From: an uncultured Acidobacteriota bacterium
Lineage (GTDB): Bacteria; Acidobacteriota; Thermoanaerobaculia; Multivoradales; UBA5704
Assembly (NCBI GenBank): GCA_963770895.1
Contig: CAVYRF010000001.1
Coordinates: 736,001 to 800,000, forward strand
DNA length: 64,000 bases
Reading direction: 5' to 3'
A program made the translations under genes and the position numbers. Under the pieces are notes generated by a model. It ran no database searches. It saw only the letters and a program-made list of their open reading frames with translations, and was not told the origin of the DNA. Every line of letters begins with the position of its first letter. The stretch's first letter is position 1. This document shows, piece after piece, positions 1 through 64,000 of the stretch.

Positions 1-2928
1 GCGGCCGTCACCCTCGACCAGTATTTCGAAGCCTCCGTCGACCGCGCCCCCGACGCGGTGGCGCTGGTCTGCGAGCACGCCAGCCTCACCTACGGTCAGC
101 TCGACCGGCGGGCCAACCGCCTCGCCCATCACCTGCGCCGCCTGGGAGTCGGGCCGGAGACCCCCGTCGCCCTCTGCCTCGAACGCTCGCTCGACATGGT
201 GGTCGCCATCCTCGCCATCGTCAAGGCAGGAGGCGCCTACGTGCCGCTAGACCCCAGCTATCCGCAAGAGCGCCTGCGTTTCATCGCCGCCGACGCCCTG
301 GCCGCCGCCAGGCGTCCGGTCCTGGTCACCCGCAGCGGCCTCGCCGGCCGCTTCGTCCGTCTACTGGGTGGGGGCGGTGGGGAAGGGGAGGGGGTCGGGA
401 CCGCCAGCACGCCCTTCCAGCTGGTCCTGGTCGACGCCCACCAGCGGCGCATCGCCCGCGCCCGCGCCAGCGCCCGCCGCCCGCGCGCCGGCGTGCCGTC
501 CGCCGGTCTGGCCTATGTCATCTATACCTCCGGCTCGACCGGCCGCCCCAAGGGGACGATGAACACCCACCGCGGCATCCTCAACCGCGTGCTATGGATG
601 CAGGGCGCCCACCCCCTGACCCCCGGCGACCGGGTGATGCAGAAGACCCCCATGTCCTTCGACGTCTCGGTGGGCGAGCTCTTCTGGCCCCTGCTGGCCG
701 GAGGCTGCCTGGTCCTGGCCCGCCCCGAGGGGCACAAGGACGCCGCCTACCTGGTGCGCCTGGTCTGCGAGCAGGCCATCTCCATCCTGCACTTCGTGCC
801 GGCCCTGCTCGACCTCTTCCTCGACCAGCCGCAGGTGGCGCAATGCCGCAGCATGCGCCAGCTGGTGGTGGGCGGCGAAGTGCTCTCGGCCGAGCTGCGA
901 GACCGCTTTCGGGCTCGCCTCCCGCACTGCGAGCTGCACAACCACTACGGCCCCACGGAAGCCGCCATCGACGTTTCGGCGTGGACCTGCCGGCACGCCG
1001 GCGAGCAGGCGCCGGTGCCCATCGGCCGGCCGGTCGCCAACACCTGGCTCTACGTCCTCGACCGCGACCTGCGCCCGCTGCCGGCGGGGGTGCCCGGCGA
1101 GCTGCTCATCGGCGGCGTCCAGCTCGCCCGCGGCTACCTCGGGCGCCCCGACCTGACCGCCGAGCGCTTTGTCCCCGACGCCTGGAGCGCCGGCGGGCGC
1201 CTCTACCGCACCGGCGACCTTGCCCGCCACCGGTCGGACGGCGCCCTGGAATACCTCGGCCGCCTGGACCACCAGGTGAAGCTGCGCGGCTTCCGCATCG
1301 AGCTCGGCGAGATCGAGACGGTGCTCGCCGGACACCCGGCCGTGCGCCAGGCAGCGGTGCTCCTGGTGGATGCGCCGCCGGCAGGCGCTCAGCTGGTGGC
1401 CTGCGTGGTGGCACAACCGGGCGCCGGCACCGGCGCCGAGGCTGCCGCGATCTGGCCGGAGCTGCGCGCCTTCCTCGCCGCGCGGCTGCCCGACCACATG
1501 GTGCCGGCGGCGGTGGTCTGGAGCGCGGCGCTGCCCACCACGCCCAACGGCAAGATCGACCGCCGCGTCCTCACACAGCAGGCCGCCGACGCCGCGGCGG
1601 CGGTACGCGGCACCGCCCTGCCTGCCGCCGCCCCGCCCCGCGATGCCGTCGAAGCCGCCCTGACCGCGATCTGGTCCGAGATCCTGGGCCGCGGCACGCT
1701 CGACCGCGACGACAACTTCTTCGACCTGGGCGGCCACTCGCTGCTCGCCGTCCGCCTGATGGCCAGGATTCGCCAGCGCTTCGGCCGCGAGCTGCCCCTG
1801 CAGACCCTGTTCCGCGCTGCCACCGTGGGGCAACAGGCGGCGTTGCTGCGAGCCGGCGCGGCGACCGCCGGCCGCTCCATCCTGGTCGAGCTGACCCCCA
1901 TGGCCAGCACCGCCGCCAACGCCGGCACCTCCACCAGCGCCGGCACGCCCACCAACGCCGGCACCTCCGCCGACGCCGGCACCTCCGTCAAGGCTGGCAG
2001 CCCCGCCGCATCGGAGCCCGCAGCCCGCCCGTTCTTCTGCGTCCACCCCGCCGGCGGCAACGTCCTCTGCTACGCCGAGCTGGCGCGGTCGCTGGGAGCG
2101 GACCAACCCTTCTACGGCCTGCAACTGCCCGACCTGCGAGACCTGCCGCCCGACGCCACGGTCGAGGCGCTCGCCTCCCGCTACGTGACCGCCCTTCAAG
2201 CCGTGGCCCCCAACGGTCCCTATGCCCTGGGCGGCTGGTCGCTCGGCGGAGCCATCGCCTACGAGATGGCCCATCAGCTGCGCCTGGCCGGCGAACAGGT
2301 CGACCTGCTGGCCCTGATCGACCCCTCGCCGCTTTCCGTCACCCACCCGCAGTCGCCGGAACCGGAAGATCCTGAAACCTCGGCCGCAAGTCCGGCGACG
2401 ACTGCCAGTGCCGGGATGCCGGCTGCGGAACCGGAAGATGGGAACCACGGCGCCGACGCGCAGCTCGCCGCCGCCTTTGCCTACGACCTGGCCGCCCTGA
2501 GCGGCCACGACGCTGCGCAGCTGGCCGCGGCGCACGCGTCGCTGCACCTCGATCCAACCCGCCCGCTGCCCGACCTGCTGGCGGCCGGCCGCGCCGCCGG
2601 CCTGCTGCCAGCCGACCTGGCAACCGACGACGTGGAGCGGCTCTTTGACCTCTTCCGTACGACCTGGCAAGCCTTCCGCCGCTATCGCCCCGAGCCCTAC
2701 CCAGGCCGCCTAACCCTCCTGCGTGCCGCCCACCGCCGATCGTCCGCCAACGGCCATCCGCCGACAGAGCCCGCCGCCGCCTGGGCCGCGCTAGCCCGCC
2801 AAGGCGCCGACATCGAAACCCTGGCCGGCGACCACTACTCGATCGTCCGCCCACCCGCCGTCGATCGCCTGGCCCAAGCCCTCCGCCGCCGTCTGACCGC
2901 AACCAGCCGCGGCTCCGGCCCCAAGTGA
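1..2928 (+). CDS. NRPS terminal module (adenylation - PCP - thioesterase), 5' part outside window
   Basis: Frame open from base 1. A-domain motifs YTSGSTGRPKG, YGPTE, YRTGDL, KLRGFRIELGEIE and PNGKIDR; PCP motif FFDLGGHSL; TE motifs HPAGG, GWSLGG and GDHY. Confidence 0.95.
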   Translation, partial: AAVTLDQYFEASVDRAPDAVALVCEHASLTYGQLDRRANRLAHHLRRLGVGPETPVALCLERSLDMVVAILAIVKAGGAYVPLDPSYPQERLRFIAADALAAARRPVLVTRSGLAGRFVRLLGGGGGEGEGVGTASTPFQLVLVDAHQRRIARARASARRPRAGVPSAGLAYVIYTSGSTGRPKGTMNTHRGILNRVLWMQGAHPLTPGDRVMQKTPMSFDVSVGELFWPLLAGGCLVLARPEGHKDAAYLVRLVCEQAISILHFVPALLDLFLDQPQVAQCRSMRQLVVGGEVLSAELRDRFRARLPHCELHNHYGPTEAAIDVSAWTCRHAGEQAPVPIGRPVANTWLYVLDRDLRPLPAGVPGELLIGGVQLARGYLGRPDLTAERFVPDAWSAGGRLYRTGDLARHRSDGALEYLGRLDHQVKLRGFRIELGEIETVLAGHPAVRQAAVLLVDAPPAGAQLVACVVAQPGAGTGAEAAAIWPELRAFLAARLPDHMVPAAVVWSAALPTTPNGKIDRRVLTQQAADAAAAVRGTALPAAAPPRDAVEAALTAIWSEILGRGTLDRDDNFFDLGGHSLLAVRLMARIRQRFGRELPLQTLFRAATVGQQAALLRAGAATAGRSILVELTPMASTAANAGTSTSAGTPTNAGTSADAGTSVKAGSPAASEPAARPFFCVHPAGGNVLCYAELARSLGADQPFYGLQLPDLRDLPPDATVEALASRYVTALQAVAPNGPYALGGWSLGGAIAYEMAHQLRLAGEQVDLLALIDPSPLSVTHPQSPEPEDPETSAASPATTASAGMPAAEPEDGNHGADAQLAAAFAYDLAALSGHDAAQLAAAHASLHLDPTRPLPDLLAAGRAAGLLPADLATDDVERLFDLFRTTWQAFRRYRPEPYPGRLTLLRAAHRRSSANGHPPTEPAAAWAALARQGADIETLAGDHYSIVRPPAVDRLAQALRRRLTATSRGSGPK

Positions 2929-2954
2929 GCGCCAAGCCCAGCGGGCGCGCATAT

Positions 2955-3197
2955 TCAATCGCTCAGCGACCTCTTCTCACCCAGCAGATCCTCGATCTCC
3001 GCGAGCAGGTCATCAGCCTTTCCAGCGTATGCCCGCGCGAGACCCGCGTCAGTCTCCCGGCGACGCTTTGCTGAAAAATAGGTTTTGACAGCTGAGCTGA
3101 TAAAGGCCGAACGACCCTTTTGTTGGGTTTCTGGATCGTCGTCGATCCGTCGCAGCAGCTCTTGATCCAGCCAGATCCTTATGGGGCGAGTTGTCAT
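2955..3197 (-). CDS. Ribbon-helix-helix (CopG/MazE-like) protein, 80 aa, apparent orphan antitoxin
   Basis: MTTRPIRIWLDQELLRRID...GRSAFISSAV...AY has the same layout as the antitoxin at 43469-43699. Lower GC than the flanks; ATG at 3197. Confidence 0.7.
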   Translation of the reverse strand: MTTRPIRIWLDQELLRRIDDDPETQQKGRSAFISSAVKTYFSAKRRRETDAGLARAYAGKADDLLAEIEDLLGEKRSLSD

Positions 3198-3259
3198 GTT
3201 GTGATTATGCAATACAAGTTTGTGTTGTCGGGTCATCAAGTCGCGCGCGGCGCGCGGCG

Positions 3260-3676
3260 TCAGCCGGCGCGGAGCAGCAGGACGGGGACGTTGACGCTGT
3301 GCTGGACGCGGTTGGCGGTGACGCCCAGGAAGAGGTCGGCCAGGAAGCGGTGGCCGTGGGTGCTCATGGCGACCAGGTCGCAGCCGCGTTCGCGGACCCA
3401 GCGGACGATTTCGGTGGCGGGGTCGCCGTAGGCCAGCTCGGCCTGGGCGGGGATGCCCAGGGCCTCGAATTCGACGCGGACGGCTTCCAGGTAGGCGGTG
3501 TCGTCGCGGATCTCGGGGCTCACGGCGTCGGGGCCGAAGGTGCGGGCGGCCCAGCCGGTGGCGACGTGCAACAGGACGATGCGGGCCTGGGTGAGCTGGG
3601 CCAGGGGCTTGACGTGCTCGATGATGGCGCGATCGCTCCTGGTGGTGTCGAGGGTGACGAGAATGCACTGATACAT
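3260..3676 (-). CDS. Universal stress protein (UspA family)
   Basis: MYQCILVTLD...GDPATEI...DLVAMSTHG...LGVTANRV...VPVLL; GGAGG RBS upstream of ATG 3676. Confidence 0.9.
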   Translation of the reverse strand: MYQCILVTLDTTRSDRAIIEHVKPLAQLTQARIVLLHVATGWAARTFGPDAVSPEIRDDTAYLEAVRVEFEALGIPAQAELAYGDPATEIVRWVRERGCDLVAMSTHGHRFLADLFLGVTANRVQHSVNVPVLLLRAG

Positions 3677-3695
3677 CGCCCCTCCTGCGCAGCCG

Positions 3696-3863
3696 TTAGT
3701 GGCCTGTCCTGGAGAATTCGAAAGCGGATGGCGCCGGCAATCGGCGGCGGGGGCCAGGCGCGCCGACGCAGGCATAGTCGGAACTATGTCGAGGAGGCGC
3801 AACGCCGCACCCGCCGTCGAGGGCAAGCCAGGCGCTTTCGAATTCTCCAGGACAGGCCACTAG
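3696..3863. mobile_element. 168-bp MITE/REP-like element, copy 1
   Basis: Perfect 30-bp terminal inverted repeat TAGTGGCCTGTCCTGGAGAATTCGAAAGCG (3697-3726 / 3833-3862); YTAG ends; an inverted second copy lies at 46080-46247. Confidence 0.8.
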
Positions 3864-3882
3864 TGTGCCGCCGCCATGGGAA

Positions 3883-5274
3883 TCAACCGGTGGGGCCGCC
3901 GGCGACGACCTGCCAGGCGGTCCTGAGGGCGTCGGGCAGGCCGTACAGGTCCATGGCGGTGATCAGCAGGGCGCTGGCCCAGCCGGCGCCGGTCAGCAGC
4001 CAACCGGTGCGCCAGGCGCCCATGCGCTGGCGCGAGGCGGTGAACCAGAGCAGCGGGAACATGGCGAAGGGCAGCTGCAGGGCCAGCACGACCTGGCTCA
4101 GGGTGAGCAGGTCGGTGACGCTGCGGTCGCCGTGCCAGGCGATGACTGCGACGGCGGGGACGATCGCGGCGCAGCGGGTGATCAGGCGCCGCAGCCAGGG
4201 CGACAGGCGCCAGTGCATGAAGCCTTCCATCACCACCTGGCCCGCCAGGGTGCCGGTGATGGTGCTGCTCTGGCCGCTGGCAAGCAGGGCGATGGCAAAG
4301 AGCGCGCTGGCGGCGAAGGTGCCCAAGAGCGGCGCCAGGGTGAGGAAGGCGATGCGGATCCAATCGCTGTCGGGGCGGAAGGCGACGACCTGGCCGCCGG
4401 CCAGGGTGACGCTGGCCTTGCCGAAAAAGACGGTGGCCGCCAGGACCAGGATGGCGGCGTTGACCAGGAACGCGACGCCCAGCGCCGCGGTCGAATCCAG
4501 GGTGTTGAAGCGAATCGCCTGCCGCATGGAGGCCTTGTCGCGCTGCAGCCGCCGGCTCTGCACCAGCGCCGAATGCAGGTAGAGATTGTGCGGCATGACG
4601 GTGGCGCCGATGATGCCGATGGCGACGTAGAGCATACCGCGCTGGCGCAGGCCGGGCGCCGCCAGGGCGCGTCCCATCTCCAGGAACTGGGGCCGCGTCG
4701 CGGGGAGCACGAAGATCTCGGTGAAATAGCAGATGCCGATGGTCGCCACCAGGACCAGGACCACCGCTTCGATGGTGCGCATGCCGAAGCGTTGCAGGCC
4801 GAGCAGCAGCAGGACGTCCAGGCCGGTGATCACCACGGCCCACAGCAGCGGCAGGTGAAACAGCAGGTTGATCGCCACGGCGCTGCCCAGCACCTCGGCC
4901 AGGTCGCAGGCGGCGATCGCCACTTCGCAGAACAGCCAGTTGGGCCAGCGGGTCCAGGGGGGGAGCCAGTCGCGGCTGCACTGCGCCAGGTCCTTGCCGG
5001 TGACGACGCCCAGGCGGGCGGCGATGACCTGCAGGAAGATCGCCATGACGCTGGCCAGGGCGACGACCCACAGCAGGCCGTACTTGAACTGCGCGCCGCC
5101 CTGCAGGTCGGTGCCCCAATTGCCGGGATCCATGTAGCCGACGCTGACCAGCAGCGCCGGTCCCGCGAACGCCCGCCAGTGCCGCCAGAAGCCCTGGTCG
5201 GCGCGCGGCACCGCGACGCTCGAATGGACCTCCTGCAACGATTGCGTGGCGGAGGGCGCCGAGGCGGGGCTCAT
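3883..5274 (-). CDS. mntH: Nramp-family divalent metal (Mn2+) transporter
   Basis: GYMDPGNW, GATVMPHNLYLHS and GQSSTITGTLAGQVVMEGF motifs. Start may be ATG 5274 or GTG 5292. Confidence 0.95.
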   Translation of the reverse strand: MSPASAPSATQSLQEVHSSVAVPRADQGFWRHWRAFAGPALLVSVGYMDPGNWGTDLQGGAQFKYGLLWVVALASVMAIFLQVIAARLGVVTGKDLAQCSRDWLPPWTRWPNWLFCEVAIAACDLAEVLGSAVAINLLFHLPLLWAVVITGLDVLLLLGLQRFGMRTIEAVVLVLVATIGICYFTEIFVLPATRPQFLEMGRALAAPGLRQRGMLYVAIGIIGATVMPHNLYLHSALVQSRRLQRDKASMRQAIRFNTLDSTAALGVAFLVNAAILVLAATVFFGKASVTLAGGQVVAFRPDSDWIRIAFLTLAPLLGTFAASALFAIALLASGQSSTITGTLAGQVVMEGFMHWRLSPWLRRLITRCAAIVPAVAVIAWHGDRSVTDLLTLSQVVLALQLPFAMFPLLWFTASRQRMGAWRTGWLLTGAGWASALLITAMDLYGLPDALRTAWQVVAGGPTG

Positions 5275-5283
5275 GTCGGATGT

Positions 5284-5297
5284 TTTGAGCACTCAAA
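5284..5297. promoter_or_regulatory. Candidate MntR operator
   Basis: Palindrome TTTGAG-CA-CTCAAA immediately upstream of mntH; minus-strand TTGACA about 30 bp further upstream. Confidence 0.55.
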
Positions 5298-5516
5298 GTA
5301 TTGAATCACAGGTACCCGAATTGTGTCAAAGCCCAGGTAGCAGGATGGTGACAGCTGCGCTTTCGGCGCTCGCCGCGCTCGCGCCGCGCCCGCCATCGTC
5401 TAGGATACGGGGCCTGGGCTTGTCGGGCAGCAAGGCCCGCCATCATGCGCTCCGCCCGGCGCGGCTTGCGCGCCGTCGCGGCAGCCTCAGATCGACCCGA
5501 TCAAGGAGAGAAAATC

Positions 5517-5897
5517 ATGGGAAACCCGTTCTGCCACGTTGAGCTGACCACGACCGACATGGACAAGGCCAAGAGCTTCTACACCGGCCTGTTCGATTGG
5601 AATCTCCAGGACGTGCCGATGGGTCCTGGCGGCAGCTACACCTTGATCGGCGTGGGCAAGGACAAGGCCGGCTGCGGTGGCGGCATGATGTCGATGCCGG
5701 GCGCCCCGACGGCGTGGATGGCCTACGTGCTGGTGGACGACGTCAAGGCGTCCACCGAAAAGGCCCGCTCGCTCGGTGCCACCATCGTCAAGGATGTGAT
5801 GGAGGTGCCGGGCGCCGGCTGGATGAGCATCATCACCGATCCGGGTGGTGCCACGCTCGGTCTCTGGGAAGCGAACCCGAACGCCCAGCAGTCCTGA
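5517..5897 (+). CDS. VOC/glyoxalase-bleomycin resistance family protein
   Basis: MGNPFCHVELTTTD..AKSFY..LFDW...WMAYVLVDDV...DPGGATLGLWE; AAGGAG RBS. Confidence 0.9.
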   Translation: MGNPFCHVELTTTDMDKAKSFYTGLFDWNLQDVPMGPGGSYTLIGVGKDKAGCGGGMMSMPGAPTAWMAYVLVDDVKASTEKARSLGATIVKDVMEVPGAGWMSIITDPGGATLGLWEANPNAQQS

Positions 5898-6085
5898 TCG
5901 CCCAACCTGCCGCCGGCGTGGCTAGTGAGCCGCCTGTACCCGGCGGCCGCGGACAAGCCAGAGCTGGTCGAGGGCAGGCCCGGCGCCAGCGGTTTTGCTG
6001 GTACAGGTCCCTGGTGCCCCGGTCGTCGGGGCACCGGGCGCCCGGTGGGCGGGGTCGGCCGCGGGGCGGGGCCGGCGGCGCGGTT

Positions 6086-6751
6086 TCAACCGGCGCTGCT
6101 GGCGTGGATGCGGCGGGCGGCGGCGGTGCCGACGACGACGGCCGGGTGGCCGGCGGCGCGCAGGGTCACGGCGTCGGCCACCGGGTCCAGGCGCTCGACC
6201 ACCACCTTGCGGCCCGGCACCAGGCCGTGCTCTTCGGCAAAGCGCAGAAACTGGCCGTCTTCGGATTCGACGCGCGCCACCTGCACTTCGCACCCCGGCT
6301 CGTAGTCGGCCAGGGTGCGGACGCGCAGCTGGACGACTTCCCCCGCGGCGTCGGGGATCGGGTCGCCGTGCGGGTCGGCGGTGGGGAAGTCCAGCACTTC
6401 GTCGATCCGCCGCAGGACCTTTTCGGAAACCGCGTGCTCGAGCACTTCGGCTTCTTCGTGCACTTCGCTCCAGTCGAGGCCCAGCACCCGCACCAGGAAC
6501 AGCTCCAGCAGGCGGTGGCGGCGCAGCACGTGCAGGGCGAGCTTTTCGCCGCTGCGCGTCAGCCGCACGCCGGTGCGCGGTTCGTAATAGACCAGGCGCG
6601 CTTCGTCGAGCGCCTTGACCATGCTGGTCACGGTGCCCGGCACGACTCCCATGAGGGTCGCCAGGCGGCCCAGCGGCACCAGGCGCTCGGGACAGCGCTG
6701 CTGTTCCATGTACAGGCGCTTGACGTAGTCCTCGACCGTGCTGGTGGGCAT
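6086..6751 (-). CDS. mntR: DtxR/MntR family metal-dependent repressor with C-terminal FeoA-like domain
   Basis: STVEDYVK, RRHRLLELFL, HEEAEVLEH and DPHGDPIP motifs; near mntH. Confidence 0.92.
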   Translation of the reverse strand: MPTSTVEDYVKRLYMEQQRCPERLVPLGRLATLMGVVPGTVTSMVKALDEARLVYYEPRTGVRLTRSGEKLALHVLRRHRLLELFLVRVLGLDWSEVHEEAEVLEHAVSEKVLRRIDEVLDFPTADPHGDPIPDAAGEVVQLRVRTLADYEPGCEVQVARVESEDGQFLRFAEEHGLVPGRKVVVERLDPVADAVTLRAAGHPAVVVGTAAARRIHASSAG

Positions 6752-6948
6752 TGCGGGGGGAGTCTACCAGGTAGGGTGGGAGTCGATTGCGTGCTTTCGA
6801 ACGGTGCGGCAGGCGGGGACATGGTATCATTTGCGCACATTCGACGGCCAGGTATTTGTCGCCGCCGAGCCGCTGTAGTACCTTAGTACCCAATGGCGAA
6901 AATGCTGGTGCCTCGGTGGGTCGTGCGACGGGTCAAGGTCACCGCGCA

Positions 6949-7707
6949 ATGAAGACCGTGTCCCGCCTGCTGTCCGTCGCCGCCTACGGCCTGGTGCGAC
7001 CGTGGATGCGGCGCCGGGTGGGCCGGACGGTGCTCGAATCGATCGATGGCGTGCCGCTGGTGGTGTTGCCCCAGGTGCTCAACCCGCGCGTCTTCCGCAC
7101 CGGCGCCTGGCTGGCGCAGGCGGTGCCGCCGGCTGCCGCGCCGGCGGCCACCCGCCGCGCTCTCGACATGGGCACCGGCTCGGGCATCGGCGCCATCTTC
7201 GCCGCCCGCCGCGGCTATCGCGTGACGGCGCTCGACATCAATCCCCACGCCGTCCGGTGCGCTCGCGTGAACGCCCTGCTCAACGGCCTGGACCAGCAGA
7301 TCGACGTGCGGCAGAGCGACCTGTTCGACGCCGTCGCCGGCGAACGCTTCGACCTGGTGCTGTTCAATCCGCCATTTTTCCCCGGCACGCCGCGCGATCC
7401 GCTGGACGCGGCCTGGCGCAGCCACGACGTCATCGAGCGCTTCACCGCCGGCCTGCCCGCGGCGCTGGCGCCGGGAGGGTCGGCCCTGCTGCTGCTGTCC
7501 AGCGCCGGCGGCTCCGACAGCAAGCTCCTGGCCCACGTCCCCGCCCAGCTGCGCGTCGCGCCGGTCTTCCGCCGCGGCTTTGCCGGCGAAACGATCACGC
7601 TCTTTGCCGCCACCTGGGTCCCCGCCGCCAGCGCCAGCGCGGCCCAGGCCGGCGCCGCCCGGCCGCTGGCGGCGCCCGCGCTGTCCTCCGTGGAGGTGAT
7701 GCGATGA
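6949..7707 (+). CDS. HemK/PrmC-like class I SAM methyltransferase
   Basis: LDMGTGSG motif I and FNPPF motif IV (amine N-methyltransferase type); stop overlaps the next ATG (ATGA). Confidence 0.88.
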   Translation: MKTVSRLLSVAAYGLVRPWMRRRVGRTVLESIDGVPLVVLPQVLNPRVFRTGAWLAQAVPPAAAPAATRRALDMGTGSGIGAIFAARRGYRVTALDINPHAVRCARVNALLNGLDQQIDVRQSDLFDAVAGERFDLVLFNPPFFPGTPRDPLDAAWRSHDVIERFTAGLPAALAPGGSALLLLSSAGGSDSKLLAHVPAQLRVAPVFRRGFAGETITLFAATWVPAASASAAQAGAARPLAAPALSSVEVMR

Positions 7708-9296
7708 GCGCCAGCGTTGCCTCGGCAGGCGTGTCGGGCGCGGCGGCGGGCCGCCAGCGGGTGCTGCTGGTCAATCCGCGCATGTGCTCGCGCCGCTCGA
7801 TGCGCCTGCCGCTGTCGCTGCTGTCGCTGGGTTCGGTCCTGGAAGGGCGCTACGACTACCAGCTGATCGACGGCAATGTCGATCCCGACGCCATCGGCAC
7901 CGCGCTCGCCGCGCTGGCGCAAGGCGACCATGCAATGGTGGGGGTGAGCGTCATGCCGGGGCCGCAGGTGGGGCCGGCGATCGCGCTGTCCACCGCGGTG
8001 CGCGCGCACTTCCCGCAGGTGCCGATCGCCTGGGGCGGGTACTTCCCGACCCTCTACCCGGATTCGGCGATCAACGCTTCGTACGTCGACTACGTGGTGC
8101 GCGGCCAGGGCGAAGAAACCCTGCTGGAGCTGCTGGCGCGGCTGCCCGACGCCGGGCCGCCGGCGCCGCCATCCGACTCGGCTGCCGACGCCGGCGCCCT
8201 GGCCGGCCTGGCGGGCCTGACCTTCAAGCACGACGCCGAAGTGCGGCACAACGCCGACCGCCACTTCAAGCCGCCGGACGACCTGCCGCCGCTGCCCTAC
8301 CAGCGCCTGGCCGACGTCACGCCCTACCTGCGCCCGACGTTCATGGGGGCGCGCACCGGCGTGCACCAGGCGGCCCTGGGCTGCCGCTATCGCTGCAGCT
8401 TCTGCGGCGTCGTCACGATGTTCAACGGCGTCACCCGCCTGCAGGGAGCGTCGCGCCTGGCGCAGGCGGTGACGACGCTGCGCGACAAGTACGGCGCCGA
8501 CTCGATGCAGTACTACGACAACAATTTCTTCGACCGCGAAGAGAGCAGCGTGCCGCTGCTCGAAGAGCTCGCCCGCCTGCAATCGCCCTGGTGGTGCTAT
8601 GCGCGCGCCGACACCATGGCGGGCTTTTCGACCCGCACCTGGGAGCTCATCCGCCAGAGCCGCATGCGCATGGCCTACATCGGCGCCGAAGCGGGGAGCG
8701 ACGCGGCGCTGCGCCAGATGAAAAAGGGGTCGCGCGTCGAAGACACGTTGGAGGTCGCGCGCCTGTGCCGCGCCTACGGCGTGGTGCCCGAGCTGTCGTT
8801 CGTGCTCGGCGGCCCCGACGATCCCGAAGGCGAGGTCGAGCACACCCTGAGCTTCATCAAGCGCATCAAGCAGATCCACCCCACCTGCGAAGTCGTGCTG
8901 TACTTCTACAGCCCGACGCCGCGGCGGGAAGCCGCGTCAGAGGCGACGCGGGCCAGCGGCCTGCGCCTGCCGGTGATGGACAACTACGGCCCGGACGGCC
9001 CGCCGCTGCCGACGACGCCGCTCGAATGGACCGAGCGCAAGTGGATCGACTACGTGTGCCACCAGGACGCGCCCTGGCTGTCGCCGCGCCTGCGCCGCCG
9101 CGTGCGCGACTTCGCGACCGTGCTCGGCTGCCGTTTCCCGACCGTGCAGGACGCCAAGACCCCGGACTGGGGCAAGGCGATCCTGCGCAACCTGTCCCGC
9201 TGGCGCTACAGCAGCGGCCTCTACGGCAGCCCCTGGGAGCTGGAGCTGGCCCGGCGCCTGGTGCCCTTGCGCCAGCCGCAGCGCGAAAGCCTGTGA
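7704..9296 (+). CDS. Cobalamin-dependent radical SAM enzyme 1
   Basis: N-terminal B12-binding domain (LLVNP..PLSLL..WGGYFPT..RGQGE), CRYRCSFC, YDNNF, GAEAGS. Confidence 0.92.
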   Translation: MSASVASAGVSGAAAGRQRVLLVNPRMCSRRSMRLPLSLLSLGSVLEGRYDYQLIDGNVDPDAIGTALAALAQGDHAMVGVSVMPGPQVGPAIALSTAVRAHFPQVPIAWGGYFPTLYPDSAINASYVDYVVRGQGEETLLELLARLPDAGPPAPPSDSAADAGALAGLAGLTFKHDAEVRHNADRHFKPPDDLPPLPYQRLADVTPYLRPTFMGARTGVHQAALGCRYRCSFCGVVTMFNGVTRLQGASRLAQAVTTLRDKYGADSMQYYDNNFFDREESSVPLLEELARLQSPWWCYARADTMAGFSTRTWELIRQSRMRMAYIGAEAGSDAALRQMKKGSRVEDTLEVARLCRAYGVVPELSFVLGGPDDPEGEVEHTLSFIKRIKQIHPTCEVVLYFYSPTPRREAASEATRASGLRLPVMDNYGPDGPPLPTTPLEWTERKWIDYVCHQDAPWLSPRLRRRVRDFATVLGCRFPTVQDAKTPDWGKAILRNLSRWRYSSGLYGSPWELELARRLVPLRQPQRESL

Positions 9297-11017
9297 CGGA
9301 CACCCAGCCCGACAGGCTGCCGGCAGCGAAGCTGCCGCTGCGGCACGGCGCCTATGCGTGGCAGACGCGCTGGCGCCCCGGCGAGCTCGCCACCGCCCGC
9401 TTCATGCCCATGGGCCTCCACCTGGAGCTGGTCACCAACAGCCCGCCCCTCCTGGCTGCCGCCCGCCAGTGCTTCGGCGGCTACGGCGAGCCGGCGCCAG
9501 ACCGCCCCGTCGATCTCACCCTGAGGCTCTACCAGCACTCCGTCGACGCGCCGGCGCCAGGCGCTGGCGTCGCTACGACCGCCGCTACGTCCGGCCACCT
9601 CGCCACGGCAACGGCCGCCGCCGCCAACCCGGCCGGCACCGCCGGCCTCCCCGACCTGGCCAACACCGCCAACCCCGCCGACCAGGGGTTCAACGGGGGC
9701 AGCGTCGCGGCGATCCACCCAGTGAGGGCGGCTGCCCTCCCGGAGGCCGGGCCGCCCGGCGCCGCCACGTCCGGCAGCTGTGTCGCCGCAACCGCCGCCG
9801 GCGCCACCCCCGGCTCCGTCGCTGCAACCGCCATCCACGCCTCGACGACCGGCAACGCCGCTGCTGCAACCGCCATCGGCGCCGCCATGTCTGGCAGCTC
9901 TAGCGCAGCAACCGCTGCCGACGCTACGACCGGCAACTCCGCTGCTGCAGCCGCCATCGGCGCCGCCATGTCTGGCAGCTCTAGCGCAGCAACCGCTGCC
10001 GACGCTACGACCGGCAACTCCGCTGCTGCAGCCGCCATCGGCGCCGCCATGTCTGGCAGCTCCGTCGCCGCAACCGCTGCCGACGCTACGACCGGCAGCT
10101 CCAGTGCCGCAACCGCTGCCGACGCTACGACCGGCAGCTCTAGTGCAGCAACCGCTGGCGACGCCACGACCGGCAGCTCCGTCGCCGCCACCTCACCTGT
10201 CGCCGCGATGGCTGGTGCCGCCGCCGGCGGCCGGGACGTGCATTTCTTTGACGGCGGCGCCGCCGGCGCGCCGCTGTCCGCGCCGATCCTGCGCTGCGAG
10301 GGTCCGTATCTCTACCAGGCCAGCGGGTCTGACACGGTGATGGTGGCCGACCGCGGCGCCGGGGTCACCTTCGGCTACCTGGCCGCAGCGACCGTGGCCG
10401 ATGCAGCGCACCTCACCTGGCACTACCTGTGGCCGGCGGTTTCCTATCACCTGGAATGCCGCGGTTTTGCCGGAGTGCACGCCGCCGCCATCGCGCGGCG
10501 AGGCCGCGGGCTGCTGCTGCGCGGCCGCAGCGGCCAGGGCAAGACGACGCTCACCTATGCGGCCACCCGTCGCGGCTGGCAGGCCGTCAGCGAAGACATC
10601 GTATGGGTGGACGCCCGCGGCGCCACCTGGTGGGGCTCGCCCTGGACCTTCCACCTGCTGCCGGACGCCCGCCAGCTCTTTTCCGAGTTGAGCGGGCGCG
10701 GCGTCGCCCTGCAGCCCAACGGCGAAGTCAAAGTGGTGGTCGACATGGAATCCCTCTGGCCCGGCAGCACCCTGCCCAAGGCCGCGGCCGGCCCGGTGGT
10801 CATCCTGGAGCGCCGCCATGGCGGCACCAGCAGCCTGGTCACCCTCGACCCGGCCACAGCGCACCACGAATGGCTGGACGGCTGCGCCCGCCACGAGCGC
10901 CAGGCCCCCGGCTACGACCAGACGGTGGCGGACCTGCTCAGCAGAGGTTGCCACCGCCTCCACCTGGGAGACGACCTGGACGGCGCCCTGGACCTGTTGG
11001 AGCCGCTCCTGCCATGA
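9293..11017 (+). CDS. HPr kinase-related P-loop kinase with a long Ala/Ser/Thr repeat insertion
   Basis: VHAAAI...GLLLRGRSGQGKTTL...VSEDIV matches the HprK-like signature (H...GxSGxGKT...DD/ED); GTGA overlap with the upstream stop. Confidence 0.8.
   Translation: MTDTQPDRLPAAKLPLRHGAYAWQTRWRPGELATARFMPMGLHLELVTNSPPLLAAARQCFGGYGEPAPDRPVDLTLRLYQHSVDAPAPGAGVATTAATSGHLATATAAAANPAGTAGLPDLANTANPADQGFNGGSVAAIHPVRAAALPEAGPPGAATSGSCVAATAAGATPGSVAATAIHASTTGNAAAATAIGAAMSGSSSAATAADATTGNSAAAAAIGAAMSGSSSAATAADATTGNSAAAAAIGAAMSGSSVAATAADATTGSSSAATAADATTGSSSAATAGDATTGSSVAATSPVAAMAGAAAGGRDVHFFDGGAAGAPLSAPILRCEGPYLYQASGSDTVMVADRGAGVTFGYLAAATVADAAHLTWHYLWPAVSYHLECRGFAGVHAAAIARRGRGLLLRGRSGQGKTTLTYAATRRGWQAVSEDIVWVDARGATWWGSPWTFHLLPDARQLFSELSGRGVALQPNGEVKVVVDMESLWPGSTLPKAAAGPVVILERRHGGTSSLVTLDPATAHHEWLDGCARHERQAPGYDQTVADLLSRGCHRLHLGDDLDGALDLLEPLLP
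9770..10200 (+). repeat. Intragenic tandem repeat (81-bp and 39-bp units)
   Basis: TTGNSAAAAAIGAAMSGSSSAATAADA about 3 times, then TTGSSSAATAADA about 3 times; near-identical at DNA level. Confidence 0.85.
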
Positions 11018-12201
11018 CGCTCGAAGCAATCGCGGACCAGGAGGCTACACCGCCTGCCGCCGCCGCCGCTGCCGGCGGGTCGCCTTCCGCCGCCGTCGCC
11101 GGTGGCGAGCCGCCACCCGGCGCTGCAGGAGACGCCGGGCGTCTGGCGTGGATGTGCGAGCGGCTGGCCGTTTGGGTGGTCGCCCCGCCGCCGCAGCCGC
11201 CGCCGGCGTGGCCGGCCGCGGCGTGGGAGGACTTTCGTGCCGCCACGCAGGTCCACGGCGTCGGCCCGCTGCTGGGGCGGCGCCTGGGCGACCGCCAGCC
11301 ATGGTCGCAGGCGGCAGCCTGGCTTGGCGCCGAGCATGCCGCCAACCGCTTGCGCGTCGAGCGTCTGCACCAGGACTTGCGCGCGATCCTGGCGCGCTTT
11401 GCCGCCGCGGACGTGCCGCTCATGCCGCTCAAGGGCGCGGTGCTGGGGCCGCTCTATTATTCCGACCCCGCGGAGCGGCCAATGGCCGACCTGGACCTGC
11501 TGGTGCGCGCCGAAACGCTGGCGCAGAGCGCCCAGCTGCTGGTCGACATCGGCTATGAGGTGGTCTTTGAAGGCCGCAAACACGTCAAGCTGGCGCCGCG
11601 CGGCGGCCGTCGCCGCCCGGTCAGCGACGCCGGCGGCGCCAGCGACGGCGACGTTGGCGCCGACGCCGGTGGTAGCCCCGGCCCCGGCCCCGGCGACCAC
11701 GAGGCGGCCGGCGAGCACCCCGACAACCCGCGCTGGGTCGAGCTGCATCCGGCCTGCGGCGAATGGCTGGGGGACGAGCGCATCGATCTGACCGGCCCGA
11801 TCTGGGCCGGCGCCCGCCGGCAGCCGCTGCTGGGCGAGCCGGCCTGGCTGCCCGACCCGGCGACCCATTGGCTCTACCTGTTGGTGCATGCCACCCACCA
11901 CATCCTGATCAATCGCTTCCGTCTCATCCAGCTGCTCGACCTGCTGCTGCTTTGCCCGACGGACCTGTTGGGCGCCGCCCTCCAGGTCGAGCCGCCCGCC
12001 GCCGCGGCCGCCATGGCGCGCGCCCTGTACCCGCCTCTCGCGCTCCTCCAACGGTACTTCCCGGCGGGCGCCACCGCCGCCGCGACGGCCCTGCGCCAGG
12101 ACTTGCGCGCGCGGCTGGCGCCCGGCTACGCGGCCTGGGCCGACGGCCTGGACCTGTTCCAGGCTTGCTATCTCGACGCCGCGCCGTGGAGGGCGCCATG
12201 A
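11014..12201 (+). CDS. Uncharacterised nucleotidyltransferase (NTP_transf_5-like)
   Basis: PLKGAVL..YY...ERPMADLDLLV...VELH...LLVHATHH...LLDL; ATGA overlap. Confidence 0.85.
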   Translation: MTLEAIADQEATPPAAAAAAGGSPSAAVAGGEPPPGAAGDAGRLAWMCERLAVWVVAPPPQPPPAWPAAAWEDFRAATQVHGVGPLLGRRLGDRQPWSQAAAWLGAEHAANRLRVERLHQDLRAILARFAAADVPLMPLKGAVLGPLYYSDPAERPMADLDLLVRAETLAQSAQLLVDIGYEVVFEGRKHVKLAPRGGRRRPVSDAGGASDGDVGADAGGSPGPGPGDHEAAGEHPDNPRWVELHPACGEWLGDERIDLTGPIWAGARRQPLLGEPAWLPDPATHWLYLLVHATHHILINRFRLIQLLDLLLLCPTDLLGAALQVEPPAAAAAMARALYPPLALLQRYFPAGATAAATALRQDLRARLAPGYAAWADGLDLFQACYLDAAPWRAP

Positions 12202-12385
12202 GCGAGCCTGGCGCCGTCAGCGAGCCGGGCACCGTCGGCGAGCAGGGTGCCGTCAGCGAGCCGGGCGCCGCCAGCGAGCCGGGCACCGTCAGCGAGCAGG
12301 GCGCCGTCAGCGGGCCGGGCGCGGTCAGAGCGCGGGGCGCCGTCAGTGGGCCGCGCGGCATGAGCGGTCAAGGCGCCATGAGCGA
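12198..12385 (+). repeat. 18-bp tandem repeat, about 10 degenerate copies
   Basis: agcgagc(c/a)gggc(g/a)ccgtc units encoding SEPGAV/SEPGTV/SEQGAV. Confidence 0.8.
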
Positions 12386-13628
12386 GCGCCCGGTGGTGGT
12401 GGTGGTGGGCGACGCCGTGGCGCCCACCGGCTTCGCGCGCGTGCTGCACAGCATTCTGGGGCGGCTCGCCGACCGTTACGAGTTCCATCACCTGGGGGTC
12501 AACTACGGCGGCCAGCCGCACGAGCACGCCTGGCAGATCTATCCCGCGGACGGCGGCGGCGACCTGCACGGCGTGCGGCGCGTGCGCGACCTGGTGGAAA
12601 AGGTGCGGCCCCGCCTCGTCTTCCTGCTCAACGACCCCTGGCTGATGGGCGGCTACCTCGACGCCTTGGGCGATTGCCGCGCCGGCATCAAGGTGATCGC
12701 CTACGCGCCGGTCGACGCCGGCCCGCTGGAGGCGGAGCTGGTGGCGCCGCTCACCGGCCTGGATCACCTGGTGCTCTATACCCGCTACGGCCTGCAGGAA
12801 ATGGAGGCGTCGGCGGCGCAGCTGCGCCGCCTGCGCCCCGACGCGGCCGCCTTCCCGGCGCTGTCGGTCGTGCCGCACGGCGTCGATTCGGACCTCTTCC
12901 GCCCGCTCGCCGGCCCGCCCACGGCGGCGGCGCCCGGCGACTTTGCCGCCTCCCGCGCCGCGGCGCGCCGCCAGCTGTTCGTCGACCCGGCGCTGCACGA
13001 CGCCTGGATCGTCTTGAACGCCAACCGCAACCAGCCGCGCAAGCGCATCGACGCGACGATCAAGGGCTTCGCGCTCTTTGCGCGCGACAAGCCGCCCAAC
13101 GTCCGCCTCTACCTGCACATGGGGATGGTCGATTGCGGCTGGAACGTGGTCGCCCTGGCGCGCCGTCACGGCATCGAAGACCGGCTCATCCTGACCGCCG
13201 AGGAGCACTTCCTGCCGGCGGTCGCCGACGATCTGCTCAACCAGATCTACAACGCCTGCGACGTGGGCATCAACACCTCCCTGGGCGAGGGCTGGGGCCT
13301 GGTCAACCTGGAGCACGCCGCCACCGGCGCCGCCCAGGTGGTGCCCCGCCACAGCGCCTGCGCCGAGATCTGGGACGGCGCCGCCGAGCTCGTCGAGCCC
13401 GTCGCCAGCCTCACCATGGAAGGCCTGCTGACCGAAGGCCGCCTGGTCGGCCCCGAAGGGGTCGCCCGCGCCCTCGATCGCCTGTACACCGATCCCTCCC
13501 ACCTGCGCCGGCTGTCCGCCGCCGCCTACCAGGTCGCCACCCGCCCCGAATACCGCTGGGACGACGTCGCCCGCCGCTGGGACGATCTCTTCCAGCAGAT
13601 GCTGGCGGCCACCCCCACTGCCGTCTGA
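12198..13628 (+). CDS. GT-B glycosyltransferase (GT4-like) with N-terminal SEPGAV repeats
   Basis: GDAVAPTGFARV, NANRNQPRKRID and NTSLGEGWGLVNLEHAATG (EX7E motif). Confidence 0.88.
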   Translation: MSEPGAVSEPGTVGEQGAVSEPGAASEPGTVSEQGAVSGPGAVRARGAVSGPRGMSGQGAMSERPVVVVVGDAVAPTGFARVLHSILGRLADRYEFHHLGVNYGGQPHEHAWQIYPADGGGDLHGVRRVRDLVEKVRPRLVFLLNDPWLMGGYLDALGDCRAGIKVIAYAPVDAGPLEAELVAPLTGLDHLVLYTRYGLQEMEASAAQLRRLRPDAAAFPALSVVPHGVDSDLFRPLAGPPTAAAPGDFAASRAAARRQLFVDPALHDAWIVLNANRNQPRKRIDATIKGFALFARDKPPNVRLYLHMGMVDCGWNVVALARRHGIEDRLILTAEEHFLPAVADDLLNQIYNACDVGINTSLGEGWGLVNLEHAATGAAQVVPRHSACAEIWDGAAELVEPVASLTMEGLLTEGRLVGPEGVARALDRLYTDPSHLRRLSAAAYQVATRPEYRWDDVARRWDDLFQQMLAATPTAV

Positions 13629-13672
13629 GAAAATCGCCGTTGATCTGACCCGCTACCACCGCCCCAGACCAC

Positions 13673-13702
13673 TAGACGTGCGATCGGGGGGCGTGGTATC
13701 TT
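13673..13702 (+). promoter_or_regulatory. Candidate sigma70 promoter of the 101-aa protein gene
   Basis: TAGACG-18-TATCTT with an extended -10 TG; GAGGAGG RBS at 13752-13758. Confidence 0.45.
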
Positions 13703-13763
13703 CTAAAACAAGCAGACCAATGTCGTCCTTCGATCCTGTTTGGATGGGGGAGAGGAGGTAAGC

Positions 13764-14069
13764 GTGGCGATTACGGTTGTCAATCAGTCGGTCGGTGCTC
13801 TGTCCTATACCGTGTTCGGCGGCTCGACTTCGGGTTCGGGCACGGGCGGGTCGGGCAGCAAGGGTTCGGGAACCACGGGCTCCGGTACCCACGGCTCGGG
13901 CGGCGGCTCGGGTGTCGTGGCTTCGGGCGTCGTCGGTCCGGGTGGCACCGCGTCCGGGATCCAGGTGGGTGCAGGCTCCTATACCGTGGTCTTCGGGTGG
14001 AAAACCTTCCCCAGCTACACGGTTTCGGCCTCGGGTGTGGTCAAGGTGACGACGACCGTCCAGCCGTAG
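13764..14069 (+). CDS. 101-aa Gly/Ser/Thr/Val-rich protein; candidate substrate or precursor of the cluster
   Basis: GTG start 5 nt after GAGGAGG; six GSG units; SYTV three times; no Asp, Glu, Cys or Arg. Confidence 0.8.
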   Translation: MAITVVNQSVGALSYTVFGGSTSGSGTGGSGSKGSGTTGSGTHGSGGGSGVVASGVVGPGGTASGIQVGAGSYTVVFGWKTFPSYTVSASGVVKVTTTVQP

Positions 14070-14101
14070 CGCGTTCCGAACGGTTGCCAGCGCGGCGCGG
14101 C

Positions 14102-15136
14102 GTGTCCAGACCTTCGCTGTTCGTCGTCTCGCTGCCGCGCTCTCTTTCGACGCTGCTCTACCACGCGATCCGCCAATCGCTGGCGTTGCGTGAGCCGCAG
14201 TGGACGACGGACGGGGAGATCCTCAACGTCCGTCGCTTTGCCTTTCTGGCGGAGGAGGGCGCGGTCGAGGGGGTGCGCTACGTCCAGCGCGATCACGACG
14301 GGCCGCGCTTCGCGAAGCTCCTGGCCTTCCTCGACCAGGTGACCCAGGCTCAAGGCTTTGCCTACAAAGACGTCATCCAGCCCTTCGTCGTCGGCGAATG
14401 GCTGGCGCGCCAGAGCGCTCCGCCGGTGGGCGTGAACCGGCCCGCTGCAGCGGCCTCCTCCTCAGCCGCTGCCGAAGGCGCCACCGCCGCTGCGGCCGCC
14501 GCCGAGCGGCGCCGCTCGGCGTCATCGCCGAACAGCCCCGCACGCCCCACACCAGCGGCGCCAGCCCCCGCGGCCGTCTCTGCCTCCAGCGCTGCGGCAC
14601 CCGCCCCGCGCGTCCTGGTCATCGACCGGCCGGTGCCTGACGTGGCCGCCTCGTTGCTCGATCGCGGCTGGCTGTATCCAGCGCTGGCCGCCGACGGCGC
14701 GGCGGCGCTTCCAGAGGCCGCGCGCGCGGTGGTCGCCGGTGCCCACACCGCCGACCTGTCGGCATTCCTCCCGCCCGACCAGGTGGAACGGGCGCTGGTG
14801 TCCGGCTTGCTGCGCGCCCGCCGGACCCTGGCCCGCCTGGCGGACCCGCCCCCGGCATGCGCCAGCCGGTGGGTGGTCTACGACCAGCTGATCCACGACG
14901 AAGCGCCCTTGCATCAGGCCTTGCAGGCGCTCTACGGCGAAGACGTCCCGCCGCCCGCCTATCTGGACGACGAGTTCTGTCGCCAGCGCGATCAGGTGCT
15001 GCGCCGCCGCGCCAGCCCGCTCTACCAGCGCCTGCAGGCGCTCAGCGACGAGCTGGCGACCACGATGCTGGCCGCGCCGCCGGCCGCCGCCATCGGCGCC
15101 GGCGTCGCCGCGGCGCCACGGCGCCGCACGCAGTAG
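14102..15136 (+). CDS. Sulfotransferase-like P-loop protein
   Basis: N-terminal LFVVSLPRSLST resembles the 5'-PAPS-binding motif (GxPRSGT); later RPVPDVAAS and YDQLI match the sulfotransferase layout. Confidence 0.55.
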   Translation: MSRPSLFVVSLPRSLSTLLYHAIRQSLALREPQWTTDGEILNVRRFAFLAEEGAVEGVRYVQRDHDGPRFAKLLAFLDQVTQAQGFAYKDVIQPFVVGEWLARQSAPPVGVNRPAAAASSSAAAEGATAAAAAAERRRSASSPNSPARPTPAAPAPAAVSASSAAAPAPRVLVIDRPVPDVAASLLDRGWLYPALAADGAAALPEAARAVVAGAHTADLSAFLPPDQVERALVSGLLRARRTLARLADPPPACASRWVVYDQLIHDEAPLHQALQALYGEDVPPPAYLDDEFCRQRDQVLRRRASPLYQRLQALSDELATTMLAAPPAAAIGAGVAAAPRRRTQ

Positions 15137-15160
15137 CCACCTGCAACACGCTCCGCTCAC

Positions 15161-15341
15161 CGCTCGCCTTCACGGCTCGCGGTTCGCCACCTGCCTCTTG
15201 CGGTTCGCCGCTCGCCCTTCACGGCCCGCGGTTCGCCACCCGCCTCTTGCGGTTCGCCGCTCGCCTTCACGGCTCGCGGTTCGCCACCCGCCGGTTGCGG
15301 TTCGCCGTTGCCGCGGCTCGCGGTTCGCCACCCGCCGGCGG
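15161..15341. repeat. Intergenic tandem repeat, ~48-bp unit, about 3.7 copies
   Basis: Unit cgctcgccttcacggctcgcggttcgccacc(t/c)gcctcttgcggttcgc; seven copies of GCGGTTCGCC; lies between convergent genes. Confidence 0.85.
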
Positions 15342-15375
15342 CCTTCGACTGGCGGCCTGAGAGGGCGCCGGCGGA

Positions 15376-16800
15376 TCAGGACAGGCGTTGTGCCGGGCGC
15401 AGGAAGTTGGCGACCTGCTTTTCGATCGGGGCGGCGTAAAAGTCGCGGTCGCAGCGCCAGCGGGCCAGCGCGCGCAGCGGCCGGCTCCAGGGTCGGCCGG
15501 AATCCCAGGCCAGCTGCTGGAAGAATTTGAAGCGCTCGATCAGCCGGTACTTTTCGGGCGACACCCACGGACCGATCGAGCCCACGAAGTCAAATTCGCT
15601 CCATTCGTCCAGCGTGCAGGGGAGGGTGAAGCCGGCGGCCACCGCGTTCTGGGTGATCGAGGTGCCGGGATAGGGTTTGAAATAGAAAATCGGCGTCTGG
15701 AAGTCGGGGCTCATGGCGCGCAGCCGCTTGACCACCTGCAGGGTGGCGCGCACGTTGTCCTCGGTCTCTTCCGGGAAGCCGACGATGAAGGGGAAGTTGA
15801 CCGCCACGCCGAACTTGCGACAGCGCTCGGCGACAAAAAAGACCTGCTCCAGCTTGATGTCTTTTTTGATGCGATCCATCATTTCCTGCGAGCCCGATTC
15901 GACGCCGACCAGCAGGCGGCGCAGCCCCGAGCGCTTGCACTTGGCGAAGACCTCTTCGCTCATGCGCTGGCCCTGGTCGGCGCGCATGGTGGCGGCCCAG
16001 GTGATGGGGAGCTTGCGGCGGATGAGCTCTTCGGCGACCGCTTCGACGCGCTGGGCGTAGGTGAAAAAGGTTTCGTCCTGGAAGTTCACGTCGTCGTAGC
16101 GCGAGCGGTGCCACAGCGCTTCGAGCTCTTCGCCCATGCGCTCGGGCGACAGGCCGGTCCACTTGCGCTGGTAGACGAACGGATCGGCGCAAAAGGCGCA
16201 GCGGAAAGCGCACCCCTGCGACGAGATGTAATCCAGCTGGCGCTTGCCCTTGAGGCGATAGTACGGTTCGATGTCGATCAGGCCGTAGTTGTGGACCGCC
16301 AGGGTGTTGACGTCGGCCAGCGGGCGGGCCGTGTTCACCTGCGCGGCGCCGTCCTCGCGGTAGGTGCAACCCTGGCAGCCGGTCAGTGGCCGCCCTTCAG
16401 CCAGGCGCTCGACGATCTCGGCAAAGGTGATTTCCCCCTGGCCTTGCACGGTCACGTCGACGCTCGGTTCCGCCAGGCATTCGCGGCCGAACATCGACGG
16501 GTGCCAGCCGCCCCAGACGACCGGCAGGTCGGCGCGGCTGGCCTTGGCGGCGCGGCTGGCCGCAACCGCGTCGGCGATCGGCGCCCCGGTGAGCACCGTG
16601 ACGCCCAGGCAGAGCGCGCCTTCCAGCTCCGCCACCAGGGCGCGGTGTGCCGCTTCGGGGTTTTTGGCCAACCGGGCGTCCACGACCACCACCTGGTAGC
16701 GCTCGGGATCGAGGTGCGATCCGATGGTGAGCAGCGCCAGCGGCATGGTGTAAAAGACCGCGGTCGGGTTGTACAGCACGATTTTGTGGCGGCGACTCAT
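15376..16800 (-). CDS. Cobalamin-dependent radical SAM enzyme 2
   Basis: IVLYNP..MPLALL..WGGWHPS..GQGE, CAFRCAFC, QDETF, GVESGS. Confidence 0.92.
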   Translation of the reverse strand: MSRRHKIVLYNPTAVFYTMPLALLTIGSHLDPERYQVVVVDARLAKNPEAAHRALVAELEGALCLGVTVLTGAPIADAVAASRAAKASRADLPVVWGGWHPSMFGRECLAEPSVDVTVQGQGEITFAEIVERLAEGRPLTGCQGCTYREDGAAQVNTARPLADVNTLAVHNYGLIDIEPYYRLKGKRQLDYISSQGCAFRCAFCADPFVYQRKWTGLSPERMGEELEALWHRSRYDDVNFQDETFFTYAQRVEAVAEELIRRKLPITWAATMRADQGQRMSEEVFAKCKRSGLRRLLVGVESGSQEMMDRIKKDIKLEQVFFVAERCRKFGVAVNFPFIVGFPEETEDNVRATLQVVKRLRAMSPDFQTPIFYFKPYPGTSITQNAVAAGFTLPCTLDEWSEFDFVGSIGPWVSPEKYRLIERFKFFQQLAWDSGRPWSRPLRALARWRCDRDFYAAPIEKQVANFLRPAQRLS

Positions 16801-17879
16801 AAGGGCTCCGGGGTCAATGCCAGCGTGCAGACGCATTTGCGACAGATCGCATCGCGGTCGGTGTCCAGGCCGCGGCGCCAGGCGAGCGCCTGCGGCGAAT
16901 TGACGATCGCGTCCAGGCTTGCCGCCTGCCGCAGGTTGCCGAGCGGCGGCTGGAAGAAGCACGGCCGCACCGTGCCGTCGGCTTCGATCACCGTCGACAC
17001 CCACGGCGCGTTGCAGCGATGCGGCGGAAAATCGCCGTGGCCGCACAGTGCGGCGTAGTAGTCGTAGAGCCGCGCCCGCAGCTTCGCCGCGCCCTCGACG
17101 ATGAAGCCGGATGCGAAGTCGGCCGCGTGCTCGCGTTCCAGGGCGTCCAGCTCGCCGGCCAGCCGCGGCAGCTCCTCTTCGAGCAGCGCCACCTGGCCGG
17201 CGCGCGCCGCTTCCCAGGGCTGCGGCCGGTTGAAGGCGTCGCTGCTGACGTCGGCGGCCAGCAGGCTCAACCAGTTCAGGCCGATCGCGCGGGCCGCCGT
17301 GACGGTGCCGCGCAGGTGGGCGAAGTTGGCCCGCTGGACGGTGCAGCGCCCGCCGATCGTCAGCTGAGGCGCGGCTTGGCGCACCGCCGCCACCCCGTCG
17401 GCCAGCTTGGCGAAAGCGCGCGGCAGGTTGCGGATGTGATCGTGCACGGGCTGCGGCCCGTCCAGGCTGACGATCACTTCGGAGCAGTAGGCGGCGACCT
17501 GGGTCGCGTCGCGCCGCAGCAGCAGACCGGTGGACAGCAGGGTGATCGCGATGCCGGCGCGCCGCAGGTGCTCGCACATCTCCCACAGGTTGCGGTGCAG
17601 CAGCGCTTCGCCGCCCGACAGCGCGACCTGGCGCACCCCCATGCGCTGCCATTCGGCAACCCACTGTGCCACCTCGGCCGCGCCCAGCTCCTGCTTGCCC
17701 GGATCGCGCCAGATGTCGCACATCAGGCAGCGGCAGTTGCAGCGGCTGTGCGGGAACAGGATGACGATCGGCAGCCGCTCGACCGGTTGGGGCCGCGGCA
17801 ACCCGTCGGCCGCCCCGCCGCTCCACGCGTTGGCCGGCAGCTCGGCGGCCGGCAGCACCGGAAGCACGGTCGAGCTCAC
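16797..17879 (-). CDS. Radical SAM protein with C-terminal SPASM/twitch-type domain
   Basis: CNCRCLMC, SGGEALL, VSLDG; C-terminal CNAPW...ADGTVRPCFF...CRKCVC. Confidence 0.9.
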   Translation of the reverse strand: MSSTVLPVLPAAELPANAWSGGAADGLPRPQPVERLPIVILFPHSRCNCRCLMCDIWRDPGKQELGAAEVAQWVAEWQRMGVRQVALSGGEALLHRNLWEMCEHLRRAGIAITLLSTGLLLRRDATQVAAYCSEVIVSLDGPQPVHDHIRNLPRAFAKLADGVAAVRQAAPQLTIGGRCTVQRANFAHLRGTVTAARAIGLNWLSLLAADVSSDAFNRPQPWEAARAGQVALLEEELPRLAGELDALEREHAADFASGFIVEGAAKLRARLYDYYAALCGHGDFPPHRCNAPWVSTVIEADGTVRPCFFQPPLGNLRQAASLDAIVNSPQALAWRRGLDTDRDAICRKCVCTLALTPEPL

Positions 17880-27016: not shown

Positions 27017-28546
27017 TCAACGGTCCGTCAGCGGCAGCGCCGCGTCGCCGGGCAGCGCCGCCTGCTCGCCCGCCAGGGCGGCCGCCCACGCCGCCGGCGG
27101 CGGCTCGGGAGCGGCGGCGAAGAAGCCGCGGAAGGGCCTGCCGAAACGCAGCAGGTAGAGGCCGCAGGCCGCGACTGCGGCGGGCACCGAGGCCGCCAGG
27201 CGCCCCCAGCTGGCGGCGGGCTGCCACCAGGCGACCAGGGCGAACAGCGGCAGCGGCGCCAGGTAGACGTAGGCCAGGTCGAGCGCCAGGCGGCCGAACT
27301 CGGCGCCGCCGCAGATGCGGTAGATGCGCCAGCCCATCAGCAGGCCGCCCAGCAGCAGGTAGTTCGCCCAGGCCATGCCGATGGTGCCGAGGTGGGTGGT
27401 GAGCAGGACCCCGAAGGCGGCCAGCGACACCATGTTCAGCGCCACGACGGCGAACCAGTCGCGATCGTGGCCCTCGGTTTTGAGCAGCTCGCCGCCGAGC
27501 GGCGAAAAGGGATCGGCGAGCGGCGCAAAGCAGAGCACCTGCACCAGCGGCACCGCCTTGACCCACTGCGGGCCGATCAGGATGCGCACCAGGACGATCT
27601 GGGCGTTGAACGACAGGAAGTAGGCGCCCAGGGTCTGCAGGCCCAGGAGAGTCACCGTCCCCATCCGGTAGGCGCCCAGGTAGCGCGCGCGGTCGCCGCG
27701 CCGGCGGTAGTCGATGAGCGCCGGATAGAGCACCCGCGCCACCGCCGGCAGCACCAGTTCCTGCAGGCGGAAGCCCCATTCGCGCGCCTTGCTGTATTGC
27801 GCCGCCCAAAAGGCGCCGGCTGCCACTCCCAGGCCGGAGCCGACGATGAGGTTGCTGACCTGCGGCACCGGCAGCGCCGCCAGGGCGATCAGAAACAGAA
27901 ACGAGCTGCCGGCGATCATGCGCGGCAGCAGGCGCAGGTCGGCCGCCGTCAGGGCGAGCGGTACCCGCCCCCAGGCGCGGCGCCACAGCAACACGGCGAA
28001 CAGCGCGGCGCCGGCGAGCTGACCGGCGACCAGGCTCCAGACGCCTGCCCCGGCCGCGGCCATGGCGATCGAAACCGCCGCCACCGCCGCGCCGCGCGCG
28101 ATCTCGGGCGCCACCAGCCGGCCGACTGCCAGCTCGCATTCGAAGTAGACGCGCGGCACGACCGCCAGCCCGTCGAGCAGCACCCACCAGGCATAGACGC
28201 CGAGCACCGCCGGCAGCTCCCGGCTGAGCCCGGCGCTCCACGGCGCCGCCAGCGCCAGACCGGCGGAGAGCACGACGCCCGCCCCCACCTCCCAGGCCAG
28301 GACCGCGCCGTACGGCCGGCGCGGGTGCCGCACCAGCTCGTAGGGGAGCCCCAGGTCGCGCACGATGCCGACGATCACCGTGAACGCCAGCGCCAGCGCG
28401 TAGACGCCGAAGGCGTCGGGCAGGATGATGCGGGCCAGGGCCAGGTCGCTGGCGGCACGGATCAGCACCCGCGCCAGCTGGCTGCCGTAGGCCGCCAGGG
28501 TGGACTGCAGGAATCGCCGCTCGCTGTCCCGCATGTGGCGGCTCAT
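27017..28546 (-). CDS. Wzx-type oligosaccharide flippase
   Basis: LARIILPDAFG, DLGL, GAGVWSLVAGQL; many transmembrane segments; polysaccharide context. Confidence 0.88.
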   Translation of the reverse strand: MSRHMRDSERRFLQSTLAAYGSQLARVLIRAASDLALARIILPDAFGVYALALAFTVIVGIVRDLGLPYELVRHPRRPYGAVLAWEVGAGVVLSAGLALAAPWSAGLSRELPAVLGVYAWWVLLDGLAVVPRVYFECELAVGRLVAPEIARGAAVAAVSIAMAAAGAGVWSLVAGQLAGAALFAVLLWRRAWGRVPLALTAADLRLLPRMIAGSSFLFLIALAALPVPQVSNLIVGSGLGVAAGAFWAAQYSKAREWGFRLQELVLPAVARVLYPALIDYRRRGDRARYLGAYRMGTVTLLGLQTLGAYFLSFNAQIVLVRILIGPQWVKAVPLVQVLCFAPLADPFSPLGGELLKTEGHDRDWFAVVALNMVSLAAFGVLLTTHLGTIGMAWANYLLLGGLLMGWRIYRICGGAEFGRLALDLAYVYLAPLPLFALVAWWQPAASWGRLAASVPAAVAACGLYLLRFGRPFRGFFAAAPEPPPAAWAAALAGEQAALPGDAALPLTDR

Positions 28547-28652
28547 TGTGTCACCACCGGCCGCGCGCTTGGCACCCAGCGCCGCCGCCCGGCGCCGCCA
28601 GCGGTGGCGATCCGCCGTCGCCACCCTCGCCGCCGGCGCGCGGCGCGCTGGT

Positions 28653-29543
28653 TCACGGCTCCGGCCAGCTGGCCAGGATGGCGCGGTACCAGGCCAGCCG
28701 GAAGGCGGCGACCGCCGGCAGCGACCGCCAGCAGGGGAGCAGCATCGGGTGGCGAAGAAAGATCGACGCGGCGCCGATCCACGCCTTGAGCGGCGCCGCC
28801 AGGCGCAGGCGGCGGCGGGTCGCCCAGGTGGCGCCGGTGGCGAAGGCGCCGGGGTGGCGGGCCAGGAACTCCCGGAAGTGCCGGCCGTACCAGGCGGCGT
28901 GCCCTTCGAGATCGCGGCGGCTGGCGCGCACGGCGGCGTGCTCGACGACGGCGCCGGGCACGAAGGCGGTGGCCAGGCCGGCGGCGCGGGCGCGCAGCAC
29001 CCAATCGTGGTCTTCGCTGGTCGGCAGCGCTTCGTCGAACGGCCCGACGCGCTCCCAGGCGTCGCGGCGGACCGCCAGGTTGAGGCTGCCCAGCGGGCGC
29101 CGCGTGTCGGCCTCCGCCGGGCGGTCGGGCAGCAGCGGGTGAAACGAGGCGATGTTGTCGGCCAGCGCCCAGCGCGCGGCGCCGCGGCGGGCGTCGCGTC
29201 CGCGGGCGAAGGTGACGGCGCCGCCGGCGATCGGCGCGCCGGCCAGCGCCGCCGCCAGCTCGCTCACCCAGCCGGCGGCGGGGCGGCAGTCCGCGTCGGT
29301 GAACAGCAGCAGGTCGCCGCGCGCCGCCACGACGCCGCGGTTGCGCGCCGCCGCCGGGTTGAGCCGCTCCGGCGTTTCGACGAAGCGCACCGCCCCGTCG
29401 CGCGGCACCGCCCCCGGCGCGTCGCGCCCCACCACCACCACCTCCACCCCCTGGCCCGGCGCCCCCTGCGCGGCGAGCGCCGCGAGGGTCGCGCCGACCA
29501 GCGGCGAATCCAGGTTGGGCACCACGACGCTGATCAGGGGCAT
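28653..29543 (-). CDS. Glycosyltransferase family 2
   Basis: ISVVVPN, AAARNRG, FTDADC, GPFDE..SEDHDW. Confidence 0.92.
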   Translation of the reverse strand: MPLISVVVPNLDSPLVGATLAALAAQGAPGQGVEVVVVGRDAPGAVPRDGAVRFVETPERLNPAAARNRGVVAARGDLLLFTDADCRPAAGWVSELAAALAGAPIAGGAVTFARGRDARRGAARWALADNIASFHPLLPDRPAEADTRRPLGSLNLAVRRDAWERVGPFDEALPTSEDHDWVLRARAAGLATAFVPGAVVEHAAVRASRRDLEGHAAWYGRHFREFLARHPGAFATGATWATRRRLRLAAPLKAWIGAASIFLRHPMLLPCWRSLPAVAAFRLAWYRAILASWPEP

Positions 29544-29670
29544 GTCCGGTTCGAGTCGATAGCGCCTGGCGGGTGGGGCGCGATCCGCGAGCGATGGGTC
29601 CAGGGCCGGCCGCCTGCGCTGACCGGTGCCGGACCAGGCGGCCGCCGCGGTGGACCGCGGCGGCGGCGCG

Positions 29671-30774
<1,104 letters not shown>

Positions 30775-31025
30775 CGGCTCCCTTTCTGAAGCACGCTCGC
30801 CGGCGCGCCCCGGCTGCTGCTGGCCGCGCCGCGGCTGAATGGTAAAGGACCTGGACCTGGACGCGGAGCCCGCACCGACGAGAACCCGGCAGCCCGCCGG
30901 GCTGGGTCGGGAGGGATCGATGCCGGGCACTGCAGACCGCCACCTGATGCCCCTCCCTGGAAGGGCGAACTGCGGCGAAGTGTAGCCCAGCCGGTCAGGC
31001 GCGGCAACGCCGGGGGACTATGCGC

Positions 31026-32126
31026 TCAGGACGTGGGAGCGGCCACGGCCGGGGGAGCGGCGCCGGCGCCGCCGCCCAGCTCGGCCAGCAGCATCGCGGC
31101 CAGGATGAGGGCGCCGCCGAAGGTCAGCGCGGGCGTCCACGACTCGCGGCCGACGGCGACCGAAAAGACGGCGGCGACGACCGGCTCGGCGGCCAGCAGC
31201 AGCACCGTGTCGGTCGCGGGCAGGTGGCGCTGGGCGTACAGCTGGCACAGGTAGGCCAGCACCGTGCCGGCGAGCGCCGTCAAGCCGATGGCGAACAGGG
31301 CGAAGGGCGTCGCCTCGCCGGCGCGCGGCGGCGCCAGCAGCAGCGACGGCGCGGCGAGCAGCGCGACCACCGCGAACTGCGCCACCGCCAGGGCGGTCAG
31401 CGACATGGCGCCGCGGCGCAGCACGCGCTCGATGCCGACGATGTGCAGCGAAAACGCCAGGGTGCCGGCCAGGGTCAGGGCGTCGCCGCGCCCGAAGGTC
31501 CAGTCGCCGTGCAGCCCCGCCGGCCGGTACAGCAGGTAGAGGCCGGCGGCGGCGCACAGCACCCCGGCGGCCGGTCCGGCCCGCCGGCGCGGCGCGGCGC
31601 CGACAGCGGCCGCCAGGCCGGCGCCGCGTCCCATCCGCAGGGAGAGCCAGGCGAGCGGCGGCACCAGGACGACGGCAAGGCCGGTCAAAAAAGCCGAACG
31701 CGACGGAGTGGTCCACAGCAGGCCGCTCGTCTGCAGCGCGAAGCCGGCGAACAGCAGCAAACCCAGGATGGCGCCCTGGGTCAGCAGCTCCTTGGCCGGA
31801 CCAGCGCCGCCCGCCCTGGGGCCGGGTTCCAGGGCGCCGCCGGCACGGCGGGCGAGCGCCACCGGCAGCAGCAGCAGGGTCGCCAGGCTGAAGCGGTACG
31901 CCAGGAAGTGAAAGATCTGCACGTCGGCCAGGGCGCGCTGCACGACGGTGAACGAGGTGCCCCAGATCACCGTCGCGCCGAACAGGGCCAACCGCGCCAG
32001 CAGCCGCGCGTGCGCCGCCGGCGCCGCCGTGCGCGCCCCGCCCGTGGCGCCGGCCGCGGGCGCCGCGCCGCCCAGGTCCCCCGCCCCCGCTCCTGCCTCC
32101 GCCCCCTCCCCCTCCCCCTCTGACAT
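31026..32126 (-). CDS. DMT/EamA family transporter
   Basis: IWGTSF, GFALQTSGL..TTPSRSAFLT, EPVVAA; about 10 transmembrane segments. Confidence 0.9.
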   Translation of the reverse strand: MSEGEGEGAEAGAGAGDLGGAAPAAGATGGARTAAPAAHARLLARLALFGATVIWGTSFTVVQRALADVQIFHFLAYRFSLATLLLLPVALARRAGGALEPGPRAGGAGPAKELLTQGAILGLLLFAGFALQTSGLLWTTPSRSAFLTGLAVVLVPPLAWLSLRMGRGAGLAAAVGAAPRRRAGPAAGVLCAAAGLYLLYRPAGLHGDWTFGRGDALTLAGTLAFSLHIVGIERVLRRGAMSLTALAVAQFAVVALLAAPSLLLAPPRAGEATPFALFAIGLTALAGTVLAYLCQLYAQRHLPATDTVLLLAAEPVVAAVFSVAVGRESWTPALTFGGALILAAMLLAELGGGAGAAPPAVAAPTS

Positions 32127-32135
32127 CGCGACGGC

Positions 32136-32615
<480 letters not shown>

Positions 32616-32772
32616 CGCGGCTCCTTTCGGTCATCGCCGGGTGCCGCCGGCTGGCGGCGGCACCCGGCACGCGCGCCGCAGTCTACAGCAGGGTGGCCGC
32701 GTCGTGTGGCAGTCGTGCAACAGCTCGCCGCGGGCGTCCCCAACGGCTTGCGTTTCTTGTTTGGCATGTCTA

Positions 32773-32787
32773 TATTGATATTCAATA
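32773..32787. promoter_or_regulatory. AT-rich palindrome, candidate Fur/PerR-family operator
   Basis: TATTGA-TAT-TCAATA directly before the AAGGAGG RBS of the gene at 32801, in the region divergent from bcp. Confidence 0.45.
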
Positions 32788-32800
32788 AAGGAGGTTGCTT

Positions 32801-34216
32801 ATGTTCGACGCTTCGCTAGTTCGTCGCCTGTCTTCGTCCCTGTCCCTGGCCGCTTTTCTGCTGCTTGTCGCCGTTGCGGCGCAGGCGCAGGTGATCGTGC
32901 CCAACCTGGTGTACACCACCATCAAGCCGTGCCGCATCTTCGACACGCGATCGTCGACGGGCGGCAAGCTGATGGCCTCGACGGCGCAGACCTTCAACGT
33001 CGTCGGCAACACCACCGGCACCTACTTCACCAACCAGGGCGGCCCCAGCGGCGGCTGCGCCATTCCCGGCTTCGTCTCCTCGGTGCCGCAGGTACAGGCC
33101 ATCGCCATGAACATCACCATCGTCGCGCCCAGCCTGGCGGCCTTTCTCAACGGCTGGCCGACGGACATCACGATGCCCAGCACCTCGCTGCTCAACTTCC
33201 CGGCGGGCGGCACGGTGGCGTTTGCCAACACGGTGATCCTGGGCGTGCGCCAGGACACCCAGGGTGGCGACATCAGTCTTGAGATCAACGCCGGTAGCGT
33301 CGACGCCTTCGGCGACGTGGTCGGCTACTTCAGTGCCGACAGCGTCACGCCCACCAGCGGTGCCGGCAACGTGCTGCGGGGAGCCGGCGCCGGCAATCAG
33401 GCCTCCAGCTCGGCCACCGGCGGCGACAACGTCGGCATCGGCGTCTCCGCCCTGGGCGGGCTTACCACGGGTGAGCTGAACACCGCGGTCGGCTACCAGT
33501 CCCTCCTCGGCGGCACCACCGCCACCGACGACGTGGCCGTGGGCTACACGGCGCTCAAGACGCTGACCACCGGCAGCGTGAACACGGCGCTGGGAACAGA
33601 AGCGCTGCTCAACCTGGAGACCGGCAGCGGCAACATTGCGGTCGGCTACTTTGCGGGCAGCTCCCTGCTGACCAGTGAAAGCAACAACATCGACATCGGC
33701 AACAGTGGGGTGGTCAGCGACAGCGGCGCGATCCGCATCGGCGGCTCGGGGCAGACCTCCGCGTACATCGCCGGCATCTACGGCTCCACCAGCTCCAGCG
33801 GCGTGGCGGTCTACGTCAACAGCAACGGCCAGCTGGGCACCGCCACCTCCTCGCTGCGCTTCAAGGAAAACGTCCAGGACATGGGCGACGCCAGCGACGG
33901 CTTGCTGCAGCTGCGTCCCGTGACCTTCAACTACAAGCCGCAATACGACGACGGCTCGCACCTCCTGCAGTACGGCCTGATCGCCGAAGAGGTGGCCAAG
34001 GTCTACCCCGGACTGGTGCAGTACGACCAGGACGGCCAGCCGCTGACCGTGCGCTACCAGTTCGTCAACGCCATGCTGCTCAACGAGGTCCAGTCGCAGC
34101 ACAAGACCATCGCCGACCAGCAGACCCAGATCACCCAGCTCAAATCGCAGCTCGAAGACATCCAGAAGACCCTGCGCGCCCTGGCCCAGCCAGCCGCCGC
34201 CCACCCCGCCCAATAG
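32801..34216 (+). CDS. Secreted trimeric fibre/adhesin-like protein with C-terminal peptidase S74 (intramolecular chaperone) domain
   Basis: Signal peptide (..AAQAQ); PCRIFDTR domain; repeated NxAxGxxAL units; SSLRFKENVQDM..LRPVTFNYK..GLIAEEV; terminal coiled coil. Confidence 0.85.
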   Translation: MFDASLVRRLSSSLSLAAFLLLVAVAAQAQVIVPNLVYTTIKPCRIFDTRSSTGGKLMASTAQTFNVVGNTTGTYFTNQGGPSGGCAIPGFVSSVPQVQAIAMNITIVAPSLAAFLNGWPTDITMPSTSLLNFPAGGTVAFANTVILGVRQDTQGGDISLEINAGSVDAFGDVVGYFSADSVTPTSGAGNVLRGAGAGNQASSSATGGDNVGIGVSALGGLTTGELNTAVGYQSLLGGTTATDDVAVGYTALKTLTTGSVNTALGTEALLNLETGSGNIAVGYFAGSSLLTSESNNIDIGNSGVVSDSGAIRIGGSGQTSAYIAGIYGSTSSSGVAVYVNSNGQLGTATSSLRFKENVQDMGDASDGLLQLRPVTFNYKPQYDDGSHLLQYGLIAEEVAKVYPGLVQYDQDGQPLTVRYQFVNAMLLNEVQSQHKTIADQQTQITQLKSQLEDIQKTLRALAQPAAAHPAQ

Positions 34217-34279
34217 GTGCCACCCGCCGCCGCGGCGCCCTCGCGCGCCGCGGCGCCTTGCCGCCGCTACAATCGCCGT

Positions 34280-35446
34280 GTGACCACGCCGCCCCTGTCC
34301 GCCGCGCCGCTGCCGCGCGGGCCGCAAGAGCTGGCGGCGCTCCTCAAGTCGTGGGCGCTGGCGGCCGGCTTCGACCGCGCCGGCGTGGCCTCGCTCGCGC
34401 CCGCCGCCCACGGCACGGCGTTCGTGCGCTGGCTGGCGCGCGGCGACTTTGCCGGGATGGCGTACCTGGAGCGGCGGCTGGAAGCGCGGCTGCACCCCGC
34501 GACGGTCCTGGAAGGGGCGCGCAGCGCCCTGTGCGTGGCGTTGCAGTACCACCCCCTGGCCGGCCAGGGGGAGCCTGCCGGGGACCTCTGGCCGCGGGTG
34601 GCGCGCTACGCCCGCGGCAGGGACTATCACGAGGTGATGGGGGAGCGCCTGCGCGCCCTGGCCGCCCGCATCGCCGCCGCGCTGCCCGGCATCCAAAGCC
34701 GGCCCTACGTCGACACCGGCCCCGTCCTGGAGCGCGACCTGGCGGCTCGCGCCGGCCTGGGTGTGGTGGGCAAGAACACCAACCTGCTGCACCGCCAGGC
34801 GGGCTCCTGGTTCCTCCTGGGCGAGCTGTTCCTGACCGCCGACCTGTCCCCCGACGCGCCCGTCGCCGACCTCTGCGGGCACTGCACCCGCTGCCTGGAC
34901 GCCTGCCCCACGGGAGCCCTGCCGCAGCCCTACCGCCTCGACAGCCGCCGCTGCATCAGCTATTGGACCATCGAGCATCGCGGCGACCTGCCGCCCGCGG
35001 CGCGCGATCTGGTGGGCGATTGGGTCTTCGGCTGCGACGTCTGCCAGGAAGTCTGCCCCTACAACACCCGCCCCGCCGCCGCCGACCATCCCGAGCTCGG
35101 TCTGCCCCCCGAGCGCGCCGCCCTCGACCTGGTGGCCCTGCTGCGCCTCGATCGCGAATCCTACGTCGCGCGCTTCCGCGGCAGCCCCATGAAGCGCGTC
35201 AAACAGGAAGGCCTCCAGCGCAACGCCGCCGTCGCCATGGGCAACCGCCGCGACCGCCGCTACGTCCCCGCCCTGGCCGAGGCCCTGGCCCAGGACCCCT
35301 CATCCACCGTCCGCGCCCACGCCGCCTGGGCCCTGGGCCGCCTCGGCGGCCCCGCCGCCGACCAGGCCCTGGCCGCCGCCCTGCCCGGCGAAGCCGACGC
35401 GCAAGTCCGCGCCGAGATCACCGCCGCCCTGGCCGCCGCAAAGTAG
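34280..35446 (+). CDS. queG: Epoxyqueuosine reductase
   Basis: RYARGRDYH, VDTGPVLERD, CGHCTRCLDACPT, CISYWTIE, GCDVCQEVCP; HEAT-like tail. Confidence 0.95.
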   Translation: MTTPPLSAAPLPRGPQELAALLKSWALAAGFDRAGVASLAPAAHGTAFVRWLARGDFAGMAYLERRLEARLHPATVLEGARSALCVALQYHPLAGQGEPAGDLWPRVARYARGRDYHEVMGERLRALAARIAAALPGIQSRPYVDTGPVLERDLAARAGLGVVGKNTNLLHRQAGSWFLLGELFLTADLSPDAPVADLCGHCTRCLDACPTGALPQPYRLDSRRCISYWTIEHRGDLPPAARDLVGDWVFGCDVCQEVCPYNTRPAAADHPELGLPPERAALDLVALLRLDRESYVARFRGSPMKRVKQEGLQRNAAVAMGNRRDRRYVPALAEALAQDPSSTVRAHAAWALGRLGGPAADQALAAALPGEADAQVRAEITAALAAAK

Positions 35447-35451
35447 AAAGG

Positions 35452-36027
35452 CTAGCCGCCCGCGCTCAAGGCGCGATGGAGGAGGTCGGCAACGTCGAGC
35501 TGGGCGGCCCAGGCGCGCAGGTAGGGAAGGTCGAGGCGCCCGGCCTGAGTGCGGACGATGCCCAGGACATCGGTCCACTGGCGGTCCGAGACCTCGCCGC
35601 CCAGGCGGTACCAGGCCAGCTTGCGGAGCAGGGTGTCTTCGGCGGACTTGATGGCGACCGAGCGTGGCGGATCCTCACCCAGGGAATAGGCCACGGCGCG
35701 CTGCATCTCGGCGCGGTCGAAGGCGCCGGCGCCGGACACGAAGACGTCCACCTTGAAGCCGGAGGCGCGGTGGATGAGATTGAACTGGGCGTGCCGCTCG
35801 ATGGCCCGCCGTATCGCCTCGTCGTCCAGATAAAAGTCGGCCTGGAGGCTGGCGGCGAAGGCAGCGACGTGCCCCGTCGTCAGGTCGGCCACAAGGTCCA
35901 AGTCGCGGGTCTGGCGCGGGACGCCGTGGATCGAGCTGGCGAACGAGCCGCCGACGTGGTGGCGGACCCCCAGCTTCTCCAGGACGGCGATCACTTGCAG
36001 CGGCACCGCCCAGAGCGAAACCGTCAT
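35452..36027 (-). CDS. Nucleotidyltransferase-fold protein (TA-like pair, downstream gene)
   Basis: VGGSFASSIHGVPRQTRDLDLV...KVDVF...SAEDTLLRKL..Y...RQWTDV. Confidence 0.78.
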   Translation of the reverse strand: MTVSLWAVPLQVIAVLEKLGVRHHVGGSFASSIHGVPRQTRDLDLVADLTTGHVAAFAASLQADFYLDDEAIRRAIERHAQFNLIHRASGFKVDVFVSGAGAFDRAEMQRAVAYSLGEDPPRSVAIKSAEDTLLRKLAWYRLGGEVSDRQWTDVLGIVRTQAGRLDLPYLRAWAAQLDVADLLHRALSAGG

Positions 36028-36410
36028 GGCTTGCGGGAGTCGTGCGGGAGAGGGCCGTAGGCCTTGGTTGCAAGCTCCTCGCCCAGCTCCAGGCCGTACA
36101 GGCGACGGCGCAGCTCGTCGGGTCCGGCTGCCGGATGGCGACCACGCAGGCCGGCAAGGGCGAGGTCGCGGGAAAGGTGGATGGCTTCGACGACCAGCTG
36201 AACCTTCCGCGCCGGAGTCATGTCGCGATAGATGGCCAGCTGCATGCGCTCGGCCGCAGGATCGGTGTCCGCCGCCAGGGTAGGGTAGGCGACCTCATGC
36301 GGCCGCGGGCGGCGGCCGGCCTCGGGTGCAGACGACAGGCGCGCACCGGGGGCGCCCGTCTCCTTTGGATCCACACCCACTGGCGCGTCAGTCGGGGAGG
36401 GCGCGGCCAT
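36024..36410 (-). CDS. Small helical partner of the nucleotidyltransferase (putative antitoxin)
   Basis: DTDPAAERMQLAIYRDMTPARK...GLRGRHP..ELRRRL; ATGA coupling; TACGAT 6 nt before the ATG. Confidence 0.65.
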   Translation of the reverse strand: MAAPSPTDAPVGVDPKETGAPGARLSSAPEAGRRPRPHEVAYPTLAADTDPAAERMQLAIYRDMTPARKVQLVVEAIHLSRDLALAGLRGRHPAAGPDELRRRLYGLELGEELATKAYGPLPHDSRKP

Positions 36411-36579
36411 GGTGCGATCGTAGCGCAATGTCCGAGGCGTGAGCTCCCTGGCCGCGTGCGAGAGAGTGCGTCCCGCGCCCGCGCCGTCGGCCCACCTGAC
36501 GCCAGCCGGGAACTTGCCGCGGCGTGTCCGTCTCCTCTTCCTGGGAGGACTCCATCGCTGGTCCTGCCACGGAGGAACC

Positions 36580-39045
36580 ATGCGCCGGGACGACCGCCAG
36601 AGCCATTTCGACCTCATCGATGCGCTTGAAAAGGTGAAGGCAGATCTCCGGGAGCGCCTCGGCGTCGATCAAGGGTTCCCCTCACAGCTCGACGCCAGCG
36701 TGCAGGACATCGACCGGTTGATCGGGGAGGTCCAAAAGCGGCGAAGCTCCGGCCTGGGCGGCAGGGAACTGCAAGCGGAGGTGCCCGACGAGGCGGCGGG
36801 GCCGGAGCCGCCGGCGTCGATGCGCGGCAGGGGTCTGGCCGCGGAGGACATCGCCGAGCTACGGCCGCACGTGATCGATTTGAATCAGGGCTTCTTTGCC
36901 GACGACGGCGAGTTCACCACCACCGCGGCGCAGGTCGACCAGCTGTTCGACGGCCTGCGCTCCCGCGCGGCGGAGGCCAAGGCCGCGCGCAAGACGTTGA
37001 ACCTGCTCTTCTATGCCCACGGCGGCCTGGTGGACAAGGATTCCGGCCTGCACCAGGCGCTGGATCAGCGCCGATGGTGGCTCGACAACGACATCTATCC
37101 CATTTTCTTCGTCTGGGAAACCGGGCTCTGGAACACCGTGGAGCACCTGCTGGCCGGCGTGCTGCAGCGCTCGCTCGCCGCCGGCGCTCGCAGTCTGACC
37201 GACACCACGACCGATCCCCTGCTGGAGCTGCTGGCGCGGGCGGCCGGGGGACCCAAGATCTGGGGCGGCATGAAGCTCAGCGCGCTGGCCGCGTCACAAC
37301 GTGGCGCGGCGGCCGCCAACGCCCCGGCGGGAACCGCCGCCGCGGGAGAGGGGGGCGCGCACTACGTGGCGCGCCGGCTGCGCGCCTTTCTCAAGCAGGC
37401 AGCGGGCGACGTCGAGCTGCACGCCCTGGGCCATAGCGCCGGCGCGATCTTCCACTCCTACTTCATGCCGACCGTGCTCGACCTCGTTCCGGATGCGAGC
37501 TTCAAATCGCTCCATCTGCTGGCGCCGGCAATCCGGATCGACGCGTTCAAAGAGCGCCTTCTACCGCTTGTCGGCGCCGACAACCGCATCGAGCGGCTGA
37601 CGATGTACTCGATGAAAACCGATCTCGAAAAAGCGGACAACTGCGCCGGGATCTATCGCAAGTCGCTGCTCTACCTCATCTACTACGCCCTCGAGGACCA
37701 CCGCCGGACGGACCTTCTCGGACTGGAGGAGTCGGTCTGGCGCGACGCCGGCATCAAGGCTTTCTTCGGGCTCGACGGCGCCACCGACTCGCCGGCCGAC
37801 GCGATCTGGTCGCAGACTCCGCCGGGCGGCGACAGCGCATCGCGGGCAACCAGCCACGGCGGGTTTCACGACGACCGATCCACCATGGAAAGCGTGGTGC
37901 GGCGGATCCGCGCTCTGCCCGACACCGTGCCGGTGAGCCCCAACCGGCACCAGACCGACGGCGGCCGCAACCTCGATCTGCACAATGTCGGCCTGGCGTC
38001 GAAGTTCGCGGCGGCGGTCGCGGCCAGCTCGTCGGGGGTGGTCGTGCCCGGCTTTGCTCCGGGCGCGCGCCTCGCCGCCCGCGGCGTCGGGGGCCGCCGC
38101 CGCGCGCTGTGCGTCGGCATCAACGCCTATCCAGGCGTCAACGCTCTATTCGGCTGTGTCGCCGACGCGCAGCTGTGGACGCGCACCCTCCAGCTGCTGG
38201 GCTTCGAGGTGCAGACGATGGTCGACGCCACCGCCACCTACGACGGGATCAAGGCGGCGCTGTCGGGCCTGATCGCCGACAGCGCGGCCGGCGACGTCGT
38301 GGTGTTCCAATACGCCGGCCACGGCACGCAGGTGCCCGATCCCACGTCCGCGCAGACCGACGAAGCGATCGTGCCCGTCGATTTCAGCCGCGGCGCGCTG
38401 CTCCTCGACAAGGAGCTGCGGGCGATCTACGACACCACGCCGCAAGGCGTCAACCTCACCTGCTTCCTGGATTGCTGCCACTCGGGCGACCTCGACCGCG
38501 AGCTTTTCGCGGGCGCCTTGGGTCACCTGGCACGCCGCATCGTCCTCACCAAGGCGCAGATGGCGGCCTACCAGCAGTTCGCCCGCCGCCGCGGCCCCAT
38601 CGCCGCGCGCAGTCTCGCGGCGGTCCGCGGCGACCTCAAAGACGTCAGCTTCGCCGCCTGCCAGAAAGATCAGGTGGCGTACGAAAATGGCGGCCAGGGC
38701 GACTTTACCTTGCGCACCACCCGGCTGCTGCAGCACGGACTGCCGGCGGCGACCAACCGGGAGTTCTGCGATCAGATCGTCGCCGCCTTCGGCGCCGGCG
38801 CGCAGCAACTGCCGCGCCTCGACGGCGGTGCGAGCCGCTTCGCGCAGCTCCTGCTGCTACCCCTCACCGCGGCATCGGCGGCGACTCCGGCCGATGGCGG
38901 CGCTCCAGCCGCGGTTCCAGCAGCCGGCGGGGCCAGCCCTGAACCGGCGGCGCCTGCGCCCAATCGCGCCAATGGGTCCGACCGGTCGCAGGCGCTGCAC
39001 CTGCTGGCCCAACTGGCCGAGCTGCTCGCGGTAGACCGCCCGTGA
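36580..39045 (+). CDS. Alpha/beta-hydrolase - caspase-like (peptidase C14) fusion
   Basis: Hydrolase part FYAHGGL..GHSAG..LLAPA..SHGGF; caspase part RRALCVGINAY, QYAGHG and LDCCHSG (His/Cys dyad); GGAGG RBS. Confidence 0.88.
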   Translation: MRRDDRQSHFDLIDALEKVKADLRERLGVDQGFPSQLDASVQDIDRLIGEVQKRRSSGLGGRELQAEVPDEAAGPEPPASMRGRGLAAEDIAELRPHVIDLNQGFFADDGEFTTTAAQVDQLFDGLRSRAAEAKAARKTLNLLFYAHGGLVDKDSGLHQALDQRRWWLDNDIYPIFFVWETGLWNTVEHLLAGVLQRSLAAGARSLTDTTTDPLLELLARAAGGPKIWGGMKLSALAASQRGAAAANAPAGTAAAGEGGAHYVARRLRAFLKQAAGDVELHALGHSAGAIFHSYFMPTVLDLVPDASFKSLHLLAPAIRIDAFKERLLPLVGADNRIERLTMYSMKTDLEKADNCAGIYRKSLLYLIYYALEDHRRTDLLGLEESVWRDAGIKAFFGLDGATDSPADAIWSQTPPGGDSASRATSHGGFHDDRSTMESVVRRIRALPDTVPVSPNRHQTDGGRNLDLHNVGLASKFAAAVAASSSGVVVPGFAPGARLAARGVGGRRRALCVGINAYPGVNALFGCVADAQLWTRTLQLLGFEVQTMVDATATYDGIKAALSGLIADSAAGDVVVFQYAGHGTQVPDPTSAQTDEAIVPVDFSRGALLLDKELRAIYDTTPQGVNLTCFLDCCHSGDLDRELFAGALGHLARRIVLTKAQMAAYQQFARRRGPIAARSLAAVRGDLKDVSFAACQKDQVAYENGGQGDFTLRTTRLLQHGLPAATNREFCDQIVAAFGAGAQQLPRLDGGASRFAQLLLLPLTAASAATPADGGAPAAVPAAGGASPEPAAPAPNRANGSDRSQALHLLAQLAELLAVDRP

Positions 39046-40892
39046 GGTCTCAGGCGGCGACGGGCCGCTTCGTCGTCGCGCCCTCCGTCACCCGGGCGGC
39101 GCGCAACCGCCCCTACGAGCGGCGCCCCGGCGACCCGTTGTTCCGGCCGCTGCGCATCTACACCCTCGATCCGGCTGCCTCCCTCCCGGACTGTCCGACC
39201 GCCACGCTGAAGATCCCTTACGAGCCGCTTTCCCCCGGCCCGCAGGGGTCCCGCTTCGCGGTGGTCGACGCCTTGGGAGAGCGCCGCAACCAGCCGGTCG
39301 ACCTCGACGACGTCAGGCTCGCCATGGGCGAGGGCTTCGCTCCCTCGCCTTCGCAGATTCAGTTCCACCAGCAGATGGCCTATGCAGTCTGCAGCGCGGT
39401 CCATGCCACCTTCCGCCACGCCCTGGGGCGGCCGCCCGCCTGGGGTTTCGACGAGCGACAGGACCCGCTGCACCAGGACCGCCTGGTCATCCGGCCGCAC
39501 GGCACCCACGACCGCAACGCCTATTACGACAAGGCGCGCGGCGAGCTGGTCTTCGGCTATTTCGCGGCCGATCCCCAGGTGCTGGGCAACAACCTGCCGC
39601 GTGGCACGATCTTCACCTGCCTTTCGCACGACATCGTCGTCCACGAGCTGACCCATGCGCTGCTCGACGGCCTGCGCTGCGAGTTCCACCGCCCGACGGG
39701 CGCCGACGTGCTCGCCTTCCACGAAGCGTTCGCCGACCTCGTGGCGTTCTTCCAGCGCTTCAGCTACCGGGAGGTGGTCGTCGCGGCGCTCAAGGCGAGC
39801 CACGGCAGCTTGCCGCAGGCGCCGCGGCTCATCGACCTGGCGGCGCAGTTCGCGCAGACGATCGGCGCCGGCCAGACGTTGCGCCGCGCCCTGCAACCGG
39901 AGCTCACCGAGGCCGACCTCACGCGCATGCACAACGATTCCGACCCCCACGTCCGCGGCTCGCTCCTGGTCGGCGCCGTGGTCGACGCCTTCGATCGCAT
40001 CTATCGCAAGAAAATCGACGTCTACCTGCGCCTGGCGACGAACGGCACCGGCGTCCTGCCGCACGGCGACCTCAGCACGGATCTGCTGGCGGCCCTGGCG
40101 GAGGAGATCTGCCAGCTGGCCTCCCAATTCCTCAGCATCCTGGTGCGAGCGATCGACTACTGCCCGCCGGTCGACATCCAATTCGGCGAGTACCTGCGCG
40201 CGCTGATCACCGCCGATTACGCCCTGGTTCCCGACGATCCCTGGGGCTACCGTGAAGCCTTGATCCAATCGTTTCGCCGCCGCCTCATCTATCCGCCGGA
40301 CGTCGACGACCTGGCGGAGGATTCGCTGCTCTGGCGTCCGCCACCGCGGCCGATCGGCTGCAAGGACCTGAGCTTTTCGATCCTGCACTTCCATGGCGAC
40401 CCGTCGAACGCGGCCGATGCCGGCGAACTGCATCGGCAAGCCGACGCCCTGGGCAACCTGGTCACCGATCCCGCCAACCTGGACCTGTTCGGCCTGGTCG
40501 CGGCCGGCGACATGGGCGCCGACCCGCCGTGCGTGCAGACCATCCGTTCCACCCGCCGCGGCGGCCCCGACGGCCAAGTGGTCTTCGACCTGGTCGCCGA
40601 GGTCACCCAGCGCCGCACGGGGCGCGCCGCCGATGGTCTGGCCTTCGACTATTACGGCGGCGCCACGATCATCTTCGGGCCCAGCGGCGACGTCCGCTAC
40701 GCCATCCTCAAGCGCGTCGATCACCAGCAGCGCGAAGCCACCGTCGGCAGCTACGTCGCCGGCGACGGCAAGAGCCAGTGGCAGCGCGCCGGCGGCCGCT
40801 GGGCGCCGCTGCCCGACCCCTTCCGGCGCCTGCACGAAGGCCGCTTTCAGCCAGCCACCGCCGACAGCCATCCGGAGTCAGCACGCGTCTGA
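39042..40892 (+). CDS. Gluzincin metallopeptidase (M4/M36-like), no signal peptide
   Basis: NAYY, DIVVHELTHALLD (HExxH) and AFHEAFAD (third ligand); GTGA coupling to the caspase gene. Confidence 0.85.
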   Translation: MRSQAATGRFVVAPSVTRAARNRPYERRPGDPLFRPLRIYTLDPAASLPDCPTATLKIPYEPLSPGPQGSRFAVVDALGERRNQPVDLDDVRLAMGEGFAPSPSQIQFHQQMAYAVCSAVHATFRHALGRPPAWGFDERQDPLHQDRLVIRPHGTHDRNAYYDKARGELVFGYFAADPQVLGNNLPRGTIFTCLSHDIVVHELTHALLDGLRCEFHRPTGADVLAFHEAFADLVAFFQRFSYREVVVAALKASHGSLPQAPRLIDLAAQFAQTIGAGQTLRRALQPELTEADLTRMHNDSDPHVRGSLLVGAVVDAFDRIYRKKIDVYLRLATNGTGVLPHGDLSTDLLAALAEEICQLASQFLSILVRAIDYCPPVDIQFGEYLRALITADYALVPDDPWGYREALIQSFRRRLIYPPDVDDLAEDSLLWRPPPRPIGCKDLSFSILHFHGDPSNAADAGELHRQADALGNLVTDPANLDLFGLVAAGDMGADPPCVQTIRSTRRGGPDGQVVFDLVAEVTQRRTGRAADGLAFDYYGGATIIFGPSGDVRYAILKRVDHQQREATVGSYVAGDGKSQWQRAGGRWAPLPDPFRRLHEGRFQPATADSHPESARV

Positions 40893-41006
40893 GCCTGGGC
40901 CGCTCGCTGCGATCGGGCTGAGGGGATTGCAGCGGCCGCTTCGTTGTCATGGCTGCGGCACGACTGTGGTGCGATCACGCCCCAGCCAGACAAAGAGAGC
41001 CCCCAT

Positions 41007-41942
41007 ATGCCTGAAAAGACCGTCGGTCCTTACAAAGTGCGCACCTATCCCGTTCCTCCCACCGGCTTCGACCCCTTCTCGGCCACGGCAGCCGACCTGC
41101 AGCGTCACGGCTTGCCGCGGCGCCCGGATGCGGAGACAGAGGCGCAAGCCTCCCTGACCTGGATGAAAGCCATGCATCATTACCGGGATCGCAAGTTCAC
41201 CCACGTCGTCCCGGAGTTCAAGGAGCATCCGGAGCGCGTCCACGGCCCCAACCAGCGGACCGCGGAGGCCAGCCGGGGTCTGATGGACGCCACCTCCTCC
41301 AATTGGTCGGGGGCGGTGGCTTTCGTCAACCCGGCGAAAGATCCCTTCGTCTGGATCACCGGAGAGTGGACGGTCCCCAATGCCTACAGTCCGACTCCCG
41401 GCAACGGTGAGACGTACTACCTGTCGGCCTGGCTCGGCATCGACGGGGATGGCTCCCCGGACGTTCTCCAGGCCGGTACCGCGACGCAGGTTACCGGCGC
41501 GTCCAAGGCCGTCTGCTACGCCTGGATGGAGTGGTATCCGCAATTTGAAGTCGAGATCTCCAACTTTCCGTTCGCTCCGGGAGACAGCGCCAGCCTGCTG
41601 ATCTGTTCGACGGGACCCACGACGGCCTCGTTCACCTTCACCAATCTCACCTCGCTCCTGGTCACCAGCTTCAAGCTCACCGCGCCCGCCGGCACGACCC
41701 TGATCGGCAACTGCGCCGAGGCCGTGCTCGAGCGCCCAGGAGTGGGCGGCAAGCTGGCGGAGCTGCCGCGCTACGGCGAAAATCTCTTCAACTCGGTGTC
41801 GGCCCACACCAAGTCGGCCGCCTCGTACACCATCGGCAACGCGACGCTCATCAGCATGCTTGCCGACAACGGAACCACCATCATCTCGACGCCTTCAACC
41901 CTGGATTCGGACTCGATTCGCATGCAGTACACCGGCCCCTAG
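41007..41942 (+). CDS. G1-family glutamic peptidase (eqolisin-like) with N-terminal pro-region
   Basis: SSNWSG, AWLGIDG, LQAG (catalytic Q), AWMEWYP, AEAVLERP (catalytic E). Confidence 0.88.
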   Translation: MPEKTVGPYKVRTYPVPPTGFDPFSATAADLQRHGLPRRPDAETEAQASLTWMKAMHHYRDRKFTHVVPEFKEHPERVHGPNQRTAEASRGLMDATSSNWSGAVAFVNPAKDPFVWITGEWTVPNAYSPTPGNGETYYLSAWLGIDGDGSPDVLQAGTATQVTGASKAVCYAWMEWYPQFEVEISNFPFAPGDSASLLICSTGPTTASFTFTNLTSLLVTSFKLTAPAGTTLIGNCAEAVLERPGVGGKLAELPRYGENLFNSVSAHTKSAASYTIGNATLISMLADNGTTIISTPSTLDSDSIRMQYTGP

Positions 41943-42231
41943 ACTAGCGTTTCATGCATCCGTTTTCCCGACGCCACAGACCCTCGCGTCGCGGCTCGCC
42001 GAACCGGTGCGGCGGGTCGCGGCGCGGGAAGCTGGCCGCGGGGCTCGCATTTCGCGGACCGGCCGGCGCGCCGGCCGCCGCGCACCGTCGCAGCCGGACC
42101 TGGTTTTGCCCGCCGAACTGCGCCGCCTCACCTGCAAACCACACTGTGGCTCCCACCGGGGCAGCGGGCGCACCCTCCCTGTCGTGGGCATCAGATCGTC
42201 TGGTGCCACGCGACCCATAGGAGGTGGGAGC

Positions 42232-42435
42232 ATGAAGCGATTCGTTTGGGTGGTAGCCCTGCTGCTGTCGGTTGTAGCTGCTTCGGCGTCGCAGGCCAGC
42301 CTCTTGGGCAAGCGGCCGTCGTCGACCCATCCCGCCGTATGCGGAGGCGGCTGCACCTACACCATCCAGTGCGTGAAGGTCTGCGGCGGCATCGGCAATG
42401 CCATCTGCGAGGATGGTCGCTGCGTGCCGGAATAG
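42232..42435 (+). CDS. Small secreted six-cysteine peptide, 67 aa
   Basis: Signal peptide MKRFVWVVALLLSVVAASASQA; C-x3-C-x5-C-x3-C-x7-C-x4-C; AGGAGG/GGGAG upstream. Confidence 0.75.
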   Translation: MKRFVWVVALLLSVVAASASQASLLGKRPSSTHPAVCGGGCTYTIQCVKVCGGIGNAICEDGRCVPE

Positions 42436-42649
42436 CACCCCGTCAAGCTGAAACCGTTGCAGGGGCGGGCCGCCAGCCTGGGCCCGCCCCTCAGCGGCGA
42501 CGGCCGGAGCTCGACGACACGCCGAGCTCGTTCAAGGTCATCGACGCCGCGGTGCAGGAACAGCTGTAAGCTCCGCGGCAGGCGCCGCTCCGCGGGTGTG
42601 CCTGGAGTGGTGATCGCCTTTCGTCTTGCGACCCCAGGAGGCAGTCAAA

Positions 42650-42817
42650 ATGAAGACCATCAAGGCCTTGTCCTCGATCCCGGCGCGCCGGCAACCGCTT
42701 GTCGACCTGACCCGGACCGCGCTCCAGACGGCGATCGGCGGCGGCGCCACGATCAATAACAATCCCCTGTACAGCCCTGGCGGGGAGGCCGGAAACAACC
42801 CGCTGAACCGGCCTTGA
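42650..42817 (+). CDS. 55-aa peptide with a double-glycine-type leader and duplicated NNPL core
   Basis: AGGAGG RBS; MKTIKALSS...LTRTALQTAIGG followed by GATINNNPLYSPGGEAGNNPLNRP. Confidence 0.65.
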   Translation: MKTIKALSSIPARRQPLVDLTRTALQTAIGGGATINNNPLYSPGGEAGNNPLNRP

Positions 42818-43154
42818 GACGGTGAGCCCTGCAAGCCGCGCGGTCCCCGCCCGATAGTGCCGGAACGGGATTGCAGCAAGACGACCGCCACGTTCGATCA
42901 TGGCAGATCCTGCTCGATTTGCTCGAGCAGGATCAGTACCTGAACCGTGGCAGCTGCCCGGAAGATCATCCGCTCTGGAAGATCGTGCGCACCGACCAGC
43001 TCTTCCTGCAGGACATGCTGACACCACCGCGGATACCGAGACGTGCGAAGCGTTCCGCAATGGGTTGGCCCGACCGCGGCGCGCCTGACGGCGCGACCGC
43101 GATCGGGCCGGGGGGGCGCGGGCGGAGCGTCTTGCCGGCCGCGGCGGCGGCTGG

Positions 43155-43469
43155 TCAGTGGAAGCCCAACGCGAACAGCAGCGCTGTGCGGACCTCTTCC
43201 ATGCGGTGGGGACGAAGGGTGGTGATCAACCCGGCCAGCCGCTCGCGGGATACGGTCTGCAGGTGGTCGAGGTTGGCCACTGAGGCGCGGGGCATGCCGT
43301 CGTCCTCGGTTAACAGAACCTCGGAGGGTATGTCGCGGATGGTGGAGGTGATGGGAGCTACGGTGACCTGGCCGAGAAACTCCAAGGCGGAGTCCCGCGT
43401 CAGCACCAGGACTGGGCGCGTCTTGTCAGGCGCTCCGAAGCGATACCAGCGAATTTCACCGCGCTGCAT
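43155..43469 (-). CDS. mazF: PemK/MazF family toxin
   Basis: MQRGEIRW...DKTRPVLVLT...VTVAPITS...NLDHLQTV. Confidence 0.92.
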   Translation of the reverse strand: MQRGEIRWYRFGAPDKTRPVLVLTRDSALEFLGQVTVAPITSTIRDIPSEVLLTEDDGMPRASVANLDHLQTVSRERLAGLITTLRPHRMEEVRTALLFALGFH

Positions 43470-43699
43470 CAGTCCGGCCAGACCTGCTGGTCTTCCCAGG
43501 CATCCAGCTCACCGGCGACCACGGGCTTGGCGGTATAGCCGGCACGGTGGCGGCGCTCCAGCTCCAGCTCGTGGCGTCGTGCCAGTGCGGCTCGCAATGC
43601 CTCCCGGGTGAAGGCGGAGCGACTGGTCCCCAACGCTTCGACGGCACGATCGACTTCTTCGATCAAGGCTTCGTCGAGCGTCATTTGCACGGTCTTCAT
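43469..43699 (-). CDS. Ribbon-helix-helix antitoxin cognate to the MazF toxin
   Basis: MKTVQMTLDEALIEEVD...SRSAFTREAL...GY; TGATG coupling to the toxin. Confidence 0.88.
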   Translation of the reverse strand: MKTVQMTLDEALIEEVDRAVEALGTSRSAFTREALRAALARRHELELERRHRAGYTAKPVVAGELDAWEDQQVWPD

Positions 43700-43718
43700 C
43701 CGCTAGCTTCCTCATGCG

Positions 43719-43740
43719 AATAGCTATGTCAATCGCTATT
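43719..43740. promoter_or_regulatory. Candidate TA autoregulatory operator
   Basis: AATAGC-N10-GCTATT inverted repeat enclosing a minus-strand TTGACA. Confidence 0.5.
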
Positions 43741-43869
43741 ATGGTCCAAGCGGCCGAATGCACGCAATCGCTCGGCCGGGTGCGGGACCATCCGCATCTA
43801 TAATGGGATTGGCGCCACCAGCCAGGTTGGAGCTGCGCCGGCACCTGTCGCAAAGGATCTCGTTTAGCG

Positions 43870-46083
43870 ATGTGTGGAATCTGCGGTTACGTCACGTTCC
43901 GCCCAGAGGGGCTTGGTCCCGAGCCGGCGAACGCCGGGGCGCGGGCGGATGCCTCGTCGGCTGCCCGCGGCGTGGCCGCGGTGGAGGCGATGCTGGGCGC
44001 GCTGGCACATCGGGGGCCGGACGCGTCGGGCTTGCAGGTTTCTGGGCCGGCGGTGCTGGGCGCCACCCGCCTGGCCATCCGCGGCATCGCCGACGGCCGG
44101 CAGCCGCTGGTCGATCCCGCGAGCGGGGTGGTGGCGGTGTGCAACGGCGAGCTGGACAACCACCGGGAGATCAAAACCTGGCTGGCGGCGCGCGGCAGGC
44201 CGGTGGCCCAGGCGACCGACGTGGCGGTGATTCCGGGCCTGTACCTGGAGCTGGGCGACGATTTTCCCGCCTATCTGGTCGGGGCGTTCGCGATCGCCCT
44301 GTGGGATCCCCGCCGCCGGCGCTTGCTGCTGGCTCGCGATCGGGCGGGAGAGAAGCCGCTGTTCTTCCGCGCGGTTCGCGTGGCTGCGGCCCAGCCTTCC
44401 CAGGCTTCGAACTCGCCGGGCGGTGCGCCTGCTGACGCCCTGGACGTGGCGCTGGTCGCGACCGAGCTCGCCGCCCTCGCCGCCAGCCGATCCCGGCCCG
44501 CCGCGGGCGAATCGCGGGACGCTGCCGGCGCACCGTCAGCGGATCTGGACCAGGCGGCGCTGGCGCACTACTTGCGCTTCGGCTGCTTTGCCGTGCCGGG
44601 CACACCGTTCGCCGGGGTCCAGAAGGTCGGGCCTGGCGAACGGATCGTGCTCGACGCTGGTGGAATCCATCGCCACCGCTACTGGCGCTGGCGGCAGGGG
44701 GCGTCGCCCACCCTCCCCGCTACGGAGCCGCTCTCTGCCTCGCCGGCGCTCCCGGCTGCCTCTGCAGCCCCTGCGCTGCCGCCAAGCTCGGCGCAGCCGG
44801 CGGGCAGCTCCGCCGTTCGGGTGGCCGACTTCGATCGCGTGTTCCGGCAGGCGATCGGACGGCAGATCGACGTGGAGGTGCCTTGCGGGGTGTTTCTGTC
44901 GGGCGGGCTGGATTCGTCCCTGGTGGCGGCGGTGGCGCGGGACGTGCGGCCGGACGTGGCCTTGGCCGCGTTCTCGCTGCGCTTCCACGAGGATAGCTAC
45001 GACGAGGGCGAAGTGGCGGCGCGGGTGGCGCGGCGGCTGGGGCTGGCGGCGACCGAGGTGTGGGTGCGCCCCGAAGACTTCATGGCGTCGCTGCCCGAGC
45101 TGGTGCGGATGGCCGGCGAGCCGCTGGCGGACCCGGCCTGGGTGCCGGCGGCGCTGCTCGCTCGCCGGGCGGCGGCCGACGTGCGGCAGGTGCTGGTGGG
45201 GGAGGGGGGCGACGAGCTGTTCGGCGGCTATCCGACCCACAGCGGCGTCTGGCTGGCCGAGCGCTATGCGCGTCTGCCGCGGATGGTGCGGCGGCTGGCG
45301 GCGGGCGCCGTGGCGAAGCTGCCGCCCAGCGACAAGAAGGTGACGGTCTCCTTTCTGCTCAAGCGCTTCATCGCCGGCGACGGCATCGAGGGCCTGGCCC
45401 GCCACCAGCTGTGGACTTCCAACATCGCGCCGGACATCCTGGCCCGCCTGGGCATCGCGGCGGCGCCGTCGGCGGTGCCGGCGGGTCTGCCGCCCGGCAC
45501 GCTGCTCGACCGCGTACAGCAGTACGACCTGGAAACCTCGCTGGCGGAAGGGCTGCTGACCAAGGCCGACCGCGCCAGCATGCACTTTGCCCTGGAGCTG
45601 CGGGCGCCCTTCCTGGACCGCGACGTCATGGAGTGGGCCGCCGGGCTCCCCGATGCGCAACGCGTGCGCGGCCTGCGCACCAAGGTGTTCCTCAAGCGCT
45701 ACGCCCGCTCCTACCTGCCCCGCTGGGTGGTCGAGCGCCGCAAGCGCGGCCTGTCCGTCCCCCTGGCCTCCTGGCTGCGCGGCCCCCTGCGCGCCTGGGC
45801 CGCGGACCGCCTTCACGGTGGCCGCCTGGCCGCCGCCGGTGTCGACGAAGCCGCCGCCGCCGCCCTGTTCCGCGAGCACCTCAACCGCGAGCGCGATCAC
45901 GCCCGGTCGCTGTGGACCCTGATCGTCCTGGCAGAGTGGCTCGACTGGGTCGCCGGCCTGAGCACCGCCTCGACCGCCTCGACGCCCGCCAACGCCGCCG
46001 TCGTCGCGCCGCCAGCCGATGCCCTGCTTACGGCCCTTGCCGCAGAGCCGGCCGCCGCCGAAGTGGCTGTGGCCCACGGCTAG
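43870..46083 (+). CDS. asnB: Asparagine synthetase (glutamine-hydrolysing) family amidotransferase
   Basis: MCGICG, HRGPD, NGE, RDRAGEKPL, LSGGLDSS, GEGGDELFGGY, ELRAPFLD. Confidence 0.92.
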   Translation: MCGICGYVTFRPEGLGPEPANAGARADASSAARGVAAVEAMLGALAHRGPDASGLQVSGPAVLGATRLAIRGIADGRQPLVDPASGVVAVCNGELDNHREIKTWLAARGRPVAQATDVAVIPGLYLELGDDFPAYLVGAFAIALWDPRRRRLLLARDRAGEKPLFFRAVRVAAAQPSQASNSPGGAPADALDVALVATELAALAASRSRPAAGESRDAAGAPSADLDQAALAHYLRFGCFAVPGTPFAGVQKVGPGERIVLDAGGIHRHRYWRWRQGASPTLPATEPLSASPALPAASAAPALPPSSAQPAGSSAVRVADFDRVFRQAIGRQIDVEVPCGVFLSGGLDSSLVAAVARDVRPDVALAAFSLRFHEDSYDEGEVAARVARRLGLAATEVWVRPEDFMASLPELVRMAGEPLADPAWVPAALLARRAAADVRQVLVGEGGDELFGGYPTHSGVWLAERYARLPRMVRRLAAGAVAKLPPSDKKVTVSFLLKRFIAGDGIEGLARHQLWTSNIAPDILARLGIAAAPSAVPAGLPPGTLLDRVQQYDLETSLAEGLLTKADRASMHFALELRAPFLDRDVMEWAAGLPDAQRVRGLRTKVFLKRYARSYLPRWVVERRKRGLSVPLASWLRGPLRAWAADRLHGGRLAAAGVDEAAAAALFREHLNRERDHARSLWTLIVLAEWLDWVAGLSTASTASTPANAAVVAPPADALLTALAAEPAAAEVAVAHG

Positions 46084-46247
46084 TGGCCTGTCCTGTTCGA
46101 ATCGAAAGCGCCTGGCTTGCCCTCGACGGCGGGGGCTGCGTTGCGCCTCCTCGACATAGTCTCAGCTATGCCTGCGTCGGCGCGCCTGGCCCGCGCCGTC
46201 GAATGGCGGCGCCATCCGCTTTCGAATTCTCCAGGACAGGCCGCTAG
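46080..46247. mobile_element. 168-bp MITE/REP-like element, copy 2 (inverted)
   Basis: Reverse-complement homologue of 3696-3863; CTAG at both ends; its left TAG is the asnB stop codon. Confidence 0.8.
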
Positions 46248-46299
46248 GTAGGCGCCGGCGGGCCGCGCTGCGGCATCTTCGCCGCTGCACAGTCATGGA

Positions 46300-46328
46300 T
46301 TGACATCTGAGGGACCCTGGCCTATAGT
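46300..46328 (+). promoter_or_regulatory. sigma70 promoter of the rpsA operon
   Basis: TTGACA-17-TATAGT. Confidence 0.8.
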
Positions 46329-46434
46329 TCTACGTCCCGAGTTCTAAACGAGTTAGGCAGAACTCGAGCCCCACGTTCGTTGGGGACTACAGGCCAAGTG
46401 CCTGAATCCACGCCCAAGGAGGTACGTCTTTACT

Positions 46435-48366
46435 ATGCCGGCCAGTGAAGAAAGCCAGGACCAGCTGACCATGACGGCTGAGTCCGACGCCGAGGAGCAG
46501 CAACAGCAGGCGGATTACCAGAAGCTCCTCGATCTGTACGACGAGAGCATGCGCAATCTCACCGAGGGAGAGATCGTCCCGGGTCGCGTCATCGGGGTGA
46601 CTTCCAATTCGGTGATCGTGGACGTCGGCTACAAGTCCGAAGGTCTGATTCCCATCGAGGAGTTCACCGATCGCGAAGGCCGCCTCACCGTGGCCGTCGG
46701 CGAAGAGGTGGACGTGTTGCTCGAAAAGACCGAAGACCTCGAAGGCCACGTGCTGCTCTCCCGCATCAAGGCGCAGCGCATGCGCCGCTGGACCGAAGTG
46801 GAGCGGGCCTACAAGGACGGGCGGGTCATCAAGGGGCGCATCACCGACCGCATCAAGGGCGGTCTCACCGTGGACGTCGGCTTGCGCGCCTTCCTGCCGG
46901 GGTCGCTGGTGGACATCAAGCCGGTCAAGAACCTCGAATCGCTGCGCGGCCAGGAGATGGAATTCAAAGTCATCAGCCTGGACCGGCGCCGCAACAACAT
47001 CGTGCTGTCGCGCAAGGCGGTGCTGGAAACCGAGCTGGTCAAAAAGAAGGCCGAAACCCTCAAGAAGCTCGAAGAGGGTGCGCGGCTCAAGGGCGTGGTC
47101 AAGAACATCACCGACTACGGCGTGTTCATCGACCTGGGCGGCATCGACGGCCTGCTGCACATCACCGACATCTCGTGGGGCCGCGTCAATCACCCCTCGG
47201 AACATTTCTCGGTGGGCGATGAAGTCGAAGTCGTGATTCTCAAGTTCGACCCTGAAACCGAGCGCGTCTCGCTGGGTTACAAGCAGAAGGGCGACGATCC
47301 CTGGACGCTGGTGGACAAGAAGTATCCCATCGGCTCCCGGGTGCACGGCCGCGTCGTTTCGCTGGTCGATTACGGCGCCTTCGTCGAGATCGAAGAGGGG
47401 GTCGAAGGCCTCATCCACGTCAGCGAAATGTCGTGGACCAAGAAGGTGGTCAACCCGGCCAAGATCCTGGAAGTGGGCGACGAAGTGGAAGCGATCGTCT
47501 CCGAGCTGGACATGGATCAGCGCCGCATCAGCCTGTCGCTGCGCCAGACCGAGCGCAACCCCTGGGAAGAGCTGGAAGACACCCATCCGGAAGGCACCGT
47601 CATCGAAGGCAAGGTGCGCAACCTGACGGAATTCGGCGCCTTCGTCGAAATCACCGACGGCATCGACGGCCTGATCCACGTCTCGGACATGAGCTGGACC
47701 AAGCGCGTCAAGCATCCCAGCGAAGTGCTCAAGAAGGGCGATCTGGTCAAGGCGCGGATCACCAACATCGACGTGGAAAATCAGCGCGTTTCGCTGTCCA
47801 TCAAGGAATTCGTGCCCAACGAATGGGACGACTTCGCGCGGCAGCACAAGATCGGCGACGTGCTGGCGGGACGGGTCGTCAACGTCACCGACTTCGGCCT
47901 CTTCATCGACATCTACAACGGCCTCGAAGGGCTCGCCCACGTCAGTGAGATCGACATCCCCAGCGGCGCCAAGCTCGAAGACCGCTTCGCCGTGGGTGAC
48001 TACGTGCGCACCCGCATCCTGCGTATCGAAGAGGACGACAAGAAAGTCGGCCTGTCGATGCGCGGCGTGACGCAGCCGACGCCCAACGAGGTTTCCGAAA
48101 TGAAGGCGGAAGCGGCAGCCCGGCGTCACCAGGCGCTGATCGCCAGCGCCCCCGACTCCGACGCCGACTCCGACGCCGAAGGCGGCGGTGGTGCCGCCGC
48201 CGAGCCCGGCTCTGTCGTCGCGGCGGGCTCCGCCGAAGACGGCGGCGCCAGCGCTGAACCTGCCGACGAAGCGCGTGCCAAGAAGCGCGGCAACAAGAAG
48301 AAGGCCGCCGCCGCCGAGCACCACCACGACACCGACCAGGTTGCCGACGGCGAGGAAGAAGGCTGA
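46435..48366 (+). CDS. rpsA: 30S ribosomal protein S1
   Basis: Six S1 repeats (DVGYKSEG, AFLPGSL, DYGVFIDLGGIDGLLHI, EGLIHVSE); AAGGAGG RBS. Confidence 0.97.
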   Translation: MPASEESQDQLTMTAESDAEEQQQQADYQKLLDLYDESMRNLTEGEIVPGRVIGVTSNSVIVDVGYKSEGLIPIEEFTDREGRLTVAVGEEVDVLLEKTEDLEGHVLLSRIKAQRMRRWTEVERAYKDGRVIKGRITDRIKGGLTVDVGLRAFLPGSLVDIKPVKNLESLRGQEMEFKVISLDRRRNNIVLSRKAVLETELVKKKAETLKKLEEGARLKGVVKNITDYGVFIDLGGIDGLLHITDISWGRVNHPSEHFSVGDEVEVVILKFDPETERVSLGYKQKGDDPWTLVDKKYPIGSRVHGRVVSLVDYGAFVEIEEGVEGLIHVSEMSWTKKVVNPAKILEVGDEVEAIVSELDMDQRRISLSLRQTERNPWEELEDTHPEGTVIEGKVRNLTEFGAFVEITDGIDGLIHVSDMSWTKRVKHPSEVLKKGDLVKARITNIDVENQRVSLSIKEFVPNEWDDFARQHKIGDVLAGRVVNVTDFGLFIDIYNGLEGLAHVSEIDIPSGAKLEDRFAVGDYVRTRILRIEEDDKKVGLSMRGVTQPTPNEVSEMKAEAAARRHQALIASAPDSDADSDAEGGGGAAAEPGSVVAAGSAEDGGASAEPADEARAKKRGNKKKAAAAEHHHDTDQVADGEEEG

Positions 48367-48429
48367 AGAACGACGCAGCGGGCTTTCTACAGACCAGCGG
48401 GGCCAATCTGAGGAAAGAGGGGTGGGAGC

Positions 48430-48735
48430 ATGACGGTACCTTTGAAGGACGGCATGACCAAAGCCGAGCTGGTCGAAGAGGTAGCCCGCACCACGCAGCT
48501 GACGAAAAAGCACGCCGAGATCATCGTCAACACGGTGTTCGACAGCATCGTCCACTCTCTCAAGGATGGCGAGAAGATCGAGCTCAGGGGATTTGGCAGC
48601 TTCCGCATCCGCCACCGCGGGGCGCGCACCGGGCGCAATCCAAAGACCGGCGACAAGGTGAAGGTGCCCCCCAAGCGGATTCCCTATTTCAAGCCGGGCA
48701 AGGAGCTGCGCGAGCTGCTCAACGACGAGTGTTGA
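48430..48735 (+). CDS. ihfB: Integration host factor beta / HU-family protein
   Basis: MTKAEL...IELRGFGSF..GRNPKTG..PYFKPGKEL; follows rpsA. Confidence 0.9.
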   Translation: MTVPLKDGMTKAELVEEVARTTQLTKKHAEIIVNTVFDSIVHSLKDGEKIELRGFGSFRIRHRGARTGRNPKTGDKVKVPPKRIPYFKPGKELRELLNDEC

Positions 48736-48784
48736 GCCGGCGCGCGGCTCCCGCGCTCCGCACCGCTCCGGCAGCTTGCCTCGC

Positions 48785-49294
48785 ATGCAGACCCTGTTCA
48801 CTCCGTGGAGGCAGGCGTATATCACGCAGATCGAGTCCGCCTCCGAATGCTTCTTCTGCGCCGCGGCCAGCCGTCCAGACGATCCGGATGGGCTGGTCGT
48901 GGCGGTCAGCCGTTACCACCTGGTGATGCTCAATCTGCACCCGTATTCGAGCGGCCACCTGATGGTGGCGCCGCTGGCGCACCTGGCGACGCCGCAGGAC
49001 AGCGCGGAACCGGCGCGCGCGGAATTCTGGCCGCTGGTGCTGAAGACCCAGCGCATCCTTGCCGCCGCGTACGCACCGCAAGGCTTCAACATGGGCCTCA
49101 ACCTCGGCCAGGCGGCTGGCGCCGGGGTGCCGGGGCACTATCATTTCCACGTGGTGCCGCGCTGGACCGGTGACACCAACTTCATGAGCGTCCTGGCGGA
49201 GGTCCGGCTGGTGCCGGAGGAGCTGCGCCAGAGCCGCGAGCGCCTGCGGGCGCTCTTTGCGCAGGAGGAGGATTCGCTTGCCGGACACCCTTGA
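48785..49294 (+). CDS. HIT-family nucleotide hydrolase
   Basis: CFFC, LNLHPYSSGHLMV, GFNMGLN, HYHFHVVPRW. Confidence 0.92.
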   Translation: MQTLFTPWRQAYITQIESASECFFCAAASRPDDPDGLVVAVSRYHLVMLNLHPYSSGHLMVAPLAHLATPQDSAEPARAEFWPLVLKTQRILAAAYAPQGFNMGLNLGQAAGAGVPGHYHFHVVPRWTGDTNFMSVLAEVRLVPEELRQSRERLRALFAQEEDSLAGHP

Positions 49295-49775
49295 CTCCGC
49301 TTCGCCGTCCGCGTCGCCCACGGCGCCGCCGCCCGCGGTGACGCCGGCGCCCCCGGTGTCGTTCGACCCGGATGCCGCGGACGGTCAACCCCCGCTGCCG
49401 TCCCTGCCGCCGGCGCAGCTGGTGGTGGCGGTGGTCCTGGCCTGGCTGGTGCCGGGCCTGGGGCACATCTACGTCAAGCGCCTGGCGCGCGGCGTGGTGT
49501 TCTTCGTGCTGGTCGCCGTCGCCATCGCCGTCGGCTGTTCGCTGCAGGGCAACCTCTATCAGCCGATCAAGGGGCAGCCGCTCAGCTACCTGGCCACCTA
49601 CGCTTCGATGGGCATGGGCATCCCCTACTTCTCGCTGCGCAGCGGGCTGCACTACGAAGGCGAGCAGGAAGCCTCCGGCTACGAATACGGCACCGCCTTC
49701 CTGCTCACCGCCGGCTTGATGAACCTGCTGCTGGTGCTGGATGTCTGGGACATCGGCACCGGGAAGAAGGAGTGA
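49278..49775 (+). CDS. Conserved membrane protein (DUF6677-like)
   Basis: AWLVPGLGH...YEYGTAFLLTAGLMNLL; GGAGGAGG before the TTG start. Confidence 0.7.
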   Translation: MPDTLDSASPSASPTAPPPAVTPAPPVSFDPDAADGQPPLPSLPPAQLVVAVVLAWLVPGLGHIYVKRLARGVVFFVLVAVAIAVGCSLQGNLYQPIKGQPLSYLATYASMGMGIPYFSLRSGLHYEGEQEASGYEYGTAFLLTAGLMNLLLVLDVWDIGTGKKE

Positions 49776-49972
49776 CCGTGCTTTCGCATTTCTTCCTGAT
49801 GGTGGTGTACGCCCTGCTGGTGAGCGTCTTCTTTACCGCGCTCTGGCGGCGCGGCCGCCGCCCGCAGGTGACGCTCTTCCTGCAGCTCTTCCTCGGCATG
49901 GTGGTGGGCGGCCTGGTGGTGGCGTGGCTGATGTACCCCTTCCCGTCGGGACCGCCGGCGCCCATCCCCTGA
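49772..49972 (+). CDS. Small two-TM membrane protein
   Basis: SHF..YALLVSVFF...AWLMYPFP; GTGA coupling. Confidence 0.75.
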   Translation: MTVLSHFFLMVVYALLVSVFFTALWRRGRRPQVTLFLQLFLGMVVGGLVVAWLMYPFPSGPPAPIP

Positions 49973-50027
49973 TGTGGGCTACGGCGGCCTCCGGGACCGC
50001 CGCGACCGCCGCCTTATAATGGCCGCA

Positions 50028-51496
50028 ATGGACCGCGGTGCCGCAGCCAGCTCCCCGCCGGGCAAGCCGTCCCCGGCGGTGGAGCCTGCCGCTGCCGCAC
50101 CACATGCGCCGCAGGGGCCGCTCGTGCCTCTCCTGCCCCTCCTGCCCCTGCTGATCGTCGCCGGCGAAGCCTCGGGCGACCTGCACGGCGCCAGGCTGCT
50201 CAGCGAGCTGCGCCGGCTGGTGCCGGGGCTCAGCGCCTTCGGCCTGGGCGGCGGTGAGCTGCGCGCCGCCGGCCTCGATGCGGTGGCGGACAGCTCCGAG
50301 GTGGCGGTGGTGGGGCTGGTGGAGGTGCTCAGGGTCCTGCCGCGCATTCGCCAGGTGTTCGCCGCGCTGCTGGCCCAGGTCGACCGGCGGCGGCCGCGCG
50401 CCGCGGTGCTGATCGATTTCCCCGACTTCAACCTGCGCCTGGCCCGGCAGCTCAAGCGCCGCGGCGTCCCGGTCATCTACTACATCAGCCCGCAGGTCTG
50501 GGCCTGGCGCCGCGGACGGCTCAGGACGATCGCCCGCCGGGTCGATCGCATGCTGGTGCTGTTTGACTTCGAGGTCGACCTGTACGCCCGCGCCGGGGTG
50601 CCGGTGGCGCACGTCGGCCATCCGCTCATCGACGAGGTGCCGCAGCTGCCCACCGCCTGGGATCACGCGCCCTCGGCGCCCTTGGCGCGATCGTTGCCGC
50701 CATCGCCGTCGCCATCATCGTCATCGCCATCTTTGCCGCCTCCGTCGTCGCCGCCAGCGCAGCCCCTGGCGGGGCCGCCGTTTCGCATCGCGCTGCTGCC
50801 CGGTTCCCGGCGCGGCGAGGTTGCCAAGCTGCTGCCGGCGATGTTGGGGGCGGTGGCGCTGCTGGGGGCGCAGGTGCCGATCGAAGTGTCGCTGATTCGC
50901 GCCTCGACGATCGCGGACGATCTGCTGGCGGGTTACCTGGCCGGCTTCACGCCGGCGGCGGGCGCTGCCGGCGGCGCGGGTGGGGCCATGCCGCGGCCGG
51001 CGCTGCCGGCGTTGCCGCCCGTGCGGGTCGTGGGGGGCGACGATCGCTTCGCCGCCATCGCCGGCGCGCACGTGGCGCTGTGCGCTTCGGGGACGGCCAC
51101 GCTGGAGGTCGGCCTGCTCGGCACGCCGATGGTCGTCGTCTACCGCCTTGCCGCCTGGACCTACCGCATGGCAAAGATCCTGGTGCGGCTGCCCAATTTC
51201 GCCCTGGTCAACCTGGTGCTCGGCCGCGAGGCGGTCCCCGAGCTGCTGCAGCACGAAGTGGTGCCGCAGCGCCTCGCCGCCGAGGCGCTGCACCTGCTCA
51301 CCGACGCGGCGGCGCGCGAGCGCCAGCGTGCCGCCCTGGCCGAGCTGCGTCCGCGCCTGGGGGAGGGCGGCGCCAGCGCGCGGGCGGCGGCGCAGGTGGC
51401 GGACCTGCTGGCGCGTCTGGCGCCGCCGCCGCCGGCCGTACAGCCGCCCGCGGCGGTGGCCAGCGGCACCAGCGGCACGGCGGCAAGGGTGCCGGC

Positions 51497-51500
<4 letters not shown>
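50028..51500 (+). CDS. lpxB: Lipid-A-disaccharide synthase
   Basis: AGEASGDLHG, IDFPDFN, SPQVWAWR, VGHP, LPGSR, SGTATLE. Confidence 0.95.
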
Positions 51501-53434
<1,934 letters not shown>

Positions 53435-53457
53435 TCCAGGGCCCCGACCGCTGGCGC

Positions 53458-54099
53458 GTGCCGCTGCTCGCGCTGGCCGCGGTGGCGGCGATCCGCGCGC
53501 TGCGCTCGACCGTCCGGGTGCGCCACCACGGCGCCGCCGCGGTGCGCGCCCGCGAGGCGGCCGGCCAGCGCTTCATCCTCGCCTTCTGGCACCGCCACCT
53601 GCTGCTGATGCCCTACGCCTACCGCGGCCGGCGCATCTCGGTGCTGATCAGCCGCAGCCGCGACGGCGAGCTGATCGCCCGCACGGTGGCGCGCTTCGGC
53701 ATCGACGCGTCGCGCGGCTCGAGCAGCCGCGGCGGCGCCGCCGGCCTGCGCGACCTGCTGCGCAAGGCCGCCGCGGGCTACGACCTGGCGTTCACCCCGG
53801 ACGGACCGCGCGGCCCGGCCGGCGTGGTGCAGCCCGGCGTGATCCTGGCGGCGGCAGCCACCGGTCTGCCGGTCTTTCCGGTCGCCATCGCCGCCTCGCG
53901 CTGCCGCCGCCTGCGCTCGTGGGACCGCTTTCTGGTGCCGCTGCCGCTCGCGACCGTCCACATCGTCTACGGTGAAGCCTTCAACGTCCCTCGCGGCGAG
54001 GCGCGGGCGCCGGACGCCGCCGCCGCCGAGCTGGGCCGCCGCCTGGACGGCGCCGCGGCACGCGCCGAGCTGCTGGCGGGCCATGGCAGCGACGGATGA
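53458..54099 (+). CDS. DUF374 lysophospholipid/lipid A acyltransferase-like protein
   Basis: AFWH, SRSRDGE, RGSSSRGG, TPDGPRGP, SWDRF. Confidence 0.88.
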   Translation: MPLLALAAVAAIRALRSTVRVRHHGAAAVRAREAAGQRFILAFWHRHLLLMPYAYRGRRISVLISRSRDGELIARTVARFGIDASRGSSSRGGAAGLRDLLRKAAAGYDLAFTPDGPRGPAGVVQPGVILAAAATGLPVFPVAIAASRCRRLRSWDRFLVPLPLATVHIVYGEAFNVPRGEARAPDAAAAELGRRLDGAAARAELLAGHGSDG

Positions 54100-54211
54100 C
54101 GAACCGTGCGCGGGACTCGGACGGAGGCGGCCGCCGCCGCGCGGGCGGCCGGCGCCAACCGCCGCACAGGCCGCTGCTTTAAACCAGCTTTCGATGGATG
54201 GGAGAACGACG

Positions 54212-55087
54212 ATGCGGAGCATGACCGGGTACGGCGAAGCGAGCGGGCGCAGCGAACGGCGCGCCGTCACGGTGGCGCTCAAGGCGGTGAATCACCGCTT
54301 CCTGGATCTCCAGGTGCGCCTGGGCGACGAGCTGCGGGCGAGCGAGCCGGCGCTGCGCGAGGCGCTGTCGCGCGAGCTGGCGCGCGGCCGCGTGGAGGCG
54401 CGGGTGGAGGTGCGCGCGGCAGGGGAGCGCGGCCAGGTGGAGATCGACCTGGGGCTGGTCAAGGCGGTGCAGGCGGCGGTCGGCGCGCTGGTGGCGGAAG
54501 GGGTGGTGGCGTCAGGCCTGACCGCGGGCGACCTGCTGCGCCTGCCGGCCGTGCTGCGGGTGGAGAGCGCGGCCGCCGGCTGGGACGAGCGGGACGACGA
54601 GCTGCTGCTGGGCACCGCCGCGGCGGCGGTCGCGCAGCTGGTCGCCGGGCGCGAGGCGGAGGGCGCCGGCCTGGCGGCGGCGCTGGGCGAAAGGCTGACG
54701 GGGATCGGCGCGGCGGTGGAGCGCCTGGACGCCTTGCGCGGCCCGGCGCTCGAAGAGACCGCCGCCGCCCTGCGCCGGCGGGTCTCCGAGCTGCTCGCCG
54801 GGCACGAGATGGACCCGGCGCGCATCGCCCAGGAGGTGGCGCTGCTCGCCGACCGCGGCGACGTGAGCGAGGAGATCGATCGCCTGCGCTCGCACCTGGA
54901 GCATTTCCGCGCCGTGGCCGGCGGCGCCGGGGCGAGCGGCAAGCGGCTCGACTTCCTCACCCAGGAGATCTTTCGCGAGCTCAATACCCTGGGCGCCAAG
55001 TGTCGCAACGCCGAGATGATCCGCTGCGTCCTGGACGCCAAGGTGCTGTGCGAGCAGCTGCGCGAACAGGTGCAGAACGTGGAGTAG
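54212..55087 (+). CDS. yicC: YicC/YloC family endoribonuclease
   Basis: MRSMTGYG, VNHRFLD, EEIDRL, GKRLDF, REQVQNVE. Confidence 0.95.
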   Translation: MRSMTGYGEASGRSERRAVTVALKAVNHRFLDLQVRLGDELRASEPALREALSRELARGRVEARVEVRAAGERGQVEIDLGLVKAVQAAVGALVAEGVVASGLTAGDLLRLPAVLRVESAAAGWDERDDELLLGTAAAAVAQLVAGREAEGAGLAAALGERLTGIGAAVERLDALRGPALEETAAALRRRVSELLAGHEMDPARIAQEVALLADRGDVSEEIDRLRSHLEHFRAVAGGAGASGKRLDFLTQEIFRELNTLGAKCRNAEMIRCVLDAKVLCEQLREQVQNVE

Positions 55088-55215
55088 CAGGGGCAGGGGG
55101 CCGCGTGCGGGGGCCCCGCGGGAACCGGCGCCGCGAACCTGGCGACCTGCCGCCATGTCCCCCGAGCCGGCGCCCGCGGCGCCTGCTGTTGCCGGTAAGC
55201 CTGTCTGGCAGGAGC

Positions 55216-55362
55216 CTACGGGCAGATCTCGACGCAGGAAACCACCTGCGTCGGGCACCACGGGTGGGTGGTGGCGGCCGCCGCGATTCCGGCCAGGCTG
55301 GCGGGGTCGAGCCGGTTGAGGGTTTCGCGGTGCAGGCGGATGCGCTGGATCTGCTTCTTCAT
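55216..55362 (-). CDS. 48-aa lanthipeptide-like RiPP precursor (not in the ORF track)
   Basis: Hand translation MKKQIQRIRLHRETLNRLDPASLAGIAAAATTHPWCPTQVVSCVEICP*; AAAGGAG RBS; basic leader and Thr/Ser/Cys core. Confidence 0.8.
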   Translation of the reverse strand: MKKQIQRIRLHRETLNRLDPASLAGIAAAATTHPWCPTQVVSCVEICP

Positions 55363-55520
55363 GGTCTTCTCCTTTGGTTGTGGAACCGTCTACCCATCAG
55401 ATTGCAGCGAATGGTTCAATGCGTGACAATCCAGGTGCTGGACGACGGCAGCGGCGCCGGCGCGGGGGGCGGGGCACCGGCGAGGAGCGCCGCCGGCGGC
55501 GTGGTAGCATCCAGAAGCAA

Positions 55521-56183
55521 GTGAACGATCCAACCCCTCGTCGCGGCGACCTGTTCATCCTCTCCGCCCCGTCCGGCACCGGCAAGACGACGCTGATCCG
55601 CGGTCTCTTGGAAGGGCCGATGCACGGTTGCGCGGAGCTGGCGTTTTCGGTCAGCCACACCACGCGCGCGCCGCGCACCGGCGAGGTCGACGGCCAGGAC
55701 TATTACTTCGTCGACTCGGCGACGTTCCAGTCGATGGTGGCGGCGGATCTCTTTCTGGAGTGGGCGGAGGTGCACGGCAATTTCTATGGCACCGCGCTCG
55801 CCGAGGTGATGCCGCGCCTGGAGCAGGGGATGGACGTGTTGCTCGATATCGACGTGCAGGGGGCGGCGCGCGTCGTCGCCCGCCACCCGGCGGCCTACAG
55901 CATTTTCGTGATGCCCCCCAGCTACCAGGTGCTGGCGCGGCGCCTGGCGCGGCGCGGCCTGGACGATCCGCAGTCGATCACCCGCCGGCTGGCCACCTCG
56001 GCCGTCGAGATGGAGCGCTGGAACCGGTACAACTATGTAATAATCAACGATGACGCCGCTCGCGCGAGCGAGGCCCTGGCCTCAATCATCCGCGAAAAGC
56101 GTTACCGGCAGGACTCGATGCGCAGCCGGGTGCAGAGCATCCTGAAAGACTTCCAAGAGCGGGGCGACCCGCAGACCCTGTGA
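55521..56183 (+). CDS. gmk: Guanylate kinase
   Basis: SAPSGTGKTT, SHTTRAPR, EVHGNFYGT, DIDVQG. Confidence 0.95.
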   Translation: MNDPTPRRGDLFILSAPSGTGKTTLIRGLLEGPMHGCAELAFSVSHTTRAPRTGEVDGQDYYFVDSATFQSMVAADLFLEWAEVHGNFYGTALAEVMPRLEQGMDVLLDIDVQGAARVVARHPAAYSIFVMPPSYQVLARRLARRGLDDPQSITRRLATSAVEMERWNRYNYVIINDDAARASEALASIIREKRYRQDSMRSRVQSILKDFQERGDPQTL

Positions 56184-56261
56184 CTGGAACCGGAAAACCC
56201 GTCCGGCCTGAAAGCGGCGGCGCCCGCGATCTCTGTTCGCGCCGCCTGGGAGACCGTTTGC

Positions 56262-56519
56262 ATGGATGAGAGGAACACCGATCGCGCCCCCGAGGTGGAC
56301 AGCAAGTTCCGCCTCGTGCTGGTCGCCGCCACCCGCGCCGAGCAGCTGATCCGCGGCGCCCGCCCCAAGCTGGACAACGCCAGCAAGCGCAAGTCGACGC
56401 GTCTGGCGATGGATGAGGTCGCCAGCCACCTGGTGGAATGGGGCTACGGCCCGCCGCCGCAGCCCGAACCGGCCCCCGAAGCCGCGGCCGAGGAGCAGCC
56501 GGCGGCGGAAGTCCACTAG
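56262..56519 (+). CDS. rpoZ: RNA polymerase omega subunit
   Basis: DSKFRLVLVAATRAEQL...AMDE; gmk-rpoZ-coaBC synteny. Confidence 0.9.
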   Translation: MDERNTDRAPEVDSKFRLVLVAATRAEQLIRGARPKLDNASKRKSTRLAMDEVASHLVEWGYGPPPQPEPAPEAAAEEQPAAEVH

Positions 56520-56595
56520 CGGCCCGGCCGGTGGATCACACGGTCCGCCGGCCAACAAGCCCACCCACCGCCTATCTATCGATCGTCCGGCGGCC

Positions 56596-57888
56596 ATGAT
56601 GAGCACCACCGCGTCGCCGGCCGATCCTTCGCCAAGCGCGCCGCCGCCCCCCTTGCACGTGCTGCTGGGGGTGAGCGGCGGCATTGCCGCCTTCAAGGCG
56701 GCCGAGCTGGTGCGCCGCCTGCGCGCCCGCGGCCATCACGTGCGCTGCGCGCTGACCCGCCACGCCGCCGCCTTCGTCACCCCCCTGACGCTGGAGGTGC
56801 TGAGCGGCCATCCGGTGCATGGCGAAGAGTACCTGCAGGCCGGCCCGGCGGGGGCGCAGGGCGAAGAAGCCCACATCGCCGCCGCCGCCTGGGCCGACGT
56901 GCTGTGCGTCGCGCCGGCCACCGCCAACCTGCTGGCCCGCCTGGCGCTCGGCCTGGCCGACGACTTTCTGTCGACCGCCGCGCTCGCCTTCGCCGGTCCG
57001 CTGGTGGCCGCTCCCGCCATGCACAGCACCATGTGGCGCCAGGCGGTGATGCAGGAGCACGTGGCGGCGCTGCTGCGCCGCGGCGTGCGCCTGGTGGGAC
57101 CGGTCGAAGGGCCGCTGGCCTCGGGAGAAACCGGCATCGGCCGCATGGCCGAACCCGACGCCATCGTCGCCGCGATCGAAGCGGCCGCCCGTGCCGCTGT
57201 CACCGCCGGCTCGCTGCGCGGCCGGGCGGTGCTGGTCACCGCCGGTCCAACGCATGAACCGCTCGATCCGGTGCGGTTCCTGGGCAACCGTTCCAGCGGC
57301 AAGATGGGCTTCGCCCTCGCCGCCGAAGCGGCGCGGCGCGGCGCCGGCGTCACCCTGATCGCCGGGCCGGTGGCGCTGGCAACGCCCGCCGGCGTGCGGC
57401 GCATCGACGTCACCACGGCGGCCGAGATGGCGGCGGCGACCCGCGGCGAAGCGGCGCGCGCCGACATGATCGTGATGGCGGCGGCAGTGGCCGATTTCCG
57501 TCCCCTCCAGGTTGCCCCCGCCAAGATCAAGAAGTCGCAGGGCGGCCTGCAGGCGATCGAGCTGGCCGAAAACCCCGACATCCTGGCCAGCCTGCGGCAG
57601 GCGGCGCCGGCCGCCCTGCTGGTCGGCTTCGCCGCCGAAACCGAGCAGCTGGAAGCCAACGCCCGCCAGAAGCTGGCAGCCAAGGGCGCCGACCTGCTGG
57701 TGGCCAACGACGTCTCGCGTCGCGACATCGCCTTTGGCAGCGAAGCCAACGAGGTGACCGTCTACCGTCGCACCGGCGACCCGATCTTCCTGGCGCGCCG
57801 GCCCAAATCGGAGATCGCCGGCGCGCTGCTCGACCTCTTCGCCGCGGCGCTGCCGCCGCCGGCCGCCGCCGCGGGTCCAACAGGCTGA
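56596..57888 (+). CDS. coaBC: Phosphopantothenoylcysteine decarboxylase/ligase
   Basis: GVSGGIAAFK, APATAN, PAM, TAGPTHE..DPVRFLGNRSSGKMG, GFAAET. The usual GxLAC motif reads GPLAS here. Confidence 0.95.
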   Translation: MMSTTASPADPSPSAPPPPLHVLLGVSGGIAAFKAAELVRRLRARGHHVRCALTRHAAAFVTPLTLEVLSGHPVHGEEYLQAGPAGAQGEEAHIAAAAWADVLCVAPATANLLARLALGLADDFLSTAALAFAGPLVAAPAMHSTMWRQAVMQEHVAALLRRGVRLVGPVEGPLASGETGIGRMAEPDAIVAAIEAAARAAVTAGSLRGRAVLVTAGPTHEPLDPVRFLGNRSSGKMGFALAAEAARRGAGVTLIAGPVALATPAGVRRIDVTTAAEMAAATRGEAARADMIVMAAAVADFRPLQVAPAKIKKSQGGLQAIELAENPDILASLRQAAPAALLVGFAAETEQLEANARQKLAAKGADLLVANDVSRRDIAFGSEANEVTVYRRTGDPIFLARRPKSEIAGALLDLFAAALPPPAAAAGPTG

Positions 57889-58751
57889 TGCCCCTTATCC
57901 CCAACGACGATCCGGCGGCCCTGGCGCAGCTCCTGGGCTACCTCGACGAGATCGGCTACGGCGAGCTCTACCTGGGGCGGCCCGCCGGCACCCCCGCGGC
58001 GGCGCCGGGCAACGCCGGTGGGCGCGGCCCCGACCCTGCTGCCGGCGCCGATGCCGATGCCGCCGCGGCCGCCCTGCGCGCCGTGGCCGACCTGGCGGCG
58101 GCCGCCCGCGACGCCACCCACGCGGGCGAAGGCGCCGGCGAGCCCGCGGCCGCCGCCTCCGGCGAACCCCTGCCCGCGGCCGGCGACGCGCCGGCGCGCG
58201 CTGCCGCTCTGGCCGCCCTGGCGGAGGTGGTGGCGCCCTGCCGGCGCTGCCGCCTGTGCGAAGGCCGCAACAAGACGGTGTTCGGCTCCGGCGACCCCGA
58301 CGCCGACCTGATGTTCATCGGCGAAGGGCCGGGCGCCGAAGAAGACCGCCAGGGTCTGCCCTTCGTCGGCCGCGCCGGCGAGCTGCTGACGCGCATCATC
58401 GAGGCGATCGACATGACGCGGCAGCAGGTCTACATCGCCAACATCGTCAAGTGCCGGCCGCCCGGCAACCGCGATCCGCAGCCCGACGAAGTGACCGCCT
58501 GCCGTCCCTACCTCGAAAAGCAGATCGCCTTGGTGCAGCCGCGCTTTCTGGTGGCGCTGGGCCGCATCGCGGCGCAGACCCTGCTGGGCACCGACATGCC
58601 GATCGGCCGCATGCGCGGCCAGTGGTTCCAGGTCTTCGGCGTGCCGACCATGGTCACCTACCACCCGGCGGCGCTGCTGCGCAATCCCGCCCTCAAGCGC
58701 CCGACCTGGGAAGACATGCAGCAGGTGCGCGACCGCCTGCGCACGCCGTAA
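57888..58751 (+). CDS. Family 4 uracil-DNA glycosylase
   Basis: [35 protein letters not shown]. Confidence 0.93.
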
Positions 58752-58786
58752 CGGCGCGCCGCAAGGGAGCGGCACAGCGGCGCACC

Positions 58787-64000: not shown

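Follow-up and report, generated by a model that had tools for sequence, protein, structure and literature searches.

The window analyzed here is a stretch of 64,000 nucleotides from an uncultured Acidobacteriota bacterium, in which a gene for a small Ser-Gly-rich protein lies between genes for a GT4-type glycosyltransferase and a sulfotransferase-like protein. The features of this locus, with positions in the window, are as follows.

6787-7707, plus strand: MTS-type methyltransferase gene directly upstream of the radical SAM gene (PF05175, E = 7.7e-16; PADLOC mad2, 2.5e-25)
7704-9296, plus strand: B12-binding radical SAM gene (B12-rSAM), the first conserved cassette gene, starting at ATG 7704 (PF02310, 6.8e-13; PF04055, 2.5e-11)
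9404-11017, plus strand: HprK-like P-loop kinase gene (Hpr_kinase_C, 0.0016; HprK_rel_B, 1.6e-07; HprK_rel_A, 4.7e-07; all below the cut-offs)
11014-12201, plus strand: NTP_transf_5 nucleotidyltransferase gene, its start overlapping the kinase stop (PF14907, 2.4e-30, above the cut-off)
12198-13628, plus strand: GT4-type glycosyltransferase gene (GT1/GT4), its ATG at 12198 overlapping the NTP_transf_5 stop (PF13692, 1.8e-07; PF00534, 2.2e-07)
13629-13763, no strand: 135-nt spacer, the largest intergenic gap inside the cassette
13764-14069, plus strand: small protein gene (101 aa; GTG start; TAG stop at 14067-14069)
13824-13913, plus strand: Ser-Gly tract, residues 21-50, with six GSG units in a predicted disordered loop
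14102-15136, plus strand: gene for a divergent sulfotransferase-fold protein (344 aa; assigned by fold and fusion), 33 nt downstream of the small gene
15376-21847, minus strand: convergent group of rSAM and methyltransferase genes (Pfam, NCBIfam), comprising the next four entries
15376-16800, minus strand: B12-rSAM gene
16797-18218, minus strand: rSAM/SPASM ORF without counterpart in L001 or L002
17876-19288, minus strand: SAM methyltransferase ORF, 44% identical to L001 4387-4680
18868-20265 and 20267-21847, minus strand: two further B12-rSAM genes

The six genes from the cassette B12-rSAM to the sulfotransferase-like protein are collinear on one strand in all three loci with gene context, namely, the window, L001 (an Acidobacteriota MAG), and L002 (a Thermoanaerobaculia MAG whose contig ends inside the rSAM gene). 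An earlier sequence-only reading had proposed a three-gene module of glycosyltransferase, small protein, and sulfotransferase. The order of these three genes holds, with the small gene or its homologs flanked by both neighbors in 3/3 loci, but the conserved unit contains at least six genes, adding those for B12-rSAM, the HprK-like kinase, and NTP_transf_5. In BLAST comparisons of L001 and L002 with the window, protein identities are ~48-54% for B12-rSAM (54% for L001 5221-6627), 51% for the kinase, 46-48% for NTP_transf_5, 66% (L001) and 67% (L002) for the glycosyltransferase, 54% and 46% for the small protein, and 34-37% for the sulfotransferase-like protein, the last rising to 53-54% when window-specific inserts are left out. 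Each locus has a single copy of the small gene, with no paralog found in the window, L001, or L002. As a proxy for co-occurrence in metagenomes, based on our reading of identical contig sizes in the match tables, 11 of the 37 small-protein matches have a longest contig of the same size as that of a sulfotransferase-like (five) or glycosyltransferase (eight) match; 20 of the 37 lie on contigs shorter than 3 kb, too short to include neighbors. One further candidate, L003 from a Clostridia MAG, was excluded from all counts because its similarity is confined to a short motif (residues 12-59, 37% identity) within a protein of 2906 aa.

Membership of the methyltransferase gene at 6787-7707 in the cassette is uncertain, and the methyltransferase found there in L001 is a different one. 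The minus-strand group at 15376-21847 is possibly associated with the cassette. Among its genes, the methyltransferase alone has a counterpart in the L001 cassette; the rSAM genes match just the single L001 B12-rSAM, at 25-28% identity.

The catalytic motifs of the four enzymes encoded upstream of the small gene are intact. The CxxxCxxC motif is present in the cassette B12-rSAM, for which all NCBIfam matches are far below the cut-offs. The HprK-like protein scores 18.5 bits against Hpr_kinase_C (cut-off 33.3) and about 30 bits against HprK_rel_A and HprK_rel_B (cut-off 200), and its GxxGxGK[ST] loop and the following ED pair are kept in the alignment of the window and L001. In the window copy, a tandem-repeat insert rich in Ala, Thr, and Ser is also present, which includes an 81-nt array of 4.2 units at 9845-10181. 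In NTP_transf_5, G141, D159, and D161 (PLKG...ADLD) are invariant in all three loci. Searches of PDB sequences with the HprK-like and NTP_transf_5 proteins returned nothing meaningful. The glycosyltransferase has an E-x7-E stretch that is identical in the window and L001, and its family is large (2876 matches at E ≤ 1e-30, the best 120 all at least 52% identical). The start of its gene overlaps an 18-nt repeat of 9.3 units (12191-12357), and an alternative start at ATG 12378 would give a protein of 416 aa, as in most homologs (395-481 aa). When the cassette was screened with PADLOC, an AbiEii-like match (E = 3e-04) to the nucleotidyltransferase and a methyltransferase match to the upstream MTS gene were obtained. 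A defense-system reading was dropped, the match to a GT4-conflict model being weak (E = 0.0043).

Many spurious long ORFs are present in the window, which has a GC content of 71.6%, and opposite the small gene, too, the antisense frame is open in all three loci. Together with the lack of an assigned family or function, these observations could indicate that the small gene is unrelated to its neighbors or an annotation artifact of a GC-rich genome. However, dN/dS is 0.21-0.35 in three pairwise comparisons, pS/pN is 2.1-4.5 in the annotated frame but no more than ~1 in the antisense frame and in shifted frames, and GC3 exceeds GC at the other two codon positions in 3/3 loci. In addition, the start position and ribosome binding site (RBS) are conserved, 37 full-length homologs were found, and the same two genes flank the small gene in every locus with context. 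The ORF at 13764-14069 is a real gene, as the sequence-only reading had supposed, with purifying selection restricted to its own frame, and selection, frame test, and synteny largely refute the artifact explanation, which we regard as extremely improbable.

The small gene is preceded in all three loci by the sole sizeable spacer of the operon (78 nt in L001 and 77 nt in L002, at the same place) and has a strong RBS of its own, which had been noted before: GAGGAGG at 13752-13758, 5 nt before the GTG. Across loci, the spacer alignment conserves this RBS and a few blocks, nothing more. A candidate promoter had also been proposed for the gene, and here a scan limited to the sigma-70 type found no consensus site in 13400-15400. 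No intrinsic terminator was found in the same interval, the spacer RNA has no significant or conserved structure (z = -0.93, +1.38, and +0.90), and no Rfam family was detected anywhere in the window.

A script recovered every motif count previously given for the 101-aa product: six GSG units starting at residues 24, 29, 34, 39, 44, and 48 (mostly five apart), SYTV at residues 14, 72, and 84, ASG[VI] at residues 53, 63, and 89, and a composition of 26 Gly, 17 Val, 17 Ser, and 14 Thr with no Asp, Glu, Cys, or Arg. A weak 15-nt periodicity occurs inside the Ser-Gly tract at 13832-13870. The reported absence of a signal peptide agrees with our inspection of the N-terminus, where a basic n-region is lacking and beta strands are predicted.

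The 37 homologs are 82-101 aa long (E = 2e-47 to 4e-14), and the family as a whole ranges from about 82 to 116 aa. Its profile matches 19 of 1.84 billion representative sequences. The small protein has no Pfam, NCBIfam, or PADLOC family match; the ESM Atlas gave unnamed clusters alone (0.81-0.85, below a usable score), and tblastn against plasmids with the small protein and the sulfotransferase-like protein gave no match. Our literature search found no description of the cassette or of this family, and the lasso-peptide precedent discussed below was all that emerged. Family composition is 20% Ser, 20% Gly, 14% Val, and 9% Thr, with charged residues almost absent. Loss of the Ser-Gly tract among homologs would have spoken against the earlier proposal; in fact, 46 of 47 members keep 7-16 SG dipeptides while the length and sequence of the tract vary. 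The tract is missing from a 61-aa relative (P0111), and in the L002 protein the C-terminal strands are 13 residues shorter. Conservation extends to both termini, and variation is restricted to the internal tract; F18, G19, G20, and S21 are invariant in the alignment, and the last residue, which follows a conserved strand, is Pro, Lys, Thr, Ser, or Gly. The SG region is the hallmark of the family.

AlphaFold2 predicts the small protein as a six-stranded small beta-sandwich with a disordered SG loop (mean pLDDT 60.5), the shape that had been anticipated. The pLDDT falls below 50 at residues 22-48, between strands 2 and 3. Since the SG tract lies in a predicted disordered loop between beta strands, it would be exposed to enzymes. 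Co-folding with the sulfotransferase-like protein yielded scores of 0.18 and 0.01, below the mark of 0.32; these values give no answer on binding either way.

The downstream protein had been described as sulfotransferase-like, and by predicted fold and natural fusion it is. Its AlphaFold2 model (pLDDT 90.6) has the sulfotransferase P-loop fold, and the first 10 ranks of a Foldseek search of the PDB are all sulfotransferases, albeit weak (E = 1.4e-03 to 8e-03; TM 0.41-0.48). The best matches are to TPST1/2 with bound peptide, along with a TPST from a tick and the sulfotransferase domain of curacin (E = 1.4e-03 to 1e-02; TM 0.44-0.48); P-loop kinases also occur in the list. The nearest named ESM Atlas clusters are sulfotransferases (0.95-0.96). 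In P0081, a natural fusion, a domain of this family is attached to a true Sulfotransfer_3 domain, and hhalign places PRSLSS on PRSGTS, WTxxGE on WTIGQE, and R..VADVAYAML on RDPRETISSML of true Sulfotransfer_3. The closest known counterparts are tyrosylprotein sulfotransferases and bacterial Sulfotransfer_3 enzymes. Unlike these, however, the protein has no Pfam or NCBIfam match, with PF13469 and PF00685 absent even at E ≤ 10, and a profile search of the PDB with its family returned no sulfotransferase, only a chance coiled-coil match (E = 0.43). The canonical 5'-phosphosulfate loop (PxxGTT-type) is also missing: the PAPS loop reads PRSLS[ST], with Leu in place of the conserved Gly (compare PRSGT), and is nearly invariant in 74 sequences. 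Because of this Leu and the missing Pfam match, the protein may be inactive as a sulfotransferase. Its family has 73 homologs including that of the window, in which Ala/Pro-rich inserts occur that are absent from orthologs of 231 aa.

A precedent for part of the cassette comes from lasso peptides. In such clusters, an HprK-family kinase, PsmK or PadeK, phosphorylates a peptide serine, and the addition of one or two hexoses to the Ser phosphate requires PsmN, described as an "uncharacterized NTP transferase" (PMC6993621; PMC8498205). Sulfotransferase genes are reported from related clusters as well (PMC8498205; PMC6993621). This is the only experimental precedent that we found for such a kinase/nucleotidyltransferase pair acting on peptide serine. 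As in the tailoring of paeninodin and pseudomycoidin, an HprK-like gene here adjoins a nucleotidyltransferase gene beside a gene for a ribosomal, Ser-bearing product. The differences are considerable. The cassette has no lasso cyclase, B1/B2 protease, or ABC exporter, and it adds a conserved GT4, a B12-rSAM, and a sulfotransferase-fold protein. Whereas the lasso substrate is a 20-aa peptide modified at a C-terminal Ser, the protein proposed to be modified here is predicted to be folded, spans about 90-100 aa, and offers Ser-Gly sites at many internal positions. The cassette kinase matches the HprK models far below their cut-offs and conserves the P-loop and ED pair; the nucleotidyltransferase belongs to PF14907, and PsmN is described in the literature only as an NTP transferase of uncharacterized type.

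From the gene neighborhood, we infer with a probability of roughly 0.5 that the small protein is the dedicated substrate of the cassette, with an SG loop that carries phosphate and (phospho)glycan groups and possibly also sulfate or methyl groups. The HprK-like kinase would first phosphorylate loop serines, and NTP_transf_5 would then put a sugar onto those phosphates, a phosphoglycosylation modeled on PsmK/PsmN of pseudomycoidin. The GT4 enzyme may add or extend O-linked sugars. The sulfotransferase-fold protein could sulfate the glycan or Tyr/Ser residues, or serve as a substrate-binding pseudo-enzyme, and the B12-rSAM may contribute methyl groups. The expected product would be an uncharged, heavily decorated mini-glycoprotein made in the cytoplasm of Acidobacteriota. 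The characterized lasso kinases target a C-terminal Ser (PMC8498205) and the family ends in Pro, Lys, Thr, Ser, or Gly, so a different specificity must be assumed. The absence of an exporter or protease gene from the cassette counts against the substrate role.

Alternatively, the small protein may be a non-substrate accessory, such as an Ig-like binding, scaffold, or carrier domain with the SG region merely a flexible loop, while the cassette enzymes make or modify a saccharide bearing phosphate, sulfate, or methyl groups and the true acceptor is a glycan or lipid. Consistent with this, the C-terminal half of the family profile matches repeated Ig-like, PKD, and Calx-beta domains of large surface proteins in 8 of the 19 representatives (E = 2.7e-11 to 7.2e-04) and the last strands of the PF16403 Ig-like domain (hhalign E = 0.0028, at a probability of just 11%). 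The best PDB matches of the predicted beta-sandwich are transthyretins, although weak (E = 0.02-0.07; TM 0.5-0.58). Furthermore, the glycosyltransferase (2876) and sulfotransferase-like (73) families are much larger than the small-protein family (37), so these enzymes may also work without it, and variants occur that lack the SG tract, as in P0111, or two strands, as in L002. The window cassette also abuts and converges on a polysaccharide operon with genes for a flippase, GT2, GT4, and a deacetylase, so its enzymes could act on glycan instead. However, these polysaccharide genes are not conserved beside the cassette in L001 or L002, and the SG-richness kept in 46/47 members despite sequence drift suits a modification array better than a neutral loop. 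A strong RBS and spacer of its own, as the small gene has, are often found for substrate genes, and the sole characterized HprK-homolog/NTP-transferase pair that we found works on peptide serine (PMC6993621). On balance, we consider an accessory role unlikely.

A third explanation is that the small protein is a cleaved RiPP precursor, either with a Val/Thr/Gly-rich core C-methylated by B12-rSAM in the manner of proteusins, or with a double-glycine leader (F18-G19-G20, then S21) that releases an SG-rich core. Proteusins are polytheonamide-type RiPPs with B12-rSAM C-methylation, and the sequence-only reading had drawn this comparison. The likeness lies in a Val/Thr/Gly-rich, nearly uncharged small protein beside B12-rSAM genes, and family-wide the composition is S/G/V/T-rich. 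A B12-rSAM is always present in the cassette, and the window has four plus one rSAM/SPASM. Sub-threshold matches link the B12-rSAMs to RiPP C-methyltransferase models (e.g., rSAM_ocin_1, 8.2e-19; ApyD, 4e-35), and the FGGS residues are invariant. Yet the same B12-rSAMs score equally or better against lipid and hopanoid models, and conservation in L001 does not extend to the additional rSAM genes of the window. Searches of Pfam and NCBIfam found neither the nitrile-hydratase-like (NHLP) or Nif11 leader that defines proteusins nor any other leader family. The conserved cassette encodes no protease, C39-ABC exporter, RRE/PqqD, lasso cyclase, epimerase, Asn_synthase, or transglutaminase-like protein; the one Asn_synthase encoded in the window, a GATase-fused enzyme of 737 aa, lies 30 kb away. 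Both protein ends are conserved and predicted to be strand-paired in one fold, unlike the conserved leader and variable core of a RiPP precursor. The proteusin comparison is not supported, and neither is the double-glycine leader (FGG/S): there was no C39-peptidase match, and the sole ABC transporter of the window adjoins LpxB and has ABC-transporter and related ATPase domains only. We consider a precursor role quite improbable, more so than an accessory one.

Returning to the small protein as a substrate, two systems provide partial parallels. In the serine-rich-repeat (SRR) glycoproteins of Gram-positive bacteria, GtfA/GtfB carry out GT4 O-glycosylation of Ser-rich repeats with the assistance of a catalytically degenerate partner, and the proteins are very large, exported by accessory Sec, and wall-anchored. 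The cassette likewise has a gene for a cytoplasmic GT4-family transferase next to a gene for a Ser-repeat protein, and by analogy the sulfotransferase-like protein might have a role like that of the degenerate partner. Unlike SRR loci, no GtfB-like or accessory Sec genes were found, and a kinase/nucleotidyltransferase pair is present. In serglycin proteoglycan cores and Leishmania proteophosphoglycans, Ser-Gly or Ser-rich runs are sites of dense O-linked (phospho)glycans, followed by sulfation in proteoglycans. An analogy with eukaryotic proteoglycans had been suggested for the small protein, but the likeness in Ser-Gly repeats is one of composition alone. The protein has no acidic flanks and, by inspection, no signal peptide; the transferase is a GT4 and not a GT14-type xylosyltransferase, and the setting is bacterial and cytoplasmic. 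No homology to proteoglycan cores was detected in Pfam, NCBIfam, or representative-sequence searches.

In its most specific form, the substrate reading would make the small protein a "bacterial proteophosphoglycan" of a new class: a free-standing, ribosomally made Ig-like mini-protein whose SG loop is multiply phosphorylated by the HprK-like kinase, capped with phosphodiester-linked sugars by NTP_transf_5, extended by GT4, sulfated by a non-canonical sulfotransferase, and methylated by the B12-rSAM. We hold this specific form only tentatively and think it unlikely. If true, it would mean that a lasso tailoring pair had been borrowed for a folded protein substrate, with two new protein families involved.

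Two unannotated families are defined here: one comprises mini-proteins with an SG loop, the other sulfotransferase-fold proteins whose cofactor loop is non-canonical. Should the small protein prove to be an accessory, the finding would be limited to a small domain family, new in itself, within an operon for glycan tailoring. If it is the acceptor, the cassette would carry out dedicated multi-enzyme phosphoglycosylation, perhaps with sulfation, of a folded bacterial protein on a Ser-Gly array, a chemistry documented in bacteria so far just on the C-terminal serine of lasso peptides. The HprK-like/NTP_transf_5 gene pair is widespread and poorly understood, and the cassette would then supply a second, experimentally tractable substrate for it. 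Such a substrate would also suggest that Acidobacteriota, which are abundant in soils and hard to cultivate, make a glycoconjugate for the cell surface or for storage.

The 101-codon reading frame reported in the sequence-only reading was recovered on the + strand, with a GTG start at 13764 and a TAG stop at 14067-14069. A script count returned every motif attributed to its product: six GSG units (starting at residues 24, 29, 34, 39, 44, and 48), three copies of SYTV (14, 72, and 84), and three of ASG[VI] (53, 63, and 89), in a composition of G26, V17, S17, and T14 with no D, E, C, or R. The strong ribosome-binding site also held up, with GAGGAGG located 5 nt 5' of the start codon. The candidate promoter of its own did not: scanning 13400-15400 for the sigma-70 consensus gave no promoter-like site, nor was a terminator-like site seen there.

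Because the window has a G+C content of 71.6% and spurious long ORFs are abundant, the reality of this small gene had to be checked. We found 37 homologues in a collection of 5.8 billion proteins (82-101 aa; E 2e-47 to 4e-14), all annotated as unnamed or "hypothetical." The homologues share the N-terminus M/V-A-I-T-I/V-V-N-Q-S in the family alignment, which fixes the start codon. A scan of 185,579 species genomes identified two true loci, one in an Acidobacteriota MAG (L001) and one in a Thermoanaerobaculia MAG (L002), and six-frame translations searched with the family profile contained exactly one copy of the gene per locus. In codon alignments of the window, L001, and L002 copies, dN/dS was 0.35, 0.33, and 0.21, and in every copy the third codon position had the highest G+C (GC3). 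The annotated frame had pS exceeding pN by 2.1- to 4.5-fold, and the antisense and both shifted frames had pS similar to or lower than pN. The small gene is thus a real gene under selection. That it is spurious, or unrelated to its neighbors, is scarcely credible, as this reading is contradicted by the dN/dS, the frame-specific pS/pN, and the synteny of the genes around it, which in the window are arranged as follows.

Genes in and around the cassette (window positions)
6787-7707, + strand: MTS-type methyltransferase (family assignment)
7704-9296, + strand: B12-binding radical SAM (rSAM) enzyme (Pfam/NCBIfam)
9404-11017, + strand: HprK-like protein (weak match to the HprK C-terminal domain; P-loop)
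11014-12201, + strand: NTP_transf_5 nucleotidyltransferase (PF14907, 2.4e-30)
12198 or 12378 to 13628, + strand: GT1/GT4 glycosyltransferase (Pfam), followed by a 135-nt spacer
13764-14069, + strand: small gene
14102-15136, + strand: downstream protein, 344 aa, 32 nt past the small gene (no family match)
15376-21847, - strand: three B12-rSAM genes, an rSAM/SPASM gene, and a SAM methyltransferase, convergent with the cassette
22137-23822, - strand: unassigned 562-aa ORF between the rSAM string and the polysaccharide genes
24433-29543, - strand: polysaccharide deacetylase, GT4, Wzx-type flippase, and GT2, beyond the convergent rSAM genes

The + strand genes are closely packed, with start/stop codon overlaps at 7704, 11014, and 12198. 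Both L001 and L002 have the order B12-rSAM, HprK-like, NTP_transf_5, glycosyltransferase, small protein, and a 231-aa downstream homologue on one strand, and the small gene is preceded in both by a 77-78-nt spacer and a GGAGG-type ribosome-binding site. BLAST identities to the window are 54% (L001) and 48-53% (L002 pieces) for B12-rSAM, 51% for the HprK-like protein, 46-48% for NTP_transf_5, 66-67% for the glycosyltransferase, 54% (L001) and 46% (L002) for the small protein, and 34-37% for the downstream protein. The last value is lowered by Ala/Pro-rich inserts of the window copy, which appear as gaps in the three-locus alignment, where identity is 53-54%. These Ala/Pro/Ser-rich inserts (~14400-14650 and ~14720-14800) add ~100 residues and are absent from the 231-aa orthologues. 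A glycosyltransferase and a sulfotransferase-like gene thus flank the small gene at both loci, but the conserved unit is larger than the three-gene module proposed earlier and comprises at least six genes. Outside it, a methyltransferase just 5' of the L001 cassette has 44% identity to the minus-strand methyltransferase of the window; the L001 flanks have no other match to the window. For metagenomic co-occurrence, equal "longest contig" values across three match tables, compared by eye, served as a proxy: 5 of the 37 small-protein matches share a value with a downstream-protein match, 8 with a glycosyltransferase match, and 11 with either, and 20 lie on contigs <3 kb. Named relatives of the glycosyltransferase and the downstream protein belong to Thermoanaerobaculia, a class of Acidobacteriota, and Pyrinomonadaceae. 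Full-text searches, with subscription-only papers outside their scope, returned no description of this cassette, and neither the small nor the downstream protein has a Pfam/NCBIfam family.

Several enzymes of the cassette keep characteristic motifs. The HprK-like protein retains a GxxGxGK[ST] loop and, after it, an ED pair, G141, D159, and D161 of NTP_transf_5 are kept at all three loci, and the glycosyltransferase keeps an E-x7-E stretch. Tandem repeats at 9621-10192 in the HprK-like gene (27 nt x 2.3, 9621-9683; 39 nt x 10.8, 9763-10192; 81 nt x 4.2, 9845-10181) together encode a ~230-aa Ala/Thr/Ser-rich low-complexity insert that is absent from the L001 orthologue. Another repeat (18 nt x 9.3, 12191-12357), which codes for hexapeptides of the GAVSEP type, is placed between the stop of NTP_transf_5 and the conserved glycosyltransferase region, making the start of the glycosyltransferase ambiguous (12198 or 12378). 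Glycosyltransferase homologues are mostly ~405-430 aa. Elsewhere, the window edge truncates an NRPS-like gene, whose 3' part (1-2925) carries adenylation, thiolation, and thioesterase domains (AMP-binding 2.9e-90, PP-binding, Thioesterase). A 473-aa protein (32795-34213) has a Peptidase_S74 domain (2.1e-11), which serves endosialidase and tail-fibre proteins as an intramolecular chaperone and is unusual outside phage tail fibres. Three adjoining genes (36439-41939) encode a Peptidase_C14 (caspase-domain) protein of 868 aa, an unassigned protein of 616 aa, and a Peptidase_A4 (scytalidoglutamic-type) protease.

The downstream protein has no Pfam match even at E<=10, and 73 homologues were found, its own sequence included. 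Its AlphaFold2 model, based on a 74-row alignment, has a pLDDT of 90.6. The ten best Foldseek matches in the PDB, although weak (E 1.4e-03 to 8e-03; TM 0.41-0.48), are without exception sulfotransferases, and those at the head of the list are human TPST1 (a tyrosylprotein sulfotransferase) with bound peptide, a TPST from a tick, and the sulfotransferase domain of curacin; P-loop kinases appear further down. In a 561-aa metagenomic homologue (P0081), a bona fide Sulfotransfer_3 domain (4e-31) and a downstream-type domain (47% identity) are naturally fused, which hints that the latter works alongside an active sulfotransferase. Aligning the family with the Sulfotransfer_3 domain of P0081 by hhalign (E 0.016) placed PRSLSS on PRSGTS, WTxxGE on WTIGQE, YKD on EKT, and R..VADVAYAML on RDPRETISSML. 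R20, E46, K96, and R120 are invariant or almost so, with a spacing that may resemble that of the catalytic Arg/Glu/Lys/Arg of TPST2. In the ESM Atlas, the protein lies beside sulfotransferase clusters (0.95-0.96). Together, these comparisons bear out the label "sulfotransferase-like" given to the 14102 gene; activity is putative, as a Gly-to-Leu change in the cofactor loop makes it uncertain.

The small-protein alignment (38 sequences) has 28 invariant columns, in two blocks: I3, T4, N7, Q8, S9, V10, Y15, F18, G19, G20, S21, S23, G24, and G26 in the N-terminal 26 residues, and S49, G50, S54, G55, T74, V75, V76, F77, W79, P83, Y85, S88, G91, and T97 in the C-terminal half. Between them lies the Ser-Gly (SG) tract, which varies in length and sequence. 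Searched without an index, 1.84 billion representatives yielded only 19 proteins that match the family profile at E<=1e-3, of which 11 are short relatives (61-116 aa) whose tracts use other SG-containing units (e.g., PSGSGVI, GSGTN, and GSGVGSSK repeats). The tract is retained in the homologues: 46 of 47 family members, a count that leaves out P0126 (unparsed by the script), have 7-16 SG dipeptides in the stretch from strand 2 to the S[YF]TVVF strand, the exception being the 61-aa P0111 with two. Family-wide composition is 20% S, 20% G, 14% V, and 9% T; the suggested likeness to eukaryotic proteoglycans, like a parallel with proteophosphoglycans, is compositional and goes no further. The L002 copy (L002 4695-4925) lacks 13 residues (the VVFGW...YTV segment), in a gap that resembles a deletion between the two S[YF]T repeats and may be either genuine variation or an error of assembly. 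A third candidate, L003, was rejected: the match is a short motif within a Clostridia protein of 2906 aa (L003 908-9628), whose stretch LSYTIFGGSTSG is near-identical to the family's conserved junction of strand 2 and loop, probably by chance or as a common strand-turn motif.

AlphaFold2 predicted six beta strands (2-5, 13-19, 51-57, 72-77, 84-88, and 92-95) at a mean pLDDT of merely 60.5, with values <50 at residues 22-48, so that the SG tract is modeled as a disordered loop. This agrees with the anticipated beta-sandwich with a disordered GSG loop. Foldseek gave weak transthyretin-type beta-sandwich matches in the PDB (E 0.02-0.07; TM 0.5-0.58), and hhalign aligned the C-terminal 50 residues with the closing strands of a PF16403 Ig-like domain (E 0.0028, probability 11%). 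The C-terminal profile half also matched the other eight of the 19 representatives, which are 880-2601-aa surface proteins of Ig-like, PKD, or Calx-beta repeats. Tentatively, the small protein is assigned a fold that is probably Ig-like, a small sandwich whose SG loop is long and flexible. The minus-strand string (15376-29543) may be a radical-SAM-tailored polysaccharide or lipid locus. The Ig-like matches, the adjoining polysaccharide operon in the window, and enzyme families larger than that of the small protein favour an accessory role for an Ig-like protein in the tailoring of glycans or lipids. We consider an accessory role unlikely, since the polysaccharide genes of the window are not conserved at L001 or L002 and SG composition is maintained in the family.

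A cleaved RiPP precursor, proteusin-like or with a double-glycine leader, is favoured by the B12-rSAM genes and the invariant FGG-S of the small protein. However, we found no leader family, and no protease, exporter, or RRE in the cassette, and both termini are conserved, leaving this reading a slim chance. In its working, the cassette may most closely resemble the phospho/glycosyl tailoring pair of lasso peptides. There, the HprK-family kinase PsmK/PadeK phosphorylates a Ser of the peptide (PMC8498205, PMC6993621). In the pseudomycoidin study, PsmN, "a putative uncharacterized NTP transferase," is needed to put 1-2 hexoses on the phosphorylated peptide, and its D134A/D136A mutant is inactive (PMC6993621). 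Putative sulfotransferase genes are also reported to accompany some such clusters (PMC8498205, PMC6993621), and the characterised lasso-peptide kinases to require a C-terminal Ser (PMC8498205). Since the cyclase, the protease, and this Ser are all absent here, the cassette does not qualify as a lasso system. In the window, neither the cassette nor its surroundings contain a lasso cyclase, a leader peptidase, a PqqD-like protein, or a peptide exporter.

The analysis establishes a selected small gene in a conserved six-gene cassette, with enzyme families and folds whose motifs are intact. The small protein may be the acceptor of the cassette enzymes, with a probability of about 0.5 for the model as a whole. 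The missing C-terminal Ser, an HprK-like match far under curated cut-offs, the larger glycosyltransferase (2876 matches at E<=1e-30) and sulfotransferase-like families, P0111 without an SG tract, L002 without 13 C-terminal residues, and the missing exporter all count against it. In this acceptor model, the kinase-like enzyme would phosphorylate serines of the SG loop, NTP_transf_5 would join sugar to the loop phosphates, GT4 would add or extend O-glycans, the sulfotransferase-fold protein would sulfate the product or hold the substrate, and B12-rSAM would methylate; any single step is much less likely than the whole. An exposed SG-rich loop, as predicted by the structural model, is the hallmark of this small-protein family.

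Follow-up and report, generated by a model that had tools for sequence, protein, structure and literature searches.

In the 64,000-nucleotide stretch of DNA analysed here (the window), a gene for a hydrolase-caspase fusion (gene 1) and a gene for a thermolysin-fold zinc peptidase (gene 2) form a conserved, translationally coupled, leaderless pair. We read this pair as a self-contained, cytoplasmic, proteolysis-gated, two-protease module for cell death or defence, in which a protease is coupled to a latent effector, with a probability of about 0.5. The glutamic peptidase encoded downstream shares the inserted island but stands outside the module, as a lineage-specific neighbour. A striking three-class protease cassette is thereby corrected to a two-gene module and a bystander. 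The features are as follows.

35447..46434, no strand: insertion of ~11 kb between queG and rpsA (S1), holding all three proteases, the toxin-antitoxin (TA) and TA-like pairs, and an asnB-like gene
35452..36027, minus strand: nucleotidyltransferase-like ORF, 191 residues
36024–36410: small ORF overlapping the nucleotidyltransferase-like ORF
36580..39045, plus strand: gene 1, hydrolase-caspase fusion, 821 residues (ORF and translation)
36847..37929, plus strand: α/β-hydrolase domain of gene 1
38095..38700, plus strand: caspase (C14) catalytic domain of gene 1
39042..40892, plus strand: gene 2 (M4L), thermolysin/fungalysin-fold zinc peptidase, 616 residues, GTG start
40329..40841, plus strand: C-terminal β-rich domain of gene 2 (approximately residues 430–600, from the secondary structure of the model)
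41007..41942, plus strand: G1 (A4, eqolisin) glutamic peptidase of a leaderless clade, 311 residues, ATG at 41007
43155..43699, minus strand: type II TA pair, PemK/MazF toxin (43155–43469) and RHH antitoxin (43469–43699)
43870–46083: asnB-like gene, inside the insertion

The three protease ORFs have GC3 values of 0.83–0.90 and carry their catalytic motifs, in agreement with the three co-oriented protease genes described in an earlier note on this DNA. Gene 1 starts at the ATG at 36580, which is preceded by the Shine-Dalgarno sequence GGAGG; a GTG at 36439 was discarded as the start, as the ATG has this ribosome-binding site and fits the N termini of relatives. From N to C terminus, the protein comprises a short helical region, an α/β-hydrolase domain, a linker, a C14 caspase-like domain, and a tail, with the motifs GHSAG, YAGHG, and DCCHSG in its translation. 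The caspase domain is matched by Pfam Peptidase_C14 (PF00656; 85.7 bits, cut-off 21.4, E 5e-24) over residues 553–754 in the numbering of the 868-residue ORF, and by the PADLOC "caspase" model (6.5e-20). Its His-Cys dyad, His581 (QYAGHG) and Cys633 (DCCHSG) in the 821-residue numbering, is invariant in an alignment of 24 sequences.

The hydrolase domain is equally intact. Invariant in its alignment (821-residue numbering) are His147-Gly148-Gly149, the GHSAG elbow (Gly284-His285-Ser286-x-Gly288), Asp353, and His426, the last two being placed in the catalytic triad by position alone. An AF2 model of the domain (pLDDT 85.3) gave no Foldseek match at E ≤ 0.001. With a wide VIA-align search, 48 of the 50 matches listed (Z 9.8–12.3) are α/β-hydrolase-fold enzymes, among them dienelactone hydrolase, phospholipase A1, lipases, and thioesterases; the two exceptions, at ranks 4 and 40, are a chain of a cryo-EM microtubule complex and a designed protein cage, respectively. 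The Pfam match and this fold search together bear out the fusion of a caspase to a GHSAG α/β-hydrolase that the note had described. Arg204, which is nearly invariant and lies in one of two loops that the hydrolase model places with low confidence (model residues 112–120), is on these grounds a candidate cleavage site. The gene 1 family has at least 718 proteins, most of which carry an additional N-terminal Amidase_2 domain.

The GTG start of gene 2 at 39042 overlaps the gene 1 stop codon as GTGA, and the translational coupling claimed for the first two genes is thus real; the same 4-nt overlap is found in two related loci, L001 and L072. The translation of gene 2 contains HELTH and AFHEAFAD, and His201-Glu202-x-x-His205 and Glu228, the HExxH motif and the downstream Glu zinc ligand, are invariant in 28 sequences. 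Searches of gene 2 against Pfam and NCBIfam (E ≤ 0.1) and PADLOC matched nothing, and the best hit of an M4L profile among PDB sequences was at chance level (E 0.045). A distant member of the family, P0381, does reach Peptidase_M4 with 31.3 bits, with no separately significant stretch. With the AF2 model of gene 2 (pLDDT 85.4), the first 27 Foldseek matches listed are all M36 or M4 enzymes, and in VIA, residues 35–428 align with M36 at Z 24.2 (315 residues, rmsd 3.8) and with M4 at Z 17–18.4, the following class being M1 at Z 10.7. The alignment to the mature M36 domain begins at residue 35, leaving no N-terminal propeptide. The fold-search matches cover residues 29–429 and not the C-terminal β-rich domain, for which an Atlas feature search returned scores below 0.8.

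By a crude hydropathy test of N termini, none of the three window proteases has an N terminus resembling a signal peptide, in line with the earlier note. The same test flagged none of 254 M4L relatives (0/115 and 0/139) and none of 115 gene 1 relatives as signal-peptide-like, whereas 10 of 112 G1 relatives were flagged and serve as the positive control.

Clustering at 50% identity divides the M4L family, which reaches across many phyla, into at least 5,868 clusters. In each M4L locus long enough to judge both sides, the peptidase gene lies beside or is fused to that of another hydrolase. Partners include caspase-hydrolase fusions (the window's clade), an M43 peptidase together with a small protein, a metallo-β-lactamase (MBL)-fold nuclease, an S8 subtilase, a patatin, and, in locus L047, an M6 peptidase. 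Fusions join M4L to TPR-S, caspase, S8, Amidase_2, GDPD, a phosphoesterase, PG_binding_1 with CHAP, or PG_binding_1. In the window and in loci L001, L002, and L034, the gene immediately upstream of M4L encodes a caspase-hydrolase. The metagenome set consists of the 80 loci, out of 562, that score best in similarity to the window protein, which biases its class proportions. In this set, 12 of the 57 loci with at least 900 nt upstream have a caspase-hydrolase there; the 42 that are informative on both sides divide into M4L with MBL (26), caspase (9), S8-fused M4L with MBL (3), S8-fused M4L (2), and two initially scored as having no partner. Both of the latter proved to be loci with M43 and a small protein, leaving no solitary M4L among the 42.

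In a FastTree phylogeny of M4L, partner type follows descent: one clade of 36 entries (support 98) holds 16 caspase and 6 M43 loci, the remaining 14 being mostly short contigs, and another of 54 entries (support 100) holds the MBL and S8 loci. The pairing is present in all informative loci of the window's clade and the clades are partner-specific, such that protease and partner are both adjacent and co-diversified, as in protease-effector defence modules (PMC12642450). The MBL partners match the PADLOC models LmuA, RTasMBL, and Avs1a MBL.

The pair lies in inserted DNA. In six of eight genomes of the same order, queG is followed by rpsA within ~400 nt, and the GC content of the insertion is 0.64–0.69 compared with 0.72–0.75 in the flanks. 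The island runs from queG to rpsA and not, as previously described, from queG to asnB; the asnB-like gene is inside it. Of the TA-like modules proposed for both sides, the right one is confirmed: PemK_toxin (PF02452) matches the toxin with 68.7 bits (6.1e-19), RHH_1 (PF01402) matches the antitoxin with 32 bits (1.1e-07), and the two genes share one base in an arrangement of the MazEF type. On the left, the nucleotidyltransferase-like ORF (GC3 0.91) has a GS...DLD motif and an AbiEii match below the cut-off (E 0.073); together with the small ORF that overlaps it, this ORF may form a TA-like pair.

For genes 1 and 2, it is reasonable to propose a cytoplasmic cascade of the zymogen type, given the coupled leaderless pair, the invariant catalytic residues, and the MBL pro-nuclease partners of relatives elsewhere; this part of the earlier proposal stands, but without the G1 peptidase. 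From these observations we infer proteolytic activation, toxicity, a trigger, and a role in defence. M4L is the constant component in its family and the partner, another hydrolase, the variable one, represented here by a lipase/esterase-like hydrolase and a caspase in one polypeptide. The module would be kept inactive at rest; infection, envelope stress, or some other trigger would then allow one of the two proteases to cleave its partner protein, and the caspase and hydrolase activity so released would kill or arrest the cell. Since the zinc peptidase is the shared part of the family and its other partners are effectors, we favour it as initiator or sensor with the hydrolase-caspase as executioner, although this assignment of roles is tentative at best. 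Neither gene 1 nor gene 2 has a recognised sensor domain (STAND, TPR-S, or repeats), and TPR-S is fused to M4L in other members of the family only.

The alternative that survives best, which we consider unlikely, is that the pair performs intracellular housekeeping or stress proteolysis, for example cell-wall recycling via an AmpD-like Amidase_2 domain, with no part in conflict or death. Cytoplasmic AmpD has the Amidase_2 fold as well, residues of the pair are strongly conserved across phyla, and the surroundings of the caspase-class loci are ordinary metabolic genes. Enrichment in defence islands, which the earlier note proposed to look for, is not shown for the caspase class: among 46 ORFs neighbouring nine other loci of this class, PADLOC matches were of generic helicase, ABC, and desaturase types, with none specific to defence. 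PADLOC recognises only the caspase domain of the pair and models neither M4L nor the caspase-hydrolase/M4L combination. Pfam names for some neighbours at six caspase-class loci (AMP-binding, PALP, and topoisomerase subunit A) are those of housekeeping proteins, and the caspase-class loci are not visibly in defence islands. The distribution speaks against this alternative. Among 401 genomes from the phylum, just 24 have a copy, a patchy occurrence; a sister genus has its copy at a different locus (L034), and the window copy is within an inserted island. M4L is also found on 59 plasmid records, 35 of them conjugative, including an Agrobacterium plasmid on which a patatin-M4L-MBL locus of the MBL class adjoins DUF1837 and a helicase. 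Partners such as the MBL nuclease and patatin are, moreover, typical death effectors. On viral contigs, only six weak partial matches were found (26–34% identity over 130–180 residues).

Quite unlikely, in our view, is that the pair, instead of acting as a switch inside the cell, represents exported or released degradative or bacteriolytic enzymes that serve antagonism, predation, or the acquisition of nutrients. The fusions of M4L to PG_binding_1 with CHAP, to PG_binding_1, and to Amidase_2 would fit an envelope-directed or exported role, as would the Amidase_2 domain on most gene 1 relatives, the resemblance of the gene 1 hydrolase model to lipases and phospholipases, and the fact that the solved M4 and M36 enzymes are, by their structure titles, secreted proteases. 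Export is difficult to reconcile with the hydropathy test, which finds no signal-peptide-like N terminus among the 254 M4L and 115 gene 1 relatives but does flag secreted G1 relatives, and with the lack of a propeptide in gene 2. Pfam scans of neighbours revealed no secretion-system or toxin-delivery domains, and the commonest M4L partner in the best 80 of 562 loci is a defence-type nuclease.

The G1 peptidase is a well-defined enzyme in its own right. Pfam Peptidase_A4 (PF01828) matches it with 126.7 bits (cut-off 22.3, E 1.1e-36), and Gln155 and Glu242, which we take from the family description to be the Gln/Glu dyad of G1 enzymes, are invariant in 14 relatives. Relatives of equal length share a conserved N-terminal pro-region. 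The gene is on the same strand as gene 2 and follows it after 114 nt with no predicted terminator, members of the G1 clade nearest the window are conserved over their full length and lack a leader, and M4L does partner other peptidase classes (M43 and M6) elsewhere. Yet a single cytoplasmic cascade of all three proteases, caspase, zinc, and glutamic, with G1 and/or the hydrolase as final effector, is very unlikely: not one of 104 other M4L-bearing loci has G1 alongside, and this holds for the closest two relatives, L001 and L002 (73% identity), where an unrelated cytochrome-like or β-helix gene lies downstream of M4L; in four further genomes from the phylum, G1 homologues are found among glycoside hydrolases and a DPP-IV peptidase; and the acid optima reported for characterised G1 enzymes (PMC3009609) fit the cytoplasm poorly. 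The three-class cassette thus fails as a unit.

The two-gene module can be compared with several known systems. With thermolysin (M4) and fungalysin (M36), gene 2 appears, from its model, to share the entire two-lobed catalytic fold and the HExxH/Glu zinc ligands. It differs from these enzymes in sharing only ~12–14% identity with them, lacking both a signal peptide and an FTP/PepSY-type propeptide, and carrying an additional C-terminal domain of ~190 residues, and its family is apparently intracellular and paired with another hydrolase. The Amidase_2-caspase proteins noted when prokaryotic caspase homologues were surveyed (Asplund-Samuelsson et al. 2012, PMC3501461) belong to the same protein family as gene 1; Polaromonas naphthalenivorans, which is named in the text of that survey, is also among the gene 1 relatives found here. 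As far as the text of the survey goes, the hydrolase domain of the family and its conserved zinc-peptidase neighbour were not recognised there, and unlike the proteins it describes, those of the window's clade have lost the Amidase_2 domain.

Recent reports have established protease-activated death effectors as a major theme of bacterial immunity, and the proteases named for them there are serine (trypsin, subtilisin) or cysteine (caspase) enzymes. Bacterial gasdermin-protease systems have in common with the pair a caspase-like protease in an accessory locus and the idea of death activated by cleavage, whereas the partners in the window are enzymes; a gasdermin-type system was rejected for the window, as no gasdermin-like gene is among the neighbours scanned there and at related loci. 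The MBL nuclease family has been demonstrated to act as a protease-gated pro-nuclease and defence effector (PMC12642450; PMC12799240), in pairs linked to trypsin, caspase, or S8 proteases, including the canu system CanABC (Tuck et al. 2025, PMC12799240; Evans et al. 2025). In other gene 2 clades, the gene immediately downstream encodes an MBL-fold protein matching the same PADLOC effector models (LmuA, RTasMBL, and Avs1a), whereas the window has no MBL gene. The main texts of both papers name no metallopeptidase partner, although their figures or supplements may list an M4-like one, and in a literature search for thermolysin-like enzymes or metalloproteases in anti-phage or protease-effector systems, only the Evans preprint was relevant.

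A close parallel is LcCaspase/LcHydrolase of Lysobacter capsici, in which, as the preprint describes it, the gene for a caspase-like protease is linked to one for a leaderless α/β-hydrolase of lipase/peptidase-like fold, a zymogen cut at Arg-Gly sites (Evans et al. 2025, PMC12642450). The link between caspase and α/β-hydrolase is common to gene 1, the two hydrolases being likened by description, and cleavage at Arg-Gly could find a counterpart in the nearly invariant Arg of the disordered loop in the gene 1 hydrolase model. Compared with the account of that system, the window pair has hydrolase and caspase in one polypeptide, adds a conserved third enzyme, the zinc peptidase, and has no STAND or repeat sensor. 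M4L is a very large unannotated intracellular zinc-protease family tied to known protease-gated effectors. If its members are initiators, bacterial cell-death signalling would gain another class of protease and a tier in which one protease acts on another, and thousands of proteins now called "hypothetical" or "peptidase M4" would acquire a function. One could go further, to a reading that we regard as improbable: the thermolysin-fold family would be a fourth, metallo class of immune initiator protease gating interchangeable effectors (nuclease, phospholipase, or caspase-hydrolase), with a two-tier metalloprotease-to-caspase cascade in this clade and, as the input in most relatives, a cytoplasmic PGRP/AmpD-like Amidase_2 domain reading muropeptides. 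Such a system would be a bacterial counterpart of the peptidoglycan-sensing caspase pathways of animals.

In six of eight genomes of the same order, rpsA follows queG within about 400 nt, and HU, HIT, DUF6677 and lpxB come after rpsA. In the window, queG and rpsA lie ~11 kb apart (35447-46434), and GC dips between them. The insertion holds the following features.

Within 35447-46434: NTase-like pair
36580-39045 (+): gene 1, alpha/beta-hydrolase-C14 caspase fusion
39042-40892 (+): gene 2, thermolysin/fungalysin-fold zinc peptidase (M4L)
41007-41942 (+): gene 3, G1 (A4) peptidase
41943-43155: ~1.2 kb with no confidently called gene; GC is at its regional minimum, and codon bias of the coding type is absent from all ORFs
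Within 35447-46434: RHH-MazF pair
43870-46083 (+): asnB-like (asparagine-synthase-like) gene, 737 aa

The earlier note had placed the island border at asnB. The asnB-like gene lies inside the insertion and is missing between queG and rpsA in six syntenic relatives, and the synteny in six of eight genomes moves the right border to rpsA. Just downstream of the G1 gene is a 67-aa ORF (42232-42435, +) whose product begins like a signal peptide and contains eight Cys, and for which only sub-threshold "defensin-like" and EB-module matches were obtained (E 0.01 and 0.038). Outside the insertion, 31026-34216 carries EamA, AhpC and a 473-aa Peptidase_S74 chaperone-domain protein of the tail-fibre type; this is a second variable spot, since in several relatives the flanking Glu dehydrogenase gene directly adjoins queG.

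The G+C content of the window is 71.6%, and reading frames were picked by third-position GC. Three genes, all in the same orientation, occupy 36.4-42 kb. Gene 1 most likely starts at ATG 36580, behind GGAGG, and ends at 39045; LLFYAHGG and GHSAG lie in its first half, YAGHG and DCCHSG in its second. Pfam gives Peptidase_C14 (5e-24) and no other domain, PADLOC its "caspase" model only, and NCBIfam a caspase match below threshold. Gene 2 starts at GTG 39042, overlapping the gene 1 stop as GTGA; it carries VVHELTHAL and AFHEAFAD and has no match in Pfam, NCBIfam or PADLOC. Gene 3 starts at ATG 41007 with a weak SD, 114 nt past gene 2 with no terminator predicted in the gap, and is a clear Peptidase_A4/G1 member (Pfam, 1.1e-36). 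Genes, orientation and motifs were all found, so the observation in the earlier note of three adjacent, co-oriented protease genes with catalytic motifs is essentially correct.

At least 718 relatives were found with the N-terminal half of gene 1. The nearest are 790-800 aa with the architecture seen in the window; most of the others are ~980 aa and have an extra N-terminal Amidase_2 domain (PF01510), as in Polaromonas, Variovorax, Herbaspirillum, Massilia, Caballeronia, Binatia and others. The short N-terminal region of gene 1 aligns to the post-Amidase_2 linker of these longer relatives, and the clade of the window appears, from the alignment, simply to be without the Amidase_2 domain. HGG, GHSxG (Ser286), Asp353, His426 and the caspase His581 and Cys633 are invariant in 24 aligned sequences. 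A model of the hydrolase part (pLDDT 85.3) was used in a wide structural search, and the 50 matches listed (Z 9.8-12.3) are alpha/beta-hydrolase-fold enzymes, including dienelactone hydrolase, phospholipase A1, thioesterases and lipases, except for a microtubule-complex cryo-EM chain (rank 4) and a designed cage (rank 40). Confidence is low in two loops of the model (its residues 112-120 and 159-166), and the nearly invariant Arg204 lies in the former. The hydrolase domain is also found C-terminally in ~650-aa papain-like "C1 family peptidase" proteins, which occur on plasmids of Sinorhizobium, Eleftheria and Ideonella (plasmid loci L162 and L163 among them); neither of the two loci checked (Sinorhizobium, Eleftheria) has an M4L neighbor. 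Four further Peptidase_C14 genes lie on other contigs of the source genome.

For M4L, a word-index search returned more than 5,894 relatives from several phyla, many with >50% identity and some with the source name "peptidase M4"; precomputed Pfam domains are lacking in all of them. When 1.84 billion cluster representatives were searched with a profile, at least 5,868 proteins passed E <= 1e-3, and 1,876 of these also passed E <= 1e-30. His201, Glu202, His205 and Glu228 are invariant across 28 aligned sequences. With the AlphaFold2 model of gene 2 (pLDDT 85.4, pTM 0.90), Foldseek rows 1-27 contain nothing but M36 fungalysins and M4 thermolysin-like enzymes (best E 2e-4), and a second structural aligner gives Z 24.2 for M36 (315 residues, rmsd 3.8) and 17-18.4 for M4, with the next class, M1, reaching only 10.7. 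Model residues 35-428 align to the entire mature M4/M36 enzyme, therefore leaving no room for a propeptide; secreted M4/M36 enzymes have a propeptide, whereas gene 2 is predicted to have none. Residues ~430-600 form an additional beta-rich domain for which the Atlas feature search gave no fold assignment. The profile aligns at two places in family members P0364-P0370 (~1,100-1,200 aa), which look like tandem M4L-M4L proteins; the two scanned, P0364 and P0366, have no Pfam domain. In six others, M4L is fused to PG_binding_1 plus CHAP (P0376), PG_binding_1 (P0378), Amidase_2 (P0437), caspase (P0448), S8 plus GDPD (P0474) or a PF04185 phosphoesterase (P0498), which, judged by domain content, is a broad envelope- and lipid-directed repertoire.

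The partners of M4L vary. The closest genome relatives of the window, two Thermoanaerobaculia MAGs (73% identity), both have the caspase fusion with M4L. An M4L homologue is present in 24 of 401 genomes sampled from the phylum, and tblastn around 20 of these loci found the caspase fusion in one, from the same family as the window and at a different locus. Among 18 M4L ORFs of the phylum scanned with Pfam, M4L is fused behind Peptidase_S8 in nine and behind TPR-S in one; an MBL-fold protein is next downstream in four, and patatin upstream, Peptidase_M43 upstream and Peptidase_M6 downstream were each seen once. In metagenomes, the best 80 of 562 M4L loci were taken by similarity, so that the sample is biased to the clade of the window, and 42 had sufficient sequence on either side: 26 pair M4L with MBL, 9 have an upstream caspase fusion, 3 are S8-fused with MBL, 2 are S8-fused and 2 have neither. 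Both of the last have a Peptidase_M43 gene and a ~100-aa ORF upstream, and M43 occurs in three further loci. Caspase and MBL were never found together among the metagenome M4L loci, and wherever a caspase locus extends 3.7 kb or more upstream (nine loci), Amidase_2 is present. In a sister clade (L076, L077, L098, L117, L131 and L032), a leaderless-looking 296-340-aa Peptidase_M43 gene precedes M4L, accompanied in L076, L077, L098 and L131 by a ~100-aa ORF without a family match. At another locus (L132:10-3462, +), a 1,150-aa STAND-like protein (HTH_8/AAA_16/MalT-like TPR) lies directly upstream of an Amidase_2-hydrolase-caspase and M4L pair and may be a sensor or regulator there.

A FastTree of 105 M4L sequences groups the caspase- and M43-linked members together (clade of 36 rows, SH-like support 98) and apart from the MBL/S8-linked members (clade of 54 rows, support 100); an additional MBL clade has 14. 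Partner labels change 27 times on the tree versus 55.5 in shuffles (0/200 shuffles that low), a statistic that measures clustering and not independent events, because related sequences share labels. M4L was also found in 59 plasmid records, of which 35 are conjugative. On one from Agrobacterium, patatin-M4L-MBL is followed directly by DUF1837 and a DEAD/DEAH helicase, and one from Deinococcus combines an integrase with M4L, MBL and patatin.

By hydropathy of the N-terminus, no signal-peptide-like start was found in 115 or in 139 M4L relatives or in 115 gene 1 relatives, and the 10 of 112 G1 relatives that were flagged are all among the more distant ones. The reported lack of evident signal peptides thus holds for both families and for the nearest G1 clade (303-311 aa), which is leaderless with a conserved N-terminal region of ~90 residues. 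Elsewhere in the phylum, less closely related G1 genes have glycoside hydrolases and a DPP-IV peptidase as neighbors. Co-occurrence of all three genes was not borne out: G1 was found at 0/80 metagenome and, by tblastn, 0/20 phylum M4L loci, and the genes downstream of the pair in the two closest MAGs are unrelated (one cytochrome-like, one beta-helix). The G1 peptidase is most readily regarded as a bystander that shares the island with the pair.

The caspase-hydrolase fusion and the thermolysin-fold peptidase form a conserved, co-evolving, leaderless pair with all active sites intact and a patchy distribution, and in the window this pair lies inside an insertion. We put at about 0.5 the probability that it is a proteolysis-gated death or defence module. 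The zinc peptidase would be the shared initiator; this tentatively favored assignment follows from its being the component that stays constant and from its alternative partners being effectors. The order may be the reverse, with the caspase, or the S8 domain in fusions, activating the zinc peptidase. An envelope-directed role for the caspase class may also apply, given that other M4L members are fused to PG_binding_1, CHAP and Amidase_2. Several results count against defence: neither gene 1 nor gene 2 has a recognised sensor domain, Pfam names for some neighbors at six other caspase-class loci are ordinary, and PADLOC made no specific match in 46 neighbor ORFs around nine such loci, which does not bear out the suggested defence-island enrichment. 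The proposed three-protease cytoplasmic cascade is partly supported: genes 1 and 2 stand as a module, and G1, found at none of the other M4L loci scanned, is probably not a third member.

The death or defence reading draws on systems already described. A 2012 survey (PMC3501461) lists an Amidase_2-caspase architecture, in the part consulted without a hydrolase domain or zinc-peptidase neighbor. The main texts of PMC12642450 and PMC12799240 (figures and supplements aside) make no mention of a metalloprotease or metallopeptidase, nor that of the former of zincin or that of the latter of thermolysin. The MBL partners of M4L match the PADLOC MBL effector models LmuA, RTasMBL, Avs1a and PDC-M48B, and the same main texts, both from 2025, show this MBL family to be a pro-nuclease opened by a neighboring trypsin-like or caspase protease, with clades that adjoin subtilisin-like and "other diverse" proteases (PMC12642450, PMC12799240). 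An alpha/beta-hydrolase zymogen is likewise shown to be cut twice after Arg by an adjoining caspase (PMC12642450). By analogy with these proven protease-effector modules, cleavage in the gene 1/gene 2 pair would release a lethal activity.
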